In this document: positions 1 to 64,000 of the stretch, one piece after another
Position numbering within the stretch: position 1 is the stretch's first letter
Layout of the letters: every line of letters starts with the position of its first letter
Source: Candidatus Woesearchaeota archaeon
GTDB taxonomy: Archaea > Nanobdellota > Nanobdellia > Woesearchaeales > JAGVZT01
Reading direction: 5' to 3'
Length of the DNA: 64,000 nt
Assembly: GCA_043812815.1 (NCBI GenBank)
Contig: JBDRLT010000040.1
Location: 35,724-99,723, forward strand
The notes under the pieces: generated by a model
Databases searched by the model: none
Told to the model about the DNA's origin: nothing
The model's input: the letters and a program-made list of their open reading frames with translations, nothing else
Program-made: the position numbers and the translations under genes

Positions 1-104
1 CCTGTTCAAACAAAAAACCATCACTTTCCAGAAAACTCTTCCTAATTGGTTTCTTCTGCTTACTGGGTTTCTTTTCTTTGTTATCTACCTTGTTTCCATT
101 AGTG

Positions 105-332
105 TTATTGTGTTGCAACTTGTTCACCAGGGGCTCGCTTAACACATACTATGCTTTTCTTGCCAATCTTATACTGTCTGTCTTTGCTTTCAACCATTAC
201 AAAGAACTGGTCTTCAGAAACTACTTTGCCAGTAATGGCAATATCTCTGCCATTATCTGTGTAGATTATCTTGCTTTTCATCCAAACCACCGTCCTGTTC
301 TTTTTCTTTCTTGGCTTTTCTCTGAAGCTCAC
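105..332 (-). CDS. Small basic hypothetical protein co-transcribed with the RHH gene (possible toxin partner)
   Basis: 75-aa ORF overlapping the RHH gene stop (operonic). No recognisable family. It is more plausible than the antisense + strand ORF 78..425. Confidence 0.35.
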   Translation of the reverse strand: MSFREKPRKKKNRTVVWMKSKIIYTDNGRDIAITGKVVSEDQFFVMVESKDRQYKIGKKSIVCVKRAPGEQVATQ

Positions 333-514
333 TCCTCATTTCCATCAACTGGTTTATCCACTCGTTGCTTTGCATTTTCAACCTCCAGGAATTTTGAGAT
401 AGCAATTTTGCATATTGCAGCCTGACTGACATTGCGTCTTCTGGCCAAATCCTCAATATCCAATTTAGCTTTGTCAGGCAAACAGAAAGTAATTGTTCCG
501 TATTTATTTGGCAT
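329..514 (-). CDS. Ribbon-helix-helix (CopG/Arc-like) DNA-binding protein, antitoxin-like
   Basis: 61-aa ORF. The 'TITFCLPDKAKLDIEDLARRRNVSQAAICKIAISKFLE' segment fits the RHH beta-strand/helix-helix pattern. Its stop overlaps the start of the downstream 75-aa ORF by 4 nt. Confidence 0.5.
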   Translation of the reverse strand: MPNKYGTITFCLPDKAKLDIEDLARRRNVSQAAICKIAISKFLEVENAKQRVDKPVDGNEE

Positions 515-729
515 ATTCTTGTTTCTCTTATTAATTCCTAATAATATTATTATTTGGAAAAGCTATATATTTATTTATAGAAATATATAAGACTAACTTA
601 CTTAACACCTAATTCCAAATGGTATTACTCCTAAGTATAAGAATTTTTCCTCTCAGATAACCAAAAGATATATAAAGACTAATATATTACTAATTATATA
701 AACGCTACAATAAAGCATAAAACAAAGAA

Positions 730-1668
730 ATGGCCAAAGCAAATGCATTGAACCGGAAAAACTTAACTAAGACAATAGTCCTGCTTGCAGCAGGAATTAA
801 TTCGAGCAATCTTCTACGTGATGTAGGGAAGATTTCTATAAGCACTTGGGAGAATAACTACAAACCCGCATTGATTGCTAAAAATGACTTTGATTCAAAA
901 GCAAATCCTGATTCAGTGGAAATCATAAGATGGGATAAGAAACCTATGAGTAAAAACAGAAAAAGTTACGAATTTTTATGGGAGATTTTTCTTCAAAAAA
1001 TTGAGCAAAATCTCATAAAAGATTTAGATAAAAATTTGGAAGTTTTTAGTAAATCAGTTTATAATATAATAAAAATAGAAAATCAAGAATATTACCAAAG
1101 AAAGTGGAAAAAGTTCAGGAAAAAAAAGATACCAATACCAAATAGTGGTCAATATTTTGTAGTTAGATTACAACAGCAGCAACTGATAAAAGCAGAACTT
1201 GAAAGGCAGGAAAGAAAGGTTAAGGCGTTTCTTGATAAGTATTCAAGCACATCTTTTCTTTACGAAAACAAGAATGAAAGGAACTTCCTAATTTGTCAGT
1301 TATGCCAATACTTTAAAGAACTGGCAATAGTAAAAATTGATTATGATACTAGTGTTGAGGAAGTTAAAAAATTCATTTTCACTGTTGCTCTGAACGAACA
1401 TATACCCTTCTGGTTACCTTCAGAAAGATATGAGTACCCGTTCAACATCCAAGATATTAAGCCAACTAAGTTCATTGAGAGATTTAAAGAATATTTGTCA
1501 TTGCATAACCTGGGAATTGAGTCTTTAGTAATACTTAAACCACAGTACAACAAATGGGTTGAAGAAGTCACGGAAAAAGCCGAAGAATACTTCAGAAAAA
1601 TTGATGAGGAAAAAGCTATTGAACAGTATGAAAAACAGCATGGGGGTGATATCAAAGCAAAAGACTAA
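730..1668 (+). CDS. Hypothetical Lys-rich protein (orphan, low-GC island)
   Basis: 312-aa ORF in an AT-rich patch (~520-1700) preceded by AT-rich promoter-like DNA. No motif recognised. Confidence 0.5.
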   Translation: MAKANALNRKNLTKTIVLLAAGINSSNLLRDVGKISISTWENNYKPALIAKNDFDSKANPDSVEIIRWDKKPMSKNRKSYEFLWEIFLQKIEQNLIKDLDKNLEVFSKSVYNIIKIENQEYYQRKWKKFRKKKIPIPNSGQYFVVRLQQQQLIKAELERQERKVKAFLDKYSSTSFLYENKNERNFLICQLCQYFKELAIVKIDYDTSVEEVKKFIFTVALNEHIPFWLPSERYEYPFNIQDIKPTKFIERFKEYLSLHNLGIESLVILKPQYNKWVEEVTEKAEEYFRKIDEEKAIEQYEKQHGGDIKAKD

Positions 1669-1685
1669 AGATTCATTGACCAATA

Positions 1686-2909
1686 TTAGCCAGCACTTCG
1701 TGCCCATATGAGCTCAAACTCATGCAGGAATTCAGAAGCGATTTCGGGGTCTTCGATAATGATGATGTTTTCATCATTACGGGTATCTGCATTAGCAGAA
1801 GGGTTAAAAGACCCGGTGATGACAGTGCGGTTATCAATCACGAAAAATTTGTGATGCAAGACCCCTAGTTTGGGATAATAATTTATGGGTAAAGTAATAT
1901 TATGGTGCATGACGTATTTGTTTTTGTCTAGGCTGACATTAATGCCTTGGTATTTTAGTAAGTGGTACATTGAGTAGTTGCTGATTCTGGTTTTTTCAAA
2001 TACTCCTTTGATGTCAATGCCCTGCCGGTGTTTTATTACAAGGTCTATGGCTATGCTCGGATGGGTGAATGAGAAGGCTGTGAAATAGATACTGCGGTTT
2101 GCTGTTCTGATGTGTTTCTGGATTTGATAAGCGCAGTTGTCTTCAGGGCAGAAGTGGTTTTCTATTCTCTTGCCATTGAGGTAAATAACTGGGTAAGGTG
2201 TTGGATTGCCTTTGCCGAATGTGCCTGACCATAGCTCTTGAAATTCTGCCTCGTAGTTTTCTGAGAGGTATCTTGAGTGGATTATGAGCATGTTGTTGTT
2301 ATTCCTGTATGCGCAGTTGTTTGTGGGATTGAAGCTACCTGTGAAGATTACCCTATTGTCTATTATGCAGAATTTGTTGTGCATGAGTGCGCTTCTGTTG
2401 TCGTGTTTAACGATTGGAATTTGCTCAAAATCCAGCCAGTCATGGCGGCTGTCGTCGCTTCGCTCCTCGCTCGGCACCCCGGATGGGGCTTCCCCCGCCT
2501 CGCCAGCGCCATGGCTAGATCTTTCGTTTAAATGCTCAATATTCTCATAGTTGTCTGTGTCTGTTACTATTTTAATATCCAGATTGCTTTGGTAAAGGAA
2601 GTTGATTATTGGTGTTAAGTCAAGGTCGTAGAGGGCGCAATGGATTGATGAGTTGGCGGATTTTAACAGATTAAGTAGTGCAAGTGTGCAGTTTTCTCTT
2701 GGGCAGAAGTAGACCTCAATATGAAAATCTGAAAATTCAGTTGGAACAATCTCTTTGGGGTTCTCAATCACTGGCTCCCGCTTCGCCGTCATCCCTAAAA
2801 GTATCGGATAAATCTGTATCAAGCAAAAAAGGATTAGGAAAATGACGGATAAAGCTATTAAGACCTTAATCCATAATTTCAATCTCCTCTTTTTCGGCAT
2901 AAGTTTCAA
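1686..2909 (-). CDS. Phospholipase D-family protein with two HKD motifs (cardiolipin synthase / PLD-nuclease-like), N-terminal TM anchor
   Basis: Two HxKxxxxD motifs ('MHNKFCIIDNRVIFTGSFNPT' and 'HHKFFVIDNRTVITGSFNPS'). N-terminal hydrophobic helix. Contains a GC-rich low-complexity insert between the HKD halves. Confidence 0.8.
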   Translation of the reverse strand: MKLMPKKRRLKLWIKVLIALSVIFLILFCLIQIYPILLGMTAKREPVIENPKEIVPTEFSDFHIEVYFCPRENCTLALLNLLKSANSSIHCALYDLDLTPIINFLYQSNLDIKIVTDTDNYENIEHLNERSSHGAGEAGEAPSGVPSEERSDDSRHDWLDFEQIPIVKHDNRSALMHNKFCIIDNRVIFTGSFNPTNNCAYRNNNNMLIIHSRYLSENYEAEFQELWSGTFGKGNPTPYPVIYLNGKRIENHFCPEDNCAYQIQKHIRTANRSIYFTAFSFTHPSIAIDLVIKHRQGIDIKGVFEKTRISNYSMYHLLKYQGINVSLDKNKYVMHHNITLPINYYPKLGVLHHKFFVIDNRTVITGSFNPSANADTRNDENIIIIEDPEIASEFLHEFELIWARSAG

Positions 2910-2994
2910 CCAAATTTGGGGATTAATATAGCCAATGGAAAGGAATCCGAAAGATAAACGGTCATAGCATAACCCCTAGCTAATGTGAAACAGC

Positions 2995-4053
2995 CTACTT
3001 TTTATAGCTTAACTTTGAGATAATAATTATTGAGAACAGGGCCAAAACCCCAGATATCCTAAATGCAACTGCAATGTTGTAGATATCAGCGAGATATCCC
3101 AAAACGATTGCATAGATGATGTATCCTAAGTTCGTCAACATGTTATAGGTGGATAAAATTGTGCTCCTATTGGAGGATCTTATTTCCTTGTTTAGGAGGT
3201 TAGCTAAGACTGGCTCTGAGACTGATGAGAAGAAACCTCCAAACATGAATATAAGCACTGCCGGTGGACCTATGATTAGTGTGGAAATGCCTAGCAATAG
3301 ATTCTTGGCAAGCGTAGAAAGTGCAAGTGCCCATTTGTCCCCTATTTTGGTTGAGATATAATGCGATAAGATAGAACCAACAGCCCCGCTAAGCGAGCCA
3401 ATAGCGGCAACGATTCCGAACAGCACAATCGGCAAATTCACATAATTGAAAAAGATCTGGCTAAGATGCCATACTGACTCGCCAATTCCAAAAGTTATCA
3501 TGCCAAAAAGGCCAAGCCACATGATTTGCTTATTGGTCAGGAATTCCCGAACAGAAGCCTGCGTGAACCTTATGTAGCCATCCTCTCGTTCTTCTTTGTA
3601 TTTAGGTTCCACCACTAAGAGGACAAGAATCCAGCCAAGCAAAGCTATAGGTATTGTTAACAGAAAAGGAAGCCTTAGTGAATAAGAGGCCATGAATCCG
3701 CCAAGCAATGAGCCTACCACTGCTCCAACCTGAGTGTAAAACATGTTTCTTCCCAGGATTTTTTTGTAGTCTTTTTCCTTGCCAAGTTCAACCAGCGTGT
3801 CATAATACAGTGCTTCTTGGCAACCGCTATTAAGGGTGTTTTTTAATGCAAATAGGATAGCAAAGATTATCAGCATAAGGAAATTGACTGATAATGATAA
3901 CAATATAATCGCGATAACACTAATAAAGCCTGCAACAGCCATTGTTTTCTTCCGACCGAATGTATCAGCAAGAGCTCCAGTAGGGATCTCCAGTACGAGA
4001 GATATTACAGACATTGTTGCAAATATTACCGCAACTGAGGTGGTGGAAGTCAC
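2995..4053 (-). CDS. MFS (major facilitator superfamily) transporter
   Basis: 352 aa and polytopic (about 10-12 hydrophobic segments) with MFS-like motifs ('GALADTFGRKK', 'GAVVGSLLGG'). Confidence 0.7.
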   Translation of the reverse strand: MTSTTSVAVIFATMSVISLVLEIPTGALADTFGRKKTMAVAGFISVIAIILLSLSVNFLMLIIFAILFALKNTLNSGCQEALYYDTLVELGKEKDYKKILGRNMFYTQVGAVVGSLLGGFMASYSLRLPFLLTIPIALLGWILVLLVVEPKYKEEREDGYIRFTQASVREFLTNKQIMWLGLFGMITFGIGESVWHLSQIFFNYVNLPIVLFGIVAAIGSLSGAVGSILSHYISTKIGDKWALALSTLAKNLLLGISTLIIGPPAVLIFMFGGFFSSVSEPVLANLLNKEIRSSNRSTILSTYNMLTNLGYIIYAIVLGYLADIYNIAVAFRISGVLALFSIIIISKLSYKK

Positions 4054-4288
4054 AATTTTGCTAAAAATAATGTCATTACAGGCAAAAAGAAAGCCAGATT
4101 GGAGATAAACGCACCAATATACATAATTTTGATGTTCCTTTGAAGAAGATTAGCTCTACCCATGCAGGACTTGCACTTGATTAAGTTTATAATCTTTTCT
4201 GCCAAAAATATTTAGAGGAAAAGCGATGAAAAATAGTATCAAAAATAGCACCCCACTGGAAGAGTTAAAGACACATACTTAATGAGGC

Positions 4289-4762
4289 TCATGTTGGATT
4301 GCACAGATTGTACATATTCCTGAAGAATGTCTCCGCATTATTCAGGCTCTCACTAGGGGGTTCTCTATTTGCCTGAGGTAAGGGCTGATAGGTAAACAAG
4401 CCCCGCTTGGATTTCTCTTTCTGGAATATGCCTAATAATACATCAGCCCTTATCATGATCTTTTCATAGATTCTAAGCAGTTCCACATCCATCTCTCCTG
4501 CATCAACCAGCTTCTTAAGGGCTTCGTAGGTCTTCTTGTGCTCTTCAGGCGCTTCGGTCTTGACATTTTTCGTGCCCAGGTAGGCTTTGGCACTATAGGA
4601 TATACAGGAGTAGCTGTGGGAAATGACAGAACTGTAGAATGTCAGAGGTTTCTTTAGCATAAAAACCTCCTTTTGGAGCTTCTCATCATTGGTTATCTTG
4701 AATACAATCCTTGCCAATTCCAGTTCATTTTCTGCTCTTTCAAGGTACAGGATTGAAACCAT
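4289..4762 (-). CDS. HEPN-domain protein (HepT-like toxin partner)
   Basis: 157 aa, all-alpha, directly downstream of and overlapping the MNT gene (canonical MntA-HepT order). HEPN-like 'R(x)4-6H' region. Confidence 0.55.
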   Translation of the reverse strand: MVSILYLERAENELELARIVFKITNDEKLQKEVFMLKKPLTFYSSVISHSYSCISYSAKAYLGTKNVKTEAPEEHKKTYEALKKLVDAGEMDVELLRIYEKIMIRADVLLGIFQKEKSKRGLFTYQPLPQANREPPSESLNNAETFFRNMYNLCNPT

Positions 4763-5363
4763 TTGCAGCGCCTCTCATGATCAGGTTATAAAATAACTGG
4801 CTATTATGGACGGGCAGGTTCTTTCTGGCAATCTCCTTGCCGACATTCTCGTAGTCTGCTTTGAGCATCTCCAGCATCTCAGGCGCGGTTATTATATGAT
4901 AGTCCAGTTTCAGAAGGGATTTATTGCTGGCAGAATGAAGAGCCACATCGATATTTTTCTTATGTGATTTGTCAGGTATAAATATTGCCAGATCAAAATC
5001 CGATCTATCGCTGGCCTTGCCTTCAGTATAGGAGCCGAATACCACAAGGGAATAGAAGATGATGTTAGAGAGTTCCTTGCTGACAATCCTAAGAGACTTT
5101 TGGGCAATACTTGGAAGCCTGTCCTGGCACAATAGCTCAAGATACAGAAACACTTTAGTATTAGATAAGTCAAGAGAGTATAGTTTTGAAGTGCCAACTT
5201 TCCTCTCTTTTACCAGGTTTTCTGTCTTGAATTGCCTGGTGGCTCGCTGAATGACTGAGTTAGACTTTTCTTTTGAATATGCCTTAATCTCTTTGAAGGA
5301 ATACTCTTTGAATATGTTCTTCTGAAATACGCCAAGCAGTTGCAGCTGTTTTTTAGTTATCAC
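4740..5363 (-). CDS. wHTH-fused minimal nucleotidyltransferase (MntA-like antitoxin)
   Basis: 'VVFGSYTEGKASDRSDFDLAIF' matches the GSx9-13DxD nucleotidyltransferase signature. N-terminal ~90 aa is wHTH-like. Overlaps the downstream HEPN ORF by 23 nt. Confidence 0.75.
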   Translation of the reverse strand: MITKKQLQLLGVFQKNIFKEYSFKEIKAYSKEKSNSVIQRATRQFKTENLVKERKVGTSKLYSLDLSNTKVFLYLELLCQDRLPSIAQKSLRIVSKELSNIIFYSLVVFGSYTEGKASDRSDFDLAIFIPDKSHKKNIDVALHSASNKSLLKLDYHIITAPEMLEMLKADYENVGKEIARKNLPVHNSQLFYNLIMRGAANGFNPVP

Positions 5364-5584
5364 GATTGTACCTCATATCGGGTGAGATTGTACCTTTAAC
5401 GGGGTATATTGGTATTTAAACCTTTGTTTTTTCGGCTTGATAGGACTCCATAAGTTCTGCATCAATAAAAACACATTGTGAATTAAAGCAGAGCGGTTGT
5501 CTTGTTTAACTATGTGCTCAAAATCCACTAATCAAACCAAATACTTTTCCAGCAGTCCTCTTTTATTCTGTATTCTCATGCTTA

Positions 5585-6067
5585 TCAGCCGTTTTTCTTT
5601 AACTCTGCTTGGAATTCACTTCTGATTTCCTTAATCTTCTTCTCATTTAATTTGATAAGAATTGACTTACATTTAACTAAGAATTCAGGAGCTTTTGTAA
5701 TCATTTCATTATATTGCTCATCAGGAACAGTCCTATCAATATAATATTGAGAATCTATTCTTGCCTTTAACGAGTCCTCTGTAAAACCCAATTCTTCCTC
5801 TTTGAAATAATCTTTAAGGTATCTCTTTGCAAATTCTATAGTGCATGAATGGATTTCACATTTGATTCCGATTTTTGTCAAAATGGAATAAAGCGAGAAA
5901 TACAGGGTGTAATATGCAGTTGAAATCCTCCAATCTTTTATGATATTTACCCTCATTGATTCAAGAGCCTCTTCAGCTTTCTTAACATAAGCTTCTGCAA
6001 GATTGGAATTTGGTTCAATTAAGTTTAATCCTCCTTTCTTCCCAGCACACCATCTTATCTTATCCAT
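5585..6067 (-). CDS. HEPN-like protein (second module)
   Basis: 160-aa alpha-helical protein immediately downstream of and overlapping the NTase gene. Same architecture as 4289..4762. Confidence 0.5.
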   Translation of the reverse strand: MDKIRWCAGKKGGLNLIEPNSNLAEAYVKKAEEALESMRVNIIKDWRISTAYYTLYFSLYSILTKIGIKCEIHSCTIEFAKRYLKDYFKEEELGFTEDSLKARIDSQYYIDRTVPDEQYNEMITKAPEFLVKCKSILIKLNEKKIKEIRSEFQAELKKNG

Positions 6068-6650
6068 TATTTAGCACCTTTTGTATGAATTGCTCCACAT
6101 TAACAAAAACAATATGGTTTTTCAATATTTCTTTTAATAAAATATCTTTATTTATATTCTTTTCAAAAGTTTCCATAGGATAACACTTCACGCTTATAGC
6201 TATCCCTAAAATCCTTGAAACTTTTTTAATTTCTTCTCTATTATAATCGCCTGCTACAAAAATGTCTAAATCGGATTCTTTATTTTGTGTTCCTTTGGCA
6301 TAGCTTCCAAATATAATCCCTATGCCGTTGATATTTGGAGTTATCTTCTCTATAATCTCCTTTAGCATAAGATTGTTTTCTAAAAGTGAGATTGCCTTAT
6401 GTTGTTCAACAAAAACAAGATATTTTTTTGTAAATTCGCTTAATTTTATTTTATATGCTTTAATCTTACCTTTTGTCTTTGATTCAATAACTCCTTTATC
6501 TTCTAAACCTTCAAGAATAAGTTGTGCTGTTCTTGGACTTATTTTTAGTAATTTTCCAACTTCTCTGATATAATATTCTCTGTTAAAATCATTTGTAAAC
6601 AGAGAGAGGACTTGCAAAGTATTTTCCGTTATACTTAGTTTTTTATACAT
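6060..6650 (-). CDS. wHTH-fused minimal nucleotidyltransferase (second MntA-like copy)
   Basis: 'IIFGSYAKGTQNKESDLDIFV' NTase signature. N-terminal wHTH ('LKISPRTAQLILEGLEDKGVIE'). Overlaps the downstream HEPN-like ORF by 8 nt. Confidence 0.75.
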   Translation of the reverse strand: MYKKLSITENTLQVLSLFTNDFNREYYIREVGKLLKISPRTAQLILEGLEDKGVIESKTKGKIKAYKIKLSEFTKKYLVFVEQHKAISLLENNLMLKEIIEKITPNINGIGIIFGSYAKGTQNKESDLDIFVAGDYNREEIKKVSRILGIAISVKCYPMETFEKNINKDILLKEILKNHIVFVNVEQFIQKVLNNG

Positions 6651-6823
6651 ATGTATGATTAATAATACAACCGATATATAAACCTTGCGGAAATCAGTTT
6701 AAGATATCTTAGTGTTCTTTAGCTTTTAATAATAAGCATTATTTGGCAAGTAAACAATAAACCTGGGATTTTCAAGAAAAGTTTATAAAAAACAACCATA
6801 GTTTCAGTTAAAGAGGTGATCAT

Positions 6824-7672
6824 ATGGATATTACTGGATGGGCGACTCAGGTCAGCAATTTAGATGCATTTAAGCCTTGGTTGCCTGTTATGGGCTTTTT
6901 TTTGGTGTTGATTATTCTGTGGGTTGGGATGTTATTGCTTATTCAACTTGTATTGTTTATTATTAGCTGTGTTAAGCACGACTTGTCTTTTAGTAATGCT
7001 GTTGATAAGTCAGTTGCAGGCTTTAAGAAGTATTATATTAAATTTTTTCACTACTATGTTCCTATTATCGTGATTACTTTGGTGTTGTCGTTTATAGCAA
7101 TAATGCTGCCGTTCTCAGGCACTTTTATGAAAATAGGCATGCTTGCCCTTTCCTTTGTTTTGGCAGTTATTCAAGGGACCTATTTCTTTGTTGTGGATAC
7201 TTCGCTTGCCAAGTCATATTATCTTAGCTTAAAAGGCAAGAAGTTTGTGTTTATGTGGATGAGTGGCTACCAGTTTGTGAAGCTGTTTGCTGTTGGGTTG
7301 ATATTGTTGGCTTTGTTTATACCTTCATTGCTATTATTGGGTATACCCTTTTTGTTTATTGGGTATATTATGCCTTTTGTGAGGTATCCAATTATTGTTG
7401 AGGATTTGGGTGTGATTGAGAGTATTCAGAAGGCTTTTGGGTTATTGAGAAAAAGATTCTGGGATATGGTGTTTTTCACTAGTATGTATGGGTTTTTGCT
7501 GTTTGCGGTTTATCTTGGGCTTGGGATGGTATTCGGATTGTTTGAGCTTATCCCGTATGTTGGGGCAATTTTCCAGGGAGTGCGGAGTATTATTACAATG
7601 GTGGTTGTGCAGCCTTTTGGGACGATATTGTTTACTGAGATGTTTTATGCAGTGGAGAAGTCAATCAGGTAG
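6824..7672 (+). CDS. Polytopic membrane protein of unknown function
   Basis: 282 aa with about 6-7 hydrophobic helices. No catalytic motif recognised. Confidence 0.6.
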   Translation: MDITGWATQVSNLDAFKPWLPVMGFFLVLIILWVGMLLLIQLVLFIISCVKHDLSFSNAVDKSVAGFKKYYIKFFHYYVPIIVITLVLSFIAIMLPFSGTFMKIGMLALSFVLAVIQGTYFFVVDTSLAKSYYLSLKGKKFVFMWMSGYQFVKLFAVGLILLALFIPSLLLLGIPFLFIGYIMPFVRYPIIVEDLGVIESIQKAFGLLRKRFWDMVFFTSMYGFLLFAVYLGLGMVFGLFELIPYVGAIFQGVRSIITMVVVQPFGTILFTEMFYAVEKSIR

Positions 7673-7749
7673 TAAAATTTCACAAAGTTTTATTTGAATT
7701 AATGATTTGAAGATTTCGGAAGGGAGACTGTCTACATATGTGGTATTAT

Positions 7750-10700
7750 TTAACCCAAACCATCTGCGGCGCATGATAGTATATGCTTTTTGCAAATGCC
7801 ATTCTCACAAATTAGTTCAAAAAGCAGGGAACCAAGTAAGCTCCAGCATCCACAAAATCTTTTAGTAGGTTCAACATAGGTCACACTTCCCCGAGTAACT
7901 TCATTGCATTCATAAATAAATCTATTATCTTTTTGATCACAATATGGATTGTCCGGACAGCCAGGGGCATAGCACAATATTTTACCATCAAAAATCATAT
8001 AGCGATAATTGGATGGACATTTAGTACAATAGCCAGACATGTGTTTATTAAGCCCGCTACAACATGCATCAGTATCTGTAAATTCTTCACCTTCATCTAT
8101 ACATCCGAGGATAGAAGCAGTATTTTCTGGCCGACATTTGCAATCGCGGTTGCAATTTAATCCTTCAACACAAGAGTCGCCAACATAGTGCTTATTACAT
8201 AAAGGATCAACTTCAGATGAACAAAATTTATTACACTGATCAACGAACATATCACCGCTTTTTTCTTCAACGGAATATTGGGAACATTCTTTACATCTGT
8301 AATATACTTTTGAGATTGGTCCATCGCATAGTCTATAGCAACTGAACCCTTCAGTGCGAGATGGATCCTCGCTATCCATCTTGCACTCTTCAAGAACAAC
8401 TGGGTCCTTATCATCCCATAAATTGGTGTCACAAACCTCTCCGGAGTCAAGATATCCATTTCCGCATATATCACTTTCAACACATTCTCCTTGGTGATTC
8501 CAGATCTTATTACTATCTCCTGCATCACAGGGACGGCCGGGTATATGACCTGAAGCCATTTGTGTTTTACAAATATTAAATTTATTACACGGCGTATATA
8601 GATAATGTTTCTGATCCATAGATATACAGTCAGATTGTGTTTCTTGAGCGCAGCTGACCTCCTGTCCTGATGTTGTCACACAACAACCAATACTATCTTG
8701 GCTCTGAATACATGCTGCAAGCGTATTACATGGAACATCAGAAAAGTACTCTGGATTCTCCATAATACATTTACTTGATCTAATATTATCTGTACATACA
8801 CTACTAACTATGCAACACCCATATCTATCAGTATCATACAATTCTGGGCACTCGCTTAACCCATATGGTTCTTCTTTATCTCTGCATGAACCTGTAGTAA
8901 CTCTTGAAGCACGCTCAGATTTGCAGCATTTAATAGTTGAAACCTCATCACAAGGTCCATCCTTGATACCATCTTCACAACAGAATTTACCCTTATTACC
9001 ATCATATTCATCTTTGCCACAGATACACCCAGCCAAACCCTCTCCCCACTTGGTCTGATCAGCCTTTGTTAGAAGTGTGTTTTTTGGACATATTATCTTT
9101 CCCCTTGTGAGGTCTTCACTATTACAAACCCCCCCTTCTAAAGATATGAAACCAATTGAACTTGTAACCAATGGATGGCATAGATCCATCTGTCTCACTT
9201 CAGGACCTTTTTTTATTATTAGATCGATCAAAGCGCTGAGTTCCTTACCATCCCTCTCACCATCATCTGTACAGTCGCCATCACATCCACAAAGATAATT
9301 TATCCTGTGCTGGACTTTTATTCCTGAACCTTCTTCAGACTTGCATATTTCTGAGTTTGCTGCTTTTTGATTGAAGAATATGCCACTGCCCTTTATTTTC
9401 ATGGTTACTTTGGCATAAGCGCAACCGTCAAATTTTCCATCATTTTCTTTGTTTTCAACATAGACCCAGAGTTCATTCTCACCTGATTTTATCTTACCCT
9501 CAGTTATTTCATTGAAACCATCAACATTTTCCCACAGACTTTTAGTTGACCATGTAGCCATACTTTGTTTTTCTACTTCACTTGGATTGAATACAATACC
9601 CCTTGTTCCGTCACATGCTGGTTCATCGCCACCGCAGCTTCCGCAGGTATCTTCCCCACAATCCACAGAAACAGAAACATCAGCATTACCTTCCGCATCT
9701 GTTATTACAAGCCCATTATCTCCAGCAACGGTAAATTTAAGCATGCCCCACCCTCCTGCGCCTTTTGGACCTGAAGGATAACCATAGGTTGCATGCGGGG
9801 CAATTTCAACATGAAAATCAAAATTAGAGGGATTAATACCCCCGGCTGCATCTTTTTCCGCAGTGACTGTGACTCTACACCCTTTTATTTCATTGCCTTG
9901 TTCATCATGATCCATTATCTGGTCATTTATCCAGCCATTTGTTTGTAAATCCTCATATTGTTCATTGGTTAATCCCAATTCAGATTTTACCTTTTCAATA
10001 CACTTTTCATACAGTTCATCCAAGTTCACACTGCTACATGCACTAATTCTTCCTTCGGTAGGATTAGTATTATCAATCAACGGGTTATATTGATAATCTT
10101 CACATGCAACCTGGCTAGAATCTTTGAGTTGATCAAATTTCAGATAATCAATGGGTTTACCATTTGTTCCACATTCGCTATTTGGAATAGAACCTGTGAT
10201 AAGGCTAGGATTGGGCGTAATATCTCCAGCTGTCTCATAAGTATTTCCTCCAACTTCCACAGGCCTAACATGCCAGTCATATAAGCGAGAATCTTCTAAA
10301 ATAAACGCTGTTTCAAACAACCCAGGTTCAGATACTTCCCAGTTATCCTTTGGCATTTCTTGGCATGTCTTTAATGTTCCGCAGCTTTGGACAAATACAA
10401 GTTCAGTAAATGAATATTCTTCTACTGATTCGTCATCTTTCTTAACTGTCCTCACTCCCGTAGCTACCTTGGTGAAATGGCTTATTGTGCCTGTCAGAAT
10501 ATTGTTTTCAGTATCAACTGTTGTTGGGATGGATTTCCAGAAGCCTGCTGATTCATCAAAATAGGCAAGCACAAGATAAGGTTCATTCTCTGCTAATGGA
10601 GGAGGTACATCATTTTCATCATATCTAACCTTGATAGTAATTGGCGGGTCAAAAGTTGCGCCGTCTGGTTTGCCGTCATAAATAATGGTTCCAATAATAG

Positions 10701-11355
10701 GGGCATTGCTCATGCCCTGATTGTTTCTGTCAAGCATATTGAATTCAACATCATTAATAGGGTTGCCATCAGAATTGGTAATTCTTGTGCCGGCAGGGAT
10801 ATTGACCTCAGCATCAGCATCAGGCGTCCTTATTGTTTCTTCTTGGGTTGTACGGCCATTAGAATCTAGAGGCAGATTGGTGGCAGTTGAGGTTTTGATA
10901 TAATTGTTAAACTGGTTAAGTGCCTTAATCTCATCTCCTTTTTTCAGGCTAACTTTATAATCAAGATCAACAATAACTGCTGTTGGTTCGATTTTGACAT
11001 GAGGAATAGCAGTGCCTGCGGTTACTTGGAAACCTTGGTTTTCAAACTCCTGGAAGTTAATGCATTCAGGTAAGGTACTAGAAATATATGTTTCAAAGGT
11101 TAAGGGCAGGTTAGGATCCTCATAGCTTACTCCAAAGAGATCGATGGCCTCATAGGTTTTGGCATCCAGGCAGGTTGTGACATACTCCTTAAGTGCTGTG
11201 TTGGCTGATGCCAGTGTAATTTCTTTTTCAAATTTTGGCTGGAAGCTTTCTGCTGCCTTTTGTCTTGCCATGTAGCTGAATCCCCAGAATGCAGCAATTA
11301 TCACAAAGGCAATTATCAAGAACGGAACAATCTGGGCTTTTTTCAAGTTATTCAT
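7750..11355 (-). CDS. Giant secreted/surface protein with Cys-rich C-terminal region (adhesin-like)
   Basis: 1201 aa. N-terminal 'KKAQIVPFLIIAFVIIAAF' signal/anchor. The C-terminal ~450 aa is extremely Cys-rich (CxxC / CGxxC spacing), typical of extracellular disulfide-rich modules. Confidence 0.7.
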   Translation of the reverse strand: MNNLKKAQIVPFLIIAFVIIAAFWGFSYMARQKAAESFQPKFEKEITLASANTALKEYVTTCLDAKTYEAIDLFGVSYEDPNLPLTFETYISSTLPECINFQEFENQGFQVTAGTAIPHVKIEPTAVIVDLDYKVSLKKGDEIKALNQFNNYIKTSTATNLPLDSNGRTTQEETIRTPDADAEVNIPAGTRITNSDGNPINDVEFNMLDRNNQGMSNAPIIGTIIYDGKPDGATFDPPITIKVRYDENDVPPPLAENEPYLVLAYFDESAGFWKSIPTTVDTENNILTGTISHFTKVATGVRTVKKDDESVEEYSFTELVFVQSCGTLKTCQEMPKDNWEVSEPGLFETAFILEDSRLYDWHVRPVEVGGNTYETAGDITPNPSLITGSIPNSECGTNGKPIDYLKFDQLKDSSQVACEDYQYNPLIDNTNPTEGRISACSSVNLDELYEKCIEKVKSELGLTNEQYEDLQTNGWINDQIMDHDEQGNEIKGCRVTVTAEKDAAGGINPSNFDFHVEIAPHATYGYPSGPKGAGGWGMLKFTVAGDNGLVITDAEGNADVSVSVDCGEDTCGSCGGDEPACDGTRGIVFNPSEVEKQSMATWSTKSLWENVDGFNEITEGKIKSGENELWVYVENKENDGKFDGCAYAKVTMKIKGSGIFFNQKAANSEICKSEEGSGIKVQHRINYLCGCDGDCTDDGERDGKELSALIDLIIKKGPEVRQMDLCHPLVTSSIGFISLEGGVCNSEDLTRGKIICPKNTLLTKADQTKWGEGLAGCICGKDEYDGNKGKFCCEDGIKDGPCDEVSTIKCCKSERASRVTTGSCRDKEEPYGLSECPELYDTDRYGCCIVSSVCTDNIRSSKCIMENPEYFSDVPCNTLAACIQSQDSIGCCVTTSGQEVSCAQETQSDCISMDQKHYLYTPCNKFNICKTQMASGHIPGRPCDAGDSNKIWNHQGECVESDICGNGYLDSGEVCDTNLWDDKDPVVLEECKMDSEDPSRTEGFSCYRLCDGPISKVYYRCKECSQYSVEEKSGDMFVDQCNKFCSSEVDPLCNKHYVGDSCVEGLNCNRDCKCRPENTASILGCIDEGEEFTDTDACCSGLNKHMSGYCTKCPSNYRYMIFDGKILCYAPGCPDNPYCDQKDNRFIYECNEVTRGSVTYVEPTKRFCGCWSLLGSLLFELICENGICKKHILSCAADGLG

Positions 11356-11448
11356 TTTTTTATTAGTAAATTTACAAATTTTTGTGCTCTTTATATATTT
11401 TATGTAATTCAGAAAGATTTTTATATTAGCCTTGAATGAGTACAGTGT

Positions 11449-12009
11449 ATGAATTTGAATGATTTCGGCAAATTTTTCAATTATGCTTTAGGGATTGTGA
11501 GGTTGGATACAACTTCGATCAAACATGTTGTGAAGCATAAAGATGCAACCAGCTGGGCGGTTGTTTTTGTGGTTTTGGCAGGCTTGGCCTCTGCTTTGTT
11601 CAATGATTTCGGTGGAGTATTGGATTTTGTTGTTGGGTTTTTGCTTTGGTCGTTTTTCAGCGTGGGCGTAGTGTGGGTTTTGGCAAAGGTTTTTGGCGGG
11701 AAGGCGAGTTATGTTGAGCAGTATCGCGCTCAGGGTTTGGTCTATGCGATGTATTGGGTGGCTGCGCTGCCTTTTGTCGGTTCAGTTCTTACAGGAATTG
11801 CCCAGCTTTGGAGTCTGGTTGTTGCGGTTGTTGTTGTGAGGACTGTTCATAAGATTACTAGCTTGAAAGCGTTTCTGGCTGTTTTCATCCCTGTGCTGAT
11901 TGCGGTTGTGCTGTTTGCAGTGTTTATTACAGCTGCTGTGTCTTGGCTGATTGCCAACGGAGGATTACCACCAGAAATGATTGCTGAGCTCCAGAGTTTT
12001 ATGCCTTGA
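11449..12009 (+). CDS. Yip1-family integral membrane protein
   Basis: 186 aa with a hydrophilic N-terminus followed by 4-5 TM helices. Resembles Yip1/DUF1282 membrane proteins. Confidence 0.55.
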   Translation: MNLNDFGKFFNYALGIVRLDTTSIKHVVKHKDATSWAVVFVVLAGLASALFNDFGGVLDFVVGFLLWSFFSVGVVWVLAKVFGGKASYVEQYRAQGLVYAMYWVAALPFVGSVLTGIAQLWSLVVAVVVVRTVHKITSLKAFLAVFIPVLIAVVLFAVFITAAVSWLIANGGLPPEMIAELQSFMP

Positions 12010-12658
12010 AGTCTACCTGACCGTCAAGGTACACTCCCTGGTAGAGCTTCACCGGCCGCCAGCTGTCAATCACAGTTTCAGCCTTGAGCCATTGGGCCAA
12101 CTGTTCTGGGTTTCCAATGGTTGCGCTAAGGCATATGAATTGGGCGTTCAAGATTTCCTTGAGAATTGTCAGGAGGATTTCCAGGGTTGGGCCTCTGCTT
12201 GGATCATTCAGGAGATGTATTTCATCAACCACCACCACTTTGATGAGTTTCAGCCAGGGTGAGTGATGCCTTGTCAGACTGTCTAGCTTTTCGCTTGTGG
12301 TTATTATCAGATCATACTCCATAAGGTAGGTGTCTGCAGAGTCAATGTCTCCAATGGTGAGCGCAATTTTGATCAGGTGGCCATAGCGTTTGCTGAAGTC
12401 TTTGAATTTTTCATGCGCCAATGCTTTGAGCGGCACAATATAGACTGCTTTGCCGCCTTCCAGGATGGATTTAAGCATTGCTAGTTCTGCGATGAGGGTT
12501 TTACCAGAAGCTGTAGGGGTGCAAACCAAAAGGTTTTTGCCTTCTAATAGCCCTTGATTTATTGCCTTTTCCTGCGCAGGCCTGAGTGCTGAGATTTGAC
12601 TGGAAAGAACCTGTGCAAGCGGGGCTGGAATTTTGTCTTCAATATCTTTGAGATTCAT
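11999..12658 (-). CDS. Ski2/Hel308-like DEAD/DEAH helicase N-terminal RecA domain only (truncated; possible pseudogene remnant or stand-alone domain)
   Basis: Walker A 'TPTASGKT', motif II 'VVVDEIHLL' and motif III 'SAT' are present. The ORF stops after ~219 aa exactly where helicase domain 2 should begin, and its 3' end overlaps the convergent Yip1 gene. Confidence 0.6.
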   Translation of the reverse strand: MNLKDIEDKIPAPLAQVLSSQISALRPAQEKAINQGLLEGKNLLVCTPTASGKTLIAELAMLKSILEGGKAVYIVPLKALAHEKFKDFSKRYGHLIKIALTIGDIDSADTYLMEYDLIITTSEKLDSLTRHHSPWLKLIKVVVVDEIHLLNDPSRGPTLEILLTILKEILNAQFICLSATIGNPEQLAQWLKAETVIDSWRPVKLYQGVYLDGQVDFKA

Positions 12659-12681
12659 AAAGTCTAATAAGAATCTGCACT

Positions 12682-13035
12682 TTAAAATTCTTGTGCCAAT
12701 TTTCTCAATTTGGGATTTGCTTCAACGTAGGCTAACCAGTCAGTTACATCATTGAACTCCACACAGGTGCTTTTGTCATATTTCTCACAGTTTTTGAGAG
12801 AGTACTGTCTGCAGATTAGGGGCCTCTGGGCATAGATGGCGCATTTGCCATTTGTGAGTGCAATGCATCTGCTGTTTATCTGGGCATTGAAGGTGTGGTC
12901 TTTGTCAATGTATATCACAATTCTGTGCAGAAGCATCCAGGTTATCTCTTCAATATCCAGCTTGCTTTTTGGAGTTGGCAGCTCAATTACTGCGTATTCA
13001 CAGCACTTGACGCAACCTTGGCATGATTTAGTCAT
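12682..13035 (-). CDS. YkgJ/UPF0153-family putative Fe-S/Zn-binding protein (CxxCxxCC)
   Basis: N-terminal 'CQGCVKCCE' CxxCxxCC signature plus additional conserved Cys ('CIALTNGKCAIY', 'ICRQY'). Confidence 0.6.
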   Translation of the reverse strand: MTKSCQGCVKCCEYAVIELPTPKSKLDIEEITWMLLHRIVIYIDKDHTFNAQINSRCIALTNGKCAIYAQRPLICRQYSLKNCEKYDKSTCVEFNDVTDWLAYVEANPKLRKLAQEF

Positions 13036-13323
13036 CCTGGCCTGTGGTGATTAGGTTGCATTTATGGTTTTCGGTATGCTCGAGTATTTATGAAGCATTG
13101 TTCAACACTGAACTCAGTGTCGATGATAATGTCTTCAAATGGCTTCACTTTTTCATGGCTTTCCTTAATTTGCGCTGGGTTGCCGCTTTTGGCGCTTCTT
13201 TTGCTATCGCGAGCAATGGCAGGGCTGTGATACTTTAGCTGTAGAGCATGGCATTGGCACCATGCTTGAGGGGGCATATGCTGGCAGGGTTGCACCCAAA
13301 TATTTTTGCGGGATTGCCTAGTT

Positions 13324-14295
13324 CTAGGCTAAATTCTTGATGAGTTTCCAGTTGTGGGGGTTGATGATATGATGTATATAGAAAGGTATGGATCTGAATC
13401 CATAGAAAAACATTGAGCCTTCCCTGTTGCACTGGAGAGGGCAGTCATAGCAAGTAATGTTTTTCAGTCTTTTTACTTGCCCAGTGATTTTTCCCAGTTT
13501 GGTTTCTTTGACCATGCAATCATACACTTCAAGATGGTTGTCTATGTAGAATAGGTTTTGGCCTGCTTTGCATGGGAGAGTCTGCTTCTGTTTGGCGTAG
13601 AAATTCTTCATTTCTTTGAGGAATTCCATATTGTGGGTGACTTTGTTGCCATGCTTCTTTTTTAATTCAATTATTGTGTTGACTGCTTGTATCATTTGGG
13701 CATCTGTAAAATCAATAGAATCATTGTCATTATTGCCGAGCTTGAAGGTACCATGCAGGCTTACTGGCAGACTAAAATAGATACAGTCAAATCCCATGTC
13801 AATAGCAAATTGGGCTGTTTTTTCAAGTTCATTGAAGTTGTGTTTGGCAAGGGTGATTCCAGCATAGGTGGTTATGTTGGTGGATTTGAGGATTGAGAGG
13901 TTATGCCTAAGTTTTTGCAGCAATTTTGGGAGTTTACGGTTTGCATAAACTACTGCTTCATCGTAATGGTCTACAGAAAAGCCAATCAAGTCGAGCTTTG
14001 CCTTGGCCAATTTCTTGATTTTGGCTTCATTTAGGAGGTAGCCATTTGTCATGAGTTGCACAACCATTCCCTGGGCTTTTGCTGCTGTGATGAATTCAAT
14101 AATTTGCGGATATGTTAAAGGCTCACCGCCCGTGATGTGCAGATACCCGCAGTCGAGCTTGGTGCGAATGGCTTTGGCCAATTGTTTTGGGTCAGACAGT
14201 GGATAGGTAGGTTTTTTGGTTTTCCAGAATGAGCAGGTTTTGCATCTTGCATTGCAAAAGTCTGTTACGCTGAAGAACACAATATTTGTTTTCAT
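13324..14295 (-). CDS. Radical SAM enzyme with C-terminal SPASM/twitch-like Cys cluster
   Basis: 'CNARCKTCSFW' CxxxCxxC motif and 'ITGGEPL' SAM-binding motif. C-terminal 'C...C(x)n CYDCPLQC' auxiliary cluster. Confidence 0.75.
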   Translation of the reverse strand: MKTNIVFFSVTDFCNARCKTCSFWKTKKPTYPLSDPKQLAKAIRTKLDCGYLHITGGEPLTYPQIIEFITAAKAQGMVVQLMTNGYLLNEAKIKKLAKAKLDLIGFSVDHYDEAVVYANRKLPKLLQKLRHNLSILKSTNITTYAGITLAKHNFNELEKTAQFAIDMGFDCIYFSLPVSLHGTFKLGNNDNDSIDFTDAQMIQAVNTIIELKKKHGNKVTHNMEFLKEMKNFYAKQKQTLPCKAGQNLFYIDNHLEVYDCMVKETKLGKITGQVKRLKNITCYDCPLQCNREGSMFFYGFRSIPFYIHHIINPHNWKLIKNLA

Positions 14296-14485
14296 GCCAA
14301 AATGTTAAGCAAGAATTCTTTAAATGCTTTCTGTTGGCTCGGATTTCTAAAGTAGCCGCTGCTGGGTATTGGGACAGAGGCTCGTGATAATGATTTTTGC
14401 ATAAATCAGATACATACCTCTTTATTATATACCTCTTAACGAAACCTTTATATAGTTTATACTACTTTCAAATAGTATAAGGGGG

Positions 14486-15496
14486 ATGGTTAAGATAGGA
14501 GAGCTTAAGAAATTAGACAAGTCTTTGAAGCGTTCTTTTGGTAATGTTAGGGTTGATATTCTGAACATAAAGGATTATCTGGAGAAGCAGCATGACTCAA
14601 TCAACAAGGAGTTGGCTGAACTTCAGTCCCAGGTTTTTGATGTTAAGAGAGAGGTCCATGACAAAACAAAAAGTATTGCTGAGCAGTTTGTGCGCAGCGA
14701 GGATTTTGACAAGGAGCTGAGCCAGCCAAAGCGGACATTAAATCAGCTAAAGGATGACCTGGCAGAGGTTGAAGCCAGAATTGAAAGGCTGAATAGGAGT
14801 ATTATTGACCAGGAGCGGGTGACCTCTAAGGGACTGGAGAAGCTTGCAGAGAGTAACAAAAGGGATTTGGAGCGGCTTAAAGCAGAGTTAGACGGAGCAG
14901 CAAGTAATTACAATGACTATGTAAAAAGAGCAAAGGCTGAGGCGCAGCAGGCGAAAGTGCTTGACTCCAAGCTAAAAAAATTGGATAGATCGATTGAGGA
15001 AGTGGAGGCTCTGAAGAGAGAGCTGAGGAAGGCTGTTAGCAAAAAGGATGTTAGGGCTTTAGAGAAGCATCTGGGAAAGGAGCCTTTGCCTAGCAGGGTG
15101 TGGCACAATCTCACTAATTTTTTCGAGGAAGAGCCTAAAAAAACCGAGCGGGTTAATTGGTGGCCTTTCTTTTTTGTGGTGCTGTTGATATTGATTTTCC
15201 TCACTTTTATTTATTATTCACCTTTTTTAGTTGACAAGTATGGTTATTTGCTTGGTGGGGGGGGAGAACAGCCAAAGGGCTTGGTAATAGAGGTTAAGGA
15301 GGGCGATCTTGTGGATATTGCACCGAATGTTACAGATCCTGATGGCCAGAATTTAAGTTTCAGATTTAGTAGACCATTGGATGCGGCAGGCAGGTGGCAG
15401 ACTTCTAAAGGAGATGCTGGTTCATATCCAATAACAGTCGTGGTATCAGACGGAGAAACAGAGACTGCCCTGAATTTCACGCTTGTGGTTAATTGA
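14486..15496 (+). CDS. Coiled-coil membrane protein with C-terminal cadherin-like/Ig-like extracellular domain
   Basis: N-terminal ~230 aa is heptad-rich and charged. Single TM ('WWPFFFVVLLILIFLTFIYY'). C-terminal 'VTDPDGQNLSFRF...YPITVVVSDG' cadherin-like motif. Shine-Dalgarno-like 'AAGGGGGA' precedes the ATG. Confidence 0.5.
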   Translation: MVKIGELKKLDKSLKRSFGNVRVDILNIKDYLEKQHDSINKELAELQSQVFDVKREVHDKTKSIAEQFVRSEDFDKELSQPKRTLNQLKDDLAEVEARIERLNRSIIDQERVTSKGLEKLAESNKRDLERLKAELDGAASNYNDYVKRAKAEAQQAKVLDSKLKKLDRSIEEVEALKRELRKAVSKKDVRALEKHLGKEPLPSRVWHNLTNFFEEEPKKTERVNWWPFFFVVLLILIFLTFIYYSPFLVDKYGYLLGGGGEQPKGLVIEVKEGDLVDIAPNVTDPDGQNLSFRFSRPLDAAGRWQTSKGDAGSYPITVVVSDGETETALNFTLVVN

Positions 15497-16712
15497 TGGT
15501 TATGTCAATGTCTAGACTCTCTTTAATTTTCTGGCCTAGATAGGTTTTGATTTTGCTGAGCTGTTCTGTATGCTCTTCTAGGGTTATTTTTGAGATGGTT
15601 TTTTTGATGCGTTCTTTACGCTGCTGGAGGTATTCAAATTTGTATTCGAGCTCTTTGAGGCGCAGGTAGCTGCTGTCTCTCCGCATTCTCTTCTGGAGTT
15701 GGTCTTTTTGGAGCATTAAGGTGCTGTATTGCTGTTGGAGCTGGGCTAGGCTTGCTGCCAGCTCGTCGATTTTGGAGATGGTTTTCTCGATCCGCCCCTC
15801 TTTCAGTTCCAGCTGCGCTATTGTAAGTTTGATTTCTGCCAGCTGCTTGGTAATCTCAAGAGAGTTGTCATTGCTTAGAGCCTGCAAAGGATCCTGGATG
15901 TAGGCAGATAATATCTCTGCAGGTTTTATCTTGTTGAATTTTCTGATGGGTTTGTCAATGAAATCATAACTGGCGAGGAAGGCTGTCTCGAATTTCTTAA
16001 TGGCATCCTTGACTACCTCTTCCTTTGCTTTGAGGTCAAGCCACTCTTTGTATGCCTGGCTGGCCTTGATGGTTGCTATCTGCTGCTTAACCTCTTCAAG
16101 CTGGCCCTGTATTGGATCTACTTCTGATTTCATCTGGGTTTTGTCATCCTCTTTTGAGAGTGCTTTGGTCTGGATTCTGTCCACTTGCTTGAGGGCTTTG
16201 TCTACCAAACTGAGCAGCTCATACTCTTTTGAGGCTAGCAGCTCCTCAATACTGCCGATTTGGCTATCAATCTCTTTGAGAGCCTTGGCTACTTTCCCGA
16301 CCTCGTTGCCGAAGAATTGCTGAATCACATAGAAAGATTTGGCTGTTGCAGTGGAGAGTTCCTGAATCCTCTTTTTGGTCTCTGTGGCAAATTGATCGGC
16401 GGATTGCAGTGTTTTCTCTTCTGGGATGGTTATTGAGTTGAGAAAGTCATCCATTCTTTTGATATAATGAATCATATTACCTGCAAGCACCTGCTCTGCT
16501 TTTTGAGGGATTTCATTCATGAGCTTGGCTGACTCAAGGGTTCTGAGGGCTTTGGCTGCGTTGGCTTTTGATTGCTCAATTTTTTCATAGCTTGTCGTAA
16601 TAATGTTTTGAAATCTGTCTAGCCTGGGAGAGAGTTGCTTGTTTAGCCAGGCTGGCAGCTGCGGGAGAGCTAGCTCCACTGGCTTTTTTCTGAATTTGTC
16701 AAATAGACTCAA
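15489..16712 (-). CDS. Long coiled-coil protein of unknown function
   Basis: 407-aa continuous alpha-helical/coiled-coil composition (E/K/Q/L-rich). Its 3' end overlaps the convergent gene by 8 nt. Confidence 0.5.
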   Translation of the reverse strand: MSLFDKFRKKPVELALPQLPAWLNKQLSPRLDRFQNIITTSYEKIEQSKANAAKALRTLESAKLMNEIPQKAEQVLAGNMIHYIKRMDDFLNSITIPEEKTLQSADQFATETKKRIQELSTATAKSFYVIQQFFGNEVGKVAKALKEIDSQIGSIEELLASKEYELLSLVDKALKQVDRIQTKALSKEDDKTQMKSEVDPIQGQLEEVKQQIATIKASQAYKEWLDLKAKEEVVKDAIKKFETAFLASYDFIDKPIRKFNKIKPAEILSAYIQDPLQALSNDNSLEITKQLAEIKLTIAQLELKEGRIEKTISKIDELAASLAQLQQQYSTLMLQKDQLQKRMRRDSSYLRLKELEYKFEYLQQRKERIKKTISKITLEEHTEQLSKIKTYLGQKIKESLDIDITIN

Positions 16713-16908
16713 TTTGCACCACTTTTTGCTTTGATTTATGACCTTTCAAGATAGTTACTTTTTTCTTGAAGTGTTTGGAGAGGAGTTTGACTAGCTCTTT
16801 ATTTGCTTTTCCCTTGGCAGCAGGGGATTTGACTTCCACTTTGATGATGTCACCCGCGATAACCATAGAGTGTTTTGCCGAAGGTTTAACCTTTACTGTT
16901 TTTAACAT
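16699..16908 (-). CDS. DUF167 (YggU/UPF0235) family small protein
   Basis: 69 aa. 'VKVKPSAKHSMVIAG...IKVEVKSPAAKGKANKELVKLLSKHF' matches the DUF167 pattern (V.V.P.A...L.V.V.A.P..GKAN..L...L...). Confidence 0.6.
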   Translation of the reverse strand: MLKTVKVKPSAKHSMVIAGDIIKVEVKSPAAKGKANKELVKLLSKHFKKKVTILKGHKSKQKVVQIESI

Positions 16909-16977
16909 GTTGTTTTGATGGGGGTAGTTGTATAAATATTTTTTTACATAAAGTTTTTATAGTGCCTCGCCTATGGT

Positions 16978-17580
16978 TTGCTGGGGATGGAAGTATATCA
17001 ACAAACAACTGAGTTTACTGGAGCAGCAGCGGCGCTGATGATGGTAATTAGTAAGTATGATAGCTCATTTGAGTTGAGCAAGGCTGCTGAGTTCAGGATC
17101 TGGCTTGAGTCTGTTAATTTGCCAACAAGGGCTTGTTCGATTTTCGGGTTGGCAGCTTATGCCAAATGCCATGGGTTGAAAGTTTTGCCAGTTGTTGGCA
17201 AGCTCGAGTATGATTACCCAGATTATAGGTTTAAGGGTTATAAAAAGGATGAGATTGAGGCTGCCAAATTCACCTCTAATTTATGGTTGGTCAAGGCACA
17301 AGAGCAGGGGGTTAAGATTGAGGTGAGAGATTTTGGGCTCGGTGAGGTTAGACAATTGCTGGCTGCAGGGAAGATTATCATGCTGAGGCTTGACACGGGG
17401 GTGTTTAGAGAGATCAGGCCATCCTCCAACTTTGTGGTCGTTGAGAGTTATAATAAGAAATATTGTGTTTATGATCCTTACTTGGGTAAATTGGAGATTG
17501 GCGAGGAGGAAATGCAGAGTTCTTTTGATGATTTGGTTACCAAGCGGAAGAGGGATCATAGGATGCTGGTGTTTGGGTAG
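16978..17580 (+). CDS. Papain-fold C39-like domain protein (catalytic Cys apparently absent)
   Basis: N-terminal 'QQTTEFTGAAAALMMVISKY' resembles the Q...CG.A.LAMvL motif of C39-like peptidases but lacks the Cys. Weak call. Confidence 0.3.
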   Translation: MLGMEVYQQTTEFTGAAAALMMVISKYDSSFELSKAAEFRIWLESVNLPTRACSIFGLAAYAKCHGLKVLPVVGKLEYDYPDYRFKGYKKDEIEAAKFTSNLWLVKAQEQGVKIEVRDFGLGEVRQLLAAGKIIMLRLDTGVFREIRPSSNFVVVESYNKKYCVYDPYLGKLEIGEEEMQSSFDDLVTKRKRDHRMLVFG

Positions 17581-17704
17581 GGTGTTGTTTTGTGCGAGGC
17601 AACTGGCCTGATGGAACTGACTGTGTTCCCTTACGAAGTTTGGGGTTGCAGTCAGTGGAATAGGACTCGCAAAGCGAGGCCGTCAGTGCCAGTGTTGCCG
17701 AGAA

Positions 17705-20700
17705 TTAAACTTTAAGACTAACTACTTTACTTATGCTGTGCTCATCCATTGAGACACCATAGAGGTTGTCTGATTCTGAGATGATTGCATCGTTATGGCT
17801 GATGATGATGTATTGGGCGCCAGTTGAGTATTTTCTGACCAGCCTAGCCAGCTTTTCAGAGTTGTGTTTGTCAAGCGCAGCATCTACTTCATCAAGTACA
17901 TAGAAGGTGGCTGGTTCGTGCTCCTGAATTGAGAAGATGAATGCAAGTGCTGTGAGGGTCTTTTCACCGCCGGACAAACCGCGAATGTCAAGGAAGCGCT
18001 TGCCTTGGATTCTGACTCGTATTCTAACTCCCCCTTCAAAGGGGTTTTCAGGTGTTTCTAGCATCAGGTATGCTGTTCCTTTGGTGGTGAGCATGCTGAA
18101 GATACGCTTGAAATGTTCATTTACGCTGTCGAAGGTTCGCATAAAGAGTTCTCCTTTCCTCTGCTCAACTTCATCCATAAGTTTGAGGACCTCTTCTTTC
18201 TCACTTGAGAGCTTATCCTTTTTCTTGATGAGGTTTTTGTATTCCTCTGCAACCGCTTCATATACTTCAAGCGCCTTCAGGTTGATGTTGCCCATCTGGA
18301 TGACCAGGGTCTCAAACCTGGTGATTTCAGCTTTCAGCGAAGATGTATCCTTGTTTCTGACCAAGGAAATGCCATGATATTGCTCATACTCTTTCTCAAG
18401 CCCTGCAAGCTCTGCTGTGACGGCTGCATTTTTGAGTGCGATATTGTTCATTTTTAGCTCTGTTTGCCGAGACTGTTCCTCAACCCTTATTTTGTCGCCT
18501 TCAAATTTCTGGGCTTCTTTGTTCGTCGCGTCTCGCGTACCAAAGAGCTCCTTGAATTTTTCGTAGAACTGCTTCTGTTTTTTATCCATCTCTTTTAGTA
18601 GAACCTGGTCTTTGGTGATTTTAGTGGTTATTGATGTAATTTCCTTTTTGAATTGCTCTTCATCTTTGTCAACCTGCTTGAGGATTTTGTCAATTTTTTC
18701 AAGTTCAGGGCCGAACATATCTTTGATTTGCATCTGGATGGAGGTTATCTGATGGGTTGTCTGGATTGATTCATCTTTGAGTTCAGCTCTCTTCTCTTCC
18801 AAGGTGTTCAGCTCAGCTAGCAGTGCTGGATTCTGGAGCTGGCTGATCTTGACCCGCAGCTCTTGTTTGCCTGCCTTAATATCTGCAAACTCTTTGTTGC
18901 ACTGCTGGATGCTCTGATTGACTTGTTTGATTTTTTCGTCAACATCCTGCAATTGCTTTGCGAGTTGCTGCTTCTGGCCCTTATCTGCAGAAGTGTCGCC
19001 AGACTCTAGGTGGAGGCTTTTTTCTGTCTTGATTATCTCGCCTTCCAGCTCTGCTTTTTGCCCTCTCAGCTTCTGGATTAGCTCTTCATTCTCCTCCCTT
19101 CTCTTTTCAAGTATGTCAGCCAGGTCAGCGAGTTTTTGGGTTTTGGTTTCAAGTTCTGTGATGCCTTTGGTGGTTTCCTCTTCTCTGAACCCGAGGCCTG
19201 GCCTCTTCTTTCTGAAACCGCCGGTCATTGCGCCTGAGAGCTCTGCAATATCACCATCTAAGGTAACCATCTTGGCTTTGCCAATCCCTATTCTTCTTGC
19301 CACGTCAATATCGTCTACCACTATTGTGTTCGCAAACAAGTAATTGAAGACTTTTTTGAATTGCGGGTCAAACTGGACCAGGGCAACAGCCACGCCGTGG
19401 GAACCTCTTGACTGGGAGATTGTCTTGAGTTCTGGTTTGGTGGCCATTTCTCTTAGTTTGTTGAGCGGCAAGAAAGTTGCTGTGCCCAATTTCTGGGATT
19501 TCAGATAGCTTATAGCCAGAGCAGCGACTTTGTCGTCTCTCACAACTATGTTGTTAAGGCGGGGTCCTGCTGCAATTTCAAGAGCAAGCGAATACTTGGA
19601 TTGGACTTTCCCAAGCTCAGCAACTGTTCCGAAGATGCCAGGCATCTTTGACTTCTGCTCAAGTATTTTTTTCACTGCAATGTTGGCTGAAATGCTCTCT
19701 GTTATTTGGAACGAGCGCGCTTGCAGTTTTGAGAGCTGCTCTCTGTTTTGCGTAAGATCATCCCGGGTTTTTCTGAGCTGGGCAGCCAAACTTGAATCCT
19801 CTGCCAGGCATTTGTTTAACTCTAATGTGACTTTTTTGAATTCTGTTTTTCTGCCTGTGAGCTGGTCAAGTTCACGCTCATGCTCTTTGGCAACCTCTTT
19901 GACTTTATCAAGCCGCTCGTCCAGTGTTTTGAGCTGGAACTCAGTTCGGTCTTTTTCCCTGAGCATGTCCTGCTGTTCTTGCCGCAGTTTTTGCACAAGC
20001 TCTTGTTTTTCCTCTGATTTTTTATCAATCTCTTGAATTTGCGATTCGATCTCCGGGATATTTCCCAGATTGTTGCTTTTCTTGAATTTCTCGATTGCTG
20101 CTTCAATCTGGTCTTGCTCTTTTTTGATTTGGGCGTTTTTCTTCTCAAGCTCTTGGATTCTTTTTGAAAGCCCGCATGTTTTTACAGTAAGGTCCTGTGA
20201 GTCTGATTTCAGCTGTTGCCTTCTGTCAGCTATTTTCTGCAACTCCTGTTTGTAATTTTCAACCTTTGTGGAATTGGTGGCAATCTCAACTCTGAGCTGC
20301 TCAAGCTCCTTCATAATTGCCACTTGCTCTTTTTCTCCCTTGAGCTCTATTTCCTTGGTTATATCTTCCACTTCCTGGCGTTTTTGCTCGATTTTTTGCC
20401 TGAGTGCCATGATATCCTTGGTGAACTTGTCGAACTTCTGCTGGTGGGATTCTTTGGTTGAGTCCAGGGCTTTTTTCTCAGTCTGTTTTGCAGTGAGCTG
20501 GCTGTTGAGCACTGTTGCTTTGCAGCTGTCTATTCTCTCTTTGGCCTCTTTGTACTTGACAGCCTGGTCTCTTTCTTTTTTGAGCTCTTTAAGGTAGGTT
20601 TCCCGTTCAGTGAGAATTATTTCTGCCTCCTTAAGGCTGCTTTCCACTTTATCTAGCTCATTCAGGGCTTTCTGTTTCTTGTCCTCATAGATTGAAATGC

Positions 20701-21238
20701 CTGAGATTTCTTCAAGCACCTGCCTGCGTTCCAAAGTGGACATTGAGACAAACCGGATAATATCTCCCTGAAGAATTATGTTGTAGCCTTCCGGGTCTAT
20801 TTTGGCAGCAGACATAATTTCCAGCACCTGCTGCCTTGTTCTTTTTTTATCATTTATTTTATAGATAGAAGCGCCATCTTTCCTCACAAGCCTCGTGATT
20901 TTTATCTCTTTCTCTTCAGAAGGGAATGTGTGATGGGTGTTGTCAAAGTAGATTGAGACCTCTGCCTTGTCAGCCGGCTGTTTGGTCTTGCCACCATTGT
21001 AGATGAGATTGGCTGACTTTTCAGCTCTCAGGCTTTTGGAGGAGAGCCTTCCGAGTACAAAGCAGATTGCATCTAGAACATTGGATTTCCCGCTTCCGTT
21101 CGGCCCAAGCACAACATTATATTGCTCTCCAAAAAGAAGCTCTGTTTTTCTGGCAAATGATTTGAAACCATGCATCACAAGCCTAGTAATCCGTGTAGGT
21201 CTATCACTCTTTTTCTGCTCAAGCATAGCTCTGGGCAA
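17705..21238 (-). CDS. smc: Chromosome segregation protein SMC
   Basis: N-terminal Walker A 'VLGPNGSGKSNVLDAICFVLG', long coiled coils, hinge, and C-terminal signature 'LSGGEKTLTALAFIFSIQ...YVLDEVDAALD'. True start may be a few codons internal (MLEQ...). Confidence 0.9.
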   Translation of the reverse strand: MPRAMLEQKKSDRPTRITRLVMHGFKSFARKTELLFGEQYNVVLGPNGSGKSNVLDAICFVLGRLSSKSLRAEKSANLIYNGGKTKQPADKAEVSIYFDNTHHTFPSEEKEIKITRLVRKDGASIYKINDKKRTRQQVLEIMSAAKIDPEGYNIILQGDIIRFVSMSTLERRQVLEEISGISIYEDKKQKALNELDKVESSLKEAEIILTERETYLKELKKERDQAVKYKEAKERIDSCKATVLNSQLTAKQTEKKALDSTKESHQQKFDKFTKDIMALRQKIEQKRQEVEDITKEIELKGEKEQVAIMKELEQLRVEIATNSTKVENYKQELQKIADRRQQLKSDSQDLTVKTCGLSKRIQELEKKNAQIKKEQDQIEAAIEKFKKSNNLGNIPEIESQIQEIDKKSEEKQELVQKLRQEQQDMLREKDRTEFQLKTLDERLDKVKEVAKEHERELDQLTGRKTEFKKVTLELNKCLAEDSSLAAQLRKTRDDLTQNREQLSKLQARSFQITESISANIAVKKILEQKSKMPGIFGTVAELGKVQSKYSLALEIAAGPRLNNIVVRDDKVAALAISYLKSQKLGTATFLPLNKLREMATKPELKTISQSRGSHGVAVALVQFDPQFKKVFNYLFANTIVVDDIDVARRIGIGKAKMVTLDGDIAELSGAMTGGFRKKRPGLGFREEETTKGITELETKTQKLADLADILEKRREENEELIQKLRGQKAELEGEIIKTEKSLHLESGDTSADKGQKQQLAKQLQDVDEKIKQVNQSIQQCNKEFADIKAGKQELRVKISQLQNPALLAELNTLEEKRAELKDESIQTTHQITSIQMQIKDMFGPELEKIDKILKQVDKDEEQFKKEITSITTKITKDQVLLKEMDKKQKQFYEKFKELFGTRDATNKEAQKFEGDKIRVEEQSRQTELKMNNIALKNAAVTAELAGLEKEYEQYHGISLVRNKDTSSLKAEITRFETLVIQMGNINLKALEVYEAVAEEYKNLIKKKDKLSSEKEEVLKLMDEVEQRKGELFMRTFDSVNEHFKRIFSMLTTKGTAYLMLETPENPFEGGVRIRVRIQGKRFLDIRGLSGGEKTLTALAFIFSIQEHEPATFYVLDEVDAALDKHNSEKLARLVRKYSTGAQYIIISHNDAIISESDNLYGVSMDEHSISKVVSLKV

Positions 21239-21492
21239 TTGAGATTTTGTATTTATATGTTTGGGTTTTTAAAGTATTTAGTGGAGATGATTGCTGTGAG
21301 AAAATCAGATTGGATCTTTTATGCCAGTAACTGCTTATTCTGGTTTGGTAAGTTAGCATTTAAGTATAATAGTATACAGAAATGTTATACTTATCTGCCT
21401 CTTTACATATTAAAGTCCTATTAAGTATATTAATATATAAAATAATACTCCAGTAGCTCATAGCGCTCAGTTGAGTGTTTGAGCAAAAAGCT

Positions 21493-21499
21493 TTTATAC
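21493..21499 (+). promoter_or_regulatory. Putative archaeal TATA box (with A-rich BRE) for the leaderless DNA ligase transcript
   Basis: 'AAAAAG CTTTTATA' centred ~25 nt upstream of the ligase ATG at 21521, consistent with archaeal BRE/TATA spacing to a leaderless start. Confidence 0.35.
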
Positions 21500-21520
21500 A
21501 ATTGTGATTAAGGCTTAGCT

Positions 21521-23245
21521 ATGAGGTATCTGGAGCTTGCAGAGCTGTATCAGAGGCTTGAGGCAACCACAAAAAGGCTGGAGAAAACCCGGCTGATTGC
21601 TGAGTTTCTTAGGAAGAAGAAAGATATTGAGAAAGTGGTTTTGCTGCTGCAGGGCAGGGTTTTCCCAACTTATGATGAAGCAAAACTTGGGGTTGCTGCA
21701 AAGCTTGCGATTAAGGCAATTAATGTGGCAACTGGTATTAGTGCAGAGGAGATTGAGCAGGAGTGGAAGCAGAGCGGTGATTTGGGGCTGGTTGCTGAGA
21801 AGCTGGTTGCTGGCAAACAACAATCCACATTGTTCTCTGGAGAATTGACTGTGGCAAAGGTTTTTGCCAATCTGAGGAAGCTGCCCACAATTGAAGGCAG
21901 CGGCTCGGTTGACAGAAAAATAGGGGTGATTGCAGAGCTGCTGACCAGTGCGCAGCCTCTTGAAGCCCGATATATAATGAGGAGTGTGCTTGAGGAGCTT
22001 AGGGTTGGCGTGGGTGACAGTGCTATACGGGATGCTATTATGTGGGCATATTTTGGTGATGAGCTCAGTCTAAAAGTCGGCGAGAAAATGGAGGTTGGCG
22101 AGCGCGACAAGTATAATGAATATGTGGAAGGTGTGCAGCACGCTTTTGATGTGTGTAATGATTGGGGTGCAGTTGCCCTGAGTGCGCAGCTTGGCTTGAA
22201 GGAACTGCATAGTTTAGGTGTGGAGATCGGCAATCCTATTAAGGTGCAGAATCCTTTGAAGGTGAGTTCTGTTGCAGAGGGTCTGGCTGCAGTGGGAAAG
22301 CCAGCACAGCTGGAGCGTAAGTATGATGGTTTCAGGATGCAGGTGCACAAGAAGGGTAAGCAGATAATGATTTTTACCAGGCGGCTGGAGAATGTGACTA
22401 AACAGTTTCCTGAGATTGTGGAGTTTATCAAGCAGGTTAAGGGTGAGGATTTTATTCTTGATGGGGAGGCAGTTGGTTTTGATCCCAAAACTGGGAAGTA
22501 TAGATCGTTTCAGTTTATTTCGCAACGTATTAGGAGAAAGTATGGGATTGAGAAGATGGCTGAGGAGCTGCCTGTTGAGCTCAATATTTTTGATATTTTG
22601 GAATATAATGGAAAGTCGCTGATAGCAAAGCCGCTGAGTGAGCGACGAGCTTTGCTAGAGCAGATTGTCAAGCCATTGCCAAGGAAGATTGTGTTGGCAA
22701 AGAGGCTGGTTACTGGTGATGAAAATCTGGCTGAGGCTTTTTACCAGGAAGCATTGAGTGAGGGTTTTGAGGGTATTATGATGAAGGCAGTTGGTGTTGA
22801 GTATAAGCCAGGCAAGAGGGTTGGGTATTGGGTTAAGCTTAAGCCGAGTGTTGATTGTTTTGATTTGGTAATTGTTGAGGCAGAATATGGCGAGGGCAAG
22901 CGTTCAGGGTGGTTAACTAGTTATACTCTTGCCTGTATGGATGACGGGAATATCTTGGGTATTGGCAAGTCATCAACTGGGTTAAAGGAGAAGCGGTCTG
23001 AGGGGCTTAGTTTTGAGGAGATGACTGAATTGCTTAAGCCGTTGATTGTAAGTGAGAAGGGGAGGAGTGTTAAGGTTAAACCAGAGATTATTTTGGAGGT
23101 TGGCTATCAGGAGATCCAGAAATCCCCCACGTATGGTTCAGGGTTTGCTTTGAGGTTTCCGACTGTGGTGAGGCTTAGGGAAGATAAGGGGTTGGAAGAT
23201 GTTTCAACTTTGGAGATGGTTAAGAAGGCTTTTGAGAAGAAGTAG
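21521..23245 (+). CDS. lig: ATP-dependent DNA ligase
   Basis: Adenylation motif I 'ERKYDGFRMQVHK' (KYDGxR). N-terminal DNA-binding domain and OB-fold regions. 574 aa, typical for archaeal Lig. Confidence 0.9.
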   Translation: MRYLELAELYQRLEATTKRLEKTRLIAEFLRKKKDIEKVVLLLQGRVFPTYDEAKLGVAAKLAIKAINVATGISAEEIEQEWKQSGDLGLVAEKLVAGKQQSTLFSGELTVAKVFANLRKLPTIEGSGSVDRKIGVIAELLTSAQPLEARYIMRSVLEELRVGVGDSAIRDAIMWAYFGDELSLKVGEKMEVGERDKYNEYVEGVQHAFDVCNDWGAVALSAQLGLKELHSLGVEIGNPIKVQNPLKVSSVAEGLAAVGKPAQLERKYDGFRMQVHKKGKQIMIFTRRLENVTKQFPEIVEFIKQVKGEDFILDGEAVGFDPKTGKYRSFQFISQRIRRKYGIEKMAEELPVELNIFDILEYNGKSLIAKPLSERRALLEQIVKPLPRKIVLAKRLVTGDENLAEAFYQEALSEGFEGIMMKAVGVEYKPGKRVGYWVKLKPSVDCFDLVIVEAEYGEGKRSGWLTSYTLACMDDGNILGIGKSSTGLKEKRSEGLSFEEMTELLKPLIVSEKGRSVKVKPEIILEVGYQEIQKSPTYGSGFALRFPTVVRLREDKGLEDVSTLEMVKKAFEKK

Positions 23246-23247
23246 CT

Positions 23248-24129
23248 TTAGGGTATATACTCGTCTGTATAGAATACTTTGGATATTGTTGTGGGTGTAG
23301 AGGCAATTGCTGTAACACATTGAGCACATGTTCTTCTTCCTTCGGGAAAACGAGCAATATAATCAGTTACGTCCTTTCTTGTTATCGGCTGACCAACGGT
23401 ACGTAGTACAGGTACTTTCTGAGAGCTATAACCATGGCACAAAAACATATTCCCTGCAGGATTAATCCTGATTTCCCGCTCGGGGAAAAGATCGCATACC
23501 TCCCCGGGATCTACACCTTCAGTTGAACTGCCACATTTATGAAGTGGCTGGAAGTCTAGAAAAACAGTCTTTGCACCTATTTTAGCCAGGTATCTTGGTC
23601 CGATAAATGTAAATTTATGACTTAGTGATTCCACTAGGTCTTGTAGTTCTTGGGTGGTGCTTTCTTGGTCCATTGTGGTAAGGGTAAGCCTAAAATGATC
23701 AAACACTTGTTGGGTGAGTAAATAGTCGAGTATTGCCCCAAAATTAAGGTTTGTTGGATAGTTGTGGTATGAGGTTGCAACCAGCACTTCTGGAATAGAA
23801 TAGCTAACTATTTTTTCAAGCATAGCTCTACCCTCTTGAGTTTCAAGGGCTTTAGCTGTCTCAATAACAAACTGATGCGTGAATGGTTGAAGCACGGCTA
23901 TAACATCTGCAAGTTTGTGACCAGAGGAGTAATAGAATAAAGGATCTCCTCCAGATAGGACAATGTTAAATAGTTTTGGCGTAGAAAGTCCATTTAAGAC
24001 TAGGGGTATTTGCTCCACTTGTTCAAATGTCAAGAATCCTTCTCGTGAAGGATTTGAACATATGGCACAGCCTCCTGAACAGGCATATGTCAATTCAAGG
24101 AAGAGATCAGAAATTATTTTAAAATCCAT
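23248..24129 (-). CDS. Radical SAM-like protein (second copy, different family)
   Basis: 'ACSGGCAICS' CxxxCxxC motif followed by 'LSGGDPL' glycine-rich SAM motif. Additional C-terminal Cys residues ('CAQC'). Confidence 0.55.
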   Translation of the reverse strand: MDFKIISDLFLELTYACSGGCAICSNPSREGFLTFEQVEQIPLVLNGLSTPKLFNIVLSGGDPLFYYSSGHKLADVIAVLQPFTHQFVIETAKALETQEGRAMLEKIVSYSIPEVLVATSYHNYPTNLNFGAILDYLLTQQVFDHFRLTLTTMDQESTTQELQDLVESLSHKFTFIGPRYLAKIGAKTVFLDFQPLHKCGSSTEGVDPGEVCDLFPEREIRINPAGNMFLCHGYSSQKVPVLRTVGQPITRKDVTDYIARFPEGRRTCAQCVTAIASTPTTISKVFYTDEYIP

Positions 24130-24265
24130 GATGATTGGGGGTATTGTTTGGCATATAAGGGTTTCTATTTGTTTTTACTATAAGATAGTTATTGTTAGGG
24201 GGGGATTTCACAAAAAATTTATATAGGGGAGGGAAGAAAATAATTATAATAACGGGGGTGTTAGT

Positions 24266-24571
24266 ATGTCTGTAATGAAAGAGTTTATGGATTTCTTGAG
24301 TGAGTACAAAGTGCTGCCGCTGGCAATCGCATTTATTATGGCTGTTGCAATTACTGCAGTTGTACAAAGCTTTGTGAATGATATTGTTATGCCTATTGTA
24401 ACACCATTTATCCCTGATGGTGCATGGCAGACTGCAACTTTTGCTTTAGGGCCAATTGTGATTAAGTGGGGCTCATTCCTGGGAGCAGTGATCAACTTTG
24501 TCATCATAGCGCTTGTGGTGTTTATGATTGCAAAGAGAGTATTAGGCGAGAAGAAAGTTACTAAGAAATGA
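24266..24571 (+). CDS. mscL: Large-conductance mechanosensitive channel MscL
   Basis: 'MSVMKEFMDFLSEYKVLPLAIAFIMAVAITAVVQSFVNDIVMPIV' aligns with the E. coli MscL N-terminus and TM1 ('[46 protein letters not shown]'). Two TM helices. Confidence 0.75.
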   Translation: MSVMKEFMDFLSEYKVLPLAIAFIMAVAITAVVQSFVNDIVMPIVTPFIPDGAWQTATFALGPIVIKWGSFLGAVINFVIIALVVFMIAKRVLGEKKVTKK

Positions 24572-25584
24572 TAGCCAATATTTGGCTGGCTCTTGCAGGG
24601 GTTGTTTTGCTTGTCAAGGGTTCAGATTTTTTTGTCAAGGCTGCAGCTAGTATTGCCAAGAATTTTGGTATTTCTGATTTCGTTATTGGTTTAACTCTTG
24701 TTGCTATTGGCACCTCCATTCCTGAGTTGGCAGCTTCAGTAACTGCTGCTCTATCTAAACAGAGTGGTTTGATTGTGGGGAATGCTGTTGGCTCGAATAT
24801 TGCAAATATCGGGTTAATAGTTGGACTGACCTGTATTTTTTCGGTTATTAAGACTGATGAGGAAATGCTTAAAAGAGATGGTTATGTCATGATGCTGGGT
24901 TCTATTTTGTTCTTTCTTTTCATCCTTGACAATAGCTTGTCGAGAGTAGAGGCAGGTGTTTTAATCCTTGTTTACCTTGCTTATGTAATATTTTTAGTTG
25001 CTGATAAGCCAAAATACAAAGGAAAATATGGGTTCAAGAGCTTTGTTAGCTATTTCTTACGGTTTGAATATGTCATAGATGCAAAGATTCTTGGAAAGAA
25101 AGGAGATGCCGGAGAAAGACATATTGACAAGGCCAAATTAGTGAATGATTTTATAGTGATTGTTTTTGGGGGAGTTGCAATTGTAATGGGAGCAAAATAT
25201 TTAGTGGAAAGTGCTGTTTTTTTTGCCCGGATTTTTGATATTCCAGATACTATCGTTGGAATAAGCCTGATAGCAATTGGCACTTCTCTTCCTGAGTTGA
25301 GTGTATCAATTAGTGCTGCTAAAGAAGGGTTGGGGAATATTGCTCTGGGGAATATTATTGGCTCCAATATTGCCAATATTTTGCTTGTGGCTGGTATTTC
25401 AGGGGTGATTTCTCCCTTATCCATAATTGACCAAACTAAATTTTTTTTTGTGCCATTTATGATTTTTATAAGCCTGCTTATGCTAATTTTCTTAAAATCA
25501 GAATGGAAACTTAGAAGGACTGAAGGAATTGCATTACTTGGGCTTTATGTTATCTTTTTGCTTATAACCTTCCTAGTTGCATAA
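24568..25584 (+). CDS. Na+/Ca2+ exchanger (CaCA family, YrbG-like)
   Basis: Two alpha-repeats 'GTSIPELAASV' and 'GTSLPELSVSISAAKEG' plus 'GSNIANIGL' / 'GSNIANILLVAG'. 10 TM helices. ATGA overlap with mscL. Confidence 0.8.
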   Translation: MIANIWLALAGVVLLVKGSDFFVKAAASIAKNFGISDFVIGLTLVAIGTSIPELAASVTAALSKQSGLIVGNAVGSNIANIGLIVGLTCIFSVIKTDEEMLKRDGYVMMLGSILFFLFILDNSLSRVEAGVLILVYLAYVIFLVADKPKYKGKYGFKSFVSYFLRFEYVIDAKILGKKGDAGERHIDKAKLVNDFIVIVFGGVAIVMGAKYLVESAVFFARIFDIPDTIVGISLIAIGTSLPELSVSISAAKEGLGNIALGNIIGSNIANILLVAGISGVISPLSIIDQTKFFFVPFMIFISLLMLIFLKSEWKLRRTEGIALLGLYVIFLLITFLVA

Positions 25585-25603
25585 AAAAAATTAAAAAACT
25601 CAG

Positions 25604-25843
25604 CTAATGCTGGATTGCCGAACCGATCATACTTGCAGCAGTTACAATGCCTGCAGTTAGGACGACCATGTTACCTTGCAGATCTGTGTAACCAGCCCAG
25701 CCGGCACCCATCTTGATAACAAAGATAGTTACCATATAGTACACTATGCCCAGAACTATGAGCACTAACGATGCCACAACTGTTACAGCAAGATTCCCTA
25801 TACTGTTTTTCAATGCCATGTTTTCACCCCCCCTTATTGTCAA
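25604..25843 (-). CDS. Small two-TM membrane protein (hypothetical)
   Basis: 79-aa ORF with two hydrophobic helices. No homology recognised. Confidence 0.35.
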   Translation of the reverse strand: MTIRGGENMALKNSIGNLAVTVVASLVLIVLGIVYYMVTIFVIKMGAGWAGYTDLQGNMVVLTAGIVTAASMIGSAIQH

Positions 25844-25867
25844 TAGTATATTCCGGGATTATCATAT

Positions 25868-26332
25868 TTAAATCTTTTGTAAACGTAAGCTAAACAAAAA
25901 TCTATACCTGTTTCTCCCCACTCTTTTTATCTCCCTAATTTGTATTTTTCCTATATCTTTGGTGTTGGCAACATGTGGGTCTTTGCAGGGCCTTTGGTCA
26001 AAATTACCAATTCCAACGATCCTAAGCTGCTGAATGGATTTTGGGACTGCTCTTAGGTTTCTGAGATTTTCCATTTGCTCTGCTTCAGCTCTGGGTATTG
26101 TTGTTTTACTAACCTCAAGGTTTTGGGCAATTACTTGGTTAGTCTGGGTTTCTAGGTTTACAACACTTACTTCCCTTAAGTCTACATCAGAGTATACCTC
26201 TAAAGAGCCTTGCTCAGGCTCGAATTTGCAGACCCCAACTTTGATATTGTATTTATCTTCCAGAACTTTCGCGAGGATGTGTTCTGCTGTTTGGAGTCTA
26301 CCGTTGTTTAACATTTTGGATAAAGTCGTCAA
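25868..26332 (-). CDS. alaX: AlaX-S-type alanyl-tRNA editing protein (tRNA synthetase second additional domain)
   Basis: C-terminal 'RIVGIGNFDQRPCKDPHVANTKDIGKIQIREIKRVGRNRYRFLFSL' parallels Pyrococcus AlaX-S '[46 protein letters not shown]', including the CxxxH zinc motif. N-terminal 'TAEHIL' matches the HxxxH region. Confidence 0.6.
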   Translation of the reverse strand: MTTLSKMLNNGRLQTAEHILAKVLEDKYNIKVGVCKFEPEQGSLEVYSDVDLREVSVVNLETQTNQVIAQNLEVSKTTIPRAEAEQMENLRNLRAVPKSIQQLRIVGIGNFDQRPCKDPHVANTKDIGKIQIREIKRVGRNRYRFLFSLRLQKI

Positions 26333-26735
26333 TTATTTGTTTTGCCTCGTCAAGATTTAAATAATTGGCATATTTCAAGTGTGGGCAGCCTTTGATAATA
26401 GTTGATAGATTCTTTCCCGAGTTAGTTCTAAAGAGACATAGGATTGGTTTCTTCTGGCTAATGGCAGTCCCAATCTCAATTCCAACTCCATGACCTGGAG
26501 AAGTGACTTCTGCAATCAGTACATCTGCCTCTTTTAACCATTCCATGTCCCTTTGATAGATCCTTTGTGGACTAATATCAACTTCACCTTTGGTAGTGAG
26601 ATTTTTATCACCGACATGTTCGGTTAGCACTCGCCCATACTTCCTAAGATGTCTAATTAGCTCCAGATATATCCCAACATCTTCTCTGCTACCAGTAATT
26701 GATCCTGCAAAGTAAATCTTCATTGGGTGTTTCAA
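26298..26735 (-). CDS. Nucleoside 2-deoxyribosyltransferase-like (Rossmann/flavodoxin-like) protein
   Basis: 'KIYFAGSITG', 'ADVLIAEVTSPGHGVGIEIGTA' and 'KPILCLF' match the NDT-like family pattern. Overlaps alaX-S by 35 nt on the same strand. Confidence 0.55.
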   Translation of the reverse strand: MKHPMKIYFAGSITGSREDVGIYLELIRHLRKYGRVLTEHVGDKNLTTKGEVDISPQRIYQRDMEWLKEADVLIAEVTSPGHGVGIEIGTAISQKKPILCLFRTNSGKNLSTIIKGCPHLKYANYLNLDEAKQIIDDFIQNVKQR

Positions 26736-26801
26736 TAGTGTAGCAGTATAAAAAAGTTGTGTTGAGGCAGATTTTTATTTGCAGGCTGATTCTCTGCTTG
26801 G

Positions 26802-27461
26802 ATGGGAATAACAGAGTGGGTTAGGGCCAACCGAGATATTGGAGAGCTGGCTGCCTGTGCAGCGTTTGGCTTGGCTACCAATTATTTTTGCGGCAGGTTT
26901 GCTGCAAAATCCAGCTGGTGGATGTTCGCAGGGGGTTTGGCAACAGGGTGGTGTTTTGCTTCTACTGCAGCTTTTGCGATAAGGGATTTTGGGAGAAGGT
27001 TTAGGTATTATGCAGAATATGGAAACGACGCTATTGATCTGGTGGATTGTTTGAAGATTTCTGTGGAGGCTGTTGCCCAGCTTGTTGCCAATGCCAACTA
27101 TCTGGGTTTTGGGAAGCAATCAATTGATGGTGTGTGCACTGTACATTCTGTGTTGGATACCAGGCAGGGTATTGAGATGGGGTTGTTGAATCCCTTTTCT
27201 GATGTAGATCCACAAAAGGTTATTGCCAGGGGGTATGATGTGGTGTTTTATGTGGAGAACAGTTGTGGCGCTCTCAATGGGCTGAGTAGGGGAGTATTTC
27301 CTGGAGACAGACATAGGGGGTTATTGGGGGTTAGGATAGTGCATGGTGACACACCTTATATCTTGGCGTATTCTTTGAGGAGTACCTTTGAAATAAATCC
27401 TGAAGAACCTGGTGAATTCTACAGTTTAAGCAGAGTGCAATTTACAAAGCTTTATAAATAG
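26802..27461 (+). CDS. Hypothetical protein (GC-richer than neighbours)
   Basis: 219-aa ORF with hydrophobic N-terminal half. Preferred over the antisense ORF 26775..27119. No motif recognised. Confidence 0.4.
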   Translation: MGITEWVRANRDIGELAACAAFGLATNYFCGRFAAKSSWWMFAGGLATGWCFASTAAFAIRDFGRRFRYYAEYGNDAIDLVDCLKISVEAVAQLVANANYLGFGKQSIDGVCTVHSVLDTRQGIEMGLLNPFSDVDPQKVIARGYDVVFYVENSCGALNGLSRGVFPGDRHRGLLGVRIVHGDTPYILAYSLRSTFEINPEEPGEFYSLSRVQFTKLYK

Positions 27462-27494
27462 TAATTATATTTCATAAATATATTATTAGGGGGG

Positions 27495-27716
27495 TTGGAG
27501 ATGGAAAAGGAAATTGGGAAGGTTGTGTTTTCTGACAAAACTGCAGTGCACATCAGAATAGATGAGTATAAGGGTAGAAAAGGTGTAACAATCAGGAAGT
27601 TTATCGAGTCTGACAAGTACACTGGCTTTACTAAGCAGGGCTTGAGAGTGCCTATTGAACGCTGGGCTGATTTCAAAGCTGTTATTGATAAAGTCGACGG
27701 TGAGCTGAAGCAGTGA
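27495..27716 (+). CDS. PC4/p15-like ssDNA-binding transcriptional coactivator homolog
   Basis: 73 aa. 'VHIRIDEYKGRKGVTIRKFIESDKYTGFTKQGLRVPIERW' fits the PC4 C-terminal domain pattern (KF..s..YtG.TKKGi.l). Shine-Dalgarno-like 'GGGGGGTTGGAG' upstream. Confidence 0.6.
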   Translation: MEMEKEIGKVVFSDKTAVHIRIDEYKGRKGVTIRKFIESDKYTGFTKQGLRVPIERWADFKAVIDKVDGELKQ

Positions 27717-28847
27717 TTAGGGCTTTAGTTGTTTGTTAATGTTATCTATGAATTTCTGCCAGTCCTCGATTTTTACTACTGCACCACATGCGTAAGCATG
27801 GCCTCCTCCATAACCCTTTACACCAATAAGGGCTTTCTTAACAATGGGGAGCAGTTTCACTGTTCCTGAGCGTAGGCTGCTTTTCATCTCGCCGTTTGTT
27901 GAGCGGCTGACCACCACAATTTTTTTGGGGAATCTGTAGATGAGCTCATTTGAAAGGTCACCTGTGAAGCTGTTGTGGCTGTCTGTGTAAGTGTAAACTA
28001 ACATCTTCTGGTTTCCGGCTTGGTGTATTGATTCTTTGAGTAAGAGTTGATAAGACAGGTCTATTTTGCCAAATTGCTTGTAAATATAGCTTCCCTGGGC
28101 TGTTTCCTGGTTGAGGATTTCATAGGGTGTTTTTATACGCGTTAGGATTTTGACTTGTTTGTTAACGTCTGAAGTTTTGCCTTTAAGATTAAAAGAGAGT
28201 ATCCTTGCAAGTTTTCCAAGCTCGGTGGTGTAGAGCGCTTGAGGTGCTGTTTCTACCTCTGGAGGAAGGAGGTCCGGGTATTGTTTTGAGAATTCCTGAA
28301 CTGGTTTGAGAAAGAACCAATCGCTGACAATCCCTGCTGCTGCTATCCATAGATCTTGTTTGACAGCTCGATAACACCAGTATGTTACAGGCCTGTTGTC
28401 CAGTTTGTTGTTCACCATAGGGTTGTAGTGCCTGACATTATGTCTTGGAATGGGTTCATGGTGGTCAATCCAGATGATTTTTGTTTTTGCACCATCGATA
28501 AATTCCTGGCTTACCTGCGGTTTATCAAGCAGAAAGATTTTGTCTGGCTTGTATTCTTCGACTTTTCTTAGGAAGCTTTCATCAAGTTCAGGTTTGGCTT
28601 TAACAACCACGCCGTGGCCTTCCTTGATATATCTGTAGAGGAGAAGGAAACTGGCAAGGCCGTCAGGGTCATCATCATAGAAGAATAATGGGTTGTATGC
28701 TGTATCAAGCTCATCCTTGATTTCTGTTATCTGCTTTGTAGTTAGTGCCATGGTTATAAAAAAATATATGTGTGGAGAAATTTGGTAAGGTTTATAATAG
28801 TTTGGAAATATCAACATTGCATGGAAAAATTTTTCGATTTTATGCAT
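27717..28847 (-). CDS. DHH/DHHA1-family phosphoesterase (archaeal RecJ/GAN- or nanoRNase-like)
   Basis: 'DDDPDGLAS' (DxD motif), 'WIDHHEP' (DHH motif) and C-terminal 'GYGGGHAYACGA' (GGGH DHHA1 motif). Confidence 0.8.
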   Translation of the reverse strand: MHKIEKFFHAMLIFPNYYKPYQISPHIYFFITMALTTKQITEIKDELDTAYNPLFFYDDDPDGLASFLLLYRYIKEGHGVVVKAKPELDESFLRKVEEYKPDKIFLLDKPQVSQEFIDGAKTKIIWIDHHEPIPRHNVRHYNPMVNNKLDNRPVTYWCYRAVKQDLWIAAAGIVSDWFFLKPVQEFSKQYPDLLPPEVETAPQALYTTELGKLARILSFNLKGKTSDVNKQVKILTRIKTPYEILNQETAQGSYIYKQFGKIDLSYQLLLKESIHQAGNQKMLVYTYTDSHNSFTGDLSNELIYRFPKKIVVVSRSTNGEMKSSLRSGTVKLLPIVKKALIGVKGYGGGHAYACGAVVKIEDWQKFIDNINKQLKP

Positions 28848-29354
28848 AGTGTGGGGAAACTAAAGGATACTAAGAGGGAAGGGTGGGTTATAAAGCAGGT
28901 GTTAGATTCTGAGTCAGTTGCTGACCATTGCTTTAGAACAGCAATATTGGTAATGGTATGTGCAGATCCTCATTTGGATGTAAGTAAATGCATTAAGATG
29001 GCTTTGATACATGATTTGGGTGAATCTGGTGTTGGTGATATTACACCTCACGACCATGTTACTGATGGTGACAAACATGAGAAGGAGAGGAGCGCTGTTA
29101 GTAGATTATTCCCAAAAGAAATTTTAAAACTGTGGGACGAATATACAGCGGGAGAAACCCATGAAGCAAAATTTGTCTACGAGATGGATAAGGTGGAGAT
29201 GCTCATTCAGGCTTATGAGTATGAAGCAGAAAACAGGGCGAAAGGGTCATTAGATGAATTCTGGGATTATGTTAAAAAGAGGGTAAAAAGCAGGACTGCA
29301 GTTGCTATGGTTAGATTGCTGGAAAGTAAGCGGAAATCTGGTAAATCTTTATAA
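28821..29354 (+). CDS. HD-domain phosphohydrolase (YfbR-like 5'-deoxynucleotidase family)
   Basis: 'HCFRTAILVMV', 'MALIHDLGESGVGDITPHD' H...HD...D metal-binding pattern. Start moved to internal Met 'MEKFFDF' to avoid overlap with the convergent gene. Confidence 0.7.
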   Translation: MEKFFDFMHSVGKLKDTKREGWVIKQVLDSESVADHCFRTAILVMVCADPHLDVSKCIKMALIHDLGESGVGDITPHDHVTDGDKHEKERSAVSRLFPKEILKLWDEYTAGETHEAKFVYEMDKVEMLIQAYEYEAENRAKGSLDEFWDYVKKRVKSRTAVAMVRLLESKRKSGKSL

Positions 29355-29377
29355 AGAAATCTGGGTTAGCATATGCT

Positions 29378-30289
29378 ATGCATGCACTTGAAATTAAGAA
29401 TGTGTCAAAGCATTTTGAGCTAAATGGAAAAAGGTTTCATGCTTTGAAAGATGTTAGTTTTGATATTGAAGAGGGCGAGATATTTGGGATTCTGGGGCCT
29501 AATGGCGCAGGCAAGACCACTCTGCTTAATACAGTTACCAATATGCTGATTGCTGATAAAGGCAGCATAAAGATGTTTGGGAAAACACTTGATGAGGATA
29601 AGAGTATTTTGGAGAGGATCAACTTTGTGTCAGGGTTGAGCAGATTTCACTGGAATCTCAATGGGAAGCAGATTCTAAATTTCTACGGGATGCTGTATGA
29701 TGTTCCTGCAGCAGAGAGGCAGAAGAGGATTGAGTATCTTACAGGAATCCTTGAGTTGGGGGATTTTATGGATCAGAATTTTGACAGGCTGTCTTCTGGC
29801 CAGCGCACCAGGCTAGTGCTGGCAAAGGCGCTTATTAACAGCCCGAAGATGCTGCTGCTGGATGAGCCGACTATTGGACTAGATCCTGATATTGCGATCA
29901 AGGTGAGGAGGCTAATTAAGACAGTCAACAGGGAGAGAAAGATGACAATCGTGCTTACGAGCCATTACATGACAGAGGTTGAGCAGCTCTGCGATAGGAT
30001 TGCTTTTTTGCATAAAGGCAAGCTGCTTGATGTGGGTGAGGTTGACAAGCTGAAGTCACGGCAATTTGATGTGTATAAGGTTATGATCGAGGTAGATGCT
30101 GTGAAGAATGTTGCAGAGCTTAAAAAAATGGGTTTCAGAATACAAGGTAAGAAGATTTTTATCAGCATAAATAATGATAGTACTGTCAGTGATGTGCTTG
30201 CCAAACTTGGAAATGCTGGCTATAAGATTTTGGATATTGAGATCAAGAAGCCAAGCTTAGAAGACTATTTTGTGAGGATGCTCAAATGA
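29378..30289 (+). CDS. ABC transporter ATP-binding protein
   Basis: Walker A 'GPNGAGKTT', signature 'LSSGQRTRL', Walker B 'LLLDEPTIGLD', H-loop. Confidence 0.85.
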   Translation: MHALEIKNVSKHFELNGKRFHALKDVSFDIEEGEIFGILGPNGAGKTTLLNTVTNMLIADKGSIKMFGKTLDEDKSILERINFVSGLSRFHWNLNGKQILNFYGMLYDVPAAERQKRIEYLTGILELGDFMDQNFDRLSSGQRTRLVLAKALINSPKMLLLDEPTIGLDPDIAIKVRRLIKTVNRERKMTIVLTSHYMTEVEQLCDRIAFLHKGKLLDVGEVDKLKSRQFDVYKVMIEVDAVKNVAELKKMGFRIQGKKIFISINNDSTVSDVLAKLGNAGYKILDIEIKKPSLEDYFVRMLK

Positions 30290-31062
30290 GGCTATACAAG
30301 ATTAGGGCGATGCTCTATAGGGATATGATTAGTTTTTCCAAAACTAAGGAAAGGATGATTGAGCTACTTTTTTTTCCTGTGACCTCTGCAATTATCTGGG
30401 GGATGTTCGCCAGGCATTATGCTTCGTTCTCAATGGAGACTGGGCTGATGATGCTACTGATTAATATTTTTTGGAGTTTTGCCTATACTTCGCAGAGTAC
30501 AGGGAATTTGCAGATTAACACTGATGTGTGGAGCCATAGCTTAAATCAGTTATTGGTGTCTGGGCTTAGTGAGGTTGAGTATCTGGTTTCAAGACTGGTG
30601 TTTTCAACAGTTGCATCTTTGGGGGTTATTACAGTGATGACCTGGGTTGCCACCTGGTTTGGTTTTGTAGTGCCAGCTCTTCCAGGGTATGCTTGGCTGA
30701 TTTTTGCTTGCCTGCTTGCTTCAAGTGTGCTTGGGATTCTAGTGGTTACTTTATATTTGAGGCTGGGGAGAGAGTATGCTTTTTTGTCATGGAGCTTTTT
30801 GCAACTGATCATTTTGCTGAGTGCTCCTTTTTTCCCTATTGAGACTTATCCTGGCTTTGTCCAAGGGATTGTGAGATTGCTGCCACATACGTGGGTTTTT
30901 CAGGCAGTAAGGGGTTTGGCTGCCACGGGGTTGGTTGATATTGCAATAGTCAACAGGGCTGTTTTGATTTCTTTGTTGGCTTTGGTGTTTGTTTTTCCTT
31001 TGTATGTTAGGGTTTTTAGGTATGCTAGGCAGAGTGGTTCATTGGTTAGGCTGGGGTTTTAA
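30286..31062 (+). CDS. ABC-2 type transporter permease
   Basis: 258 aa with six TM helices. ATGA overlap with the upstream ATPase gene. Confidence 0.7.
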   Translation: MRLYKIRAMLYRDMISFSKTKERMIELLFFPVTSAIIWGMFARHYASFSMETGLMMLLINIFWSFAYTSQSTGNLQINTDVWSHSLNQLLVSGLSEVEYLVSRLVFSTVASLGVITVMTWVATWFGFVVPALPGYAWLIFACLLASSVLGILVVTLYLRLGREYAFLSWSFLQLIILLSAPFFPIETYPGFVQGIVRLLPHTWVFQAVRGLAATGLVDIAIVNRAVLISLLALVFVFPLYVRVFRYARQSGSLVRLGF

Positions 31063-31152
31063 ACAGACCTTGTAGCTCTTTTGTATTTTAATATAACTAT
31101 AAATACTCTAGTATAGTTTCAGATATACTAAAAGCTATTTAGCCAGACTAAG

Positions 31153-32019
31153 TTATCTGAAAATAAATTTATGTAGTGCGGTCCTTCGGCGGCCAGAACT
31201 AAAGGTATAGGCTTGAAAATAAGACCTGTTTTCAAGTGTGACAAGTTGATCTGGGAGGATTTTGTCAGGATGACGATGCATCGCATAGCCACGAAGAACC
31301 AAGGGGGTATGGTCTGCTACAAATGCGAGGACATTTAACAGGGTTTCTCCTGTGTTGGTGTTTTCCTCGATAACTGCAACATTAGCGCCGTTTATAGCTG
31401 TCGCAACTTGGCCGAAGTGTTCGGGTAGTATTTTCACTTGTCCTTGTGTGTATTTAACAAAACCGATATCCACGCCGAGAATACCTGCTACAAGCATTGC
31501 AGCTTCAGATGCTCCACATGCACAACAAACGATGTAATCTGGTATAAGGGATTTGTCAGTCGAAACTCTGTCAACTAGAGATAGAGCAAAATCTGCCACT
31601 TCATCAATAGATATGCTTGCATCACTATTCCTTGCTCTTTTCCAGTAGTTTACATCACCCAATTTTCTAATGTTTGGGGCCATTGCTACAACCCATGATT
31701 CATACCTTTCTGAATCAGGGTGACCAGAGTAGTATGAGGTAATGTACTGGATTGCCATTGGGATGAGGCTTTTCATGATACTGAGCGCTAATTCTCGTTT
31801 TTCAAGAGGAACCTCATTGTTATGCAGGGCATTGTATAATGGTTGGAATAGGTAATATATTGCTGCCCGTCTCAAATCATCAAAATCAATCCCCGCAACT
31901 GGTGGCCACTCATCAAATGATCTGGCATAAAATGTGTTTTCATCAAATGGGATTGAATTCAAGAGAGAATTTGCTGCAATCCTATTTCTAATACCTGCTA
32001 TCTGCTCAAGAGTGTACAT
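31153..32019 (-). CDS. Hypothetical protein with C-terminal phosphoribosyltransferase-like domain
   Basis: 'NVAVIEENTNTGETL' resembles the PRPP-binding loop (V.ivDDv.tTG.Tl). N-terminal ~150 aa unassigned. Confidence 0.45.
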   Translation of the reverse strand: MYTLEQIAGIRNRIAANSLLNSIPFDENTFYARSFDEWPPVAGIDFDDLRRAAIYYLFQPLYNALHNNEVPLEKRELALSIMKSLIPMAIQYITSYYSGHPDSERYESWVVAMAPNIRKLGDVNYWKRARNSDASISIDEVADFALSLVDRVSTDKSLIPDYIVCCACGASEAAMLVAGILGVDIGFVKYTQGQVKILPEHFGQVATAINGANVAVIEENTNTGETLLNVLAFVADHTPLVLRGYAMHRHPDKILPDQLVTLENRSYFQAYTFSSGRRRTALHKFIFR

Positions 32020-32077
32020 ACATTTTGGAGAAGTTGTTTATTATATAAATTCTGTGAGTATCGTGACCGTAGAGTGA

Positions 32078-32288
32078 TAATGCGGGGGACGGGACTTTCA
32101 ACCATAGGTGGCTTTACGCCGCCTGAATTTTGGTCCAGCTTTTCCAAAAAGATGGTTTTGAACCCGCGTATCCACTAAGGAACAGGATGTCATCGGCGGA
32201 ACCAAGGAAACCCTGGTGTCCTCGCCGCTTAAGTCCTGCGCATTTGATTGTCCGGCAATAGCCTCCAGACTTTGCTACCCCCGCATTA
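32078..32288. ncRNA. Candidate structured ncRNA (identity unresolved: SRP RNA / RNase P RNA / 5S-like / other), strand undetermined
   Basis: A 211-nt ~52% GC island in ~30% GC intergenic DNA. It is closed by a perfect 11-bp terminal helix (32078-32088 TAATGCGGGGG with 32278-32288 CCCCCGCATTA). Internal hairpins at 32107-32123 (GGTGGC-TTTAC-GCCGCC) and 32128-32149 (TTTTGG...CCAAAA). No ORF. Confidence 0.3.
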
Positions 32289-32697
32289 GGTAAGGCGTTT
32301 GTATTTGCGTATAAAAAGGTTTTGAAATATTTATTTGTATGTAATTTCTCACTAGCATTCGATTCTCAAGCACAGCTTGAGACTTGCGGAGCCTAAAATT
32401 TTGAAGTATTCTTAACCGACACTAAAATAATTAATAGAAAATATTTTGGCGCGCAATCAGCAAAGGATGGCTCGAAGCCGCGGGAACATCTACTACTGTT
32501 CCTAGCTGGCGAGGTATGTTGGAATACCTCTGTAATTGCCGAGCTTATAACTAGTGTGCAGTCATTTTAGGTGACCCGAAAGTATTTTTTGAAATTTTGC
32601 TTTTTCCTTTTTACCACACAAGAATACTTACTAAACCTTATAAATAAAACAGATTTTAGATATACATTAGCAGCGGTTTGGGAAAAAGAGGTGAAGT

Positions 32698-35094
32698 ATG
32701 AAGTCTGAGGCTTTTATTTTGTGGTTTGATCAACTGGGTATTGAGGATATTCCATCTGTTGGCGGGAAGAATGCGTCTTTGGGCGAAATGTACAGGCTGC
32801 TCACTCCAAAAGGGGTGAGGATTCCAAACGGTTTTGCAGTTACAGCATATGCATACCGCTATTTGCTTGAGCAGACAGGTGCGCAGGAGAAGATTAGGCA
32901 GATCCTCGCTGATTTGAACACGCATGATTTGAAGAATCTCCAAGAAAGAGGAGCAAAGGTTAGAGATCTGATAAAGAGCCTTGAGTTTCCAAAAGAGCTT
33001 GCTGAGGCGATTATTGACGGTTATAGAAATCTTGAAAAGCAGTATGGGGAGAATGTTGATGTGGCTGTAAGGAGTTCTGCCACTGCAGAGGATTTGCCTG
33101 ATGCGAGTTTTGCCGGACAGCAGGATACTTTTTTGAATATCCACGGTTATGAAGCTGTGATTGATGCTTGCAGGAGGTGTTTTGCCTCTTTGTTTACGAA
33201 TCGTGCTATCTCCTATAGACAGGATAAGGGGTTTGACCATTTCTCTATTGCCCTTAGTATCGGGGTGCAGAAGATGGTGAGAAGCGATATGGCATGTTCT
33301 GGGGTTATGTTTAGCATTGATACTGAGTCTGGGTTTAGGGATGCTGTTTTCATAACAGGTTCTTATGGCCTTGGAGAAAATGTGGTGCAGGGCGCAGTCA
33401 ATCCGGATGAGTTTTATGTGCACAAACCTACACTTAAACAGGGTTTCAAGCCGATTATTATGAAGAAGGTGGGCGAGAAAAAGATCAAGATGATTTACAC
33501 CACAGACCAAAAGACTCCAACCAAGAATGTTGAGGTTGTGCCTGAGGATCGTAGGAAGTTTTGCATCACAAATGCTGAGATTCTGGAGCTGGCTTGGATG
33601 GCTGTGGCTATTGAGGATCATTACTCTGGAAAAGCAGGCCACTTCAAGCCAATGGATATGGAGTGGGCAAAGGATGGGATTACCGAACAATTGTTTGTAG
33701 TGCAGGCACGGCCAGAGACTGTGCAAAGCCAGAAAGATCAGAGTGTGCTGAGAGAATATGTTTTGCAAGAGAAGGGTGAAGTTATTGTTGCAGGGAAGTC
33801 TGTGGGCAGTCTTATTGGCAAAGGCAAGGCTAATGTTATTAAGAATGTGCACAACATCCATGATTTCAGGAGAGGAGATGTACTGATCACTGATATGACT
33901 GATCCTGACTGGGAGCCAATAATGAAGATTGCAGCTGCTATTGTGACCAACAGAGGGGGCAGAACATGCCATGCTGCGATTATTTCAAGGGAATTAGGGA
34001 TCCCATGTGTTGTTGGCTCTAACAATGGAACAGAGCTTGTCAAGCAGGGAGAAGAGGTCACTGTTGACTGTTCGCAGGGAGCAGCGGGTTTTGTGTATAG
34101 GGGTTTGCTCGATTTTGAAGTGAAGGAGACAAGGCTTGATAATCTGCCTCAGACAAAGACAAAGATTATGCTGAATATCGGGAATCCAGAGCAGGCTTTT
34201 GAGGCTAGCTTTATTCCTAATGACGGGGTTGGGTTGGCACGCGAGGAGTTTATTATCAATTCTTACATCAAGGTGCATCCGCTGGCTCTGCTCCATTTTG
34301 ATGAGCTTGAAGATGACAGGGTGAAGTGGGAGATTGAGAATCTGACTTATGCTTATGAAAACAAGGCTCAGTTTTATGTTGACAAGCTTGCAGAGGGTAT
34401 TGGAATGATTGCTGCTGCTTTCTATCCCAAGAAGGTTATTTTGAGGCTGAGCGACTTCAAATCAAATGAATATGCCAATTTGATTGGTGGTAAGCAGTTT
34501 GAGCCTGCCGAGGTCAATCCAATGCTGGGGTGGAGGGGTGCCTCAAGGTATTATTCTGCCAAATACAAGAAGGCATTCAGCCTGGAGTGCAAGGCGATTC
34601 TCAAGGTGAGGAATGAGATGGGGCTTACTAACGTTGAGGTGATGATTCCTTTCGCGCGCACTGTGGAAGAGGCGGAGAAGGTGGTTCAAACCATGGCTGA
34701 GTTTGGACTGAGGAAAGGGGAGAATGGTTTGAGGATAATTGGCATGTGCGAGATCCCTGCAAATGTTATTCTGGCTGATGAATTTTTAGAAGTCTTTGAT
34801 GGTTTTAGTATAGGCACTAATGATTTGACTCAGCTGCTGCTGGGTGTTGACAGGGATTCGCAACTTGTTGCGCATATTTATGACGAGCGCAATGAGGCTG
34901 TGAAGAGAATGGTGAAATGGGTGATTGAGTCTGCGAATGCAAAAGGAAAGTATATTGGGATTTGCGGGCAGGCACCGTCTGATTATATTGAGTTTGCTGA
35001 GTTTGTGGTTAAAGCTGGGATCCATTCACTGAGTCTTAACCCAGATACTGTTATTAAGACAAAGGTGGATATTGCTAAATTGGAGGGAGAGTGA
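32698..35094 (+). CDS. ppsA: Phosphoenolpyruvate synthase (pyruvate, water dikinase)
   Basis: 798 aa. N-terminal ATP-grasp ('GGKNASLGEM'), phospho-His domain ('GGRTCHAAIISRELGIPCVVG') and C-terminal PEP-utilising TIM barrel. Confidence 0.9.
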   Translation: MKSEAFILWFDQLGIEDIPSVGGKNASLGEMYRLLTPKGVRIPNGFAVTAYAYRYLLEQTGAQEKIRQILADLNTHDLKNLQERGAKVRDLIKSLEFPKELAEAIIDGYRNLEKQYGENVDVAVRSSATAEDLPDASFAGQQDTFLNIHGYEAVIDACRRCFASLFTNRAISYRQDKGFDHFSIALSIGVQKMVRSDMACSGVMFSIDTESGFRDAVFITGSYGLGENVVQGAVNPDEFYVHKPTLKQGFKPIIMKKVGEKKIKMIYTTDQKTPTKNVEVVPEDRRKFCITNAEILELAWMAVAIEDHYSGKAGHFKPMDMEWAKDGITEQLFVVQARPETVQSQKDQSVLREYVLQEKGEVIVAGKSVGSLIGKGKANVIKNVHNIHDFRRGDVLITDMTDPDWEPIMKIAAAIVTNRGGRTCHAAIISRELGIPCVVGSNNGTELVKQGEEVTVDCSQGAAGFVYRGLLDFEVKETRLDNLPQTKTKIMLNIGNPEQAFEASFIPNDGVGLAREEFIINSYIKVHPLALLHFDELEDDRVKWEIENLTYAYENKAQFYVDKLAEGIGMIAAAFYPKKVILRLSDFKSNEYANLIGGKQFEPAEVNPMLGWRGASRYYSAKYKKAFSLECKAILKVRNEMGLTNVEVMIPFARTVEEAEKVVQTMAEFGLRKGENGLRIIGMCEIPANVILADEFLEVFDGFSIGTNDLTQLLLGVDRDSQLVAHIYDERNEAVKRMVKWVIESANAKGKYIGICGQAPSDYIEFAEFVVKAGIHSLSLNPDTVIKTKVDIAKLEGE

Positions 35095-35846
35095 TGCACA
35101 GGCAAATCGGCAAGTTGATGACAAAAGGGAGAAGCCTTATGCTGGCATGTGATCAGGGGTTTGAGCACGGGCCTGCTGACTTTAATTTGAAGAATATTGA
35201 TCCTGAATTTATTATGGAACTGGCTGAAAAAGGGGGATTTAATGCAGTGATACTGCATAATGGTATTGCTGAAAAATACTATCATGGTTTCAGCAGGAAA
35301 GTGCCTTTGGTAGTCAAGCTTAATGGGAAAACAAATATCCCTAAGATAGAGCCACTATCTGCAAATGTCTGCAGCTTGAAGAGGGCAGTGCAGCTTGGTG
35401 CAGATGCAGTGGGTTTCACTTTGTTTGTGGGAAGCAGGTATGAGCGGGAGATGTATGAGCAGGTAAGCAAAATTGTAGAGGAGGCTCATGATTATGGGAT
35501 TCCTGTTATCACATGGGCATATCCACGAGGAGAGTTTGTGCCTAATCCTCGTGCTACAGGAACACTGGCTCATGCTGCAAGGGTTTGTTTAGAGTTGGGA
35601 GCGGATTTTGTTAAGATAAATTACAATGGAGATTTTGAAGGGTTTAAGTGGGTTGTGAAGGCTGCTGGCAAAGCCAGGGTTATGGTGGCTGGTGGTAATA
35701 AGGTTGATGACGCTGAGTTTTTGCAGAAGACAAAGGAAGTGCTGGATGCGGGGGCAGTGGGGATTGCAGTCGGAAGGCAGGTGTGGCAGCATGCTGAGCC
35801 GATGAAGATGATTGAGGCGATTAAGAAAGTGGTTTTTGATGAGTGA
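35091..35846 (+). CDS. Class I fructose-bisphosphate aldolase, archaeal DhnA/FbaB type (or paralogous ADH synthase)
   Basis: DeoC/LacD-family TIM barrel: 'LACDQGFEHGP', 'ADAVGFTLFVGS', 'ADFVKINY' (Schiff-base Lys region), 'VMVAGGNK'. ATGA overlap with ppsA. Confidence 0.75.
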   Translation: MMHRQIGKLMTKGRSLMLACDQGFEHGPADFNLKNIDPEFIMELAEKGGFNAVILHNGIAEKYYHGFSRKVPLVVKLNGKTNIPKIEPLSANVCSLKRAVQLGADAVGFTLFVGSRYEREMYEQVSKIVEEAHDYGIPVITWAYPRGEFVPNPRATGTLAHAARVCLELGADFVKINYNGDFEGFKWVVKAAGKARVMVAGGNKVDDAEFLQKTKEVLDAGAVGIAVGRQVWQHAEPMKMIEAIKKVVFDE

Positions 35847-36237
35847 TTTTGCTATTTCTGTAAAGGCATTTGTAGTTAACAGTGGCAAGTTATTGCTCAT
35901 CAAGCGCGTTGCAAATAATCCTCATAAGCCAGGAGCATGGGAGGTTCCAGGAGGCAGACTTGGACTTGGAGAAGATCCCTTTGAAGGTTTAAAGCGAGAG
36001 ACAAAAGAAGAAACTGGTATTGAAATTGAGGTGAAAAATCCGCTGAGAGTGCATCATTTAACCAGAGCGGATGGCCAGATAATCACTATGATTACTTTTT
36101 TCTGCACTGCTTCAAATCAAGAAGTTGTGCTGAGTGAGGAGCATGATGAATTTTTATGGATAGACGTTGAGAGAGCTAAAGAGGTTATTCATCCTGCTTA
36201 TTATGAGGATGTTGATAATTTGCTGAGATTTATTTGA
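35839..36237 (+). CDS. NUDIX hydrolase
   Basis: Nudix box 'GGRLGLGEDPFEGLKRETKEETGIEIE' (GX5EX7REUXEEXGU). Start set at the internal Met 'MSDFAISV'. Confidence 0.8.
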   Translation: MSDFAISVKAFVVNSGKLLLIKRVANNPHKPGAWEVPGGRLGLGEDPFEGLKRETKEETGIEIEVKNPLRVHHLTRADGQIITMITFFCTASNQEVVLSEEHDEFLWIDVERAKEVIHPAYYEDVDNLLRFI

Positions 36238-36362
36238 TACCGACTGTTGCATGAAAATATTTCTATTTGTTATCCCAACCTACTGGTGGTTTCTACTTAC
36301 CCAAGTAATGTTTACCACTTCAAAATGGAAAAATTAATAAGGATGCTAATTACTAGAGGTTT

Positions 36363-37739
36363 ATGGCTGACCTTGGGAAGCTGTTACAGAGGGGGCTTTA
36401 TACTGGTAGCGGGCTTATTGCTCACCTTATTCAGGCGCAGGAACCTAGTCCTCCGAATCTAGGGGTTGGGACAACTGTTCGCTCTTTTGATAATGCAAAC
36501 AGAGTTTTATTGGCTGTGAGCTATTGGGATCACCGAGGGGTTGGTGAGGAAGAGCTGCTCAGATTAAAACATAGATTTCTCAAATATTGGGGAGGGGCTG
36601 CATCTTTGGCAGTAGCTGTATTTGTCAGACCTTTAGCTGAGGTTAGTAGACCTGAGTACAATTTTTCTACTGGTGGTTTGGAGTTGTTTTTTGAGCTTTG
36701 CAAGAGAACAAATATGCCAGTGATTGTAAATATCTGTGGGTCACAATGGGAAGAGGTTTGTTATGATCGAAGCGAGTTAATTTCAAAGCTTACAAGCAAT
36801 CCTGATAACCTTATGCTAATGGAAAATGATGCGATTGTGCCTAGGAGATTCCAGTCCCCTGGCGACATCGGGTTGGTTAGATTACTTGCAGGCCGATGGC
36901 CTTACTCTGTTGACCAGAATGGTGTACAGTATTTTTCCTTGTGGTCTGATGAGGTCAATAGAGTACATGCCAGAAACCTTGGGCAACTTGCTGAAGTGGT
37001 GGCTAGGTTTTTTGAGGAGAGACCAGACCTTGCTGTGGCAATATCAACACCCAATGAAAGGAGTTTCCCTGGTAGGTGGGAGATTGGAGACCATACTGCA
37101 GATTACGGTGTTCATGCAATCCACGCATTTAGAGATTATGTGCGTTCTCTTTTCCAAAACGATTGGTTGGAATTTGAAACAGAATTTCCAGATATGGTTG
37201 GTATTCAGGCAGGGTTTCATGCGGTTGAACCTCCACGGGTTTTTGATCCAAGTTCAAAAATTTGGATGCTGTGGCAGGAATTTAGGGAGTATAGTGTCAC
37301 ACAAGCTGTGCAGATTGATGTAAATGTGTTGCTGGAAGCAGGCATACCTTCTGAGCTTGTATATACCCATCAGTCTTGTAATCAAGCATATGCAGATCCT
37401 TATAGAAGAGCAAGTCCACTAAAGACAGCAGCGGTTGATGGGGCAAATATCGGGATGGTGAGCTGGGGGCTAGGTAACACTGACTTTTATAACAATGTAG
37501 CTGCATTGGCAGTAGATGAAAGCAAGCAGTGGGGTTTGTTTGCCTCAAATCCCCTGTCACTAAGTAGGAAAGCATGCTACAATGAACTAAGAGCGGCTGT
37601 GGATAACGGGGCACATGTTATTGTCGTGTATAACTATGGTCCTGAGAGGAGCCCCTTTCTGGGCTATGGTGTGCTTGGGATGCCTGTGATGAGTGCAATG
37701 CAACAACTTATGGAGGAACTTAATAGCCGCCATAGCTAA
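36363..37739 (+). CDS. Hypothetical protein (458 aa; possibly glycoside-hydrolase-like, unassigned)
   Basis: Long ORF with normal codon usage and no signal peptide. No confident motif. Flanked by a 125-nt gap containing a short hydrophobic ORF (36247..36462) in another frame. Confidence 0.5.
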   Translation: MADLGKLLQRGLYTGSGLIAHLIQAQEPSPPNLGVGTTVRSFDNANRVLLAVSYWDHRGVGEEELLRLKHRFLKYWGGAASLAVAVFVRPLAEVSRPEYNFSTGGLELFFELCKRTNMPVIVNICGSQWEEVCYDRSELISKLTSNPDNLMLMENDAIVPRRFQSPGDIGLVRLLAGRWPYSVDQNGVQYFSLWSDEVNRVHARNLGQLAEVVARFFEERPDLAVAISTPNERSFPGRWEIGDHTADYGVHAIHAFRDYVRSLFQNDWLEFETEFPDMVGIQAGFHAVEPPRVFDPSSKIWMLWQEFREYSVTQAVQIDVNVLLEAGIPSELVYTHQSCNQAYADPYRRASPLKTAAVDGANIGMVSWGLGNTDFYNNVAALAVDESKQWGLFASNPLSLSRKACYNELRAAVDNGAHVIVVYNYGPERSPFLGYGVLGMPVMSAMQQLMEELNSRHS

Positions 37740-38362
37740 AAGCCATGCCTTCCTTTTAATGGAACAAAAACAAACATGCCCAGGCTCTGTTTTATCAGTT
37801 TGCCTTGGAGCTTTTTGGCTTTTATCATTTGCTGGCCAGAGAGTGGGCCAACTGGTGCCACCAGAATGCCTCCTTCCCTGAGTTGCTCAATCAAGGGTAG
37901 AGGTATGCTGGGGCAAGCGGCTGTCACAATGATTTTATCATAGGGTGCTTCAGGTGGGTAACCTTGACTGCCGTCATAGTTTAATACATCAACATTTCGA
38001 ATTTTGGATTTTGCCAGATTTGCTTGGGCCTGCGCTGCCAATCCTGAGATGATTTCTGTCGAGACCACTTTGCCTGGCTCAACTAGTTTTGAGATGATTG
38101 CAGCCTGGTAGCCTGAGCCAGCACCCACTTCAAGCACTTTTTCACCGGATTTCAACTCAAGAGCCTGGGTCATAAGCATCACAGTAAGCGGCTGCGAGAT
38201 TGTCTGGCCGTGGCTAATAGGCATTGGATAATCGATGTATGCCTCATCTTTCTGGGAGGCGTGAACAAAATCCTCACGGCTCACTGCTGTGAAAGCATCA
38301 ATTAGCTGCCGGTCAAATGTATAGCCCTGCGCTTTCCAGGAGGTGATGAGCGCGTTTTTCAT
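37736..38362 (-). CDS. pcm: Protein-L-isoaspartate O-methyltransferase
   Basis: 'VLEVGAGSGYQAAI' SAM motif I. PIMT-specific 'SQPLTVMLMTQAL' and 'LREGGILVAPVGP'. Confidence 0.85.
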   Translation of the reverse strand: MKNALITSWKAQGYTFDRQLIDAFTAVSREDFVHASQKDEAYIDYPMPISHGQTISQPLTVMLMTQALELKSGEKVLEVGAGSGYQAAIISKLVEPGKVVSTEIISGLAAQAQANLAKSKIRNVDVLNYDGSQGYPPEAPYDKIIVTAACPSIPLPLIEQLREGGILVAPVGPLSGQQMIKAKKLQGKLIKQSLGMFVFVPLKGRHGF

Positions 38363-38440
38363 AATTGGCTGTTTGTTTGGTGATTATAAAAAGGTTTAGG
38401 TCAACAGCAATATTTATAAAGCACCTAGAATTCTTAGTAT

Positions 38441-38638
38441 TTGGGTGGTATAATGAAACCAGTTAGAGAGCCTGTTTCCAGGTTTATAAAGGTAAGATGT
38501 CCAAAGTGTAAGAATGAACAAGTGATTTTTGGGAAATCAGCTTCAGAGATAAAGTGCCTTGTGTGTGGGGTCGTGCTTGCAGAGTCGCGCGGTGGCAAAT
38601 CCAAGATCAAATCCCGCATACTTGAGGTGCTTGACTAA
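38441..38638 (+). CDS. rps27e: Ribosomal protein S27e
   Basis: C4 zinc ribbon 'FIKVRCPKCKNEQVIF...IKCLVCGVVLAESRGGKSKIK...ILEVLD' matches archaeal S27e. Confidence 0.8.
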   Translation: MGGIMKPVREPVSRFIKVRCPKCKNEQVIFGKSASEIKCLVCGVVLAESRGGKSKIKSRILEVLD

Positions 38639-39405
38639 TGCTTTTCAGAAAGTTCGGTCTGCCTGAAGAGGGTGAAGTTGTATGGTGTACTGTAACCCAG
38701 GTTCAGCACAATTCTGTTTTTATTAAACTTGATGAGTACAACATTTTTGGATTAATCCACATTTCTGAGGTTAGCCCTGGCAGGATTAGGAATCTGCGTG
38801 ATTTTGTAAAAGAAGGCAAGAAAGTTGTGTGCAAGATTCTGCGAGTTAATAAGGCGAGCCAACAGGTTGATGTCTCTTTGCGAAGAGTAACCGAGGTTCA
38901 GCGGCGCAACAAAGTCAATCAGATTAAGCAGGAGCAAAAAGCTGAATCCATTCTTGAACATATTGCCAAAACACTGAATAGGGACCATAAACAGCTTTAC
39001 ATTGAGCTTGCCAAGGCTTTGCCGGATTATGAGGGTTTGTATCCTTTTTTCATGGATATTGTGAATGATGCAGTCAGTATTCCCCAGCTTAAACTTGATA
39101 CGAAGGTTGCAGATGAATTGGTAAAGGTTGTTAAGCAGAGGCTTAAGCCAAGGAAGGTTTCTATTAAAGGGACGCTGCTGCTAGCGAGCAATGCCCCGAA
39201 TGGTGTGGAGATTATCAGAGATGCGATCAAGAAAGGGATGGATGAGAAGGTTAATATCTCTTATTTGGGTGCTGGCAAGTTTGCTATTGAGGTTGTTGCC
39301 CCTGATTACAAGGTGGCAGAGGATGTTCTTGACAAGTCAACCAACGTTATTATTGCTGCTATGCATGCTTCTGATGGGGTTGGAGAGTTCTCGAGAAAAA
39401 AATGA
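38638..39405 (+). CDS. eif2a: Translation initiation factor 2 alpha subunit (aIF2alpha)
   Basis: N-terminal S1 domain ('PEEGEVVWCTVTQVQHNSVFIKLDEY...GLIHISEVSPGRIRNLRDFV') followed by helical and alpha/beta domains. 255 aa. Confidence 0.85.
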   Translation: MLFRKFGLPEEGEVVWCTVTQVQHNSVFIKLDEYNIFGLIHISEVSPGRIRNLRDFVKEGKKVVCKILRVNKASQQVDVSLRRVTEVQRRNKVNQIKQEQKAESILEHIAKTLNRDHKQLYIELAKALPDYEGLYPFFMDIVNDAVSIPQLKLDTKVADELVKVVKQRLKPRKVSIKGTLLLASNAPNGVEIIRDAIKKGMDEKVNISYLGAGKFAIEVVAPDYKVAEDVLDKSTNVIIAAMHASDGVGEFSRKK

Positions 39406-39575
39406 AGCATATTCTCAAGTGTCAGTTGTGCAGCGAGTACACGATGCATGAGAAGTGTGAGTGTGGCGGTGTTGCAGTTACTGTGAAACCACCCAAGTAC
39501 AGCCCTGAGGATAAGTATGCACGGCTGAGGAGAGAGGCTAAGAGCAAAGAGTGGATTGAAAAAGGCTTACTCTGA
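39402..39575 (+). CDS. nop10: H/ACA ribonucleoprotein subunit Nop10
   Basis: 57-aa ORF (below the ORF-track cutoff): 'MKHILKCQLCSEYTMHEKCECGGVAVTVKPPKYSPEDKYARLRREAKSKE'. It has a zinc ribbon plus the conserved 'PP(K/R)(F/Y)SPEDKY' Nop10 motif. ATGA overlap with aIF2alpha (conserved archaeal gene pair). Confidence 0.75.
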   Translation: MKHILKCQLCSEYTMHEKCECGGVAVTVKPPKYSPEDKYARLRREAKSKEWIEKGLL

Positions 39576-39669
39576 GTGGAATACTTTCTTGGAAAAGTGG
39601 ATTTCCTGTGGTACGGCCAATTAATTGCAAGCACAAACTATATAAACAAACTTAGATTATGGGCTAGAG

Positions 39670-40449
39670 ATGGAATGGGAGATAACTGAAGTAGGTAAAG
39701 TGCCTAAGTTGAATGGTGCTGTGCTGATTTCAGGACTGCCTGGAATTGGTAATGTTGGGAAAGTGGCAGTTGACTTTCTCATTGACGAGTTGAAAGCTAA
39801 GAAGGTTTACACATTTTTCTCATATTCCTTTCCGCATTCTGTTTTTGTGAATGAGGAAAACCTTGTTGATCTGCCATCTATTGAGTTGTATTATGCAACT
39901 GGCAAATATCCTTTATTGCTATTGGCAGGAGATATCCAGCCAACAGATGAGATTTCGAGCTATGAGTTTTCTGATGAAGTGCTAAGATTGGCAAAAAAGC
40001 TGGGTGCTGCAGAGGTTATCACTCTTGGAGGGATAGGGTTGCCCACAGTACCCAAAGAGCCCAAGATTTACTGCACAGGGAATAGCAAGAAGATGGTTGA
40101 CAAGTATAAGGACGGAGCTACAACTGGTCTTTTTGGGGTGGTAGGGCCGATAATTGGTGTTTCTGGACTTTTGCTAGGATTGGCTAAGAGGCAGGATTTG
40201 CCTGCTGTGTCTTTCCTCGCAGAGACTTATGGTCATCCTATGTATATTGGTGTGAGGGGTGCTAAGGAGATCCTTGAGTTGCTAAACAAGAAGCTTGGGT
40301 TAAAACTAGATTTGGCCAAGATGGAACGTGAAATAGAAGATATGGAAGGCAAGATAAGTAAGGGGAGCAAGAAGCTTAAGGATATTGCACGCCAGTCTGC
40401 CCTGCAGAAGATGAAGAAGTTTGGTTCTGAGACAAGTTATATTGGTTAG
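39670..40449 (+). CDS. Proteasome assembly chaperone PAC2-family protein (PbaA/PbaB-like)
   Basis: 'AVLISGLPGIGNVGKVAVDFLI' matches the PAC2 N-terminal motif. 259 aa with a charged C-terminal tail. Confidence 0.65.
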   Translation: MEWEITEVGKVPKLNGAVLISGLPGIGNVGKVAVDFLIDELKAKKVYTFFSYSFPHSVFVNEENLVDLPSIELYYATGKYPLLLLAGDIQPTDEISSYEFSDEVLRLAKKLGAAEVITLGGIGLPTVPKEPKIYCTGNSKKMVDKYKDGATTGLFGVVGPIIGVSGLLLGLAKRQDLPAVSFLAETYGHPMYIGVRGAKEILELLNKKLGLKLDLAKMEREIEDMEGKISKGSKKLKDIARQSALQKMKKFGSETSYIG

Positions 40450-40514
40450 GAGATTTTCATGTTGTTCCTATTGCTTGCGCAAGTTTTATTAATGTGCTTT
40501 TCATTTGGAGATCT

Positions 40515-40910
40515 ATGGAGAGAAAAGTGCTTTCTGGGTGCGTAATTATTGAGAAAAACAAGCTGCTTTTGCTGTGGAAGCGCAAGCGAAGTCACTATGA
40601 GTTTCCTGGAGGGAAGGTTGAGCCTGGGGAAACACTGGAAGAGGCGGCTATTCGGGAGACAAAAGAGGAAATTGGGGTTGATGCTGAGATTAAAAGATAT
40701 TTGGGGTATATTGATTTCTGCTTGGAGAAGGAGATTAGGAGTCACAATTTTTTAGCCAAGATCAATAATGAACCAATGATAATGGAGCCGGATGTTTTTG
40801 AGAAGTTGCTCTGGCTTGATCTCAGGCAGTATGCAGAGTATCCTCTGGCTCCAAATGTGAGGATTTTCTGCGAGGCTGCAGCTAGCGGTGAAATTGACGT
40901 GAAACCATAA
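40515..40910 (+). CDS. NUDIX hydrolase (second copy)
   Basis: Nudix box 'FPGGKVEPGETLEEAAIRETKEEIGV'. Start set at the internal Met 'MERKV'. Confidence 0.75.
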   Translation: MERKVLSGCVIIEKNKLLLLWKRKRSHYEFPGGKVEPGETLEEAAIRETKEEIGVDAEIKRYLGYIDFCLEKEIRSHNFLAKINNEPMIMEPDVFEKLLWLDLRQYAEYPLAPNVRIFCEAAASGEIDVKP

Positions 40911-40938
40911 GATATATATATTCTTTTTATCTAGTTAT

Positions 40939-43900
40939 TTGAAAAAGATGGTGAAGGCGCAGTTTTCTTTTGAATACTTGGTAATTTCAACTTTCGCGCT
41001 AGTTAGTGTTGGCGCTTTTGTTTTTGCCATCTATGCCCAGATTAGCAGAAAAACAGCTGAGTTTGATGCAGTGCAGCTTGATCGGTTCGGCAATTCAATT
41101 ATTGACACTGCAAATCAGCTGAGTTATGCTGGTGGCCCTTCTAAGCTTACAAAAGAGGCTGTGCTCCCGAGTAATGTTGTGGATGTTTTTGTTGCTCACA
41201 ACAATTATCTCATTTTCGCGTATTTGGGAGGGGGTATTTTGAATGACAGGGTGTACCACTCCAGAACAAATATTGCGATTGATATGGAAGAGACCAGCGA
41301 GGGACTGAAGACATTGGTTATTGAGTCGCTGGGGAATTATATCTCAATATGCTCGAAGACTGCTGCCTGGCGCTGCAACCAGTTTTGTGAAATCAGCCTG
41401 GGCGAGAGTGCTGACGCAGCGCCTGCTGACTGCTGCAAGCCGGATTGCTCTGGGTGTAACACAAGCCAGGCAGATGGTGATTACAGATTCTGCGGTTCTG
41501 ACGGGCTAAACCACACCTCCTGTCACGGGCACCATGGGTGTGATCTCTCAGGTGAGTTTTGTGTTAATGAGGATTTGGATGGTTATGGGCTGAATAGCAG
41601 TATATTCTGCCCTTATTTGGGAGAAGATTGTGATGATGACACCTCTGATGATCCGGCAGGATGCCCAGAAACTAAGGAGGGCTGTGATACTGCAGAAGAA
41701 GCTCAGTGTGCTATCTGCATACATCCTGGTGCTTTTGAGAATGATATTCCGAAATGCTCTGACTGGATTGATAATGACTGTGATGGTGATGTTGACTGCG
41801 ATGATTCGGACTGCGGCTGCCTTTCAATAATTGATAGCTTTGATAGTGCTGAAAATGTAAGCTCTGCTCCTAATCTGGTTGTGAACACCACTCTGGGAAT
41901 GGTTTTGTTGGAAGGGTATAATGGCACACAAACTGTTTTCAATGATTCAGCACAGATAAACATGACTTTCCTTAGCAATGGTTCTGAGATTATTGGATGG
42001 ATCAGATTGCCTACCTGGGCGAATGTGATTAACTCTTCTGTGGAGCTTGAGGGGATCGGATTGCCTGCAATGTCTCCTTTTGTATACTCATGGGATGGAA
42101 GCAATTTTGTTTTTGAAAGTGATTTCTTTTTGGGAAGGGATAGCAGTATTAAGGAAGGCTGGAGTTATGTTGAGCTTAAACATATAAGTGAACCGATTTT
42201 AAGGATTACTAATGAATTGGATGAGATAGATTATATTGACAGCCTGAAATTGATTGCATTTACTCAGACAGAATCTTTTGCTCTTGAAGTGGTGAATCTC
42301 TCCCCTGGGTGCGTTTTGGATGTTAGTGAAGATGATGCCAGGTATTTGATATTGCAGAAAGGTGATGAGGTTTATGTTGAGTTTGAAGCATTACCTGCTG
42401 GAACAACTCGGGTTGAGCTGGCTGCAAATGGGTTTTTTGTTAGGTTGAAACCAAGCATTGTCAAGGTTGGTAACAATATTGAGGTAAATTCTGGCAGCAA
42501 TAAGGTTATTTTTGAACCATATATTAAAGTTAATCATGTCATACTACCACTTGAGGAGTATACTGAATTTGTTAATTATGAAGTTGTTGAAAATAATGCT
42601 GAGCATGGGACAAAATTCGGTGTCAAATTTTATTTTTTGGAGAATACTGATGAAATAGATAGTATTATTCTAAATGTTGTAGAGAATGTTGGAAATTTGA
42701 GGGCTGAGCAAGATATCCTCCACTTTGGAGATTCCCTAATAGATTTTGGTGATATTCGCGAATCTGGCTTTGAGTTGGGGGTTGCTAATGAGGGCATTGT
42801 TATTGGAAACTTAAATGAATTTCTTATTAATAATACACTATGGATAGATCCTACTGTTAACCTGACACCTTATATGGATACCACAATCTGCAGATGGGAT
42901 AATTGCGGTAGCAATCCATGTTGGCAAACAGCATTAATCGCTATGAATTGGGGTTCTGATTACAATAAGGCCTTGTTGATATGGGATTTGTCAAGTATAC
43001 CAGCAGATTCACAAATAATCATTGCAAGGCTATACTTTTTGGCCAGTGCATGGCATGGTGGTACTTTACCACACCCTGAAATTGCAGCATATCGAATACT
43101 GGAAGAATGGGATTGCCAGACTGCCACAAATTGGTACAGAATGACTGGGGTTGGTTGGTCTAATATGGGGTGTGATGCGCCGGACTCCCGTGCTGTGACT
43201 GAGGATGATTCTGTTGTTATTGTAAATGTTTACATATGGTATAATCTAAATATTCTGCCGAGTACAATCTGCTGGGTATCAGGAAGTTGCAGTAATTATG
43301 GAGTAGTACTGGTAAATATTGCAGATCCAACCAGCCTTCATATGCCGTCAAGAGAATCAAGTGGAGGAAAGCCATATCTATTCTTGAGTTATAAGTTAGC
43401 AAATGGCCATGCGTGTTCATTAAATGATGATTGCATTTCCGGTAATTGTGCTGCAGACTATGATGGCAATGGTAAATTCTGCGCTCCTGTTAACAATTGT
43501 GTGCACTCTGACATTGCTACATGTAATCCTGTGTGCTATGGTTATACAAGCGGAAGCAATTATTGTACACAACAAGGTAGTGGTCAGACTCCAGGATCCT
43601 ATGTAAGCTGCACCAATGCTGTTTGGGGTCCAATAACAAGCTGCGGATATACCAACTGGAACCAATGTAGTGACGAGGGCTCGCCCAATAATTGCCTGAA
43701 AGGCAGAGATGTACGGACGTGCTTAAGTGGTGCATGTAATGATATTACTGGTGAAAAGAACTGGTCAGTTCTAGGGATAGGGAATGTATGTTCTGGAGCG
43801 GGCAATGAGATTGTTGGGAGTTGTACCAACCGCTGTGGGTATTCTGACTGGAATGTTTGCTCAGTCTCTGGGTGTCAGAAAATCAGAGATTGCTTGGCAT

Positions 43901-45000
43901 GTACTAATCTAAACACCTGCGGTGTGGATGTGGGTAATAGCGCTGAAAACTGTCCTGCTGATACTGCTTGCTCAACAATATTGGGGTATGCTAGTTGCAA
44001 CTCTTCCTACACCTGCAACGCTTCATGGGCCTGCTCTATTGCGTCGGGTAATGATAATTATAATATTGGTGATCCTTGGAACAACAGATGCCAGGCAAAA
44101 TGTGATGGTTCAAATAACTGTGATTATGCCTCTAACTGTGCTCTAGCAGCTGGGACTCCAGCGCAATGCTTCTGCTCAGCTGATATTTGGCAGGTATGCA
44201 CTCAGACCACACTTGTTTGTTGGGAGACTCTCTGTACAAGCGCAAATCCCAATCAATGTGAGAATAGCACTATGGCTCCGCAGAATTATTCAGCGTGCAC
44301 TGGAACAACAGGATGTACAGCTACTGGACCAACTGTAAAAATATGTGGTTGTGACGGCTTGGGCAATTGTGTTGACACTTGCGATGATGATATTTGCCAG
44401 CCATGGGAGAATGTAGAAACTTGCAGGGCAGATTGTATGTACTGGCCTGTCAATGTTAGTGTAAACTTTGGGGATACTGGTGCGGATGACAGTTATTGGC
44501 CGGGTGAGCTGAATGAGACCAACTCACCGTTAACAATTAGCCTGAACAACAGTAAATTGACGAATATTTTAAATGGCTGCAATTGTCCTGGGTGCTATGT
44601 GGCGGGGTGGTGTGTTCTGCCGATAAGGGTGAGCACAGACCATAATGGGACTGTAAAACTTGATGATGTCAGCATTGATTACGCGGATTATGAATTGCAG
44701 GGGGTGTTAGAATCAACAAATCTGCTTTTAGGGAAAACGGTTGGTTTAATAATCTCTTTTTCCTATGACTGCACGCTGGAGCCGCCTTACGAACTCTGGG
44801 TGCAATTCTCAAATGACGATGATTACTGGTATGATGCTGATGGAGTGCTAGACAGCTCAACAAGAATGCAGGATGGTAAGCATCTTATACCCCTAACAGA
44901 TTTTGACTGGAGAGATAATTACTTTAAATATAGAATCAATTTTGTTTCAGATGGATTGTATACACCAAAATTAAAAGAGATAGAAATAAAATATCTCTAA
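40939..45000 (+). CDS. Giant (1353 aa) Cys-rich surface protein with pilin-like class III signal peptide (putative adhesin)
   Basis: N-terminus 'MKKMVKAQFSFEYLVISTFALVSVGAFVFAIYAQ' matches the archaeal type IV pilin-like (DUF361-type) prepilin pattern K[GA]|QxSxE[FY]+hydrophobic. 'DNDCDGDVDCDDSDC' metal-binding-type Cys repeat. The C-terminal ~400 aa is very Cys-rich. Confidence 0.7.
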   Translation: MKKMVKAQFSFEYLVISTFALVSVGAFVFAIYAQISRKTAEFDAVQLDRFGNSIIDTANQLSYAGGPSKLTKEAVLPSNVVDVFVAHNNYLIFAYLGGGILNDRVYHSRTNIAIDMEETSEGLKTLVIESLGNYISICSKTAAWRCNQFCEISLGESADAAPADCCKPDCSGCNTSQADGDYRFCGSDGLNHTSCHGHHGCDLSGEFCVNEDLDGYGLNSSIFCPYLGEDCDDDTSDDPAGCPETKEGCDTAEEAQCAICIHPGAFENDIPKCSDWIDNDCDGDVDCDDSDCGCLSIIDSFDSAENVSSAPNLVVNTTLGMVLLEGYNGTQTVFNDSAQINMTFLSNGSEIIGWIRLPTWANVINSSVELEGIGLPAMSPFVYSWDGSNFVFESDFFLGRDSSIKEGWSYVELKHISEPILRITNELDEIDYIDSLKLIAFTQTESFALEVVNLSPGCVLDVSEDDARYLILQKGDEVYVEFEALPAGTTRVELAANGFFVRLKPSIVKVGNNIEVNSGSNKVIFEPYIKVNHVILPLEEYTEFVNYEVVENNAEHGTKFGVKFYFLENTDEIDSIILNVVENVGNLRAEQDILHFGDSLIDFGDIRESGFELGVANEGIVIGNLNEFLINNTLWIDPTVNLTPYMDTTICRWDNCGSNPCWQTALIAMNWGSDYNKALLIWDLSSIPADSQIIIARLYFLASAWHGGTLPHPEIAAYRILEEWDCQTATNWYRMTGVGWSNMGCDAPDSRAVTEDDSVVIVNVYIWYNLNILPSTICWVSGSCSNYGVVLVNIADPTSLHMPSRESSGGKPYLFLSYKLANGHACSLNDDCISGNCAADYDGNGKFCAPVNNCVHSDIATCNPVCYGYTSGSNYCTQQGSGQTPGSYVSCTNAVWGPITSCGYTNWNQCSDEGSPNNCLKGRDVRTCLSGACNDITGEKNWSVLGIGNVCSGAGNEIVGSCTNRCGYSDWNVCSVSGCQKIRDCLACTNLNTCGVDVGNSAENCPADTACSTILGYASCNSSYTCNASWACSIASGNDNYNIGDPWNNRCQAKCDGSNNCDYASNCALAAGTPAQCFCSADIWQVCTQTTLVCWETLCTSANPNQCENSTMAPQNYSACTGTTGCTATGPTVKICGCDGLGNCVDTCDDDICQPWENVETCRADCMYWPVNVSVNFGDTGADDSYWPGELNETNSPLTISLNNSKLTNILNGCNCPGCYVAGWCVLPIRVSTDHNGTVKLDDVSIDYADYELQGVLESTNLLLGKTVGLIISFSYDCTLEPPYELWVQFSNDDDYWYDADGVLDSSTRMQDGKHLIPLTDFDWRDNYFKYRINFVSDGLYTPKLKEIEIKYL

Positions 45001-45001
45001 A

Positions 45002-47173
45002 TCACTCTTCTATTTTGAGGCCTTTTCTCTCCCTGATCTGCTTTACTACCTTTTGCTGCAGCTCGTCAGGCAGTTTCTCAAAGCTTTGATCCACAAGATA
45101 GTAGTTGCCTCTTCCTGAGGTTGCTGATCTAAGTTCAGAAGCCAGTCCAAACATCTCTGCAACAGGCAGCTTTGCTTTTATTGAGACTCTCTGTTCATCT
45201 TGGTTCATTTCAAGCAGCTGACCTCTCTTGCTTGAGATGAGTTTGGTAATATCGCCCATGTTTTCAGAGGGTGCATCAAATTGCAGGACCTGCCTCGGCT
45301 CCAAGATGAGCGGCCGGGAATTCATCATTGCACCACGGATACCTTCTCTGACTGCTGGCCAGAGTTGTGCCGGGCCTCTGTGGATGGTGTCCTCATGCAG
45401 TTTACAGTCGGTTAGCAAAACCTTGATGTTTACGCATGGTTCCCGCGTAATAGGGCCAGCCCCCATAACATCTTCAAACATATCCATTACCATTTCTATG
45501 ATCTCACCAATGTGCACGATTCCCCTGGTTTCATCAATTAGGATGTTGCCCTTGTAAACATCCTTCACTTTTCTTGCGATTTTTGAATCATAGCCAAGTT
45601 CGATGAACTTTTTCTCTATTTTCTCGTCTCTCTTTTTGATCCTGCCTTCTGCAATCTCTCCATTTTTGAATGCGTTGCGCACATTCTCTTCCATCGGCTC
45701 AACTAAAAAATACAGTTTGTTGTGCTTGTTTGGGGATTTGCCTTCAAAGTCGCCTAAGGTCCTAGTGGTGATTGTTTCTCTGTAAACAACAATTGGCGGA
45801 GATGTTTTTACCTGTAATCCCTTCTCGGTTATTATCCTGTTTTCAATGATTTCAAGATGGAGCTCGCCCATGCCATGGATCAGATTTTCTCCTGTTTCCT
45901 GGTTGATCTCAACCTGGATGCTCGGATCTTCCTTCTGGACTGTCTGGAGAATCTCGACCAGTCTGGGGAGATCACTTGTTTTCATTGCTTCAATTGACTT
46001 TGTTACTACCGGCTCAAATAGGTGCTTGAGCGATTCAAAAGGAGTCATATCTGCTGAATCTGTGACTGTTTCTCCTGCTGATATTCCTTTCATGCCCACT
46101 ATCCCGATAATATTACCTGACGGAACTCTTTCGACTTGCTCACGTTTCGGTCCGTTATATACGGAGACTTGCTGAAGACGGTATGTTCTATCCAACGCGA
46201 TCATAGTGAGATCCTGGCCATTGACAATTGTTCCGGAGAAAAGCCTCCCTGCAGCAACTTCTCCAGCGTATTTGTCCATCACGATTTTTGTGCATACAAA
46301 TGCCACTGGCCCATTAGGGTTGCAGCTGAGGAGTGATTTACCTGCTTCTGACTCAATATCCCCTCTCCACACTTTTTCAATTCGGTAACTCTGGGCTGTC
46401 TTTGGATTGGGATGGTGTTTGACCACCATATCAAGAACTACAAGATGTAGGGGTGCTTTTTCAGCGAGCTCTTTGTATGTCTCCTTTTCATATGCCTCGA
46501 TAACATCTTTGAATGAGAGACCTTTTCTCTTCATATAAATTGCAGAGAGTGCCCAGTTGTGAATGGCTGAGCCAAAGCCAACACTCCCTTCGTTGACATT
46601 GACCTTCCATTTCTCTTTGTATTGTGGTTCTGCAAAAGCCTCAATAAGCTTATTAACATTGGTTATTATTTTGACAAACCTGTTCTGCATTGCCTCGGGA
46701 GTGAGCTTGATCTCTTTTATCAAACGATCAACTTTGTTGATAAAGAGGATCGGCCTGACTCTCTCACGCATGCATTGCCTGATCACTGTTTCGGTTTGGG
46801 GCATAACACCCTCAACTGCGTCAACAAGCAGAATGGCTCCGTCAACTGCCCTCATTGCCCTGGTGACTTCGCCGCTGAAGTCAATGTGGCCTGGAGTGTC
46901 TAACAAATTGATAAGATACTCTTTCCCCTCGAGGGTGTGCACCATTGAGACTGCTCCTGTGTCGATAGTGATACCTCTTTCGTGCTCATCTTCATGGAAA
47001 TCCAGCACACGCAGCTGGCCTGCCAGCTCTTTGCTAATCATGCCTGCTCCTGAGAAGAGGTTGTCTGAGAATGTGGTTTTGCCATGATCAATATGGGCAA
47101 CTGTGCCAATATTCCTGATATTCTCTACCTGAGTCATCAGGCGTGTAATTTTTTCAATCATTTTTTCTGCCAT
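45002..47173 (-). CDS. fusA: Translation elongation factor 2 (aEF-2)
   Basis: G1 'AHIDHGKTT', G3 'DTPGHIDF', G4 'NKVDR'. Diphthamide-site 'HEDTIHRGPAQ'. Start placed at 'MAEKMIEK' (the longer ORF extends into the dcd gene). Confidence 0.9.
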   Translation of the reverse strand: MAEKMIEKITRLMTQVENIRNIGTVAHIDHGKTTFSDNLFSGAGMISKELAGQLRVLDFHEDEHERGITIDTGAVSMVHTLEGKEYLINLLDTPGHIDFSGEVTRAMRAVDGAILLVDAVEGVMPQTETVIRQCMRERVRPILFINKVDRLIKEIKLTPEAMQNRFVKIITNVNKLIEAFAEPQYKEKWKVNVNEGSVGFGSAIHNWALSAIYMKRKGLSFKDVIEAYEKETYKELAEKAPLHLVVLDMVVKHHPNPKTAQSYRIEKVWRGDIESEAGKSLLSCNPNGPVAFVCTKIVMDKYAGEVAAGRLFSGTIVNGQDLTMIALDRTYRLQQVSVYNGPKREQVERVPSGNIIGIVGMKGISAGETVTDSADMTPFESLKHLFEPVVTKSIEAMKTSDLPRLVEILQTVQKEDPSIQVEINQETGENLIHGMGELHLEIIENRIITEKGLQVKTSPPIVVYRETITTRTLGDFEGKSPNKHNKLYFLVEPMEENVRNAFKNGEIAEGRIKKRDEKIEKKFIELGYDSKIARKVKDVYKGNILIDETRGIVHIGEIIEMVMDMFEDVMGAGPITREPCVNIKVLLTDCKLHEDTIHRGPAQLWPAVREGIRGAMMNSRPLILEPRQVLQFDAPSENMGDITKLISSKRGQLLEMNQDEQRVSIKAKLPVAEMFGLASELRSATSGRGNYYLVDQSFEKLPDELQQKVVKQIRERKGLKIEE

Positions 47174-47181
47174 GTTATCAC

Positions 47182-47727
47182 CTAAATTTGTTTTTCTTTG
47201 TGTCCATCTGTTGAGACACGGCCACCTTGCCATTGTCCTCTGTAGGCTGAATGAATCTCTCCTTCCACTTTATGGAAAAAGATATTGATATAGCGTGCCC
47301 CAAGTTCGATTGTCATGGGACAGTTGGAAACATTGTGCAAAAGAGGGTGCAGTTGTCCTGAATAGCCCGGATCAATAACACCTGCTCTAAGTACAACTCC
47401 TGACCTGAAGAGGGTTGAGCGTGGTTTGATAATCCCAAACATGGTGAACGGAAGATTGATCTTCTCAATGCTTTCTGTGAGGAGATATTCCCCTGGGTTG
47501 AGTATTACACTCTTTTTTTGCTTGGGATCATAGGCGGCGATCAGTTTGGTTTGCGGTGTTTTGCGTTCTGTTTCACCTAGGAAACTCTCTCCTTTAAGCT
47601 TAAAGACCTTACCAATCCTGAGGTCAAAGCCTGTGCCTTCAGGATTCTGGAGTTCGCGCTCGCACAGATTCTCGATTAGGTTTTGCTCTTTGACCAATCT
47701 TAGCAGCTCCTTTGTCCCGATTACCAT
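47182..47727 (-). CDS. dcd: dCTP deaminase (dUTPase superfamily)
   Basis: 181 aa. 'RAGVIDPGYSGQL' dUTPase-fold motif and Dcd-like N-terminus. Confidence 0.75.
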   Translation of the reverse strand: MVIGTKELLRLVKEQNLIENLCERELQNPEGTGFDLRIGKVFKLKGESFLGETERKTPQTKLIAAYDPKQKKSVILNPGEYLLTESIEKINLPFTMFGIIKPRSTLFRSGVVLRAGVIDPGYSGQLHPLLHNVSNCPMTIELGARYINIFFHKVEGEIHSAYRGQWQGGRVSTDGHKEKQI

Positions 47728-47728
47728 G

Positions 47729-48361
47729 TCATTTGTGCTTTTGGATGTAGTTTATGATCGGTTTGATAACTGTTTCAACCTGTTCAATTGGCAGACTCTC
47801 TGACCTAATAAGCATTTTCTTGGCTTCATAGAAATCAACCAGTGGAAGCACTTCTTTTTCATAGGTTTCGAGTCTTTTCTTGACAACATCCAGGTGCTGG
47901 TCTGCTCTTTGATACAGCTCACCGCCACACTTATCGCATTTGCCTTCCACTTTGGGAGGGATGTTCTTAATGTTGAATATTGCGCCGCATTGCTTGCAGG
48001 TGAGTCTGTTTGACATTCTGTCCATTAGTACATCCATGCTTGCATAGAAATAAAAAACCTGCTGGATGGGGATTCTGCCCTGCACAGCTTTGGCCTGCGT
48101 AAGATTGCCTGGGAAATTGTCTAGTATTACATTCTTCAAGACCTTGAGTTTCTTTTCAAATAAGGGGATAATAATCGGGTCTGGCACATATTGACCTTTG
48201 TTAATATATGAGGCCACCTGCTCACCAATTTTTCCACCATTTGCCACTGCCTCTCTGCACACATCTCCTGATGAGACATGGGTAAATCCATTCCTTTCAC
48301 CAATAATGTCTGAATATGTCCCTTTGCCTGCTCCAGGAGGCCCTAAGAAAAGCAATATCAT
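47729..48361 (-). CDS. adk: Adenylate kinase (long form with Zn-binding lid)
   Basis: P-loop 'LGPPGAGKGT'. Lid 'CKQCGAIFN...CDKCGGELYQRADQ' (C4). Start at internal Met 'MILLFLG'. Confidence 0.85.
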   Translation of the reverse strand: MILLFLGPPGAGKGTYSDIIGERNGFTHVSSGDVCREAVANGGKIGEQVASYINKGQYVPDPIIIPLFEKKLKVLKNVILDNFPGNLTQAKAVQGRIPIQQVFYFYASMDVLMDRMSNRLTCKQCGAIFNIKNIPPKVEGKCDKCGGELYQRADQHLDVVKKRLETYEKEVLPLVDFYEAKKMLIRSESLPIEQVETVIKPIINYIQKHK

Positions 48362-48924
48362 TAGTGCATCACACTCCACTCATGCAGTTTATATTCATAT
48401 ATGTCGGTTTTTGTGAACCATATTTTCTGCTCATTGTCAGCCTCGTCTTTGTTACCTGATGCGTGGACTATGTTCCGAATTGGTCTCTCTTTAAGATCTG
48501 CAAGCTCGTATGACTCTGTGCTGTAGTCTCCTCTTATTGTGCCTATCTCAGCTTGGCGCGCCTCTGCATGGCCAACAATTTTTCTGCCTATTTCAATTGC
48601 ATGATGCCCTTCTAATAGTATGGCAACGATTGGGCCTTCACACAGGTATTCTATCAGCCATTCCTGGACACGCTCAGCTATCTGCCTGTCTGTCTCTTTG
48701 ATCTCGAGGCCTTTCTCCTTAGCAGCCTTCCTTGTGTTCTTTGCGAGTTTCTCAATCCATGCCTCAGTGAGTCTGTACTGGTTCTTTGCATGCTCCTTAG
48801 TGGGATGCACCAATTTCATAGCGGCGATTTTCAATCCTTTTTGCTCAAACCGCCTAATAATTTCACCAACCAGGCCACGCTGGACACCATCGTGCTTAAC
48901 AAGGATTACTGTTCTTTCCATCAT
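48361..48924 (-). CDS. ndk: Nucleoside diphosphate kinase
   Basis: '[31 protein letters not shown]' and '[16 protein letters not shown]' (active-site His region). Contains a ~30-aa insertion relative to short NDKs. Confidence 0.85.
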
Positions 48925-49106
48925 TTGGCACCTGCTTTTTCCTTCCTAAACTCCTGAGTCCATTTCACAAGTCTAGGTTTTCTCCCAAGCTTGAGGGTGT
49001 TCTTCTCACATTTGCGTGAGCAGAAATACAGGAGCTTGCCTGAAGTTCTGACAAAGATTTTGCCTGTTCCCCTTTCAATTGTGGTTCCACAAAAGCTACA
49101 TTTCAT
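48921..49106 (-). CDS. rpl24e: Ribosomal protein L24e
   Basis: '[33 protein letters not shown]' TRASH-type zinc motif typical of L24e. Confidence 0.8.
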
Positions 49107-49114
49107 CCTGACAC

Positions 49115-49393
49115 CTACCTTCGTGATTGCGTGAATTTGCCAGCTTCTATCTCAGTTTCTCTCAGCATAAGGATATCCCCTAGCCTGACTGGGCCTTTCA
49201 CATTTCTTCTTAGAATTTTGTTGGCATCCCTGCCTGAGAGGATCTTACATCGCACTTGGGTTACCTCTCCTCTTGTGCCGGCCCTGCCAATTACCTCTTC
49301 GACTCGGGCTGGCCAGGCTTCACTGAACTCAATAGTGCCCTTTTTGGATGTAGCCTCATCCTTCTCTTTTGTACGCATCTTTTTGAATGCCAT
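49115..49393 (-). CDS. rps28e: Ribosomal protein S28e
   Basis: '[52 protein letters not shown]' matches the S28e core. Confidence 0.85.
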
Positions 49394-49394
49394 T

Positions 49395-49724
49395 TTATTC
49401 CTTCTGAGATGCTATTATCTCTTTAATGAGTTTTGCTGCTTCGCCCTCTTGCACCACTGCAACTGCTGATGTTGCCACGTGGATACCGGCTGCTGCACCC
49501 AGCTCCTCTTTACTAGCCACTTCGACAAATGGTATATTCTTTTCCTTTGCTAATAAGGGGAGATGCATAACTACCTCTGGGGGTTGGATGTCTTTAGCCA
49601 CCACAACCAGCTTTGCTACTTGTCTTTCAATGGCCTTGGTTACTTCATTTGTTCCTTTTTTTATCTTGCCAGTTGCTTTAGCAATCTCTATTGCTTCCAA
49701 TGCCTTTTCTGAGATTTCAACCAT
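49395..49724 (-). CDS. rpl7ae: Ribosomal protein L7Ae (K-turn binding)
   Basis: '[57 protein letters not shown]' is canonical L7Ae. It is first in the conserved L7Ae-S28e-L24e-ndk operon. Confidence 0.9.
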
Positions 49725-49732
49725 TTTATTGC

Positions 49733-49739
49733 CTCCTTT
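49733..49739 (-). promoter_or_regulatory. Shine-Dalgarno (AAGGAGG) for the L7Ae-S28e-L24e-ndk operon
   Basis: The minus-strand sequence reads 'AAGGAGGCAATAAAATGG', with the Shine-Dalgarno 8 nt upstream of the L7Ae ATG. Confidence 0.4.
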
Positions 49740-49845
49740 GAGTTTTGTGTGAGGTAAGAAATATCATACCTCATTCCAGCCATCGGCTGTCATCAGTCAT
49801 AGGTAAGGAAAAGGGAAGGATAAGTGCTTTATAAAGGTTTTGGTG

Positions 49846-51369
49846 CTATCCAAAGATGCGCTTAAAGAAGCTGACAAGGCCATCAACAAACGCTTTGAGG
49901 ATGTTAGGTTTCTGCTGCGGTGGTTCAGCTGGTGTCGTGACAGTGGTGTTCGGAACTTGCTTGGCCACAGGGATTTCTTGAGGCGTGGCAGTTGGTTGAA
50001 TGTGCTTCTTGACTGTTAGGGAGGCTGTTGCTTTGGATTCAAGGAATTGATAGTACTGCGTACGGTATTTGCAGTTAAAGTCGATTTGGAATTTTGTGTC
50101 CTTGTCTGCAGATGGTGCCCTGAAGAGAATCTGGCTGAATTTGTAGGTTTTTTCAGGGTTGATCGCCGGAACTTCAAAAGCGAGTTTGCCAAAAAGTCCA
50201 CTTGTGAGGGTGCAGCTTACATTGAAAAAGGGGTTGTCTTTGTCTTGGTTGGTGATAGATGGCCGCACAGAGTAAGACTGATTGTATGATAGACTTGTTG
50301 CGTTGAGCTCAACAGCTGGATTGACTTTGCCTATTTTGATTTCAAGTGCGTCCTTAAGCGTTAGCACATGCCTGAGGTATGCGTCCTGGTACTCATTGTA
50401 TGAATTACTTGCGGTTTCTGTGGTAAGGTTATACTTGCCAGAATTGGCGATTCTAAAACTGAAGGAAAATGTTTTGATTTCATTTTGCATAACAGAACCG
50501 CTCCAGGTGATGAGGTTACCTGTTTTTTCAAGAGGAGATTGAGCTGATACCACTGTTAAGGCTTTGGGAATAAGGATTTTGATCTGATCCACTACTGCCT
50601 CGCGGCTGCCTGTGTTTTCAATGGTCAGTTGATATGTGATTTTGTCTCCCAGTTTGGGAGCTGCTGGTGAAATCTTGGTTGTGGATTTGAGGGGGTTTGG
50701 TGGACTCACAACCTTGATTTTCAGCTCGTTGGATTTTTTCGAGGTCACCTGTGATTCATATTCATAACCTAGCTGAGCTTGAATGGTTGTGTTTATTGGC
50801 TTGACCAGTTTAATAGTATATGTGAAAGTTGAAATGTCTGTAATGCTGGGTTTTTCCCACACAACTGAGTTTAATTTTTTGGTGACAGTGGTGTCAACAA
50901 GTTCGAATTGTGGTGGCAGCAAGCTCGCATATACCACTTGGTGTATTCTATTCTGCCCTTTGTTTTCAACGGTCACTGTTATTTTTGCAGTCTCACCCAG
51001 TTGCATCTGTGTTTTGTCCGCTGCAATAGTGAGTGTTACCTGGGGCGTCAGTGGTGCGATTGTCAGGTGTATCTCAGGGATGCTTGTTTCTGTCTCAACA
51101 ATGTGGATGCCCTGATGAGCGCTGAGGTTGAAACGGCTTTCTGGATAACAGATCCTGTAGTAGGGTGAGGCTTCGCATTCGGTTTTGCCTATCATATAAA
51201 AGTGAGAATCCTGGTCAACTGTGAGAATATCCCAGCGCTGATTTACTTTTGTAATGAAGGTCTGCCCGTCAAAGCTGATATTGGTGCCGGCAAGAATCCA
51301 CTTGTCATAATTCTCAGCCTGCACAGCTGCGATCATAATTACTGTGAGCATAATGATTATGGGGCGCAT
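49846..51369 (-). CDS. Secreted/surface beta-rich protein (DUF11-like repeats), hypothetical
   Basis: Signal peptide 'MRPIIIMLTVIMIAAVQA'. Ser/Thr-rich beta-strand repeats. C-terminal 'TPAEPPQQKP' linker and a short hydrophobic tail. Confidence 0.5.
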   Translation of the reverse strand: MRPIIIMLTVIMIAAVQAENYDKWILAGTNISFDGQTFITKVNQRWDILTVDQDSHFYMIGKTECEASPYYRICYPESRFNLSAHQGIHIVETETSIPEIHLTIAPLTPQVTLTIAADKTQMQLGETAKITVTVENKGQNRIHQVVYASLLPPQFELVDTTVTKKLNSVVWEKPSITDISTFTYTIKLVKPINTTIQAQLGYEYESQVTSKKSNELKIKVVSPPNPLKSTTKISPAAPKLGDKITYQLTIENTGSREAVVDQIKILIPKALTVVSAQSPLEKTGNLITWSGSVMQNEIKTFSFSFRIANSGKYNLTTETASNSYNEYQDAYLRHVLTLKDALEIKIGKVNPAVELNATSLSYNQSYSVRPSITNQDKDNPFFNVSCTLTSGLFGKLAFEVPAINPEKTYKFSQILFRAPSADKDTKFQIDFNCKYRTQYYQFLESKATASLTVKKHIQPTATPQEIPVAKQVPNTTVTTPAEPPQQKPNILKAFVDGLVSFFKRIFG

Positions 51370-51394
51370 GCAAGAAATTGGAGAGAGGGGCTAT

Positions 51395-51919
51395 TTAAAC
51401 CTTTTGAGAATACTTTGCCTTTAGCTTTTCATACTCATTGAAATGCTTTGAGTGCTGGAAACGGTGTCTGTCTACGACACTCATATTCTTTTGCATGGAT
51501 TCAATAATTAGGATTAGTTGCTTGGCGTCTTGTTCTGTTTTGGGTTTGTAGAGGAAGACTTTTTTTATTTGCGGCTCTGGTTCTATAAATTCTGGCTCTG
51601 GATTTTTGAACAGGATGTTTTTTATAGAGTCCAAATAACTTTTTGGTTCGGGAGGCGTCTCTGCTGGAAGCTCGTCAGAGAATTCTGTTTCGAACTGCTC
51701 TTCCTGGATCTCTGCTTTGGTTGCAAAGAGGGCATCATAAATTTTCTGGAACAACCCTCTCCTTTGAGTGTCTGTTTTTTTGAGCTCCTCAACTTCCATT
51801 GCCTCGGCTTTGCGTCGGGTTTTGGGGAGTTTAAAACTGAAGTTGAAGGGTGTTCTGCGTTTTTGTTTGATATAATCATCCATTGAGCTGTTGAATAGCT
51901 TTTGTTTCTGGCTTACCAT
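51395..51919 (-). CDS. Hypothetical acidic/basic protein
   Basis: 174-aa ORF, no motif. The C-terminal 'VFLYKPKTEQDAKQLILII' only weakly resembles SepF. Confidence 0.4.
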   Translation of the reverse strand: MVSQKQKLFNSSMDDYIKQKRRTPFNFSFKLPKTRRKAEAMEVEELKKTDTQRRGLFQKIYDALFATKAEIQEEQFETEFSDELPAETPPEPKSYLDSIKNILFKNPEPEFIEPEPQIKKVFLYKPKTEQDAKQLILIIESMQKNMSVVDRHRFQHSKHFNEYEKLKAKYSQKV

Positions 51920-52067
51920 TGGAGATATTAGTTGGTTAATTTATATATAAAGTTATCGGATTTCTGAGCAATTATTCTGTACATTGGAATTTGACTTATT
52001 GCGAACGCCGAGCAGAATTTAATTAGTAGGAGAAAGTTATTTAAATTTGGGGTGCTGCCAAAGTGCT

Positions 52068-52928
52068 ATGGCAGTCAGGAGACCAATTGTAGCTGGCAGT
52101 TTTTATGAAGGTAATACTGAGAGGCTTAAGGCTCAGATAGAGGAGTGTTTTTTGCACAAGAAAGGGCCTGGAGCATTGCCTGTTGATAAAAGAGAGAAGA
52201 GGATTAAGGCTGTGGTGGCACCGCATGCAGGGTATTATTTTTCAGGGCCATGTGCTGCCTGGGGTTATAAGGAAGTGGCTGAGGCTGAGCTGCCTGATTG
52301 CTACATAGTTATTGGACCGAATCACAGTGGAATTGGCAAATCATCGCTTATTCTTGATGAGTGGCAGACACCTTTTGGAGTGGTGAAGCCAGATGCGGAA
52401 TTGGGGAGGGCTTTGATTGCCAAAACTGAGCTGGTAGAGGATAGGAGTGCACATAGCAACGAACATTCCATTGAGGTGCAGCTGCCTTTCTTGCAGTTTG
52501 TGAACAATGGTGTGCTGCAGAAGATGAGGTTTTTGCCTATTTGTCTGCGAGATGACGTGAATATTCACAAACTGGCTTTGGATATTAAGGAGGCGATTGT
52601 GGATTCTGGGAGGGAGGTTGTATATGTTGTGAGTTCTGATATGACGCATTATGGCGCTCAATATGGTTACTTGCCTTTTTCTTCAGATATTCCTAAGAGA
52701 CTGTATGAGCTCGATGCCGGGATGATCCAGAGGATCAAATCCTTGAATCCGCAGGGGATTTTGGATTATACGAGAGAGACAGGAGCTACTGTCTGTGGTG
52801 TTTTGCCTTTGGTGTTGCTCACTTTGCTGCTGAAAACAGAAGGCAAACTGCTGCAATATTATACTTCTGCTGATATACGGGGAGATTACAGGAATGCAGT
52901 GGGATATGCAAGTATTGTGTTTGATTGA
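52068..52928 (+). CDS. MEMO1-family protein (AmmeMemoRadiSam system protein B)
   Basis: 'RRPIVAGSFYEG' N-terminus and 'APHAGYYFSGPCAAW' motif typical of the Memo/UPF0103 family. Start at internal Met 'MAVRRP'. Confidence 0.75.
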   Translation: MAVRRPIVAGSFYEGNTERLKAQIEECFLHKKGPGALPVDKREKRIKAVVAPHAGYYFSGPCAAWGYKEVAEAELPDCYIVIGPNHSGIGKSSLILDEWQTPFGVVKPDAELGRALIAKTELVEDRSAHSNEHSIEVQLPFLQFVNNGVLQKMRFLPICLRDDVNIHKLALDIKEAIVDSGREVVYVVSSDMTHYGAQYGYLPFSSDIPKRLYELDAGMIQRIKSLNPQGILDYTRETGATVCGVLPLVLLTLLLKTEGKLLQYYTSADIRGDYRNAVGYASIVFD

Positions 52929-52970
52929 AAACCTTTAAAAATCAGCAGGGATTAGTGTGTAGCGGGTGAA

Positions 52971-53396
52971 TTGATGACTGATGAACAAGAAGAGGAATTG
53001 AAAGAAAAATATTATGAGTTGCAGATGATTCAGGAGCATTTGAAGCAGCTGCAGCAGCAGGCTGAGGCATTGGATGAGCAGTACAATGAGCTTGGCGGAG
53101 CATTTAGAGCTATTGAAGATATTGAGAAGAGCAAGCCAGGTGAAGAGATTCTGCTGCCTATTAGCTCGGGGATTTTTCTCAAGGCGAGTATTAAGGATAG
53201 CAAGGATTTGCTTGTCAATGTTGGAACCAATGTGTTGGTAAAGAAGGACACTGAAAAAACAAAGGAGATTTTGAAGGATAGGATCAAGACTGTAACTGAA
53301 TACAGAAAAGAGACTGCTTTAAATAGTGAGTCTTTGGGTGCCCGTGCGAAGACTCTTGATAAACAGCTCAAAAAGCTCGTGGCTGAGATGAAGTGA
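52971..53396 (+). CDS. pfdA: Prefoldin alpha subunit
   Basis: 141 aa. Two coiled-coil arms flank the beta-hairpin region 'ILLPISSGIFLKASIKDSKDLLVNVGTNVLVKK'. Conserved archaeal pfdA-ftsY adjacency. Confidence 0.7.
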   Translation: MMTDEQEEELKEKYYELQMIQEHLKQLQQQAEALDEQYNELGGAFRAIEDIEKSKPGEEILLPISSGIFLKASIKDSKDLLVNVGTNVLVKKDTEKTKEILKDRIKTVTEYRKETALNSESLGARAKTLDKQLKKLVAEMK

Positions 53397-53397
53397 T

Positions 53398-54495
53398 ATG
53401 TTCAATTTCTTAAAGGACAAACTGAAGTCGGCGATTGAGAGTATTTCCAAGAAAGCTGACAGGATGGCTGAGGAAGGGAAAAAGCCTGAGGCCCAGCTAG
53501 ATAAAAAGATTAAGACTATACCGGAAAAACCCATTGTAGAAAAGATTGAAAAGCCAGCCGGGCAACCAGCAAAACCTGTTGAGCCTGCTAAAGCGAAGCC
53601 TTCTGAAAAACCAGCGGATGCCAAGCCGAGCTTTTTTGAAAGGTTAAAGGAAAGTGTGACTAAAAAAAAGCTTTCGGAGAAACAGTTCGATGAGCTTTTC
53701 TTAGAGATGGAACATGTTCTGCTTGAAAACAGTGTGGCGTTGGAAGTTGTGGAAAAGATTAAGGATGATCTGAAGACTAATCTTGTTGACAGGCCTCTTG
53801 ACAGGGATGTTGGAAGTGTGGTTAGGAAGAGCCTAAGAGAATCACTTGAAGAGATTTTTAATGCTGAGAAAATTGGCTTACTGGACAATATCAGGGAGAA
53901 GAAACCATATGTGATTTGTTTTGTTGGGGTGAATGGTTCTGGGAAAACAACCACTATTGCTAAGATTGCATATTTATTGAAGCAGCATAAGCTTACCTCA
54001 GTTATTGCTGCGTCAGACACATTCAGGGCAGCTGCTATTCAGCAGCTGGAGGAGCATGCTAAAAAACTGAGTGTAAGGATGATCAAGCATGATTATGGTG
54101 CTGATGCTTCTGCTGTGGCTTTTGATGCCATAAAGCACGCACAGGCTCATGGGATTGACGCTGTGCTTATTGACACAGCTGGCAGGCTGCATTCAAATGT
54201 TAATCTGATGGATGAGATGAAGAAGCTAAAACGGGTGGCAAAGCCTGACATGATTATTTTTGTTGGCGAGAGCATTACTGGGAATGATTGTGTGGAGCAG
54301 GCACGCAAGTTTGATGAGGCGGTTGGAATTGACGCAATTATTCTGACAAAGGCTGATGTTGATGAGAAGGGCGGCGCTGCGATTTCTATTAGCTATGTTA
54401 CCAAGAAACCGATAATTTATTTGGCAAATGGCCAGGGTTATGCTAACCTAGGTGAGTTTGATGCTGAGAAGATTATTGCTCAGATTGGGTTGTAG
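53398..54495 (+). CDS. ftsY: Signal recognition particle receptor FtsY
   Basis: NG domain: 'GVNGSGKTTTIAKIA' (G1), 'DTAGR' (G3), 'TKAD' (G4), 'DTFRAAAIQQL'. Charged A-domain at the N-terminus. Confidence 0.9.
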   Translation: MFNFLKDKLKSAIESISKKADRMAEEGKKPEAQLDKKIKTIPEKPIVEKIEKPAGQPAKPVEPAKAKPSEKPADAKPSFFERLKESVTKKKLSEKQFDELFLEMEHVLLENSVALEVVEKIKDDLKTNLVDRPLDRDVGSVVRKSLRESLEEIFNAEKIGLLDNIREKKPYVICFVGVNGSGKTTTIAKIAYLLKQHKLTSVIAASDTFRAAAIQQLEEHAKKLSVRMIKHDYGADASAVAFDAIKHAQAHGIDAVLIDTAGRLHSNVNLMDEMKKLKRVAKPDMIIFVGESITGNDCVEQARKFDEAVGIDAIILTKADVDEKGGAAISISYVTKKPIIYLANGQGYANLGEFDAEKIIAQIGL

Positions 54496-54496
54496 C

Positions 54497-55660
54497 TCAA
54501 TTCTCTATTGTTACTGTTAACTTTAGGTGGTAGCGAGGTAGGGTTACTGGCGGTCTATCCGGACCATTAATGATTGGCTCGCCGACCAAAATAAATGAGG
54601 ATGGTTTTACAGTGATATCGCCAAATCCTATCTCAAATTTTGCATCTTCGCCAATGAATAGCTGCTGGTATGCATTAGCTAAGTTTAATAGCACATATTG
54701 GTTAGGTGCAGGATGCCAAGTGTCTGTGCCTTGAACATATATTGGTGGAGCTGTACGATCAAATTCAACTATTAAGTCTAAACCGTTAAGTTTTAACATT
54801 GCCTGCCTAAGTGGTAGCCGCTCTGGAGGTTGGTGCAACCAGATCGTATTTCCCTGTTGATCTCCAAAGGTAACACTTCCTGTCATTGCTGAGGTGATAT
54901 CAGCAATATAATCTGTTAGTAATTGTGCGCAGAGTTCATCAAGCATGTAGCTGTCAACAATCTCTGGTATTATCACTGCTACGTTTGGTGTTAATGCATT
55001 CTCTAATCTTTGAATCATAATATTGCAGTCAATTTTATCATAATATTTTAGAGGAATCCCATCGCCAGTGCTCAATCTTTGGATAACATCTAGGATTGCT
55101 GATTCACGCTGCTCTCGGGTGTATCTTGGAAAAAAGGGCTGCTCAGCACCACTTTCGGTTACTTGATGTACTTCGTAACGGATCCGTATTCCCAAATCAG
55201 TTAATTTGAGAGGAACATGTTTTATAGCTGATGTGTTGACACAGTATTTCCCAAATTGCAGAGCAGTTATTAAATCTGAAATATTCTGCCCAATTAGAAT
55301 GGTGCCTGGTCCTTGTTTATTTGGAGCTAAGCTATTAATGGGCTCAGCAACTCGCAGCAATATTTCATCTGAAGGATTTAATGCTATTGCTTGGAACTCT
55401 GGAATAAGTTGGACTAAGGCAGCTCTGGTGTTTAAAGGATTAGAGGTGTTTTGTAAGGTATTCCAATTACTGCCTTCCTTTTTGGGTAAATAAGCTGCTG
55501 CAATTGCCCAGGTAATTGCAGTATGATTTGAAGCTAGATACGCAACAATAGCGGGTCCCGCTATCTCATTAGTAGCAATTTTTAATGCAGACAGCACTGT
55601 AACTATAGTTTCAATATTCCGGTCAGCATTTACCCCATAATTAATTACCTTTGCAGCCAT
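54497..55660 (-). CDS. Hypothetical protein with atypical composition (orphan)
   Basis: 387-aa ORF that is Q/N/T/P/A-rich and K-poor, unlike neighbouring proteins. Its stop lies 2 nt from the convergent ftsY stop. No motif recognised. Confidence 0.45.
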   Translation of the reverse strand: MAAKVINYGVNADRNIETIVTVLSALKIATNEIAGPAIVAYLASNHTAITWAIAAAYLPKKEGSNWNTLQNTSNPLNTRAALVQLIPEFQAIALNPSDEILLRVAEPINSLAPNKQGPGTILIGQNISDLITALQFGKYCVNTSAIKHVPLKLTDLGIRIRYEVHQVTESGAEQPFFPRYTREQRESAILDVIQRLSTGDGIPLKYYDKIDCNIMIQRLENALTPNVAVIIPEIVDSYMLDELCAQLLTDYIADITSAMTGSVTFGDQQGNTIWLHQPPERLPLRQAMLKLNGLDLIVEFDRTAPPIYVQGTDTWHPAPNQYVLLNLANAYQQLFIGEDAKFEIGFGDITVKPSSFILVGEPIINGPDRPPVTLPRYHLKLTVTIEN

Positions 55661-55740
55661 ATATTCAACTAATAGAATGGGATTTATAAGGTTTACTTAA
55701 AATGACTACCCGAAGGTAGTCAAATAGGTGGTATACTGCC

Positions 55741-57003
55741 CTATGTACCTTCCTGCCAGCTGGTGAGGTATTTGACCTGGTCAGGGGTTAGCTGGTCTAT
55801 TGTTATGCCCAGGGCTTTGAGCTGCAGCTCTGCAATGTGGGTGTCAATCTCCTCTGGCAACATTATCACTCCAGGCTCGAGCTTACCTTTGTTTTTGACT
55901 GCGTACTCCACTGCCAAAGCTTGGCCGCAGAAACTGGTTGCCATCACCTCAGATGGGTGGCCTTCAGCTGCAGCAAGGTTGACCAAGCGGCCTTCGCCGC
56001 AGACAAATATTTTTTTGTTATTAATAAGGTATTCATCTAGGTATGGCCTGACTCTTCTCTTAGATGATGAGATTTTTGCTAATCCTTTGAGGTCAATCTC
56101 AATGTCAAAGTGGCCAGAGTTAGCCAGTATGGCTCCACTTTTCATCAGCTTAATGTGCTCTGCTCTGATGACATGTTTATTGCCTGTGAGTGTGCAGAAA
56201 ATGTCTCCAAGTGGAGCTGCTTCTTCCATAGGCATTACTCTAAGGCCGTCGTAAGCTGCCTGCAGAGCTCTGAAAGGTTTCACTTCTGTAACAATAACAT
56301 TCGCGCCAAGGCCTTTGGCCCTGAGTGCAAACCCTTTGCCACAGCTGCCATATCCAGCCACTATAACATTCTTGCCGGCAAACAGCACATTTGTTGCTCT
56401 TATTATTCCGTCAACTGTTGACTGGCCTGTGCCATAATAGTTGTCAAGCAGATGCTTGGTTTGGTTGTCGTTGACTGCCAGTATTGGATATTTTAGGGCA
56501 TGGTCTTTTTGCATTGCCTTGAGCCTTATTATGCCTGTGGTGGTTTCTTCGCAGCCAGCAATAATTGTGGGTATCATGGCTGGATGGTTTTTGTGGATCT
56601 CGCTTACAAGATCACAGCCATCATCTATTGTGATATTTGGTTTTTGAGCAATCACATAGCCAAGGTAGCGATAGTAATCTTGGGTTGTTTCACCTTTGTA
56701 TGCCCACACTTTGATTCCTTTGTTGGCAAGGTATGCTGCAACATCATCCTGGGTGCTGAGAGGATTGCAGCCGGTTATGGCAACATCCGCACCCCCTGCA
56801 ATTAGGGTTTCAACAAGTACTGCTGTTTCTTTGGTCACATGGAGTGCCATCCCCACTGTTATTCCTTTAAACGGTTTTTGCTGTTCAAACCTCTGCCTGA
56901 TTTGCAGCAGGGCTGCCATGCGAGATTCAGCGATTTCAACATTCATCTTACCTTGGTTTGCAAGGCTGATGTCTTTGACTTCATGCTTTTGGTTCTTATC
57001 CAT
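55741..57003 (-). CDS. ahcY: S-adenosyl-L-homocysteine hydrolase
   Basis: 420 aa. NAD-binding 'VIVAGYGSCGKGFALRAKGLGANVIVTEV' and a conserved substrate-domain N-terminus. Confidence 0.9.
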   Translation of the reverse strand: MDKNQKHEVKDISLANQGKMNVEIAESRMAALLQIRQRFEQQKPFKGITVGMALHVTKETAVLVETLIAGGADVAITGCNPLSTQDDVAAYLANKGIKVWAYKGETTQDYYRYLGYVIAQKPNITIDDGCDLVSEIHKNHPAMIPTIIAGCEETTTGIIRLKAMQKDHALKYPILAVNDNQTKHLLDNYYGTGQSTVDGIIRATNVLFAGKNVIVAGYGSCGKGFALRAKGLGANVIVTEVKPFRALQAAYDGLRVMPMEEAAPLGDIFCTLTGNKHVIRAEHIKLMKSGAILANSGHFDIEIDLKGLAKISSSKRRVRPYLDEYLINNKKIFVCGEGRLVNLAAAEGHPSEVMATSFCGQALAVEYAVKNKGKLEPGVIMLPEEIDTHIAELQLKALGITIDQLTPDQVKYLTSWQEGT

Positions 57004-57137
57004 TGTATCACCTGCCCGGGAAGATGGATGTACAGTTAATATATTTTTGCCAGATAAATATGATTTTTTTCCATGAATTACTTATTTTTTTGGACAAATT
57101 GGCAAGGTTTTTTATACAGACAGGACAAATTTAGACC

Positions 57138-57560
57138 ATGGCGCTAGATTCAAAGGATCTGAGTGTTCTCTCAGAGCTGAAGGCTGACTCGAGGCAGACT
57201 ATTAGAGAGATAGCCAGGAAAACCAAAATTAGGCCCAGCACTGTTCATCAGCGGCTGAAGAGACTGAGGGAGAGCAGGGTGATTGAGCGTTTTACAGTGA
57301 AACTCGACAATAAGGCTGTTGGTGAGAACTTTGTGGTTTTTATGCTTGTAAAAACAGATGGCCAAATAGATAATCGGTTTTTTAGGGATGAACATGTGAA
57401 AGAGGTTTTTGGGATAACTGGAGAGTATGATTTGCTTATGAAGCTAAAATTCAGGGATATTGAGCAGTTTAACACCTATGTGCTTGACGTTCGTAAAGTG
57501 CCAGGGATAAGGAATACTGTCACTATGGTAGGAACAGTCAATATCAAAGAAGAGCTTTAA
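57138..57560 (+). CDS. lrp: Lrp/AsnC-family transcriptional regulator
   Basis: N-terminal HTH 'LSELKADSRQTIREIARKTKIRPSTVHQRLKRL' followed by a RAM domain. 140 aa. Confidence 0.85.
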   Translation: MALDSKDLSVLSELKADSRQTIREIARKTKIRPSTVHQRLKRLRESRVIERFTVKLDNKAVGENFVVFMLVKTDGQIDNRFFRDEHVKEVFGITGEYDLLMKLKFRDIEQFNTYVLDVRKVPGIRNTVTMVGTVNIKEEL

Positions 57561-57739
57561 TCGACAAGCCTAACTGCTTCGTCTTCACAGCTAACTTCGC
57601 ATGCCCTGCAGCCAATGCAGTCTTGAGGACGGGCAACTGTGGTTTTGCCATTTTTGTAATCAAAAACAGTAACAGGACAGATTTGAGCGCAGGTTTTGCA
57701 GAGAAGGTGCTTGCTTTGGTCAATTATCGGCTTCGGCAT
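57557..57739 (-). CDS. Small ferredoxin, 7-Cys [3Fe-4S][4Fe-4S]-type
   Basis: 'CKTCAQICP' and 'CIGCRACEVSCE' clusters. Start set at the internal Met because the longer ORF overlaps the S3Ae 3' end. ATGA-type overlap with lrp. Confidence 0.55.
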   Translation of the reverse strand: MPKPIIDQSKHLLCKTCAQICPVTVFDYKNGKTTVARPQDCIGCRACEVSCEDEAVRLVD

Positions 57740-58424
57740 CTGCTTTTTTCCTTCTGGGTTTCTTTGGTTTCTCTTCGAGGTCGGTCTCTTCTGGAATTTC
57801 TGGTTTTGGCTCTGGCTTGGGCTTGGCCACAAGCACTTTCTTTTTGGTAGAAGGAACTTCAACATTCAGTTTTCTAATGGTGACTATGCGAATAGGATAT
57901 ATCTTGTTTACTGCTGGCGTTAGCTCCTTGTAGATCCTGCGCGACATGACATCATTGAGAATATTTAGAAATGTTGTATTGCTCATGTATGAGTTGAAAA
58001 AATCCCGTACAGTTTCTCTGATTTTTGACTGAACAGAACCCTTGGTTTTGCCTCTGGTAAGGATGAGCGGTTTTACTCTGAGTGTTATGCCATCAGATGT
58101 TTTAATTAAAAAGGAATCATCGAGCTTGTTGATATTTCTTTTGACCATTCGCTTGATTGCTGCAGGTGTTTGTTCGTATGCAACAATATCTGTGAGTCCC
58201 TTGTTTTCCTTTATACTAGTCACTTTGAGCGTGAGTTTGGTATTTTGGTGCTTGATATTTCTGGTGAGTGTAGAAAGGGTTACTGTGATATATTTATTGA
58301 GCAGCTCGTTTTGTTCAGCAACAAGTGTTTCGCCTAGATCAACTCTGTTGAAACTTTCAGGTGCCAAGATGTCAAACCATCTCTTCTTTACTACTTTGGT
58401 AACCTGTTTTTCTGCACTTGCCAT
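57720..58424 (-). CDS. rps3ae: Ribosomal protein S3Ae (S1e)
   Basis: 'KKRWFDILAPESF...' N-terminus and a Lys-rich C-terminal tail. 234 aa, typical of S3Ae. Confidence 0.85.
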   Translation of the reverse strand: MASAEKQVTKVVKKRWFDILAPESFNRVDLGETLVAEQNELLNKYITVTLSTLTRNIKHQNTKLTLKVTSIKENKGLTDIVAYEQTPAAIKRMVKRNINKLDDSFLIKTSDGITLRVKPLILTRGKTKGSVQSKIRETVRDFFNSYMSNTTFLNILNDVMSRRIYKELTPAVNKIYPIRIVTIRKLNVEVPSTKKKVLVAKPKPEPKPEIPEETDLEEKPKKPRRKKADAEADN

Positions 58425-58462
58425 TTTAGCCTGGTAATAATTGCCTCTTTATAAATATTGCC

Positions 58463-60415
<1,953 letters not shown>

Positions 60416-60572
60416 TTAAAAATCTTTCGGTTGTAATTTGCCACTAGAAGGGCTGTAGTGCCCAAATTTTTGCATTTGGCAAGAAATGGTTGCAGGATGA
60501 AATAAGTATACATTTTACTATACTGGGATCGAAAAGCGAAATATTTATATACTAAATAGTTTTCTCAGATTT

Positions 60573-61169
60573 TTGCATATTCAAAGAGGTGATGAGATGA
60601 GAGACAAAGAGGTTGATCAGTTGGCTGCTATACTGAAAAGTGCTGGTTTGGCTGCATCTGTGTATGATGCCACAAACATGGCAAAGAGCATAAGTGAGGG
60701 TGTCCAGACTAGGCAGAGAGATGTTAGTAAACGGATTGGCGATAATATGGGTACAGGCAAAAGGGATGAACAACTGCAAAACCTTTTTGAACCAATCAAG
60801 GAGGCTGTGGTTGAGGCACCAAAAGAGGTGTTTGTGAATCAGGATTCTGTAGGGTTGGATGTGGGTGAGAGCACAATTAGTCAACTGGTTGAACCTGAGG
60901 CTGAGATTAGCATTTTTAAGGAAGAGCTTCCACAGATGGAAGTCGCGCAGCGTGAAATGGTGATCGAAGCTGTGCAGTCTGCACCTGAACCAAAAGCAGA
61001 GAAAATGCCTGACTGGGTTGCCAATCAGATAGCGCCGCAAAAGAGGGAGCTTATAAGGGGCAAAACAATCTATGAGCTGGATGTTGACAATTCAAGACCC
61101 AGGCCAGGATTAACAGACGAGGAGAAGCGTTCAACTGATCTCACAAAGTGGTTTAATTTTGGCAAGTAG
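60573..61169 (+). CDS. Hypothetical acidic protein
   Basis: 198-aa E/D-rich ORF, no motif. Divergent from gyrB across an AT-rich promoter region. Confidence 0.4.
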   Translation: MHIQRGDEMRDKEVDQLAAILKSAGLAASVYDATNMAKSISEGVQTRQRDVSKRIGDNMGTGKRDEQLQNLFEPIKEAVVEAPKEVFVNQDSVGLDVGESTISQLVEPEAEISIFKEELPQMEVAQREMVIEAVQSAPEPKAEKMPDWVANQIAPQKRELIRGKTIYELDVDNSRPRPGLTDEEKRSTDLTKWFNFGK

Positions 61170-61180
61170 TTACTAGTACA

Positions 61181-62035
61181 TTATTTTTTGCCTTTGAACT
61201 TTTTGAGTAAGGTTTCCAAAAACTCAGACATAATCTCATCTTTTTTGTCAATTTCCCTTATCCATATTCTGATACTCAGCTTTATCTTGTTGTCGGAGAT
61301 GTCTTTTATCAATACCTTTGGGCTGAATGATTTTAGGTTAATGCTCTCCTCAAATAGCTTGTCAAGTTTTCCAAGCTCAAATATTTTTGCGATTATGGGC
61401 TTTTCCTTGTTGGTGACATTTGGTAATATCCTCTGATTTCGATTGGCAACTTCAATGACCGTCTGCCTGATTCCTTCAATATCTGAGTTGTATGGCACAA
61501 TGAAATCAACGTTTATCTCGAGGAAACCCGCTTTTGTATAGTTGAGTATTTTGGAACTCATAACTGATGAGTTGGGCATGTAGATAAGTTTACCGTCCTC
61601 ATCCCGTAATATGGTATATGTAAGTGTAATCTCTTTTACTTTGGAGATGCCTGTCGAAGGAAATCCCCCAACTGTTATCCAATCCTCAACTTGAAGGGGC
61701 CTGGTGATCCCGATGATTATGCCAGACATAAGGTTTTGGATTATCTGCTGTGAGGAGAATGCAACTGCAATTCCGATAATTCCAAGTGATGCTCCCAGGG
61801 CAGTTAAATCCAAACCGAGAATATTGTAGATACCATAAGAGATACCACTGACCATAACAACATATTGCATGAGCTTGGCAATAGTTTTGGAAAGCCGCCT
61901 TGTCAGCCTTTGATCAAACAACTTTCTGATGATTGTATAAATAAGGTTACTCAAAATCATAGTCATTATGAACAAAAGGAAGAAGATCAGAAAGTTTTCA
62001 ATAGTTACTTGACCAATGAAAATTCCATCTGCCAT
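61181..62035 (-). CDS. Small-conductance mechanosensitive channel (MscS family)
   Basis: Three N-terminal TM helices followed by the MscS beta-domain 'VEDWITVGGFPSTGISKVKEITLTYTILRDEDGKLIYMPNS'. Confidence 0.8.
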   Translation of the reverse strand: MADGIFIGQVTIENFLIFFLLFIMTMILSNLIYTIIRKLFDQRLTRRLSKTIAKLMQYVVMVSGISYGIYNILGLDLTALGASLGIIGIAVAFSSQQIIQNLMSGIIIGITRPLQVEDWITVGGFPSTGISKVKEITLTYTILRDEDGKLIYMPNSSVMSSKILNYTKAGFLEINVDFIVPYNSDIEGIRQTVIEVANRNQRILPNVTNKEKPIIAKIFELGKLDKLFEESINLKSFSPKVLIKDISDNKIKLSIRIWIREIDKKDEIMSEFLETLLKKFKGKK

Positions 62036-62077
62036 ACAAAATAGAACCGGGTGGTGGTTTAATAATCTTTCTCAGTA

Positions 62078-62455
62078 TTAAACAATAGTCATATATCTAT
62101 ATTTGGTGCGGTGGATGTCATTTGCGGTAAGACTTATCTTCACAAGATACTCGCCTGGGGCAAGGTCATGCTCTGTTATCATGTTTCTTCCTGAGCTTCT
62201 TTTACTCTTAACATCAAACACACCTGAGCTGTCATAGATATCTGCATCCATTATTCTGATACTGACTGTTGCGCTTTTCACCCAGTCGTCTGGATTGTCA
62301 TTGTACACATAAACATATGTGTCCATCTCTTGCCTGGAGACTAATCCGTAGTCGCCAATCCTGACTCTGCTGAGATGGATGTCTTCTGAGTGCAGCTTTG
62401 CTGACACAAAAGGGAGTGTCAATAAAAGTCCGAATAGTAAGATTAGTTTTTTCAT
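62078..62455 (-). CDS. Small secreted protein (hypothetical)
   Basis: Signal peptide 'MKKLILLFGLLLTLPFVSA' at the internal Met. The upstream part of the longer ORF is discounted. Confidence 0.45.
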   Translation of the reverse strand: MKKLILLFGLLLTLPFVSAKLHSEDIHLSRVRIGDYGLVSRQEMDTYVYVYNDNPDDWVKSATVSIRIMDADIYDSSGVFDVKSKRSSGRNMITEHDLAPGEYLVKISLTANDIHRTKYRYMTIV

Positions 62456-62559
62456 AGTTGCAATATAAGTGAGATAAGTATAAAAGGGTTGTGTTGTCAA
62501 TAGATGGTTATAATTTGGGTGGCGCAATGTATTTATAGGCAATCTGACTCTTTGTTGCT

Positions 62560-64000
62560 ATGGCAAAAGTGCATCTGCTCGATAAAGCATTGGTGAGTAA
62601 GATTGCTGCGGGCGAGGTAGTAGAGAGGCCAGTTTCTGTTGTCAAAGAGCTTGTTGAGAATTCTTTGGATGCTGGGGCAACAAAGATAGAGGTTGAGGTT
62701 GAGGAGGGGGGCAAGGGCCTGATTAGAGTCAAGGACAATGGTACAGGCATGGAGGAGGAGGATGCTGTCCTGGCTGTGGAGAGCCACACTACTTCAAAGA
62801 TTAGGGAGTTGGATGATCTGTTCAATATTACTACTCTTGGCTTTAGGGGGGAGGCGTTGGCCAGTATAGCTTCAGTGGCTCATGTGAAAATCAGGACCAG
62901 GACTAGCAATGCAATGGTTGGTACTGAAGTGGATGTCAATAGGAGCATAACTGAGGTCGGCTGCCCAAAGGGAACAGTGGTTGAAGTGAGAGATCTTTTT
63001 TTCAACATCCCTGCCAGAAGGAAGTTTGTGAAGAGTATTGAACATGAGCTAAGGCTCATTTTGGATCTTGTGACTAGATATGCGCTGGGATTTCCTGAGG
63101 TATTTTTCAGGGTTATGCATAATGGAAAGGTGGTTTTGAGTGCACCAGCAACTACAGACACGGTAGGGAATATTGCCAATATTTACGGGAGGAACCTGGC
63201 AAAACAGTTGCTGATGGTTAATTTTTCAAGTGCCCAAATTGAGGTGATGGGGTTTGTTAGCAAGCCTGGTTTGTCAAAGCCTAATAGGCATTTTCAGTCA
63301 GTTCTTGTGAATAAGCGATATGTGAAGAGTAAGCTGGTTAGCGACGCTGTACAGGATGCTTATTATACCTTGCTGCCTGCCAAGAGGTATCCTGTGTTTG
63401 TGCTACATCTGAGCCTCAATCCTAGGCAGATTGATGTCAATGTGCACCCTGCCAAAAAGGAGATCAAGTTCGGTGATGAGAAGAAGGTTTATGACGCTGT
63501 GGTGGCTGCTGTTAAACGCATTTTTGGAGAGAGTCAGTTGATTGCCGAGATGGGGAGCGTTCAGTCTGTATTGGTAACAAAAAGGCCAATTCAAAAAAGG
63601 GTGTATGCTGTGCCTAGGGCTGAACAGACTTTGCTTCGGGAGCAGAAGGATGAAGTGGTTACTGACAGACTGCCTGCGATGCGTGTTTTGGGGCAATTAC
63701 ATAACACTTTTATTGTGGCTGAGGCTGAAGATGGATTATTGCTGATTGACCAACATGTTGCTGAGGAGCGTGTCAATTATGAGCGTTTTATGAGTCAGCG
63801 CTCAAATGTGGCGACCCAAGCGCTGCTGAGTCCGATTGTTTTGGAAGTGGAACCAAGAATGTTCCAGGCGGTTGATGAGAACAGGCAGCTGCTGGAGAAG
63901 CTTGGATTTTTGGTTGAGGCTTTTGGGAATAATTCTGTTGTGGTGCGGGCTATTCCTGCAATGCTTAGGCAGGAGAGGCAGATTATTCTTGATGTTTTTG
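62560..64000 (+). CDS. mutL: DNA mismatch repair protein MutL (5' partial; runs off window)
   Basis: Not in the ORF track (open at the window end). Translation 'MAKVHLLDKALVSKIAAGEVVERPVSVVKELVENSLDAGATKIEVEVEEGG...DNGTGM...GFRGEALASIA' is canonical GHKL MutL. Confidence 0.85.
   Translation, partial: MAKVHLLDKALVSKIAAGEVVERPVSVVKELVENSLDAGATKIEVEVEEGGKGLIRVKDNGTGMEEEDAVLAVESHTTSKIRELDDLFNITTLGFRGEALASIASVAHVKIRTRTSNAMVGTEVDVNRSITEVGCPKGTVVEVRDLFFNIPARRKFVKSIEHELRLILDLVTRYALGFPEVFFRVMHNGKVVLSAPATTDTVGNIANIYGRNLAKQLLMVNFSSAQIEVMGFVSKPGLSKPNRHFQSVLVNKRYVKSKLVSDAVQDAYYTLLPAKRYPVFVLHLSLNPRQIDVNVHPAKKEIKFGDEKKVYDAVVAAVKRIFGESQLIAEMGSVQSVLVTKRPIQKRVYAVPRAEQTLLREQKDEVVTDRLPAMRVLGQLHNTFIVAEAEDGLLLIDQHVAEERVNYERFMSQRSNVATQALLSPIVLEVEPRMFQAVDENRQLLEKLGFLVEAFGNNSVVVRAIPAMLRQERQIILDVF

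Follow-up and report, generated by a model that had tools for sequence, protein, structure and literature searches.

The left 6.6 kb of the window, by which we mean the whole 64,000-nucleotide stretch of Woesearchaeota DNA analysed here, is best read, with a probability of about 0.65, as a mosaic of a mobile-element cassette, chromosomal genes for a PLD-family protein and an MFS transporter, and two nucleotidyltransferase/HEPN (NTase/HEPN) pairs. By analogy with a known plasmid operon, we read positions 1-1668 as the putative terminal replication and regulation module of an element, plasmid-like or virus-like, that became integrated into the chromosome of a member of the Woesearchaeota. The open reading frames, domain content, conserved cassette architecture, composition and gene decay are established here; that the element is integrated in this genome, what the truncated left gene encodes, and all biochemical roles are inferred.

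A first-pass annotation of the sequence had described a single defence island. All of its open reading frames are present at the coordinates it gave, and its view of an accessory region with mobile-element- and toxin-antitoxin-related content is supported: both NTase/HEPN pairs match PDC-M05A, two patches are foreign in composition, and there are signs of gene decay. The region is not a single unit, however, as the PLD gene, the MFS gene and NTase/HEPN pair 1 are host-like in composition when set against the other genes of the window. The AT-rich patch placed at about 520-1700 is evident in the GC profile (29-31% GC across 500-1700 versus 42% for the window), and a second, stronger one lies over pair 2 (5250-7000).

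A recurrent cassette at the left edge

The cassette (1-1668) comprises four genes: an RHH gene, a 58-aa gene, a gene cut by the left edge, and a divergent 312-aa orphan. The RHH protein (61 aa; 329..514, minus strand) is CopG/ORF56-like, with profile matches in Pfam (RHH_1, weak, E 0.09), PHROG (a CopG-like repressor, E 1e-3) and the PDB, where the best match of the family profile is pRN1 ORF56 (2k9i/3ft7; E 7.9e-6). It is 46% identical to the RHH protein of another cassette locus, L008, and is a probable repressor of the operon. The basic protein encoded next to it (105..281, minus strand; NCBI ABIG95_05145) was modelled as a five-strand Sm/SH3-like barrel. This gene had been described as a 75-aa partner, a form that would reach position 332; the gene stands, but a length of 58 aa from M18 (position 281) is more likely, which casts doubt on the proposed overlap of 4 nt between this gene and the RHH gene. 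M18 is invariant across five homologues, a GGTGG motif can be read 5 nt 5' of it, and the NCBI annotation uses the 58-aa form.

Absent from the first-pass list is a minus-strand reading frame that starts at about 145 and is cut by the left edge (1..145; 48 codons of the 5' end). It stays open to position 1 from either of two candidate starts, GTG145 and TTG118, and in both cases its beginning lies within the 3' part of the small-protein gene. We predict that it encodes the large NTPase or replicative helicase of the cassette, because a large or end-truncated ORF directly follows the small gene (on its 3' side) in each of the nine other cassette contigs. The 48 visible residues gave no tblastn match to the N-terminus of the L008 helicase at E <= 0.1, and their likeness to it is anecdotal. 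The ABIG95 left neighbour was not among the best 120 of 1,559 D5-like matches in a profile search, so the large gene of the window may be of another type.

The 312-aa orphan (730..1668, plus strand; NCBI ABIG95_05155) had been described as a Lys-rich protein in an AT-rich patch, correctly (13.5% Lys; 32.3% GC, z = -4.3 relative to the 33 other genes of the window), and as an orphan with no assignable family; it does have relatives, as an exhaustive HMMER scan recovered eight full-length remote homologues. The family is nevertheless very small, with only nine members among 1.84 billion cluster representatives, and none of them was found in IMG/VR, INPHARED or PLSDB, so that the family has no documented counterpart among free viruses or plasmids. 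Structure prediction gives an N-terminal winged helix, a long helical hairpin and a helical domain, the last with no known fold match in structure comparison. Invariant residues in the family alignment are confined to G, W, L, N, I, Y, F and P, and conserved catalytic-looking residues are lacking. Judging from the model, the orphan is probably the DNA-binding regulator or origin-recognition protein of the cassette.

Between the orphan and the operon lies an AT-rich divergent spacer (515..729; 21% GC) with two 18-nt direct repeats (at 532 and 610), two 12-nt direct repeats (at 558 and 663) and a palindrome (669-700). In six related loci the equivalent spacers are at 12-23% GC and have nothing but TATA-like words in common. 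From its sequence features, the spacer probably contains promoters and operators, and possibly a candidate origin.

The cassette was found in nine other metagenomic contigs, among which L002 repeats L001. Wherever upstream sequence exists (L004, L006, L007, L010 and L011), the orphan-family gene is transcribed away from an operon in which small genes precede a large NTPase gene; the same arrangement is seen in L008, whose orphan-family member is the weak one. The small beta-barrel protein is also encoded in L001, L002, L004, L008, L009, L010 and L011, and in eight of the nine other loci its gene either runs into or immediately precedes the start of the NTPase gene. L008 and L009 are the closest contigs by small-protein identity that extend past the NTPase gene. 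The L008 NTPase is a D5/P4-type SF3 helicase (DUF5906 at 2.4e-15), 50-58% identical to many "P4 family phage/plasmid primase-like" proteins, and the downstream gene of L009 is D5-like when its translation is read by eye. NTPase type varies among loci: the large protein is weakly DUF3987/primase-like in L004 and AAA_25/DnaB_C-like in L010, and several have no family assignment. P-loop-like motifs were detected by regular expression in L007, L008 and L001, and by sequence reading in L004, L006 and L010. Further genes that point to a mobile element include a tyrosine-recombinase-like gene (a weak match) and HNH_3 in L001, an HNH endonuclease in L008 and, in L011, a 939-aa protein matching phrog_3830 (1.8e-79). 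The orphan-family gene always stands at the outer edge of the cassette, and different cellular genes adjoin that edge in different contigs: a tRNA-intron endonuclease, S17e and Alba (L007), an acetyltransferase and HhH-GPD (L004), HhH-GPD (L012), PemK, PHP and PurA (L011), or TctA, AlaE and AbiE (L005). Conserved gene order in relatives was found for the left cassette only, and there with differing neighbourhoods. Since the cassette keeps its order while its chromosomal neighbourhoods differ, we class it as mobile rather than housekeeping.

The minus-strand operon would thus run from the RHH repressor through the 58-aa basic beta-barrel protein to a large NTPase whose gene continues beyond the window. 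It resembles the orf56/orf904 replication operon of plasmid pRN1, which encodes a repressor and a primase/SF3-helicase (PMC4234260), in pairing a repressor with a replication helicase, both predicted here. By this analogy, the RHH protein would repress the operon promoter and thereby control how much replication helicase is made. The 58-aa protein may be an accessory nucleic-acid-binding subunit, because its gene overlaps or abuts the NTPase gene start. The 312-aa protein, as a putative winged-helix DNA binder, would act on the repeat-bearing spacer, either as a regulator or by marking an origin or maintenance site for the helicase.

Chromosomal genes, NTase/HEPN pairs and gene decay

Adjoining the cassette is a gene for a 407-aa protein (1686..2909, minus strand), which, as first annotated, belongs to the PLD family with two HKD motifs: it has two Pfam PLDc_2 domains (8.6e-40), and both HxKx4Dx6GSxN motifs are intact. 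Among named relatives, NucT (7.7e-18, below cut-off), Zucchini/MitoPLD, and the pKM101 Nuc and NucT structures match it best, and its sequence places it in the Nuc/NucT/Zucchini nuclease clade. The N-terminus, KKRRLK followed by one hydrophobic helix, suggests an N-in/C-out topology, and the protein is a probable extracellular nuclease or phosphodiesterase, anchored to the surface and plausibly used for nucleic-acid harvest. We hold it unlikely that it is instead a DrmC/DpdK-like defence nuclease or a phospholipid enzyme. PADLOC DrmC matches down to 1e-11, further matches to DpdK, PbeA and MkoB/C, an NCBIfam DISARM_DrmC_I match (5.3e-10) and the adjoining toxin-antitoxin-like pairs would fit a defence role, but these matches fall far under curated cut-offs (39 bits versus 133 for DrmC), Pfam and PADLOC reveal no DISARM, Dpd or Mokosh partner genes nearby, and composition is host-like. 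DrmC is, moreover, cytoplasmic, whereas the predicted N-terminal membrane anchor would put the domains of the window protein outside the cell. A lipid substrate is disfavoured by NucT, Nuc and Zucchini outscoring cardiolipin and phosphatidylserine synthases (cardiolipin synthase reaches an E of only 1e-3).

The neighbouring MFS gene (2995..4205, minus strand) does encode a transporter of this family (MFS_1 in 2995-4053, 1.3e-33), but it is frameshifted near 4053-4060: the MFS_1 match starts at model position 30 for the 352-aa ORF and at position 2 once the ORF upstream of it (4050-4205) is joined on. The frameshift is either a pseudogene lesion or an assembly error. We take PLD and MFS to be composition-matched chromosomal genes, the latter apparently decaying.

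Further right lie two wHTH-nucleotidyltransferase/HEPN pairs, all on the minus strand, whose NTases are 28% identical to each other. In pair 1, a 157-aa HEPN-like protein (4289..4762; Pfam HEPN E 0.007, below cut-off) carries RGLFTY (Rx4Y), and its gene, of host-like GC, overlaps by 23 nt that of a 207-aa NTase (4740..5363; NTP_transf_2 2e-7; PADLOC PDC-M05A 2.5e-8) with a GS...DFD motif. The HEPN-like protein of pair 2 (160 aa; 5585..6067) matches the whole Pfam HEPN domain at 2.4e-4 (21.7 bits against a cut-off of 22), carries RIDSQY and has 32.7% GC (z = -4.1); its 196-aa NTase partner (6060..6650; NTP_transf_2 5.6e-9; PDC-M05A 5.9e-17), with a GS...DLD motif, is the most foreign gene of the region (27.4% GC, z = -6.2). 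The proposal of two such pairs is therefore upheld on the NTase side by NTP_transf_2, intact GS...DxD motifs and PDC-M05A, with weak matches on the HEPN side. Their description as HepT/MntA-like does not hold, as both HEPN proteins lack Rx4-6H, the RNase motif that defines HepT. They resemble instead the PADLOC candidate PDC-M05, an NTase with a HEPN protein in a toxin-antitoxin-like architecture, without experimental validation (PMC12988326). We read the two divergent pairs as toxin-antitoxin-type or candidate defence modules, with pair 2 probably a recent acquisition from an AT-rich source.

Between the two pairs sits a 27-aa remnant of a second PLD gene (5454..5528, minus strand; BLASTP 16/27 identical, E 6e-8, with tblastn in agreement), corresponding to residues 159-185 of the intact protein and with a decayed HKD motif; both pairs would overlie what remains of that gene. 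At 12.0 kb, a truncated hel308 (11999..12658, minus strand) retains the first 218 of about 739 residues, matching positions 1-218 of the 739-position NCBIfam model PRK02362 (ATP-dependent DNA helicase; 5.1e-82), with no trace of the rest in any reading frame there or at other places in the window. Together with the PLD fragment it points to gene turnover, and it is a candidate right-hand breakpoint of the accessory region.

Mobility and function of the cassette

This decay (MFS, PLD and hel308) would also suit an immobile cassette, a remnant or domesticated module such as a captured extra-chromosomal origin with its initiator, now fixed in the chromosome, as would the missing free form in virus and plasmid databases. 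We consider this quite improbable, given that the orphan gene is still strongly foreign in composition, that all three visible cassette genes are intact, and that the family is extremely rare with differing neighbourhoods.

Very doubtful, too, is that the 312-aa family is a new integration or excision protein (a recombinase or recombination directionality factor), a role that would account for the constant terminal place of its gene beside host genes. The gene lies at the outer edge of the cassette in L004, L005, L007, L011, L012 and the window, and probably in L008. The recurrence of HhH-GPD beside it, in L004 and L012, hints at a site preference. No recognisable integrase was found within 10 kb of element sequence in L007, and Y194 is invariant in the family. 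Against such a role, searches of Pfam, PHROGs, NCBIfam and the PDB gave no similarity to tyrosine or serine recombinases, DDE or HUH enzymes, no Arg, His, Lys, Asp or Ser is invariant, and L001 has a conventional tyrosine-recombinase-like gene instead (a weak Pfam match).

Least probable of all is the first-pass proposal of one defence island, with the RHH protein and its small partner as a type II toxin-antitoxin (addiction) pair and the orphan as a new toxin or abortive-infection effector: RHH proteins are commonly antitoxins (VapB26 ranks third among the PDB matches of the RHH profile, 8.8e-4), the two genes are same-strand neighbours, and toxin-antitoxin or defence genes adjoin the cassette here and in L005 (AbiEii), L011 (PemK) and L007 (DUF2326/MC6), but searches of Pfam, NCBIfam, PHROGs and PADLOC link the barrel-like small protein to no toxin family, its gene is not tied to the RHH gene (a zinc-ribbon ORF stands before it in L009, a 35-aa non-RHH mini-protein precedes it in L010, and a 70-aa mini-protein in L011 and a 92-aa gene in L001 separate the two), its constant neighbour is the downstream NTPase gene in a cassette that recurs in the other nine contigs, the winged-helix model, limited set of invariant residues and cassette context of the orphan speak against a toxin, and the composition of the island is heterogeneous.

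The main interest of the mosaic reading lies in its mobile-element cassette, which would be the first glimpse of a rarely encountered family of mobile elements in the tiny DPANN archaea of the Woesearchaeota.

Cassette layout and protein families

All open reading frames that the first-pass annotation had named in the left-most 6650 nt of the Woesearchaeota window are present and correctly placed, and Pfam assigns two PLDc_2 domains to 1686-2909, MFS_1 to 2995-4053 and NTP_transf_2 to 4740-5363 and 6060-6650, with weak HEPN matches in 4289-4762 and 5585-6067 and, in 329-514, a very weak one to RHH_1. The AT-rich patch described there is likewise borne out (29-31% GC at 500-1700, against a window mean of 42%), and a second one covers 5250-7000 (28-33% GC). 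Scored against the 33 other genes of the window, low GC marks the gene of the 312-aa orphan protein (32.3%, z = -4.3) and both genes of the second nucleotidyltransferase (NTase)/HEPN pair (HEPN 32.7%, z = -4.1; NTase 27.4%, z = -6.2), while the PLD, MFS and first-pair genes, at most about 1 sd away, are host-like; codon usage, measured by a CAI-like index, did not separate the window's genes. Because composition is heterogeneous, positions 1-6650 do not form one island: their description as accessory DNA with mobile-element and toxin-antitoxin (TA) content stands, and their description as a single defence island falls.

The cassette considered here occupies 1-1668. It comprises, on the minus strand, a truncated gene at the left edge, the gene of a 58-aa protein (NCBI ABIG95_05145) and a ribbon-helix-helix (RHH) gene, and, divergent from these on the plus strand, the orphan gene (ABIG95_05155), whose stop codon at 1668 ends the cassette, 17 nt short of the convergent PLD gene. 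In 5.8 billion proteins searched by word index, the orphan matched itself only; an exhaustive HMMER search across 1.84 billion cluster representatives brought up eight homologues spanning the full length (24-33% identity), and together with the window copy these make up an extremely rare family. Neither JGI metagenomes, searched with an orphan sub-alignment, nor a BFVD fold search gave a match.

On homologue contigs that include upstream sequence, the orphan-family gene is divergent from an operon in which one or two tiny genes come first, then a small gene and last a large one. The operon encodes proteins of 61, 73 and at least 398 aa in L004 (handles L001, L002 and L004-L012 denote contigs carrying the cassette or relatives of the orphan family), of 45, 158 and 432 aa in L006, of 45, 68 and 486 aa in L007, of 35, 63 and 326 aa in L010, and of 46, 70, 73 and 491 aa in L011. 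An independent search with the small protein yielded L001 (repeated as L002), L008 and L009. In L001/L002 an RHH gene (50 aa) is followed by genes for 92, 58 and at least 696 aa, with a tyrosine-recombinase-like gene ahead; in L008 an RHH gene (51 aa, 46% identical to the window's) is followed by genes for 82 aa (54% identical) and 481 aa. Homologues of the small protein are recognisable in L010 and L011 too. Its sole match in GTDB representative genomes (L003, 3305-3409) was rejected as a chance match within an ABC-transporter ATPase gene of Luteolibacter algae.

A large or end-truncated open reading frame always follows the small gene, whose 3' end overlaps or directly abuts the start of the large gene in eight of the nine other loci; the exception is L006, where a 158-aa gene without beta-barrel homology fills the small-gene slot. 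In the window, a minus-strand frame opening at GTG145 or TTG118 overlaps the end of the small gene (105) and exits through the left edge, so that 48 codons of the presumed large gene are visible. The spacer between the divergent genes measures 215 bp in the window, at 21% GC, and contains direct repeats and a palindrome; the equivalent spacers of other loci (12-23% GC) have TATA-like words alone in common.

Two further proteins recur in these operons. One is a mini-protein marked at its N-terminus by the motif P-x-W-[IV]-x-x-[LF]-E-K-[IL] (L006 2764-2901, L007 9604-9741, L010 3246-3353 and L011 4757-4969), which takes the first operon slot in cassettes without an RHH gene and follows the RHH gene in L011. 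The other, of 186-190 aa, lies directly behind the large NTPase gene in L007 (7052-7624) and L008 (10893-11453); its two copies are 61.5% identical and match a terminase small subunit weakly in PHROGs (E = 0.002), and the large NTPases of the two loci have no BLAST similarity to each other.

The large protein of L008 carries DUF5906 (2.4e-15) and D5_N and is 50-58% identical to many JGI proteins annotated as 'P4 family phage/plasmid primase-like', which identifies it as an SF3 helicase of the D5/P4 type. The L009 protein appears, on our reading of its translation, to be of the same type, and the small gene is followed by other NTPase types or unassigned proteins in L004 (weakly DUF3987/DNA-primase-like), L006, L007, L010 (AAA_25/DnaB_C-like) and L011. 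A Walker-A motif was found by regular expression in L007, L008 and L001, and P-loop-like strings by eye in L004, L006 and L010; no prim-pol domain was detected. When a profile was built from the window's 48 codons and the L008 helicase, the 129,882-bp source contig was absent from the best 120 of 1,559 D5/P4-like matches.

The RHH protein that heads the operon is a relative of ORF56/CopG: against the PDB its profile scored best with ORF56 of the Sulfolobus plasmid pRN1 (2k9i/3ft7, E = 7.9e-6), ahead of CopG-family regulators (7.5e-4) and VapB26. The small protein is basic (pI 9.5) and probably starts at M18, giving 58 aa, since this Met is invariant in five homologues. Its model contains five beta-strands (pLDDT 65 overall, core ~80) and has weak Hfq/Sm-like matches; no toxin family was matched in Pfam, NCBIfam, PHROGs or PADLOC. 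The gene ahead of the small gene is non-RHH in L009 and L010, and in L001 and L011 an extra gene separates the small gene from the RHH gene; the RHH gene and its small partner are therefore not an autonomous two-gene unit. The proposal that they form a TA pair fails on both counts, and the lesson for annotation is that adjacency of an RHH gene and a small ORF does not by itself justify the label of a TA pair.

For the orphan and the small protein, PDB profile searches returned nothing significant (7xi6, 'C56', E = 0.24). The orphan model (pLDDT 79, pTM 0.71) has a winged helix at the N-terminus (10-82), then a long hairpin of helices (84-170) and, at the C-terminus, a helical domain, and the invariant residues of the family (G22, W40, L48, N185, I188, Y194, F195 and P271) do not look catalytic. 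Both features speak against the suggestion that the orphan might be a toxin. A tyrosine recombinase was also considered and rejected, as the family lacks the R-K-H-R-H/W-Y residues within a Phage_integrase fold. The divergent gene of L008 (409 aa) can be placed in the orphan family, though weakly (E = 4.6e-5 in a set of 912 ORFs).

Accessory genes to the right of the cassette

The 407-aa PLD protein (1686-2909, minus strand) has two intact HxKx4Dx6GSxN motifs, at residues 177 and 352, in a PLDc_2 fold (8.6e-40), as in the Nuc-like clade. Its best PDB matches are Zucchini/MitoPLD (4ggj), Nuc of pKM101 (1byr) and NucT (6ehi); it scores 7.7e-18 against the NucT model, far under the equivalog cut-off, and only marginally against cardiolipin synthase and PssA. 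Where the Nuc clade forms homodimers, two Nuc-like domains are here fused in a single chain, which, unlike Nuc, NucT and Zucchini, has an N-terminal membrane anchor and an acidic low-complexity insert between its halves. An outward-facing enzyme anchored in the membrane is suggested by the N-terminus, where KKRRLK precedes a single hydrophobic helix. DPANN archaea are, as a general picture, nucleotide auxotrophs, and from this we infer a role in nucleic-acid harvesting. Assignment to DrmC of the DISARM system was rejected (39.2 bits, cut-off 133), and DISARM partners are absent among the neighbouring genes. The MFS gene (2995-4205, minus strand) is split by a frameshift near 4053, leaving TM1 in a separate 51-aa ORF (4050-4205); with this ORF fused on, MFS_1 is matched from model position 2 onwards, instead of from position 30. 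The family is matched and the 12-TM frame is not intact, and the split reflects either a pseudogene or an assembly indel.

Two NTase/HEPN pairs follow on the minus strand (HEPN 4289-4762 with NTase 4740-5363, and HEPN 5585-6067 with NTase 6060-6650). The NTases carry GS...DxD motifs (GSYTEGKASDRSDFD and GSYAKGTQNKESDLD), and in each pair the upstream wHTH-NTase gene overlaps the downstream HEPN-like gene, by 23 nt in the first pair and 8 nt in the second. This minimal-NTase motif and gene order are those of HepT/MntA; the NCBIfam MntA_antitoxin model gives 28.4 bits against a cut-off of 60. The first-pass assignment to HepT/MntA-like modules breaks down at the HEPN proteins, neither of which has the Rx4-6H RNase motif; both have Rx4Y. 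The PADLOC NTase model PDC-M05A matches the second pair at 5.9e-17 and the first at 2.5e-8, and no PADLOC model matches the HEPN proteins at E <= 0.1. PDC-M05 is an archaeal-enriched NTase + HEPN candidate of TA-like architecture that is not validated; compact candidates of this kind are over-represented in DPANN genomes (PMC12988326). Both pairs resemble PDC-M05 and the MNT-HEPN class in having the NTase gene upstream of, and overlapping, a HEPN-like gene, and differ from them in the HEPN partners, with Rx4Y in place of Rx4-6H and no PADLOC match. A recent tandem duplication was rejected, the NTases being 28% identical and the HEPN proteins barely alignable; the two pairs are old paralogues. 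Between them, at 5454-5528 (minus strand), lies a 27-aa remnant of a second PLD gene; aligned with the intact PLD (its residues 159-185), it has 16 of 27 positions identical, and its HKD motif has decayed to H-x-N. The pairs flank this remnant on both sides, which shows that they were inserted into an older gene or took its place.

Beyond the pairs come genes for a 282-aa membrane protein, a 1201-aa Cys-rich protein and a Yip1-domain protein, with weak family matches or none. The 1201-aa protein (7750-11355, minus strand) has low GC3 (z = -2.4) and no match in Pfam, NCBIfam or PADLOC; its N-terminus, MNNLKKAQIVPFLIIAFVIIAAF, resembles an archaeal class III (pilin-type) signal peptide, and the protein may for this reason be a large surface or attachment protein. 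At 11999-12658 (minus strand) the first 218 residues of Hel308 are encoded (NCBIfam 5.1e-82, model positions 1-218 of 739), the end of this ORF overlapping the convergent Yip1 gene, and the remainder is absent in all frames and elsewhere in the window. The breakpoint itself is real, whether its origin is biological or lies in the assembly (a chimeric contig join), and it is a candidate right border of a much larger insertion, of at least 12 kb, with its left end beyond the window. DNA repeats in the first 12 kb include none that is convincingly att-like or a transposon end, and the window has no tRNA genes or Rfam RNAs. Further right, a radical SAM protein (13324-14295, minus strand) matches prokaryotic viperin models over its N-terminal 115-156 residues (PADLOC pVip 6e-20; NCBIfam viperin_w_prok 7e-18, short of its cut-off, 180); since its match to other radical SAM maturases is about as good, it is probably a generic enzyme of this class. 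Unambiguous housekeeping genes (SMC, DNA ligase) are first seen at ~17.7 kb. The NTase/HEPN pairs, the surface nuclease and the decaying transporter represent ordinary DPANN accessory content.

The cassette as a probable mobile-element module

We infer that the cassette is a recurring, previously unannotated replication/regulation module of DPANN-type mobile elements that includes two uncharacterised protein families. It is assigned to mobile elements because the family is rare, its flanks vary, element-type genes accompany it and its composition is foreign. Five different gene sets flank its outer edge: tRNA-intron endonuclease, U32 peptidase, S17e, Alba and aminoacyl-tRNA synthetase genes in L007; acetyltransferase and HhH-GPD genes in L004; an HhH-GPD gene in L012; a PemK pair followed by PHP and PurA in L011; and TctA, AlaE, TrmB and AbiEii in L005. 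On the element side there are SF3 helicases, HNH endonucleases, a tyrosine-recombinase-like gene and a 939-aa phrog_3830 protein (1.8e-79). The window's copy is ~10 GC points lower than its host. The same module, of foreign composition in the window, sits in varied chromosomal neighbourhoods. Other cassette hosts are low-GC (~30%), with archaeal core genes on L007. IMG/VR, INPHARED phages and PLSDB plasmids contain no member of the cassette family, so the documented copies are integrated or fragmentary only.

In L004 (3592-4194) and L012 (1126-1980), two different orphan-family genes both adjoin an HhH-GPD DNA glycosylase gene, a shared neighbour that may mark a preferred integration site or may simply reflect related hosts. 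Defence or TA genes also adjoin the cassette: DUF2130, DUF2326 and MC6, which we take to be ABC-3C-type components, in L007 (877-4141); AbiEii, SLFN/AlbA_2-HATPase, DUF1016 and a methyltransferase in L005 (5024-10401); and DUF7557 with PemK in L011 (6567-7125). Either the elements carry defence/TA cargo or they insert at hot spots.

The closest parallel is plasmid pRN1, whose orf56/orf904 replication operon encodes a transcriptional repressor and a prim-pol/SF3-helicase Rep protein, and whose ORF80 is a separate site-specific DNA binder from a region needed for stable maintenance (PMC4234260). As in pRN1, the operon opens with a small RHH gene and closes with that of a large, putatively replicative NTPase (SF3 in L008 and L009), and, like ORF80, a separate DNA-binding protein, predicted to be of a sequence-specific type, is encoded close by. 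Unlike pRN1, the cassette has an additional gene, for the 58-aa beta-barrel, placed after the RHH gene and before the helicase gene; in L008 the helicase combines D5_N and SF3 in 481 aa without the prim-pol domain of pRN1 Rep; and the helicase type varies by locus, that of the window being a prediction. In place of an 80-aa leucine-zipper-type partner there is a divergent 312-aa winged-helix/helical protein, and the hosts are DPANN-like archaea instead of Sulfolobus. The cassette also resembles the P4-family/D5-like modules of phage satellites and plasmids, both in the DUF5906 and D5_N domains of L008 and in the placement of an element beside cellular genes, but, unlike in those modules, its RHH, beta-barrel and winged-helix proteins have weak or no PHROGs counterparts, and none occurs in IMG/VR.

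A bolder reading, which we consider rather unlikely, is that the 312-aa family and the 58-aa barrel constitute a novel origin-recognition or helicase-recruitment (or integration) system specific to DPANN mobile elements, working with interchangeable NTPases (SF3, DUF3987-like or RecA/DnaB-like). If true, the two proteins would define a DPANN plasmid or provirus family new to science. To our knowledge, the mobile elements of DPANN archaea are almost unknown except for metagenomic virus predictions. With two uncharacterised families and exchangeable helicases, the recurring cassette gives a means of spotting such elements in MAGs and a possible minimal replicon for genetic tools in uncultivated or co-cultured DPANN archaea.

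Follow-up and report, generated by a model that had tools for sequence, protein, structure and literature searches.

A giant cysteine-rich Woesearchaeota protein with a prepilin-like N-terminus and a predicted self-cleaving ZU5/GAIN-like domain

The locus raises the question of what a 1201-residue, cysteine-rich protein encoded by a Woesearchaeota archaeon might do, and on which side of the membrane. The window, i.e., the whole 64-kb stretch of DNA that was analysed, contains archaeal housekeeping genes (SMC, aEF-2, aIF2-alpha, PAC2, and S3Ae), and the gene lies between a convergent 8-TM membrane protein (downstream) and a divergent Yip1-like protein (upstream). It is a real ORF with an ATG start and 1201 codons plus stop, identical in length and sequence to ABIG95_05195, which NCBI lists as a MAG hypothetical protein of Candidatus Woesearchaeota archaeon and which forms a singleton cluster. 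Together with another giant of 1353 aa (40939..45000, plus strand) it occupies 11.98% of the window, in line with the ~12% given in the initial annotation. The parts of the gene and its product are as follows.

7750..11355, minus strand: whole gene (stop codon at 7750-7752)
11390..11398, minus strand: TATA-box-like ATATATAAA, 35-43 nt 5' of the ATG with no Shine-Dalgarno between; as read from the sequence, possibly an archaeal promoter with a short leader
11335..11355, minus strand: basic n-region, aa 1-7 (MNNLKKA), of a class III (prepilin-type) signal with a predicted cut between A7 and Q8 (K at -2, A at -1, Q at +1)
11278..11334, minus strand: transmembrane-like stretch, aa 8-26, QIVPFLIIAFVIIAAFWGF, the only one in the protein by hydropathy scan
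10888..11265, minus strand: family-specific N-domain, aa 31-156, conserved with the homolog L001:5001-9119, mostly helical in a low-confidence model (pLDDT 33-63), with conserved C62 and C98
10441..10887, minus strand: ZU5/GAIN-like ("MAIN"-type) beta-sandwich domain, aa 157-305 (AF2)
10471..10479, minus strand: predicted autoproteolysis motif H293-F294-T295 with the scissile bond between F294 and T295, in the turn that links strand 286-293 to strand 296-302
9676..10440, minus strand: acidic middle region, aa 306-560, with no detectable relatives except for weak collinearity with the L001 homolog
8773..9510, minus strand: second block conserved with the L001 homolog, aa 616-861 (27% identity, E 1e-9), with GC[IY]CG...[FY]CC and RxNYLxGC motifs
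7753..9180, minus strand: Cys-dense region, aa 726-1201, with 54 Cys (11.3%) and neither repeats nor a C-terminal anchor
aa 1171-1182, within the Cys-dense region: short hydrophobic loop WSLLGSLLFELI between Cys residues

Cysteine makes up 6.0% of the protein (72 of 1201 residues) vs 0.92% in the 46 other ORFs of the window, and a count this high or higher has a binomial probability of ~1e-34. The enrichment described earlier for the C-terminal third is real, although the dense part comprises the last 40% of the chain, and the CxxC pairs are rare (3, next to 5 CC, 4 CxC, and 4 CxxxC). Since the Cys count is even and both CxxC and His (1.2%) are few, the "disulfide-rich machinery" proposed there is plausible; no oxidative-folding gene was seen in the 64-kb window. 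Internal repeats were not found in the protein, nor DGR-like or tandem DNA repeats nearby. The single-sequence AF2 model of aa 551-1201 has a mean pLDDT of 35, which is uninformative, and this part was left out of the fold search.

According to the class III rule, a basic residue at -2, Gly or Ala at -1, and a permitted residue at +1 are followed by an H-domain at the extreme N-terminus. The protein starts with MNNLKKAQIVPFLIIAFVIIAAF, which has K6-A7/Q8 (the slash marks the predicted cut) and 19 hydrophobic residues, and AF2 places a helix at aa 2-37 (pLDDT 71-91). The 1353-aa protein starts with (MKK)MVKAQFSFEYLV, and among the ~48 ORFs of the window only these two begin with [KR][GA]Q and a hydrophobic stretch. 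As noted initially, a +5 Glu is found in the 1353-aa protein only; its lack is normal for archaeal class III signals, in which the basic residue at -2 is the rule and +5 Glu is dispensable (PMC3387779). The two giants have the same type of signal, but any relationship beyond it is unsupported. The best BLASTP E value between them is 2.5, no repeats are shared, hhalign of the 1201-aa family profile with the other giant aligns only residues 1-25 (E 0.2, non-significant), and the 1353-aa protein has no ZU5-like domain. The common repeat modules for which the initial annotation proposed an alignment are thus absent, and the protein is not a paralog of the other giant, the signal-type N-terminus being all that they have in common. 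Curated pilin and Class_IIIsignal (DUF361) models of Pfam and NCBIfam do not match the protein. This N-terminus would suit an uncleaved signal-anchor just as well, given its short n-region and the further positive charges behind the helix; judging by its sequence, aa 8-26 would be either a pilin-type alpha1 helix or a membrane anchor.

As for N-glycosylation sequons, N-x-[ST] is absent from the protein (0 vs 9.4 expected) and occurs once in its L001 homolog (1 vs 11.9 expected), while the other ORFs of the window have 47 vs 43.3 expected. N-P-[ST] is found 4 times vs 0.5 expected, and control tripeptides are at expectation. By these counts, the sites have been strongly selected against. N-glycosylation is the normal state of archaeal pilins (PMC4336324, PMC2952790), whereas members of this family avoid the sites. 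The depletion is an unusual, statistically strong signal that argues, from sequence only, for export and for a functional requirement that no N-glycans be attached. The protein is almost certainly exported, since it combines the N-terminal helix and class III-type motif, a domain family of surface proteins, sequon selection, and an N-terminus of the type found in the other giant. To this extent its earlier description as a giant, Cys-rich surface protein is supported.

The only true homolog, L001:5001-9119 (1372 aa), comes from an independent archaeal MAG and is collinear, with the same order of parts. It has 29% identity over aa 4-299 (E 3e-38), and the similarity fades after ~aa 860. It starts with MGKG/SITLYVIIGL, retains HFT, and carries a Gly/Ala-rich hydrophobic stretch near its C-terminus. 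Its gene has same-strand neighbours with [KR][GA]Q and hydrophobic N-termini, 4 of them upstream and 2-3 downstream: it follows four minor-pilin-like genes and precedes two small pilin-like genes, an order that we take to be reminiscent of fimU-pilVWX-pilY1-pilE. These neighbours have no Pfam or NCBIfam match either, as is commonly the case for DPANN pilins, which escape sequence detection (PMC6393860). No relatives of them are found in the window, which also contains no genes for pilins, a pilus ATPase, a platform protein, or a prepilin peptidase. From the gene neighbourhood of this one homolog we infer a pilus association for the 1201-aa protein.

Other searches returned little beyond the domain at aa 157-305. 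Pfam and NCBIfam have no match for the whole protein or its sub-regions even at E 10, and no PDB chain was matched by the protein sequence or by the profile of the domain. Exhaustive HMMER with aa 300-1201 against 1.84 billion representatives gave only the protein itself; the L001 homolog was missed, either because the library does not contain it or because its similarity there is too weak (pairwise E 1e-9). No homolog was found by a word-indexed search with aa 1-160, by tblastn of the domain against plasmids, or by a metagenome scan with the N-domain (aa 31-156) alignment, and a genome scan with the Yip1-like neighbour gave no synteny. The metagenome scan with the alignment of the aa 157-305 domain yielded 529 loci, all of them domain-only and none with the N-domain of this family.

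For aa 157-305, AF2 gives a beta-sandwich of the GAIN_B/ZU5 type with pLDDT ~90, whose best structural matches are ankyrin ZU5 domains. No sequence-level link to Pfam ZU5, Pfam GPS, or any PDB chain was found (Pfam to E 10 on the isolated domain, family profile vs PDB). The motif H293-F294-T295 fits H-x(hydrophobic)-S/T in the turn that joins the last two beta-strands. Among 172 unique relatives of the domain, picked by a different motif (PDGATF) and not by H-[FL]-[TSC], the first column has H in 159/172, the second F in 149 and L in 17 (166/172), and the third T in 147, S in 19, and C in 2 (168/168 ungapped). Motif and position match HFS of the B. subtilis YfkN MAIN domain (bioRxiv 10.64898/2026.05.12.724683), and motif type and position match HFS of PIDD and SFS of CARD8/NLRP1 (PMC3210808). 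MAIN domains with HFS, YfkN included, are cleaved between F and S, tolerate Ser-to-Thr, and keep their fragments associated, in YfkN through the last strand, with release by shear proposed; MAIN domains also occur in archaea, and the structure-based domain parser of the same authors labels them ZU5 or GPS (bioRxiv 10.64898/2026.05.12.724683). The family strand after the motif, x-F-A-[IV]-[IL], resembles the aGPCR Stachel peptides TYFAVLM and TNFAILM (PMC8326393; PMC8215292); in the 1201-aa protein it is TKVATGV, off the family consensus TxFA[IV][IL]. Based on motif and modelled fold, the domain is predicted to cut its own chain between F294 and T295. The initial annotation had noticed neither this domain nor the sequon depletion nor the pilin-like surroundings of the homolog.

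Relatives of the domain are combined with Sec signals, CARDB, PKD, NosD beta-helix, and C-terminal TM anchors, the latter in 144 of the 154 with complete C-terminus. This type of domain is very abundant in surface proteins of Dehalococcoidia, some of them fused to HTH regulators. The likeness to MAIN proteins (prototype YfkN, Brogan and Rudner, May 2026) is one of fold and motif: they are also large and envelope-tethered, with a GAIN_B/ZU5-like beta-sandwich and H-x-(S/T) in the corresponding turn. Canonical MAIN proteins, however, have a signal peptide, ectodomains, MAIN, and a C-terminal anchor (sortase, SLH, or TM), an order that bacterial and methanogen relatives follow. In contrast, the 1201-aa protein has an N-terminal anchor, then the domain, then 907 aa with no C-terminal TM, and among the 154 relatives this inverted order is shared only by the one true homolog. 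Moreover, known adhesion or enzyme ectodomains of MAIN proteins are replaced here by an orphan Cys-rich region.

We consider it probable that the protein is a giant exported surface protein of Woesearchaeota (DPANN), namely a pilus- or membrane-anchored, self-cleaved, sheddable adhesin. The class III N-terminus KKA/QIVPF with its 19 hydrophobic residues would hold it in the membrane or, after a prepilin-peptidase cut, make it a giant "modular pilin" in the shaft or at the tip of a type IV pilus-like fibre. The small family-specific N-domain, with one probable disulfide, would come next. In the beta-sandwich, Thr295 would attack the peptide bond before it with the aid of His293, an N-to-O acyl shift being followed by hydrolysis. 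The C-terminal ectodomain (907 residues, ~100 kDa), acidic, presumably disulfide-rich and glycan-free, and rapidly diverging, would then stay docked only because its first beta-strand (aa 296-302) remains within the sandwich, and it could be released by pulling on whatever it has bound (host cell, surface, or polymer). The polarity would be reversed with respect to canonical MAIN proteins and adhesion GPCRs, with an N-terminal anchor and a freed C-terminal fragment, as in NLRP1/CARD8 FIIND. The role as adhesin is suggested by analogy, the Cys-rich 75% of the chain having pLDDT 35 and no relatives.

Several other readings have to be weighed against this one. The protein may be equally self-cleaving with no part in a pilus, i.e., a type II membrane protein with the helix as uncleaved signal-anchor and an ectodomain that sits on the membrane or S-layer and is shed there; this is possible, though doubtful. 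It agrees with the lack of pilus and pilin genes within 64 kb, with basic residues on both sides of the helix, with the absence of a Pfam Class_IIIsignal or archaeal pilin match, and with a sequon-free protein, unlike typical glycosylated archaeal pilins (PMC4336324). Against it, K-A-Q directly before the hydrophobic stretch, at the very N-terminus, is shared in the window only with the other giant, which has the EppA/DUF361-type site QFSFEY, and 6-7 pilin-like genes in a row surround the only true homolog. Archaeal type IV pilins and other class III proteins, along with bacterial modular pilins and PilY1-type tip adhesins, are the nearest known counterparts, to which the protein is linked by [KR]-[GA]/Q and a ~20-residue hydrophobic stretch at the extreme N-terminus; it is ~10 times larger than ordinary pilins, and archaellins, like archaeal pilins, are typically N-glycosylated. 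It seems unlikely that the protein is a giant adhesin with an uncut chain, in which the ZU5/GAIN-like domain is a non-cleaving structural or adhesive beta-sandwich. Such a reading is favoured by the lack of self-cleavage in many ZU5 domains, among them UNC5 and the best structural matches, from ankyrin (PMC3210808), by the atypical strand behind the motif in the 1201-aa protein, and by the absence of a sequence-level link to proven autoproteolytic domains. Non-cleaving ZU5 domains, however, lack the motif (UNC5b has Leu for the Phe), which stands here exactly at the cleavage position of GAIN, MAIN, and FIIND (PMC3210808), and its three columns are among the best conserved in the family.

Very unlikely, in our view, is a polymorphic-toxin-like effector, whose N-terminal ZU5 autopeptidase frees a stalk with a variable C-terminal toxin or lytic module directed at host or competitor cells. 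ZU5 autopeptidases were predicted earlier in large bacterial surface proteins and polymorphic toxins (Zhang et al. 2012, PMC3482391). In the toxins they lie close to the N-terminus, where the long secreted protein or filament has its base, and would free the distal part at the surface of the cell. Toxins are also carried by a subset of MAIN proteins, and the fast C-terminal divergence and the Gly/Ala-rich stretch of the homolog would suit such a module. Nevertheless, no SpvB, beta-propeller, RHS or other filament repeats, toxin domain, adjacent immunity-like gene, or nearby toxin cassette was found, the neighbours being the 8-TM and Yip1-like proteins. Compared with the ZU5 proteins of PMC3482391, the organism is archaeal and the site is HFT, not CxH. 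The chance that the product is a metal-binding protein of the cytoplasm, or that assembly or gene calling has fused several genes, is close to negligible. High Cys content alone would speak for the former, and only 3 CxxC and 1.2% His speak against it. The signal-like helix, the exported-protein domain family, the sequon depletion, the uninterrupted 3.6-kb frame with the same NCBI call, and the collinear homolog in an independent MAG effectively refute both, including the fusion that the initial annotation had allowed for.

Compared with adhesion GPCR GAIN domains and the FIIND (ZU5-UPA) of NLRP1/CARD8/PIDD, the protein has no 7TM, CARD, death domains, or GPS disulfides and no detectable sequence homology, and it is archaeal and in all likelihood extracellular. 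Comparable too are giant surface proteins of DPANN/Nanoarchaeota, which are likewise large, lineage-specific, rapidly diverging, predicted to be at the surface, and encoded by reduced-genome archaea. In Nanoarchaeota populations, no genes are more diversified than those for surface proteins and components of type IV pili (PMC6142677). A GAIN/ZU5-type self-cleavage module, a Cys density of 11%, and sequon avoidance are not described for Nanoarchaeota/DPANN surface proteins in PMC6142677 and PMC6393860.

A bolder version of the sheddable adhesin, which we regard as quite unlikely, is a "harpoon" that type IV pili of DPANN let go on contact: a pre-cut, disulfide-stapled, glycan-free ~100-kDa ectodomain, held on a pilin stub via one beta-strand, would be pulled off once it binds a host cell and left on or in the host envelope, where it might, e.g., thread the host S-layer or engage the membrane via the Cys-flanked hydrophobic loop near the C-terminus. 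If true, archaeal episymbiosis would have a hand-over device triggered by mechanical force, and GAIN-type mechanochemistry would for the first time be seen coupled to a pilus.

Little is known of how DPANN archaea recognise and attach to their hosts, and most of their surface proteins lack annotation. The gene described here gives one DPANN giant a testable anatomy, consisting of a putative pilin-type anchor, a predicted cut site between F294 and T295, and a candidate sheddable, disulfide-rich ectodomain. The abundance of the domain in Dehalococcoidia means that the observation reaches beyond the source genome. If the cleavage is real, the MAIN mechanism would be extended to DPANN archaea, to inverted polarity, and possibly to pili.

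The giant Cys-rich ORF that the initial annotation placed at 7750..11355 (−) is confirmed, with an ATG start, 1201 codons, and 72 Cys. Its product is identical to the NCBI entry 'MAG: hypothetical protein ABIG95_05195 [Candidatus Woesearchaeota archaeon]', which forms a singleton cluster and is encoded on a 129,882-bp contig. The following element precedes the gene:

35-43 nt upstream of the ATG: TATA-like ATATATAAA

Cys accounts for 6.0% of residues both in this protein and in the other giant of the window (81 Cys; 40939..45000 (+)), compared with a mean of 0.92% for 46 other window ORFs, and the binomial probability of at least 72 Cys is ~1e-34. The segment aa 726-1201 holds 54 of them (11.3%). 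Since the Cys patterns are mixed (5 CC, 4 CxC, 3 CxxC, and 4 CxxxC) and the His content is only 1.2%, disulfides fit better than metal clusters. The sole transmembrane-like stretch is aa 8-26. Searches for internal repeats in the protein, for DNA repeats, and for template/variable repeat pairs of the DGR type were negative.

The window is archaeal housekeeping DNA, encoding SMC (archaeal-type equivalog), aEF-2, aIF2-alpha, PAC2, ribosomal protein S3Ae, ATP-dependent DNA ligase, a PEP synthase-type enzyme, and MNT/HEPN pairs. Two adjacent minimal-nucleotidyltransferase + HEPN pairs (4289-5363 and 5585-6650, both (−)) lie just downstream of the neighbourhood of the 1201-aa gene; such modules amid housekeeping genes are reported to be a typical DPANN trait (PMC6393860). 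The Ski2/Hel308-like helicase gene at 11999-12658 (−) covers no more than the N-terminal DEAD-box half (219 aa); the helicase may be truncated or split, and the 3' end of its gene overlaps the end of the convergent gene for a Yip1-like membrane protein (11449-12009 (+)).

As for the kinship of the two giants, the proposed common N-terminus is indeed present, consisting of [K]-A-Q followed directly by a hydrophobic stretch, and a motif scan of all window ORFs finds class III-type N-termini in these two proteins only. Recognition by archaeal signal peptidase III (prepilin peptidase) hinges on a basic residue at −2 and on positions −1 and +1 of the substrate, and many substrates have no +5 Glu (PMC3387779), so KKA↓QIVPF of the 1201-aa protein fits a class III site. 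The start of the other giant, VKA↓QFSFEY, looks like the EppA/DUF361 subtype. Pairwise alignment, which had been proposed as a check for common repeat modules, reveals none (best BLASTP E-value 2.5), and a profile of the 1201-aa protein and its homolog aligns with the other giant over the first 25 residues only, non-significantly. The latter protein, 1353 aa in the ORF list and 1350 aa in NCBI (from MVKAQ), is a singleton in a 5.8-billion-cluster database and carries a DNRLRE domain (aa 673-814).

According to the genome scan, a single locus matches aa 4-298 of the 1201-aa protein rather than one domain alone, namely L001 on contig JBDRQT010000005.1 ('MAG: archaeon isolate MEGAHIT-group-2.59'). 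Its ORF 5001-9119 encodes 1372 aa with 66 Cys (4.8%), starts with MGKG↓SITLYVIIGL, and is collinear with the 1201-aa protein over aa 4-299 (29% identity, E 3e-38) and aa 616-861 (27%, E 1e-9), retaining both Cys of the N-domain (C62 and C98) and the HFT motif (H293-F294-T295). Because of this collinear homolog the protein is neither a true orphan nor a fusion artefact of several genes, an explanation that the initial annotation had considered. It belongs to a small family that diverges fast and can hardly be aligned over its distal third. The homolog is flanked by pilin-like genes:

L001:2218-4745, strand of the homolog: four pilin-like genes before the homolog (168, 336, 181, and 157 aa)
L001:9193-10852, strand of the homolog: pilin-like genes after the homolog (90 and 87 aa, 6 Cys each, and at least 1 more)

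All of these flanking genes (at least 7) encode a [KR]-[GA]-Q + hydrophobic N-terminus. None of the products has a Pfam match, as has likewise been noted for DPANN pilins (PMC6393860). The cluster resembles a pilin operon, with the giant as its tip-adhesin-like member. Neither pilin-like neighbours nor pilus assembly genes are found in the 64-kb window around the 1201-aa gene, and therefore its pilus association is drawn from the L001 homolog; we regard it as possible, with the balance tilting slightly against it.

Upstream of the pilin-like cluster, L001:24-2225 (+) encodes a Cys-rich protein of 733 aa in which calcium-binding repeats of the bacterial thrombospondin type 3 family (TSP3_bac) are followed by a TM segment and a Lys/Glu-rich C-terminal tail; this product is enriched in sequons (11 observed vs 6.3 expected). 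The homolog itself has a Cys-flanked, glycine-zipper-like Gly/Ala-rich hydrophobic stretch of ~60 residues (GGVCGAVLTLGGALLGGVGVG...) near its C-terminus (residues ~1250-1310), which may be a membrane-interacting element; at the aligned place the 1201-aa protein has only a short WSLLGSLLFELI loop (aa 1171-1182).

Database matches to the 1201-aa protein are confined to aa 157-297 and come from Chloroflexi (Dehalococcoidia) and methanogen surface proteins, where Pfam provides no annotation for this stretch and where it adjoins CARDB, PKD, and NosD/beta-helix domains. A structure model of aa 1-330, based on an alignment of 21 domain-bearing segments, presents aa 157-305 as a beta-sandwich with pLDDT ~90. 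Foldseek against PDB ranks ankyrin ZU5 domains at the top, followed by BAI3 GAIN and NLRP1, and these matches coincide exactly with the 'ZU5 superfamily' that Zhang et al. defined for autoproteolytic domains (PMC3482391). The other giant lacks this domain. The HF[TS] domain with the PDGATFDPP signature lies outside Pfam-A coverage (2025 copy) and is very abundant. Species-representative genomes yielded 120 confirmed loci and JGI metagenomes 529, and a single Dehalococcoidia MAG often has several; L002-L160 come from Dehalococcoidia MAGs and JGI metagenomes. In three relatives from Chloroflexi and other metagenomic sources (P0002, P0014, and P0018) the domain stands between an N-terminal cytoplasmic HTH (HTH_3/HTH_31) with a TM segment and a CARDB domain with a C-terminal TM segment; these proteins recall RsgI/SEAL systems and may be mechanically cleaved, membrane-tethered transcription regulators.

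In the model, H293-F294-T295 occupies the turn that links the penultimate strand (286-293) to the last one (296-302). Its conservation was surveyed at 160 loci from species-representative genomes and JGI metagenomes, picked by the pattern PDGATF[DS]P[PA], which lies ~60 residues upstream and thus makes the selection independent of HFT. Across 172 unique sequences of the domain, 159 have His at position 293, 149 have Phe and 17 have Leu at position 294, and 147 have Thr, 19 Ser, and 2 Cys at position 295, i.e., a nucleophile in 168 of 168 ungapped sequences; x-F-A-[IV]-[IL] follows. Known cleavage motifs are HFS in PIDD and Nup98 and SFS in CARD8 and NLRP1, located at the C-terminal end of ZU5 ahead of a long strand, with Ser, Thr, or Cys as the nucleophile (PMC3210808). 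GAIN domains are cleaved at H-L-T/S, yielding Stachel peptides such as TYFAVLM (GPR56) and TNFAILM (GPR133) (PMC8326393, PMC8215292). According to a May 2026 preprint (bioRxiv 10.64898/2026.05.12.724683), microbial GAIN-like 'MAIN' domains, labelled ZU5 or GPS by the authors' structure-based parser, are widespread in bacteria and archaea; in B. subtilis YfkN the HFS motif is cut between F and S, S-to-T is tolerated, and the fragments remain non-covalently associated. The beta-sandwich together with the position and conservation of HFT gives the domain the MAIN fold and motif; at the sequence level, it matches no Pfam family and no PDB chain. Autoproteolysis, predicted between F294 and T295, is probable.

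MAIN proteins are large, are tethered to the envelope, and run from a signal peptide through ectodomains and MAIN to a C-terminal anchor (bioRxiv 10.64898/2026.05.12.724683). Bacterial and methanogen relatives keep this order: a TM-like segment terminates 144 of the 154 domain-bearing ORFs whose C-terminus is complete, and the domain is typically followed by 50-250 aa. In contrast, the 1201-aa protein has an N-terminal anchor, a juxta-anchor domain, and then 907 residues with no C-terminal anchor, a polarity shared with FIIND and with polymorphic toxins, at whose base ZU5 lies N-terminally (PMC3482391). Cleavage would leave an anchored stub of ~290 residues with nearly the whole sandwich and a free ~100 kDa fragment starting with the last strand.

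Despite 72 Asn and 166 Ser+Thr, the protein contains no N-x-[ST] sequon (x not Pro), compared with 9.4 expected from composition-preserving shuffles, none of which (0 of 5000) reached zero. Non-glycosylatable N-P-[ST] occurs 4 times vs 0.5 expected, and control tripeptides are as frequent as expected: N-[ST] (10 vs 10.0), [ST]-N (12 vs 10.0), D-x-[ST] (10 vs 12.2), and Q-x-[ST] (4 vs 4.5). Sequons are 1 vs 11.9 expected in the L001 homolog, 1 vs ~9 in its seven pilin-like neighbours together, and 47 vs 43.3 in twenty other window ORFs together. The other giant, unlike the 1201-aa protein, is enriched in N-x-S/T (22 vs 15.5) and N-x-C (13 vs 6.4). Such counterselection makes sense only if the protein meets oligosaccharyltransferase, which argues for export and answers in the negative the concern that the Cys-rich part might be cytoplasmic. 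Both the export of the protein and the fold of its aa 157-305 domain are very likely. The family is poor in glycan sites, unlike archaeal pilins and archaellins, for which N-glycosylation is the norm (PMC4336324, PMC2952790). A third predicted surface protein of the window, with a Sec-type signal peptide and DUF11/CARDB repeats (49846-51369 (−), 507 aa), is low in Cys (0.8%) and somewhat sequon-rich (8 vs 4.5 expected).

For aa 300-1201, there was no family match, a search of 1.84 billion representative proteins gave no relative at E ≤0.001, and the structure model of the distal part is unusable (pLDDT 35). We infer its role from its position distal to the release module, its composition, and reports on DPANN: the genes that vary most within Nanoarchaeota populations are those for surface proteins and components of type IV pili, which have been implicated in attachment to the host (PMC6142677). 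The case for an adhesin is evenly balanced. Overall, the initial observation stands and its interpretation is supported in part, with export upheld and kinship of the two giants beyond the N-terminus not. The protein is most likely a pilin-type-anchored giant surface adhesin, self-cleaving at the predicted F294/T295 site, with a disulfide-rich, glycan-free, and sheddable C-terminal ectodomain. If so, it would be an architectural novelty among microbial GAIN/ZU5 'MAIN' proteins in its inverted polarity, its class III anchor, and its DPANN host.

Follow-up and report, generated by a model that had tools for sequence, protein, structure and literature searches.

A predicted tRNA-Leu(UAA) gene with three archaeal-type introns in a Candidatus Woesearchaeota genome

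The minus strand of the segment extending from position 32081 to 32284 of the window, that is, of the whole 64-kb stretch of DNA analysed here, very probably carries a class II tRNA-Leu(UAA) gene that is interrupted by three introns of archaeal type. The host is a Candidatus Woesearchaeota (DPANN) genome. The introns are placed between nucleotides 19 and 20 in the D loop (17 nt), at position 37/38 in the anticodon loop (39 nt), and between nucleotides 59 and 60 in the T loop (62 nt). The gene is 204 nt long in the genome and 86 nt long once the introns are taken out, and the CCA end is not encoded. The 204 nt are fully accounted for by exons of 20, 20, 32, and 14 nt and by introns totalling 118 nt. 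The layout of the gene, read directly from the DNA, is given in Table 1.

Table 1. Parts of the tRNA-Leu(UAA) gene and flanking features. Coordinates are those of the window; p, position on the minus strand, is 32289 minus the window coordinate.
Feature	Window coordinates	Strand	p	Length	Content or remark
tRNA precursor region (whole flagged element)	32078..32288	-	1-211	211 nt
Leader		-	1-4	4 nt	UAAU
tRNA nucleotide 1 to discriminator A73	32081..32284	-		204 nt
Exon 1	32265..32284	-	5-24	20 nt	GCGGGGG UA GCAA AGUCUGG: acceptor 5′ strand GCGGGGG, U8 A9, D stem GCA(A), D loop through G18 G19
Intron 1	32248..32264	-	25-41	17 nt	AGGCUAUUGCCGGACAA; D loop, between G19 and nucleotide 20
Exon 2	32228..32247	-	42-61	20 nt	UCAA AUGC G CAGGA CUUAAG: remaining D loop and D stem (UCAAAUGC), G26, anticodon stem 5′ strand CAGGA, anticodon-loop nucleotides C32 U33 U34 A35 A36 G37
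Anticodon	32229..32231	-		3 nt	UAA (codon UUA; UUG by wobble)
Intron 2	32189..32227	-	62-100	39 nt	canonical 37/38 site
Exon 3	32157..32188	-	101-132	32 nt	A UCCUG UUCCUUAGUGGAUAC GCGGG UUCAAA: A38, anticodon stem 3′ strand UCCUG, variable arm, T stem 5′ strand GCGGG, T loop UUCAAA
Intron 3	32095..32156	-	133-194	62 nt	T loop, between nucleotides 59 and 60
Exon 4	32081..32094	-	195-208	14 nt	U CCCGU CCCCCGC A: U60, T stem 3′ strand CCCGU, acceptor 3′ strand CCCCCGC, discriminator A73
Trailer		-	209-211	3 nt	UUA
Candidate archaeal TATA box	32310..32317	-			TTTTTATA; by eye, from the sequence
Left neighbour, 288-aa protein	31153-32019	-			just downstream of the tRNA, same strand
ppsA	32698-35094	+

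The gene lies within a 211-nt element which an earlier note had described as a GC-rich island with inverted 11-bp termini. Both parts of that description hold. The element begins at 32078-32088 with TAATGCGGGGG and ends at 32278-32288 with its exact reverse complement, and its GC content is 52.1%, against 32.8% in the left spacer and 36.2% in the right spacer. The mean of the window is 42%; the element is thus an island relative to its non-coding flanks and not relative to coding DNA. Folding of the plus strand gives -78.4 kcal/mol (z = -3.96) and folding of the minus strand -81.9 kcal/mol (z = -3.75), and on neither strand was a fold as good obtained in any of 200 dinucleotide shuffles. The centroid of the minus-strand fold is close to the minimum-energy structure, so that this fold is better defined than that of the plus strand. 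Its helices also hold several G-U pairs, which are A-C mismatches on the plus strand.

The proposal that the element is a structured non-coding RNA gene with pairing 5′ and 3′ ends was borne out in this broad sense, the gene being very probably a tRNA-Leu. The closing stem, which had been likened to the P1 or helix-1 stem of larger RNAs, is something else: the 11-bp helix is made up of the 7-bp acceptor stem of the tRNA, a U(-1)-A73 pair, and three pairs between leader and trailer. In the related metagenome genes described below, with flanks read by eye, comparable extensions of the acceptor stem range from 0 to about 4 pairs. Since their length varies in this way, we do not count the extension as a defined feature and consider it incidental, the flanks being AT-rich.

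The recognition of the tRNA depends on removal of the introns, as follows. ARAGORN makes no tRNA call in the raw window, and it still makes none in the element when introns 2 and 3 are removed. When a further 14-20 nt are taken from the D region, tRNA-Leu(taa) is called for nearly every choice of ends. With the ends defined by the splice-junction motifs, the product is 86 nt long, folds as a clean class II cloverleaf, and is called tRNA-Leu(taa); this recognition after in silico splicing is a direct observation. Two controls were run. In the first, 1000 dinucleotide shuffles of the element underwent the same three deletions, and no tRNA was called in any of them. In the second, every single deletion was made in the adjacent spacer from 32400 to 32620 on both strands, and none of the 29,262 variants gave a call, with canonical introns allowed in ARAGORN. 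Because both controls gave none, the call is not a product of many deletion trials.

The failure of the standard tools on the raw gene is explained by its four short exons being parted by 118 nt of introns. The unspliced gene gives no match to the Rfam tRNA model RF00005, even at E<=10. The statement of the earlier note that no tRNA was seen in the window agrees with ARAGORN for the raw sequence, but would not hold for a gene free of the interruptions. Similarly, an absence of covariance-model matches, which had been named as grounds for giving up the RNA gene, would have wrongly dismissed what is in all likelihood a real tRNA gene. In the rest of the 64-kb window, both strands of which were scanned for an intact T arm with a pattern of a 5-bp stem plus a TTCRAW loop, no other tRNA, T-loop intron, or intact T arm was found.

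The spliced product has the features of a tRNA throughout. With standard position numbers assigned by hand from the sequence, the near-invariant U8, A14, G18 G19, U33, G53, U54 U55 C56, A58, and C61 are all present, as are C32, G37, A38, and A73. The acceptor stem has 7 bp, there is a possible G15-C48 pair, and position 26 is a purine. The anticodon loop reads C32-U33-UAA-G37-A38, and the T loop reads UUCAAAU. A long variable arm and an A73 discriminator are leucine identity elements, and the product combines a 15-nt variable arm, UUCCUUAGUGGAUAC, with A73 and the anticodon UAA.

All three inserts are bounded by 3-nt bulges spaced four positions apart. In intron 1, the central helix is GUCU/GGAC, formed by the pairs G19-C39, U20-A38, C21-G37, and U22-G36 (p numbering here and in what follows), of which one is a G-U pair. 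The bulges are G23 G24/A25 and A40 A41/U42, with the slash at the exon–intron boundary, and the inner hairpin is G26 G27 C28 - UAUU - G33 C34 C35. Lacking an outer helix, intron 1 takes the relaxed HBh′ form. In intron 2, the bulges, A60 G61/C62 and A99 C100/A101, are correctly placed, four positions from the anticodon stem and four from the inner helix. Two of the four positions of its central helix are Watson–Crick pairs (C56-G98 and U58-A96), which makes the motif a relaxed one, and a strong inner hairpin follows. In intron 3, the central helix pairs the exonic U127 U128 C129 A130 with the intronic U189 G190 A191 A192. The 5′ bulge is A131 A132/A133 and the 3′ bulge is A193 G194/U195, the latter adjoining the T stem. 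An extra unpaired U stands beside the inner helix, ACCAU/AUGGU, which encloses two hairpins, at 32107-32123 and 32128-32149. These are the two internal hairpins noticed earlier; both are present, and both belong to intron 3.

The endonuclease that splices archaeal tRNAs cleaves each 3-nt bulge after its second nucleotide. Applied to introns 2 and 3, this rule gives an anticodon loop and a T loop of exactly 7 nt, which amounts to an internal confirmation of the rule. Applied to intron 1, it gives a D loop of 11 nt, the usual form for class II tRNAs. As predicted from the sequence, then, the junctions have the bulge-helix-bulge architecture, with relaxed motifs at introns 2 and 3. Since all three introns depart from the strict motif in some way, an endonuclease of relaxed specificity would be needed.

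The relaxed motifs of introns 2 and 3 would also fit a decayed tRNA-Leu pseudogene, in which the inserts stay unspliced and no working tRNA is made. We regard decay as very unlikely, given that every near-universal tRNA position that was checked is intact in the spliced product, that the three inserts sit exactly between 3-nt bulges four positions apart, and that the cuts give back canonical 7-nt anticodon and T loops. Moreover, the same type of 59/60 insert is found in many otherwise intact tRNA genes (see below), and splicing of such inserts occurs in a DPANN archaeon (PMC3239211).

The earlier note had pointed to archaeal SRP RNA and RNase P RNA as molecules that are closed by a terminal helix, and to short stretches resembling 5S rRNA. 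That the element is a divergent SRP RNA, a divergent RNase P RNA, or an enlarged 5S rRNA might be argued from the strong fold on both strands and from two minus-strand motifs, GAAAGUCC and GGACUUAAGC, which resemble the CR-I motif of RNase P RNA and 5S motifs. We consider this extremely improbable. Both motifs find an exact explanation in the anticodon arm and in the junction of the T-loop intron, and all 204 nt are explained by four exons and three introns. The stretches that had been compared with 5S rRNA likewise correspond to parts of the tRNA gene, namely the anticodon arm (GGACUUAAG, followed by the start of intron 2) and the variable arm (GUGGAUAC). Rfam gives no match to any family at gathering thresholds across the whole window. 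At E<=10, the region 31950-32750 gives no match to an SRP, RNase P, or 5S model and nothing else of relevance; a lone chance match to mir-202 falls outside the element.

Several other RNA classes were considered and set aside. In the light of the tRNA homologs, we gave up an RNase P RNA of minimal or circularly permuted type, which GAAAGUCC had prompted, a 5S rRNA with an insertion, and a riboswitch or leader of the downstream gene. An H/ACA or C/D guide RNA lacks its required boxes. For a retron msr/msd RNA beside a phosphoribosyltransferase-like effector, no reverse transcriptase occurs among the scanned neighbours.

The perfect inverted-repeat termini had also raised the alternative of a miniature inverted-repeat element (MITE), with terminal repeats of 11 bp or of 9 bp plus a TA duplication, the outermost TA...TA being readable as a target-site duplication. 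This alternative has next to no chance of being correct. The TAATGCGGGGG terminus, with up to one mismatch allowed, has two matches in total in the 64-kb window, both of them the ends of the element, and the body of the element has no second copy there. Against phage and plasmid records, blastn returned chance matches of 22-30 nt only, that is, no similarity. Seven of the 11 bp are the acceptor stem of the tRNA and the interior is the remainder of the tRNA gene; no target-site duplication is needed.

We propose that the minus strand is the strand of the tRNA-Leu(UAA) gene, in view of its more stable fold, of the G-U pairs, and of a candidate TATA box, TTTTTATA, at the right distance. This box is 26-33 nt upstream of tRNA nucleotide 1, which is the usual archaeal TATA distance, and its spacing would put the transcription start about 3 nt before the mature 5′ end. 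The transcription, splicing, cut sites, and enzymes that we infer for this locus are as follows. The precursor would be transcribed, probably from the TATA box about 30 nt upstream, and each exon–intron junction would fold as a bulge-helix-bulge or a relaxed version of it. EndA, the archaeal tRNA splicing endonuclease, would cut between nucleotides 2 and 3 of each bulge, and an RtcB-type ligase would join the exons. RNase P and RNase Z would trim the ends, and CCA, not being encoded, would then be added. The presumed product is an 86-nt tRNA for the leucine codons UUA and UUG. The 10 proteins scanned around the locus do not include an EndA.

Relatives of intron 3 were sought in metagenomes with the pattern GGGTTCAAAAC N{45,75} TTGAAAGTCCC, which represents the T-loop junction, its two parts being the two sides of the internal loop in the 3′ domain of the element. 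The scan returned 14 loci, against about 3-4 estimated by chance, and the junction sequences are conserved among these loci by construction of the search pattern. Most of the 14 are tRNA genes with an acceptor stem, a D arm, and an anticodon arm. In them, an insert of 65-79 nt follows the T loop TTCAAA and ends in TTGAAAG, after which come the last T-loop nucleotide, the 3′ strand of the T stem, and the 3′ strand of the acceptor stem. The recurrence of the T-loop insert is observed directly. With the insert deleted, ARAGORN calls tRNAs in 9 of the 14 loci (Ala, Gly, Cys, Ser, and Phe), and several of these carry an additional canonical intron. In the unspliced loci, ARAGORN makes no call for these tRNAs, and calls only two others, in loci L041 and L043. 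As for the five uncalled loci, two are cut by contig ends, two apparently have further inserts, and one, L039, is seemingly a chance match.

The 59/60 inserts resemble one another beyond the junctions. In most homologs, the inner helix of the intron is kept with different sequences. Intron 3 of the window aligns with the introns of L031, L032, and L037. All four have in common a closing helix that covaries, a variable hairpin enclosed by a U5/A5 helix (CUUUUU...AAAAG), a conserved (G/C)CUNGAC(C/U)AAAA stretch, and another variable hairpin. Among other loci, at least two additional sequence groups can be told apart, again laid out as a closing helix plus two hairpins. The long 59/60 introns (62-79 nt), in all of which a covarying closing helix encloses two hairpins, may form a related family across unrelated metagenome contigs. 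Such introns occur in tRNAs called Leu, Ala, Gly, Cys, and Ser. We think it rather doubtful that they are mobile and spreading in uncultured small archaea or that the excised RNA, which would probably be circular, is functional.

Some of the metagenome loci have other peculiarities. L036 and L038 are undetectable even after removal of the T-loop insert alone, and L035, L036, L038, and L040 have further inserts in the D or anticodon region beside the 59/60 insert; multi-intron tRNAs seem to be common in the organisms of these loci. In L037, at about 5513-5650, just upstream of the tRNA-Cys with the T-loop intron, lies GGGTTCGAAGCACAAGTTATAAAAACGCGAAAGTCCCTCCAGGTCC, which resembles in its sequence the 3′ terminal part of a further tRNA whose T loop holds a short insert at this same position. 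Judging from L037, genes for tRNAs with T-loop introns may be clustered.

The other searches returned no relatives. A scan of viral contigs with the T-loop junction pattern gave no matches. A scan of genome contigs with GACTTAAGCG...CGATGACATC, the internal loop of a long hairpin, gave 22 matches, nearly all in unrelated bacteria and about the number expected by chance; this pattern mixed the anticodon loop with intron sequence. Upstream of ppsA homologs of 78-81% identity from Woesearchaeota and Nanoarchaeota, nhmmer finds no copy of the element, the upstream regions being short and different. None of the relatives found is an orthologous tRNA-Leu(UAA) that shares all three introns, and therefore introns 1 and 2 rest on a single sequence.

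The neighbourhood of the gene is one of ordinary archaeal housekeeping. The 10 neighbouring proteins scanned include an ABC transporter, a DHH phosphoesterase, the ppsA product, a DeoC-type aldolase, PCMT, and aIF2-alpha, and no reverse transcriptase or transposase is among them. The 288-aa protein encoded just downstream of the tRNA has a sub-threshold phosphoribosyltransferase match in its C-terminal half. Among 5.8 billion proteins it has no homolog beyond its own NCBI record, nor does it have a match in genome contigs, and its gene is therefore an orphan.

On the other side of the tRNA gene, there is a second, weaker GC-rich bump at 32440-32560, with about 51% GC, about 140-250 nt upstream of ppsA. 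It folds marginally better than shuffles do (z = -1.5 on the plus strand and -1.7 on the minus strand). Rfam gives no match to it, and no concealed tRNA came to light when all single deletions were tried. The bump could be a ppsA leader. The Woesearchaeota ppsA of the window is 73-75% identical to Desulfovibrio-type bacterial ppsA (P0072, P0092, P0115, and P0120), which is nearly as close as many other DPANN copies are. These identities hint at a horizontal transfer of ppsA between these archaea and Desulfovibrio-type bacteria. Two ppsA relatives, P0043 and P0065 (1207 and 1249 aa), carry intein domains.

A tRNA-Leu(UAA) with three introns in a Woesearchaeota metagenome-assembled genome would help complete its decoding set, and is a warning that tRNAs apparently missing from such genomes should not be taken as a sign of gene loss or of dependence on a host. 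It also implies that the splicing endonuclease of the lineage can accept relaxed motifs in three loops of the same precursor, namely the D, the anticodon, and the T loop. For finding more such genes, GGGTTCAAAAC...TTGAAAGTCCC, the motif of the T-loop junction, offers a simple probe. The current understanding of archaeal tRNA splicing is left unchanged.

The type of gene is already known in archaea, since multi-intron tRNAs, 59/60 introns in DPANN, and D-loop introns have all been published. The non-canonical positions of archaeal tRNA introns include 20/21 and 59/60 (PMC4090602). In the Thermoproteales, up to three introns occur per tRNA (PMC4033280), and the pre-tRNA-Glu of Methanopyrus kandleri combines a D-loop HBh′ intron at 20b/21 with a canonical intron (PMC5829648). 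DPANN lineages show increased disruption of tRNA genes, and their incomplete predicted tRNA sets point to undetected disrupted tRNA genes (PMC5829648). Like the present gene, the multi-intron tRNAs of the Thermoproteales and M. kandleri have bulge-helix-bulge or relaxed HBh′/hBH motifs at their introns and are missed by standard tRNA finders (PMC4033280, PMC5829648, PMC4090602). The present gene differs from them in its Woesearchaeota host, in a D-loop intron located one to two positions earlier, and in a T-loop intron that is long (62 nt) and structured. In the papers cited here, we found no explicit record of the 19/20 position, the nearest being 20/21 and 20b/21.

The closest parallel for intron 3 is in ARMAN-2 (Candidatus Micrarchaeum), also a DPANN archaeon, whose pre-tRNA-Cys(GCA) and pre-tRNA-Pro(GGG) are interrupted at the same 59/60 site with a relaxed motif, and whose 59/60 introns are cut in vitro by the ARMAN-2 endonuclease (PMC3239211). 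The intron of the ARMAN-2 tRNA-Cys has 13 nt, in contrast to 62 nt here and 65-79 nt in the metagenome relatives. The closing helix and two hairpins set the present intron further apart, and its cleavage is predicted, whereas that of the ARMAN-2 introns has been assayed. The spliced product shares the canonical layout of archaeal class II tRNA-Leu, that is, a D stem of 3-4 bp, an 11-nt D loop, G18 G19, a long variable arm, A73, and the T loop UUCAAAU. It departs from that layout in that its gene has 204 nt instead of about 86 nt, and in that the 49-65 pair is G-U. What is particular here is that the host belongs to the Woesearchaeota, that a single tRNA-Leu combines introns in the D loop, at the canonical site, and in the T loop, that the D-loop site is 19/20, and that the 59/60 intron is long and structured.

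What the first reader, a model, noticed from the sequence alone, without database searches (positions are those of the whole stretch)
40939..45000. 1353-aa Cys-rich protein with archaeal pilin-like (class III) signal peptide: a giant pilin-like adhesin
The N-terminus 'MKKMVKA|QFSFEYLVISTFALVSVGAFVFAIYAQ' matches the archaeal prepilin (DUF361-type) cleavage pattern (K-[GA]|Q-x-S-x-E-[FY] followed by a hydrophobic helix), as seen for example in Methanococcus EpdE substrates 'KG|QISMEF'. Normally that motif belongs to ~15-kDa pilins, but here it heads a 150-kDa protein. The protein contains 'DNDCDGDVDCDDSDC' metal-binding-type Cys repeats and a ~400-aa C-terminal region with dozens of Cys. A surface-anchored or pilus-tip adhesin is one possibility. 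In a putative small-genome, host-dependent archaeon it would be a prime candidate for host attachment.
Basis: partly seen in the sequence, partly recalled or inferred. Interest (0 to 1): 0.65.

Follow-up and report, generated by a model that had tools for sequence, protein, structure and literature searches.

The report
Giant modular pilin-like adhesin, Woesearchaeota
A 1350-residue cysteine-rich surface protein of a Woesearchaeota (DPANN) archaeon starts with a complete small archaeal pilin module and sits exactly where related genomes encode a ~200-residue pilin, so it is most likely a pilin that gained a very large sugar-binding, adhesin-type extension, which is a new example of a known design (modular pilins), not a new kind of system.

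Summary
One ORF (ATG 40948 to stop 45000, + strand, 1350 aa, 81 Cys) begins MVKA|QFSFEY followed by the protein's only hydrophobic helix.

- **Pilin module.** Residues 1-145 match 212 cluster representatives in a full HMMER scan. Among the best 149 the median length is 146 aa, and 141 carry Q(+1)/E(+5). Thirty-two of the 150 sequences scanned reach Pfam PF04021 (class III signal peptide).
- **Independent profile.** An HMM built from 93 distant members scores the target at 101 bits.
- **Machinery link.** The best-scoring ~140-aa relative heads an operon with a T2SSE ATPase and two T2SSF platform genes.
- **Fold.** AlphaFold gives a confident helix (3-61) plus sheet (65-137).
- **Position.** The gene lies between PAC2 (then a NUDIX gene) and aEF-2. 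Four other loci, two of them named Woesearchaeota, carry a 198-424-aa "pilin plus 12-Cys knot" gene at that position.

The target is therefore a positional ortholog with roughly 1150 extra residues. The extension holds a MopE-like acidic disulfide motif, a DNRLRE/CBM96-type carbohydrate-binding domain (aa 670-811), a 46-Cys region and two regions with no detectable relatives.

A role as a surface- or pilus-presented adhesin is inferred, not shown. No pilus machinery lies in the window, and the rest of the genome could not be reached. This is a new member of the modular-pilin kind, of moderate interest.

The parts
40913..40924 (+). A/T-rich TATA-like run about 30 nt upstream of ATG 40948. Putative archaeal promoter giving a near-leaderless mRNA.
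   Evidence: Read directly from the sequence. Function is inferred from the usual archaeal TATA-to-start spacing and was not tested.
40948..45000 (+). Full coding sequence, 1350 aa plus stop. NCBI MFH1399513.1, named 'DNRLRE domain-containing protein'.
40948..40959 (+). Predicted class III leader MVKA (aa 1-4), with cleavage predicted after Ala4.
   Evidence: Aligned with leaders such as MVKKA|Q, MKKG|Q and MKA|Q in homologs; median leader length is 6 aa. Cleavage itself was not tested.
40960..41046 (+). Mature N-terminus QFSFEY plus hydrophobic alpha-1 helix (aa 5-33). This is the only hydrophobic segment of the protein.
   Evidence: Hydropathy scan. Q5 and E9 are invariant or nearly so in the family. 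Helix 3-61 has pLDDT 84-94.
41047..41349 (+). Pilin head: rest of helix alpha-1 and a 7-strand beta-sheet (aa 34-134).
   Evidence: phmmer hits align end to end with ~140-aa proteins. Family HMM gives 101 bits over HMM positions 2-137 of 138. AlphaFold pLDDT is 73-94 by 10-residue block.
41350..41562 (+). 12-Cys 'knot' module (aa 135-205) shared with the ~200-aa sub-family. Invariant residues: C135, C143, C147, E153, P159, D161, C162, C163, C167, C170, C192, H195, C198, C205.
   Evidence: Alignment A2. No Pfam or NCBIfam match, and a low-confidence AlphaFold model.
41563..41823 (+). Acidic Cys-rich MopE-like segment (aa 206-292), including CSDWIDNDCDGDVDCDDSDCG.
   Evidence: BLASTP against P0004 gives E = 2e-9, and P0004 hits PF11617. 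NCBIfam acid_disulf_rpt scores 19.6 bits, E = 5.6e-4, below its cut-off of 41.
41824..42924 (+). Region with no detectable relatives (aa 293-659). Seven N-x-S/T sequons lie in aa 303-362.
   Evidence: No hit. Sequon positions. The AlphaFold model is unusable.
42955..43380 (+). DNRLRE / CBM96-type domain (aa 670-811).
   Evidence: NF033679 scores 37.2 bits on the whole protein and 41.8 bits on the segment, against a cut-off of 34. Weak Pfam hits: Disaggr_repeat E = 0.035 and CBM96 E = 0.059.
43414..44436 (+). Second Cys-rich region (aa 823-1163) with 46 Cys. The motif CGYxxWxxCS occurs twice.
44437..44997 (+). C-terminal region with no detectable relatives (aa 1164-1350). It has no hydrophobic C-terminal anchor.
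39670..40449 (+). PAC2 proteasome-assembly chaperone gene, the upstream synteny marker.
   Evidence: The same neighbour is seen in L006, L007, L008 and L009.
45002..47233 (-). aEF-2 gene, convergent with the target; the downstream synteny marker.
   Evidence: The same neighbour is seen in L005, L006, L008, L009 and L012.

Best explanation
The gene encodes a modular type IV pilin-like protein.

**Shown**
- Residues 1-137 are a complete archaeal pilin module: a short basic leader, Gln at +1, Glu at +5, a hydrophobic alpha-1 helix and a beta-sheet head.
- This module is homologous to ~140-aa proteins. The best-scoring ~140-aa relative heads a type-IV-filament operon with an ATPase and two platform genes.
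- The gene is the positional ortholog of a ~200-aa "pilin plus 12-Cys knot" gene, which other genomes (those named are Woesearchaeota) keep between PAC2 and aEF-2.
- About 1150 residues have been added at the C-terminus. They hold Cys-rich segments and one DNRLRE/CBM96-type domain.

**Inferred**
- The precursor inserts into the membrane by its N-terminal helix.
- A prepilin (class III) peptidase removes MVKA.
- The helix then either keeps the protein at the cell surface or is taken up by an Epd-like ("system 1") pilus machinery. In the pilus, a subunit this bulky would most likely sit at the tip, as proposed for bacterial modular pilins.
- The disulfide-rich segments act as a rigid stalk. The CBM96-like domain and the two unmatched beta-rich regions bind glycans or other ligands on a surface or partner cell.
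For: **Pilin module**
- phmmer of aa 1-145 against 1.84 billion cluster representatives found 212 hits at E <= 1e-3. These aligned from residue 1-5 to about 135 of proteins with a median length of 146 aa.
- 141 of 149 homologs have Q(+1)/E(+5). Q5, E9, P74 and G119 are invariant in alignment A4.
- 32 of the 150 sequences scanned reach PF04021.
- An HMM built from 93 distant members scores the target at 101 bits, E = 1e-30.
- AlphaFold gives helix 3-61 plus seven strands at 65-137, with block-mean pLDDT 83-94 for residues 11-130.

**Link to pilus machinery**
- P0016 (140 aa) heads an operon in L010. It holds three small pilin-like genes, a 924-aa protein with a hydrophobic N-terminus and a DLSGSM motif of the kind seen in vWA domains, a T2SSE ATPase and two T2SSF genes.
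- A 2026 preprint defines "system 1" by its two platform genes and reports it in methanogens, Thermococcales and DPANN.

**Orthology**
- The gene order PAC2, pilin, aEF-2(-), DCD, ADK, NDK is shared with L008 (198 aa). L006 (204 aa) has the same order without DCD, and L005 (424 aa) shares the downstream side.
- L012 (199 aa) shows the gene convergent with aEF-2.
- The shared 12-Cys module is shown.

**Extension**
- The DNRLRE domain scores above the NCBIfam cut-off.
- The published CBM96 module, an alginate-binding beta-sandwich, is ~30% identical to DNRLRE-domain members (PMC9971899).
- The MopE-like motif is supported.
- The N-terminal helix is the only hydrophobic segment.

**Precedent**
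- Bacterial modular pilins such as PilB are proposed to be tip-located adhesins (PMC8179133).
- Large putative adhesins have been noted in archaeal type IV pilus loci (PMC4858521).
Against: - The target itself does not reach PF04021, even as an isolated N-terminal fragment at E <= 10.
- No prepilin peptidase, T2SSE ATPase or T2SSF platform gene lies in the 64-kb window. None was seen in the flanks of the orthologs either.
- About 550 residues of the extension have no detectable homolog, and the AlphaFold model of aa 296-1350 is unusable (mean pLDDT 30.6).
- Only one domain supports ligand binding, and its specificity is unknown.
Confidence: 0.62

Rival explanations
1. It is a membrane-anchored surface protein only. 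The pilin-type N-terminus is processed, or not, and then serves simply as an N-terminal membrane anchor. The 1300-residue ectodomain acts as a cell-surface adhesin or envelope component and never enters a filament.
For: - The gene is not in a pilus operon. It sits in a housekeeping synteny block in all five loci examined.
- The N-terminal helix is the sole hydrophobic segment.
- A 150-kDa subunit is hard to fit into a filament body.
- Archaeal class III signal peptides also occur on non-filament proteins such as substrate-binding proteins.
Against: - Glu at +5 and the whole pilin head are conserved, as expected if filament contacts are still under selection.
- Pilin genes encoded away from the ATPase locus and used in trans are well known (PMC4858521).
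- Large pilin-like proteins do occur inside filament operons.
Confidence: 0.28
2. It is a polysaccharide-capture or polysaccharide-processing protein (bindosome-like or disaggregatase-like) used for nutrient scavenging or matrix remodelling, not for attachment to a host cell.
For: - The DNRLRE/CBM96-type domain occurs in disaggregatase, S-layer proteins and polysaccharide lyases.
- Class III signal peptides are used on archaeal substrate-binding proteins.
Against: - No catalytic domain and no solute-binding domain was detected, either in the whole protein or in segments.
- No transporter genes are adjacent.
Confidence: 0.12
3. The N-terminus is an ordinary Sec signal anchor and the resemblance to a class III signal is coincidental.
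For: PF04021 is not reached by the target itself. Fold searches do not return pilins.
Against: - End-to-end homology of aa 1-137 to a family with conserved Q(+1)/E(+5), PF04021 hits and a pilus-operon context.
Confidence: 0.03
4. The giant ORF is an assembly or gene-fusion artefact that joins a ~200-aa pilin gene to unrelated sequence.
For: - GC3 drops from 0.49 in the pilin-plus-knot part to 0.33-0.38 in the extension.
- The protein is a singleton cluster.
Against: - A 4053-nt uninterrupted frame has syntenic genes immediately on both sides. The stop codon is one base from the end of the aEF-2 gene.
- Synonymous codon usage of the extension correlates with the rest of the window (r = 0.84-0.85).
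- Intermediate-length relatives P0003 (424 aa) and P0004 (483 aa) extend the same module, and P0004 shares the next segment.
- Other relatives reach 720-1203 aa.
Confidence: 0.03

Closest known systems
Archaeal class III signal peptide / DUF361-type pilins (Pfam PF04021), for example the Epd pilins of Methanococcus maripaludis and the 'system 1' filament loci
   Same: - Short basic leader ending in K-A, Gln at +1, Ser at +3, Glu at +5, an aromatic residue at +6, a hydrophobic helix and a small beta head.
- Homologs reach PF04021.
- One homolog lies in an operon with an ATPase and two platform genes, which matches the published system 1 description.
   Different: - The target is about nine times longer than the family median (1350 against 146 aa).
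- It does not itself reach the PF04021 threshold.
- It is encoded in a housekeeping block, not in a pilus operon.
- Its head is followed by a conserved 12-Cys module found only in its own sub-family.
Bacterial modular type IV pilins (Streptococcus sanguinis PilB and PilC, ETEC CofB)
   Same: A small N-terminal pilin module is joined to bulky C-terminal functional modules. In bacteria these modules bind proteins or carbohydrates and are proposed to be displayed at the pilus tip (PMC8179133).
   Different: - The target is archaeal and has a different pilin family and leader type.
- It has many modules instead of one. At 1350 aa it is longer than the most extreme case singled out in that bacterial survey (860 aa).
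- There is no experimental evidence for it.
Large PilY1-like / DUF2341 putative adhesins in archaeal type IV pilus loci (Makarova et al. 2016)
   Same: These are large secreted proteins proposed to be pilus-associated adhesins. One relative of the target, P0113 (1203 aa), carries TIG and DUF2341 domains behind the same pilin module.
   Different: The target has no DUF2341 domain and is not encoded in a pilus locus. Its own N-terminus is a full pilin module, so it is not an accessory protein.
DNRLRE / CBM96 domain proteins (Methanosarcina disaggregatase repeats; the alginate-binding CBM96 of an alginate lyase)
   Same: One domain (aa 670-811) scores above the NF033679 cut-off. It also matches Pfam CBM96 and Disaggr_repeat weakly.
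   Different: The target has a single copy, no associated catalytic domain, and an unknown ligand.
[quoted passage not shown]
   Same: A class III signal peptide is placed on a large non-filament-forming functional protein.
   Different: The target has no solute-binding domain and no adjacent ABC transporter. It has a full pilin head, not just the signal peptide.

Membership tests
Archaeal class III signal peptide pilin-like proteins (PF04021 / DUF361 type) | Short charged leader ending in [KR]-[GA], then Q-x-S-x-E-[FY] | tested here: met
   The target reads MVKA|QFSFEY. The same pattern holds in 120 of 149 homologs by a strict regex, and Q(+1)/E(+5) in 141 of 149.
Archaeal class III signal peptide pilin-like proteins (PF04021 / DUF361 type) | Hydrophobic alpha-helix of about 20 residues directly after the cleavage site | tested here: met
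   Kyte-Doolittle 19-residue windows starting at aa 6-15 average above 1.6, and this is the only such segment. AlphaFold gives helix 3-61; pLDDT block means are 69 for residues 1-10 and 84-94 for 11-60.
Archaeal class III signal peptide pilin-like proteins (PF04021 / DUF361 type) | Match to the Pfam PF04021 model | tested here: inconclusive
   The target gets no hit at E <= 10, either whole or as N-terminal fragments. 32 of the 150 sequences scanned (149 homologs plus the target) hit at E <= 0.01, best 3.8e-5. The model is very short.
Archaeal class III signal peptide pilin-like proteins (PF04021 / DUF361 type) | Homology of the globular head to small stand-alone pilins | tested here: met
   212 hits with a median length of 146 aa. 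An independent family HMM gives 101 bits.
Archaeal class III signal peptide pilin-like proteins (PF04021 / DUF361 type) | Cleavage by a class III (prepilin) peptidase | not testable with these tools
   This needs biochemistry or N-terminal proteomics.
Type IV filament system (Epd-like / system 1) | A T2SSE-family ATPase, T2SSF platform protein(s) and an A24 peptidase encoded in the same genome | tested here: inconclusive
   None lies in the 64-kb window. The remaining ~66 kb of the contig and the rest of the MAG were not retrievable. A family member sits next to T2SSE plus two T2SSF genes in L010.
Modular type IV pilins | N-terminal pilin module followed by one or more non-pilin modules in a single polypeptide | tested here: met
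   Pilin module at aa 1-137, followed by the Cys knot, a MopE-like segment, a DNRLRE domain and further regions.
Modular type IV pilins | Incorporation into a filament, with the extra module mediating binding | not testable with these tools
   This needs microscopy and binding assays.
DNRLRE / CBM96 domain | Score above the curated cut-off of NF033679 | tested here: met
   37.2 bits on the whole protein and 41.8 bits on the segment, against a cut-off of 34.
DNRLRE / CBM96 domain | Score above the Pfam cut-offs of CBM96 (PF24517) or Disaggr_repeat (PF06848) | tested here: not met
   13.6 bits against a cut-off of 26, and 14.2 bits against 33.9. These hits agree with NF033679 in kind but are below threshold.
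Solved pilin folds (PDB) | Structural match of the N-terminal model to a solved archaeal or bacterial pilin | tested here: not met

The most novel reading that the evidence does not exclude
The PAC2-to-aEF-2 locus of Woesearchaeota holds a vertically inherited pilin whose C-terminus gains modules in a lineage-specific way: 198, 199, 204, 424 and 1350 aa at the same position. On this reading the 1350-aa form, larger than the 860-aa most extreme case singled out in the bacterial modular-pilin survey read here, is a pilus-tip adhesin whose CBM96-like and unmatched domains set which partner cell this DPANN archaeon attaches to.
Probability: 0.25. Interest if true: 0.65.

Novelty: new member of a known kind. 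Interest (0 to 1): 0.42.

Why it matters
How DPANN archaea recognise and hold on to other cells is largely unknown, and Woesearchaeota have no cultured representative that I know of. This protein gives a concrete, testable candidate:

- a processing site (after Ala4);
- a defined carbohydrate-binding-type domain (aa 670-811) that could be expressed and screened;
- a conserved locus (PAC2, pilin, aEF-2) at which gene length varies seven-fold between lineages, which lets module gain be compared across metagenomes.

It also carries the modular-pilin idea, surveyed so far in bacteria, over to an uncharacterised archaeal pilin sub-family whose members are all annotated as hypothetical.

Tried and rejected
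**Searches that found nothing**
- Word-indexed homolog searches with the full protein, aa 1-145 and aa 300-821 returned only the protein itself or nothing.
- phmmer of the whole protein against PDB sequences gave nothing.
- Both genome-contig scans were empty, one with the sub-family alignment and one with the L010 ATPase. An earlier attempt failed because the alignment was too divergent.
- Exact-protein look-ups showed this MAG is not in the contig index, so the window could not be extended to look for a peptidase or ATPase.
- The afdb50 fold library was unavailable.
- Self-BLAST found no internal repeats.

**Models and searches that were uninformative**
- AlphaFold of aa 296-1350 without an alignment gave mean pLDDT 30.6, so no fold search was run on it.
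- The family profile against PDB returned nothing significant.

**Ideas rejected**
- The second giant protein, P0002, is not a paralogue. BLASTP shows no similarity, and the family HMM does not hit it.
- The 8-TM protein at 6824-7672 shows no sign of being a prepilin peptidase. It has no Pfam or NCBIfam hit, and I saw no GxGD-type motif in its translation.
- The recount is 120 strict, 141 with Q(+1)/E(+5), and 6 truncated gene calls.

Full report
**1. Observation**

The ORF is real. It runs from 40939 (TTG) or 40948 (ATG) to 45000 on the + strand. The NCBI protein record MFH1399513.1 is the 1350-aa ATG form, named 'MAG: DNRLRE domain-containing protein [Candidatus Woesearchaeota archaeon]', on a 129,882-bp contig.

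An A/T-rich TATA-like run at 40913-40924 lies about 30 nt upstream of the ATG. By the usual archaeal promoter spacing this suggests a near-leaderless transcript and favours the ATG. This is my inference. Both starts give the same predicted mature end.

The protein has 81 Cys (6.0%) and 22 N-x-S/T sequons, seven of them within aa 303-362. A single hydrophobic segment lies at aa ~6-33, and there is no C-terminal anchor. Neighbouring genes are archaeal housekeeping genes: eIF2-alpha, PAC2, NUDIX, aEF-2, dCTP deaminase, adenylate kinase and NDK.

**2. The N-terminus is a complete pilin module, not just a motif**

Word-indexed searches failed. An exhaustive phmmer scan of aa 1-145 against 1.84 billion cluster representatives found 212 proteins at E <= 1e-3.

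Among the best 149 homologs:
- the median length is 146 aa, and 106 are 125-170 aa;
- only 12 are 300 aa or longer, and 3 are 700 aa or longer (720, 878 and 1203 aa);
- 120 match [KRSNTL][GAS]Q.[STA].E[FYALMIV] strictly;
- 141 have Q(+1)...E(+5);
- six more are gene calls truncated to start at E(+5);
- the median leader is 6 residues.

Alignments run from query residue 1-5 to about 135, so the whole small protein matches the target's N-terminus. Q5 and E9 are at least 90% conserved across 150 sequences. Together with P74 and G119 they are invariant in a 56-sequence alignment.

Thirty-two of the 150 sequences scanned (the 149 homologs plus the target) reach Pfam PF04021 'Class III signal peptide', best E = 3.8e-5. 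The target does not, either whole or as a fragment.

As an independent test I built an HMM from 93 family members, leaving out the target and its nine closest relatives. I searched it against all 449 stop-to-stop ORFs of the window. Only the target matched, at 101 bits and E = 1e-30, covering HMM positions 2-137 of 138.

AlphaFold with a 10-sequence alignment gave a helix at 3-61 and seven strands at 65-137. Block-mean pLDDT was 83-94 for residues 11-130. This is the general helix-plus-sheet layout of type IV pilins.

**3. The family belongs to type IV filament systems**

The best-scoring ~140-aa homolog, P0016 (140 aa), heads an operon in locus L010. In order, the operon holds:
- three small proteins with K/R-[AGS]-Q-type N-termini;
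- a 924-aa protein with a hydrophobic N-terminus and a DLSGSM motif of the kind seen in vWA domains;
- a 319-aa protein;
- a T2SSE ATPase;
- two T2SSF platform genes.

A 2026 preprint defines archaeal 'system 1' (Epd-like) by two platform genes. [quoted passage not shown] Makarova et al. 2016 note stand-alone pilin genes used in trans, and large putative adhesins in such loci (PMC4858521).

**4. Positional orthology: the main new result**

Nine relatives (P0003-P0010 and P0012; 198-483 aa, seven of them 198-228 aa) align with target residues 1-205. They share a ~60-residue module after the pilin head. Its invariant residues are C135, C143, C147, E153, P159, D161, C162, C163, C167, C170, C192, H195, C198 and C205. 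Members that carry a source name are Candidatus Woesearchaeota. Other large relatives are named Woesearchaeota or Nanoarchaeia, and all are annotated 'hypothetical protein'.

Their genomic contexts reproduce the window's gene order. The table lists the gene found at the target's position.

| Locus | Source | Gene at the target's position | Shared neighbours |
|---|---|---|---|
| L006 / L007 | GCA_964444505.1 | 204 aa | S27e, eIF2-alpha, Nop10, PRTase, PAC2 upstream; aEF-2(-), ADK, NDK, L24e, S28e, L7Ae downstream |
| L008 / L009 | GCA_018263355.1, Woesearchaeota | 198 aa | PAC2 upstream; aEF-2(-), DCD, ADK, NDK, L24e, S28e, L7Ae downstream |
| L012 | metagenome | 199 aa | convergent with aEF-2 |
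| L005 / L011 | Woesearchaeota RBG_13_36_6 | 424 aa | aEF-2 (71% identical to the window's), DCD, ADK, NDK, L24e, S28e downstream |
| Window | this MAG | 1350 aa (target) | eIF2-alpha, PAC2, NUDIX upstream; aEF-2(-), DCD, ADK, NDK downstream |

aEF-2 identity to the window is 64-72%, and the most similar locus (L012) has the short form. The target is therefore the ortholog of a ~200-aa pilin-like gene that gained about 1150 residues in its own lineage.

P0004 (483 aa) shares the next segment too (BLASTP E = 2e-9 over the acidic Cys motif). This suggests modules were added stepwise.

An assembly artefact is unlikely. The frame is uninterrupted, both flanks are syntenic, and synonymous codon use of the extension correlates with the window (r = 0.84-0.85). 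GC3 is lower in the extension, at 0.33-0.38 against 0.49 in the N-terminal part.

**5. The extension**

| Residues | Content | Evidence |
|---|---|---|
| 206-292 | Acidic Cys-rich segment including CSDWIDNDCDGDVDCDDSDCG | Aligns to the corresponding stretch of P0004, a protein that hits Pfam MopE. Matches NCBIfam 'acidic double-disulfide repeat' at 19.6 bits, below its cut-off. |
| 293-659 | Sequon-rich, no detectable homolog | |
| 670-811 | DNRLRE domain | 37.2 / 41.8 bits against a cut-off of 34. Weak Pfam CBM96 and Disaggr_repeat hits. |
| 823-1163 | 46 Cys, two CGYxxWxxCS motifs | |
| 1164-1350 | No detectable homolog | |

The published CBM96 module, an alginate-binding beta-sandwich, is ~30% identical to DNRLRE-domain members. 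The same paper reports the DNRLRE domain in disaggregatase, S-layer proteins and polysaccharide lyases (PMC9971899).

AlphaFold without an alignment failed on aa 296-1350 (pLDDT 30.6).

Other large relatives carry different cargo behind the same pilin module:
- TIG plus DUF2341 (P0113, 1203 aa);
- MopE-type Cys repeats (P0088, P0136, P0032);
- repeats that look dockerin-like, with EF-hand Pfam hits in the family (P0031).

So the family behaves like the bacterial 'modular pilins' described for S. sanguinis PilB. There, a functional module is grafted onto a pilin and is proposed to sit at the pilus tip. The most extreme case singled out in that bacterial survey was 860 aa (PMC8179133).

**6. Mechanism**

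*Shown:* a pilin module with a class III-type N-terminus; a family link to filament operons; positional orthology with a small pilin; and a carbohydrate-binding-type domain in the extension.

*Inferred:*
- cleavage after Ala4 by a class III peptidase;
- retention at the surface by helix alpha-1, or uptake into an Epd-like filament, most plausibly at the tip given the bulk;
- the disulfide-rich segments acting as a stalk;
- ligand or glycan binding by the CBM96-like and unmatched domains.

Attachment to a host cell is a reasonable guess for a DPANN archaeon, but nothing here tests it.

**7. What could not be settled**

No A24 peptidase, T2SSE or T2SSF gene lies in the window. All of the window's proteins with several predicted membrane helices were scanned. 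They are an MFS transporter, a Na/Ca exchanger, an ABC-2 permease and a Yip1-domain protein, plus one unassigned 8-TM protein. The two mechanosensitive channels (MscS, MscL) were scanned as well.

The rest of the genome was unreachable.

**8. Verdict**

The class III and pilin part is supported strongly. The adhesin part is supported by analogy plus one domain.

The protein is a new and unusually large archaeal member of the known modular-pilin design, from an uncharacterised Woesearchaeota sub-family. Interest is moderate. Its main value is as a defined candidate for cell-surface recognition in an uncultured DPANN lineage, and as a locus where module gain on a conserved pilin can be followed.

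Noticed in passing
window 7750-11355 (- strand): A second giant Cys-rich protein (P0002, 1201 aa, 72 Cys, NCBI MFH1399479.1 'hypothetical'). Its N-terminus, MNNLKKA|QIVPFLIIAFVIIAAFWGF, also looks like a class III signal (K-A-Q plus a hydrophobic helix). It is not related to the target, is not hit by the pilin-family HMM, and has no Pfam or NCBIfam match.
   Followed up: partly
window 40948-45000 and 7750-11355: Both giant surface-protein genes have low third-position GC: 0.33-0.38 in the target's extension and 0.30 in P0002. The other genes of 180 aa or more average 0.446, and the target's own pilin-plus-knot part is 0.49. This could reflect relaxed codon selection or more recent acquisition of these regions.
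   Followed up: no
window 41350-41562 (aa 135-205): A conserved ~60-residue module follows the pilin head in the sub-family. It has 10 invariant Cys, one invariant His and PxDCC and GHNGC-type motifs. It matches no database family and gives no confident model, so it could be a disulfide knot or a metal site.
   Followed up: partly
window 49846-51369 (- strand): A 507-aa protein with an ordinary-looking N-terminal signal peptide and DUF11 / CARDB repeats, likely another cell-surface protein.
   Followed up: no
window 1-64000: ARAGORN finds no tRNA gene in the whole 64 kb. This may be chance, or it may reflect intron-containing or split archaeal tRNAs that the tool missed as run here.
   Followed up: no
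L010 8010-10784: Inside a filament operon with a T2SSE ATPase and two T2SSF genes sits a 924-aa protein. It has a hydrophobic N-terminus (KKNKKAMFFTIDALIASLVLV) and a DLSGSM motif of the kind seen in vWA domains. It looks like another large modular pilin-like protein in archaea.
   Followed up: no
L006 1-7166 and 18378-20615: In the genome with the 204-aa ortholog, two giant genes lie just upstream of the syntenic block: one of 1956 aa, and one of 1392 aa that runs off the locus, with Peptidase_C1 and weak or faint PKD / Big_9 hits. A Cas1/Cas2/Cas4/Cas3 locus lies downstream.
   Followed up: no
window 6824-7672 (+ strand): A 282-aa protein with eight predicted TM helices and no Pfam or NCBIfam match, transcribed divergently from the giant P0002 gene.
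   Followed up: partly
window 4289-6650 (- strand): Two adjacent, slightly overlapping pairs of small genes (157 + 207 aa and 160 + 196 aa), laid out like toxin-antitoxin or nucleotidyltransferase/HEPN pairs. They were not scanned against any family library.
   Followed up: no
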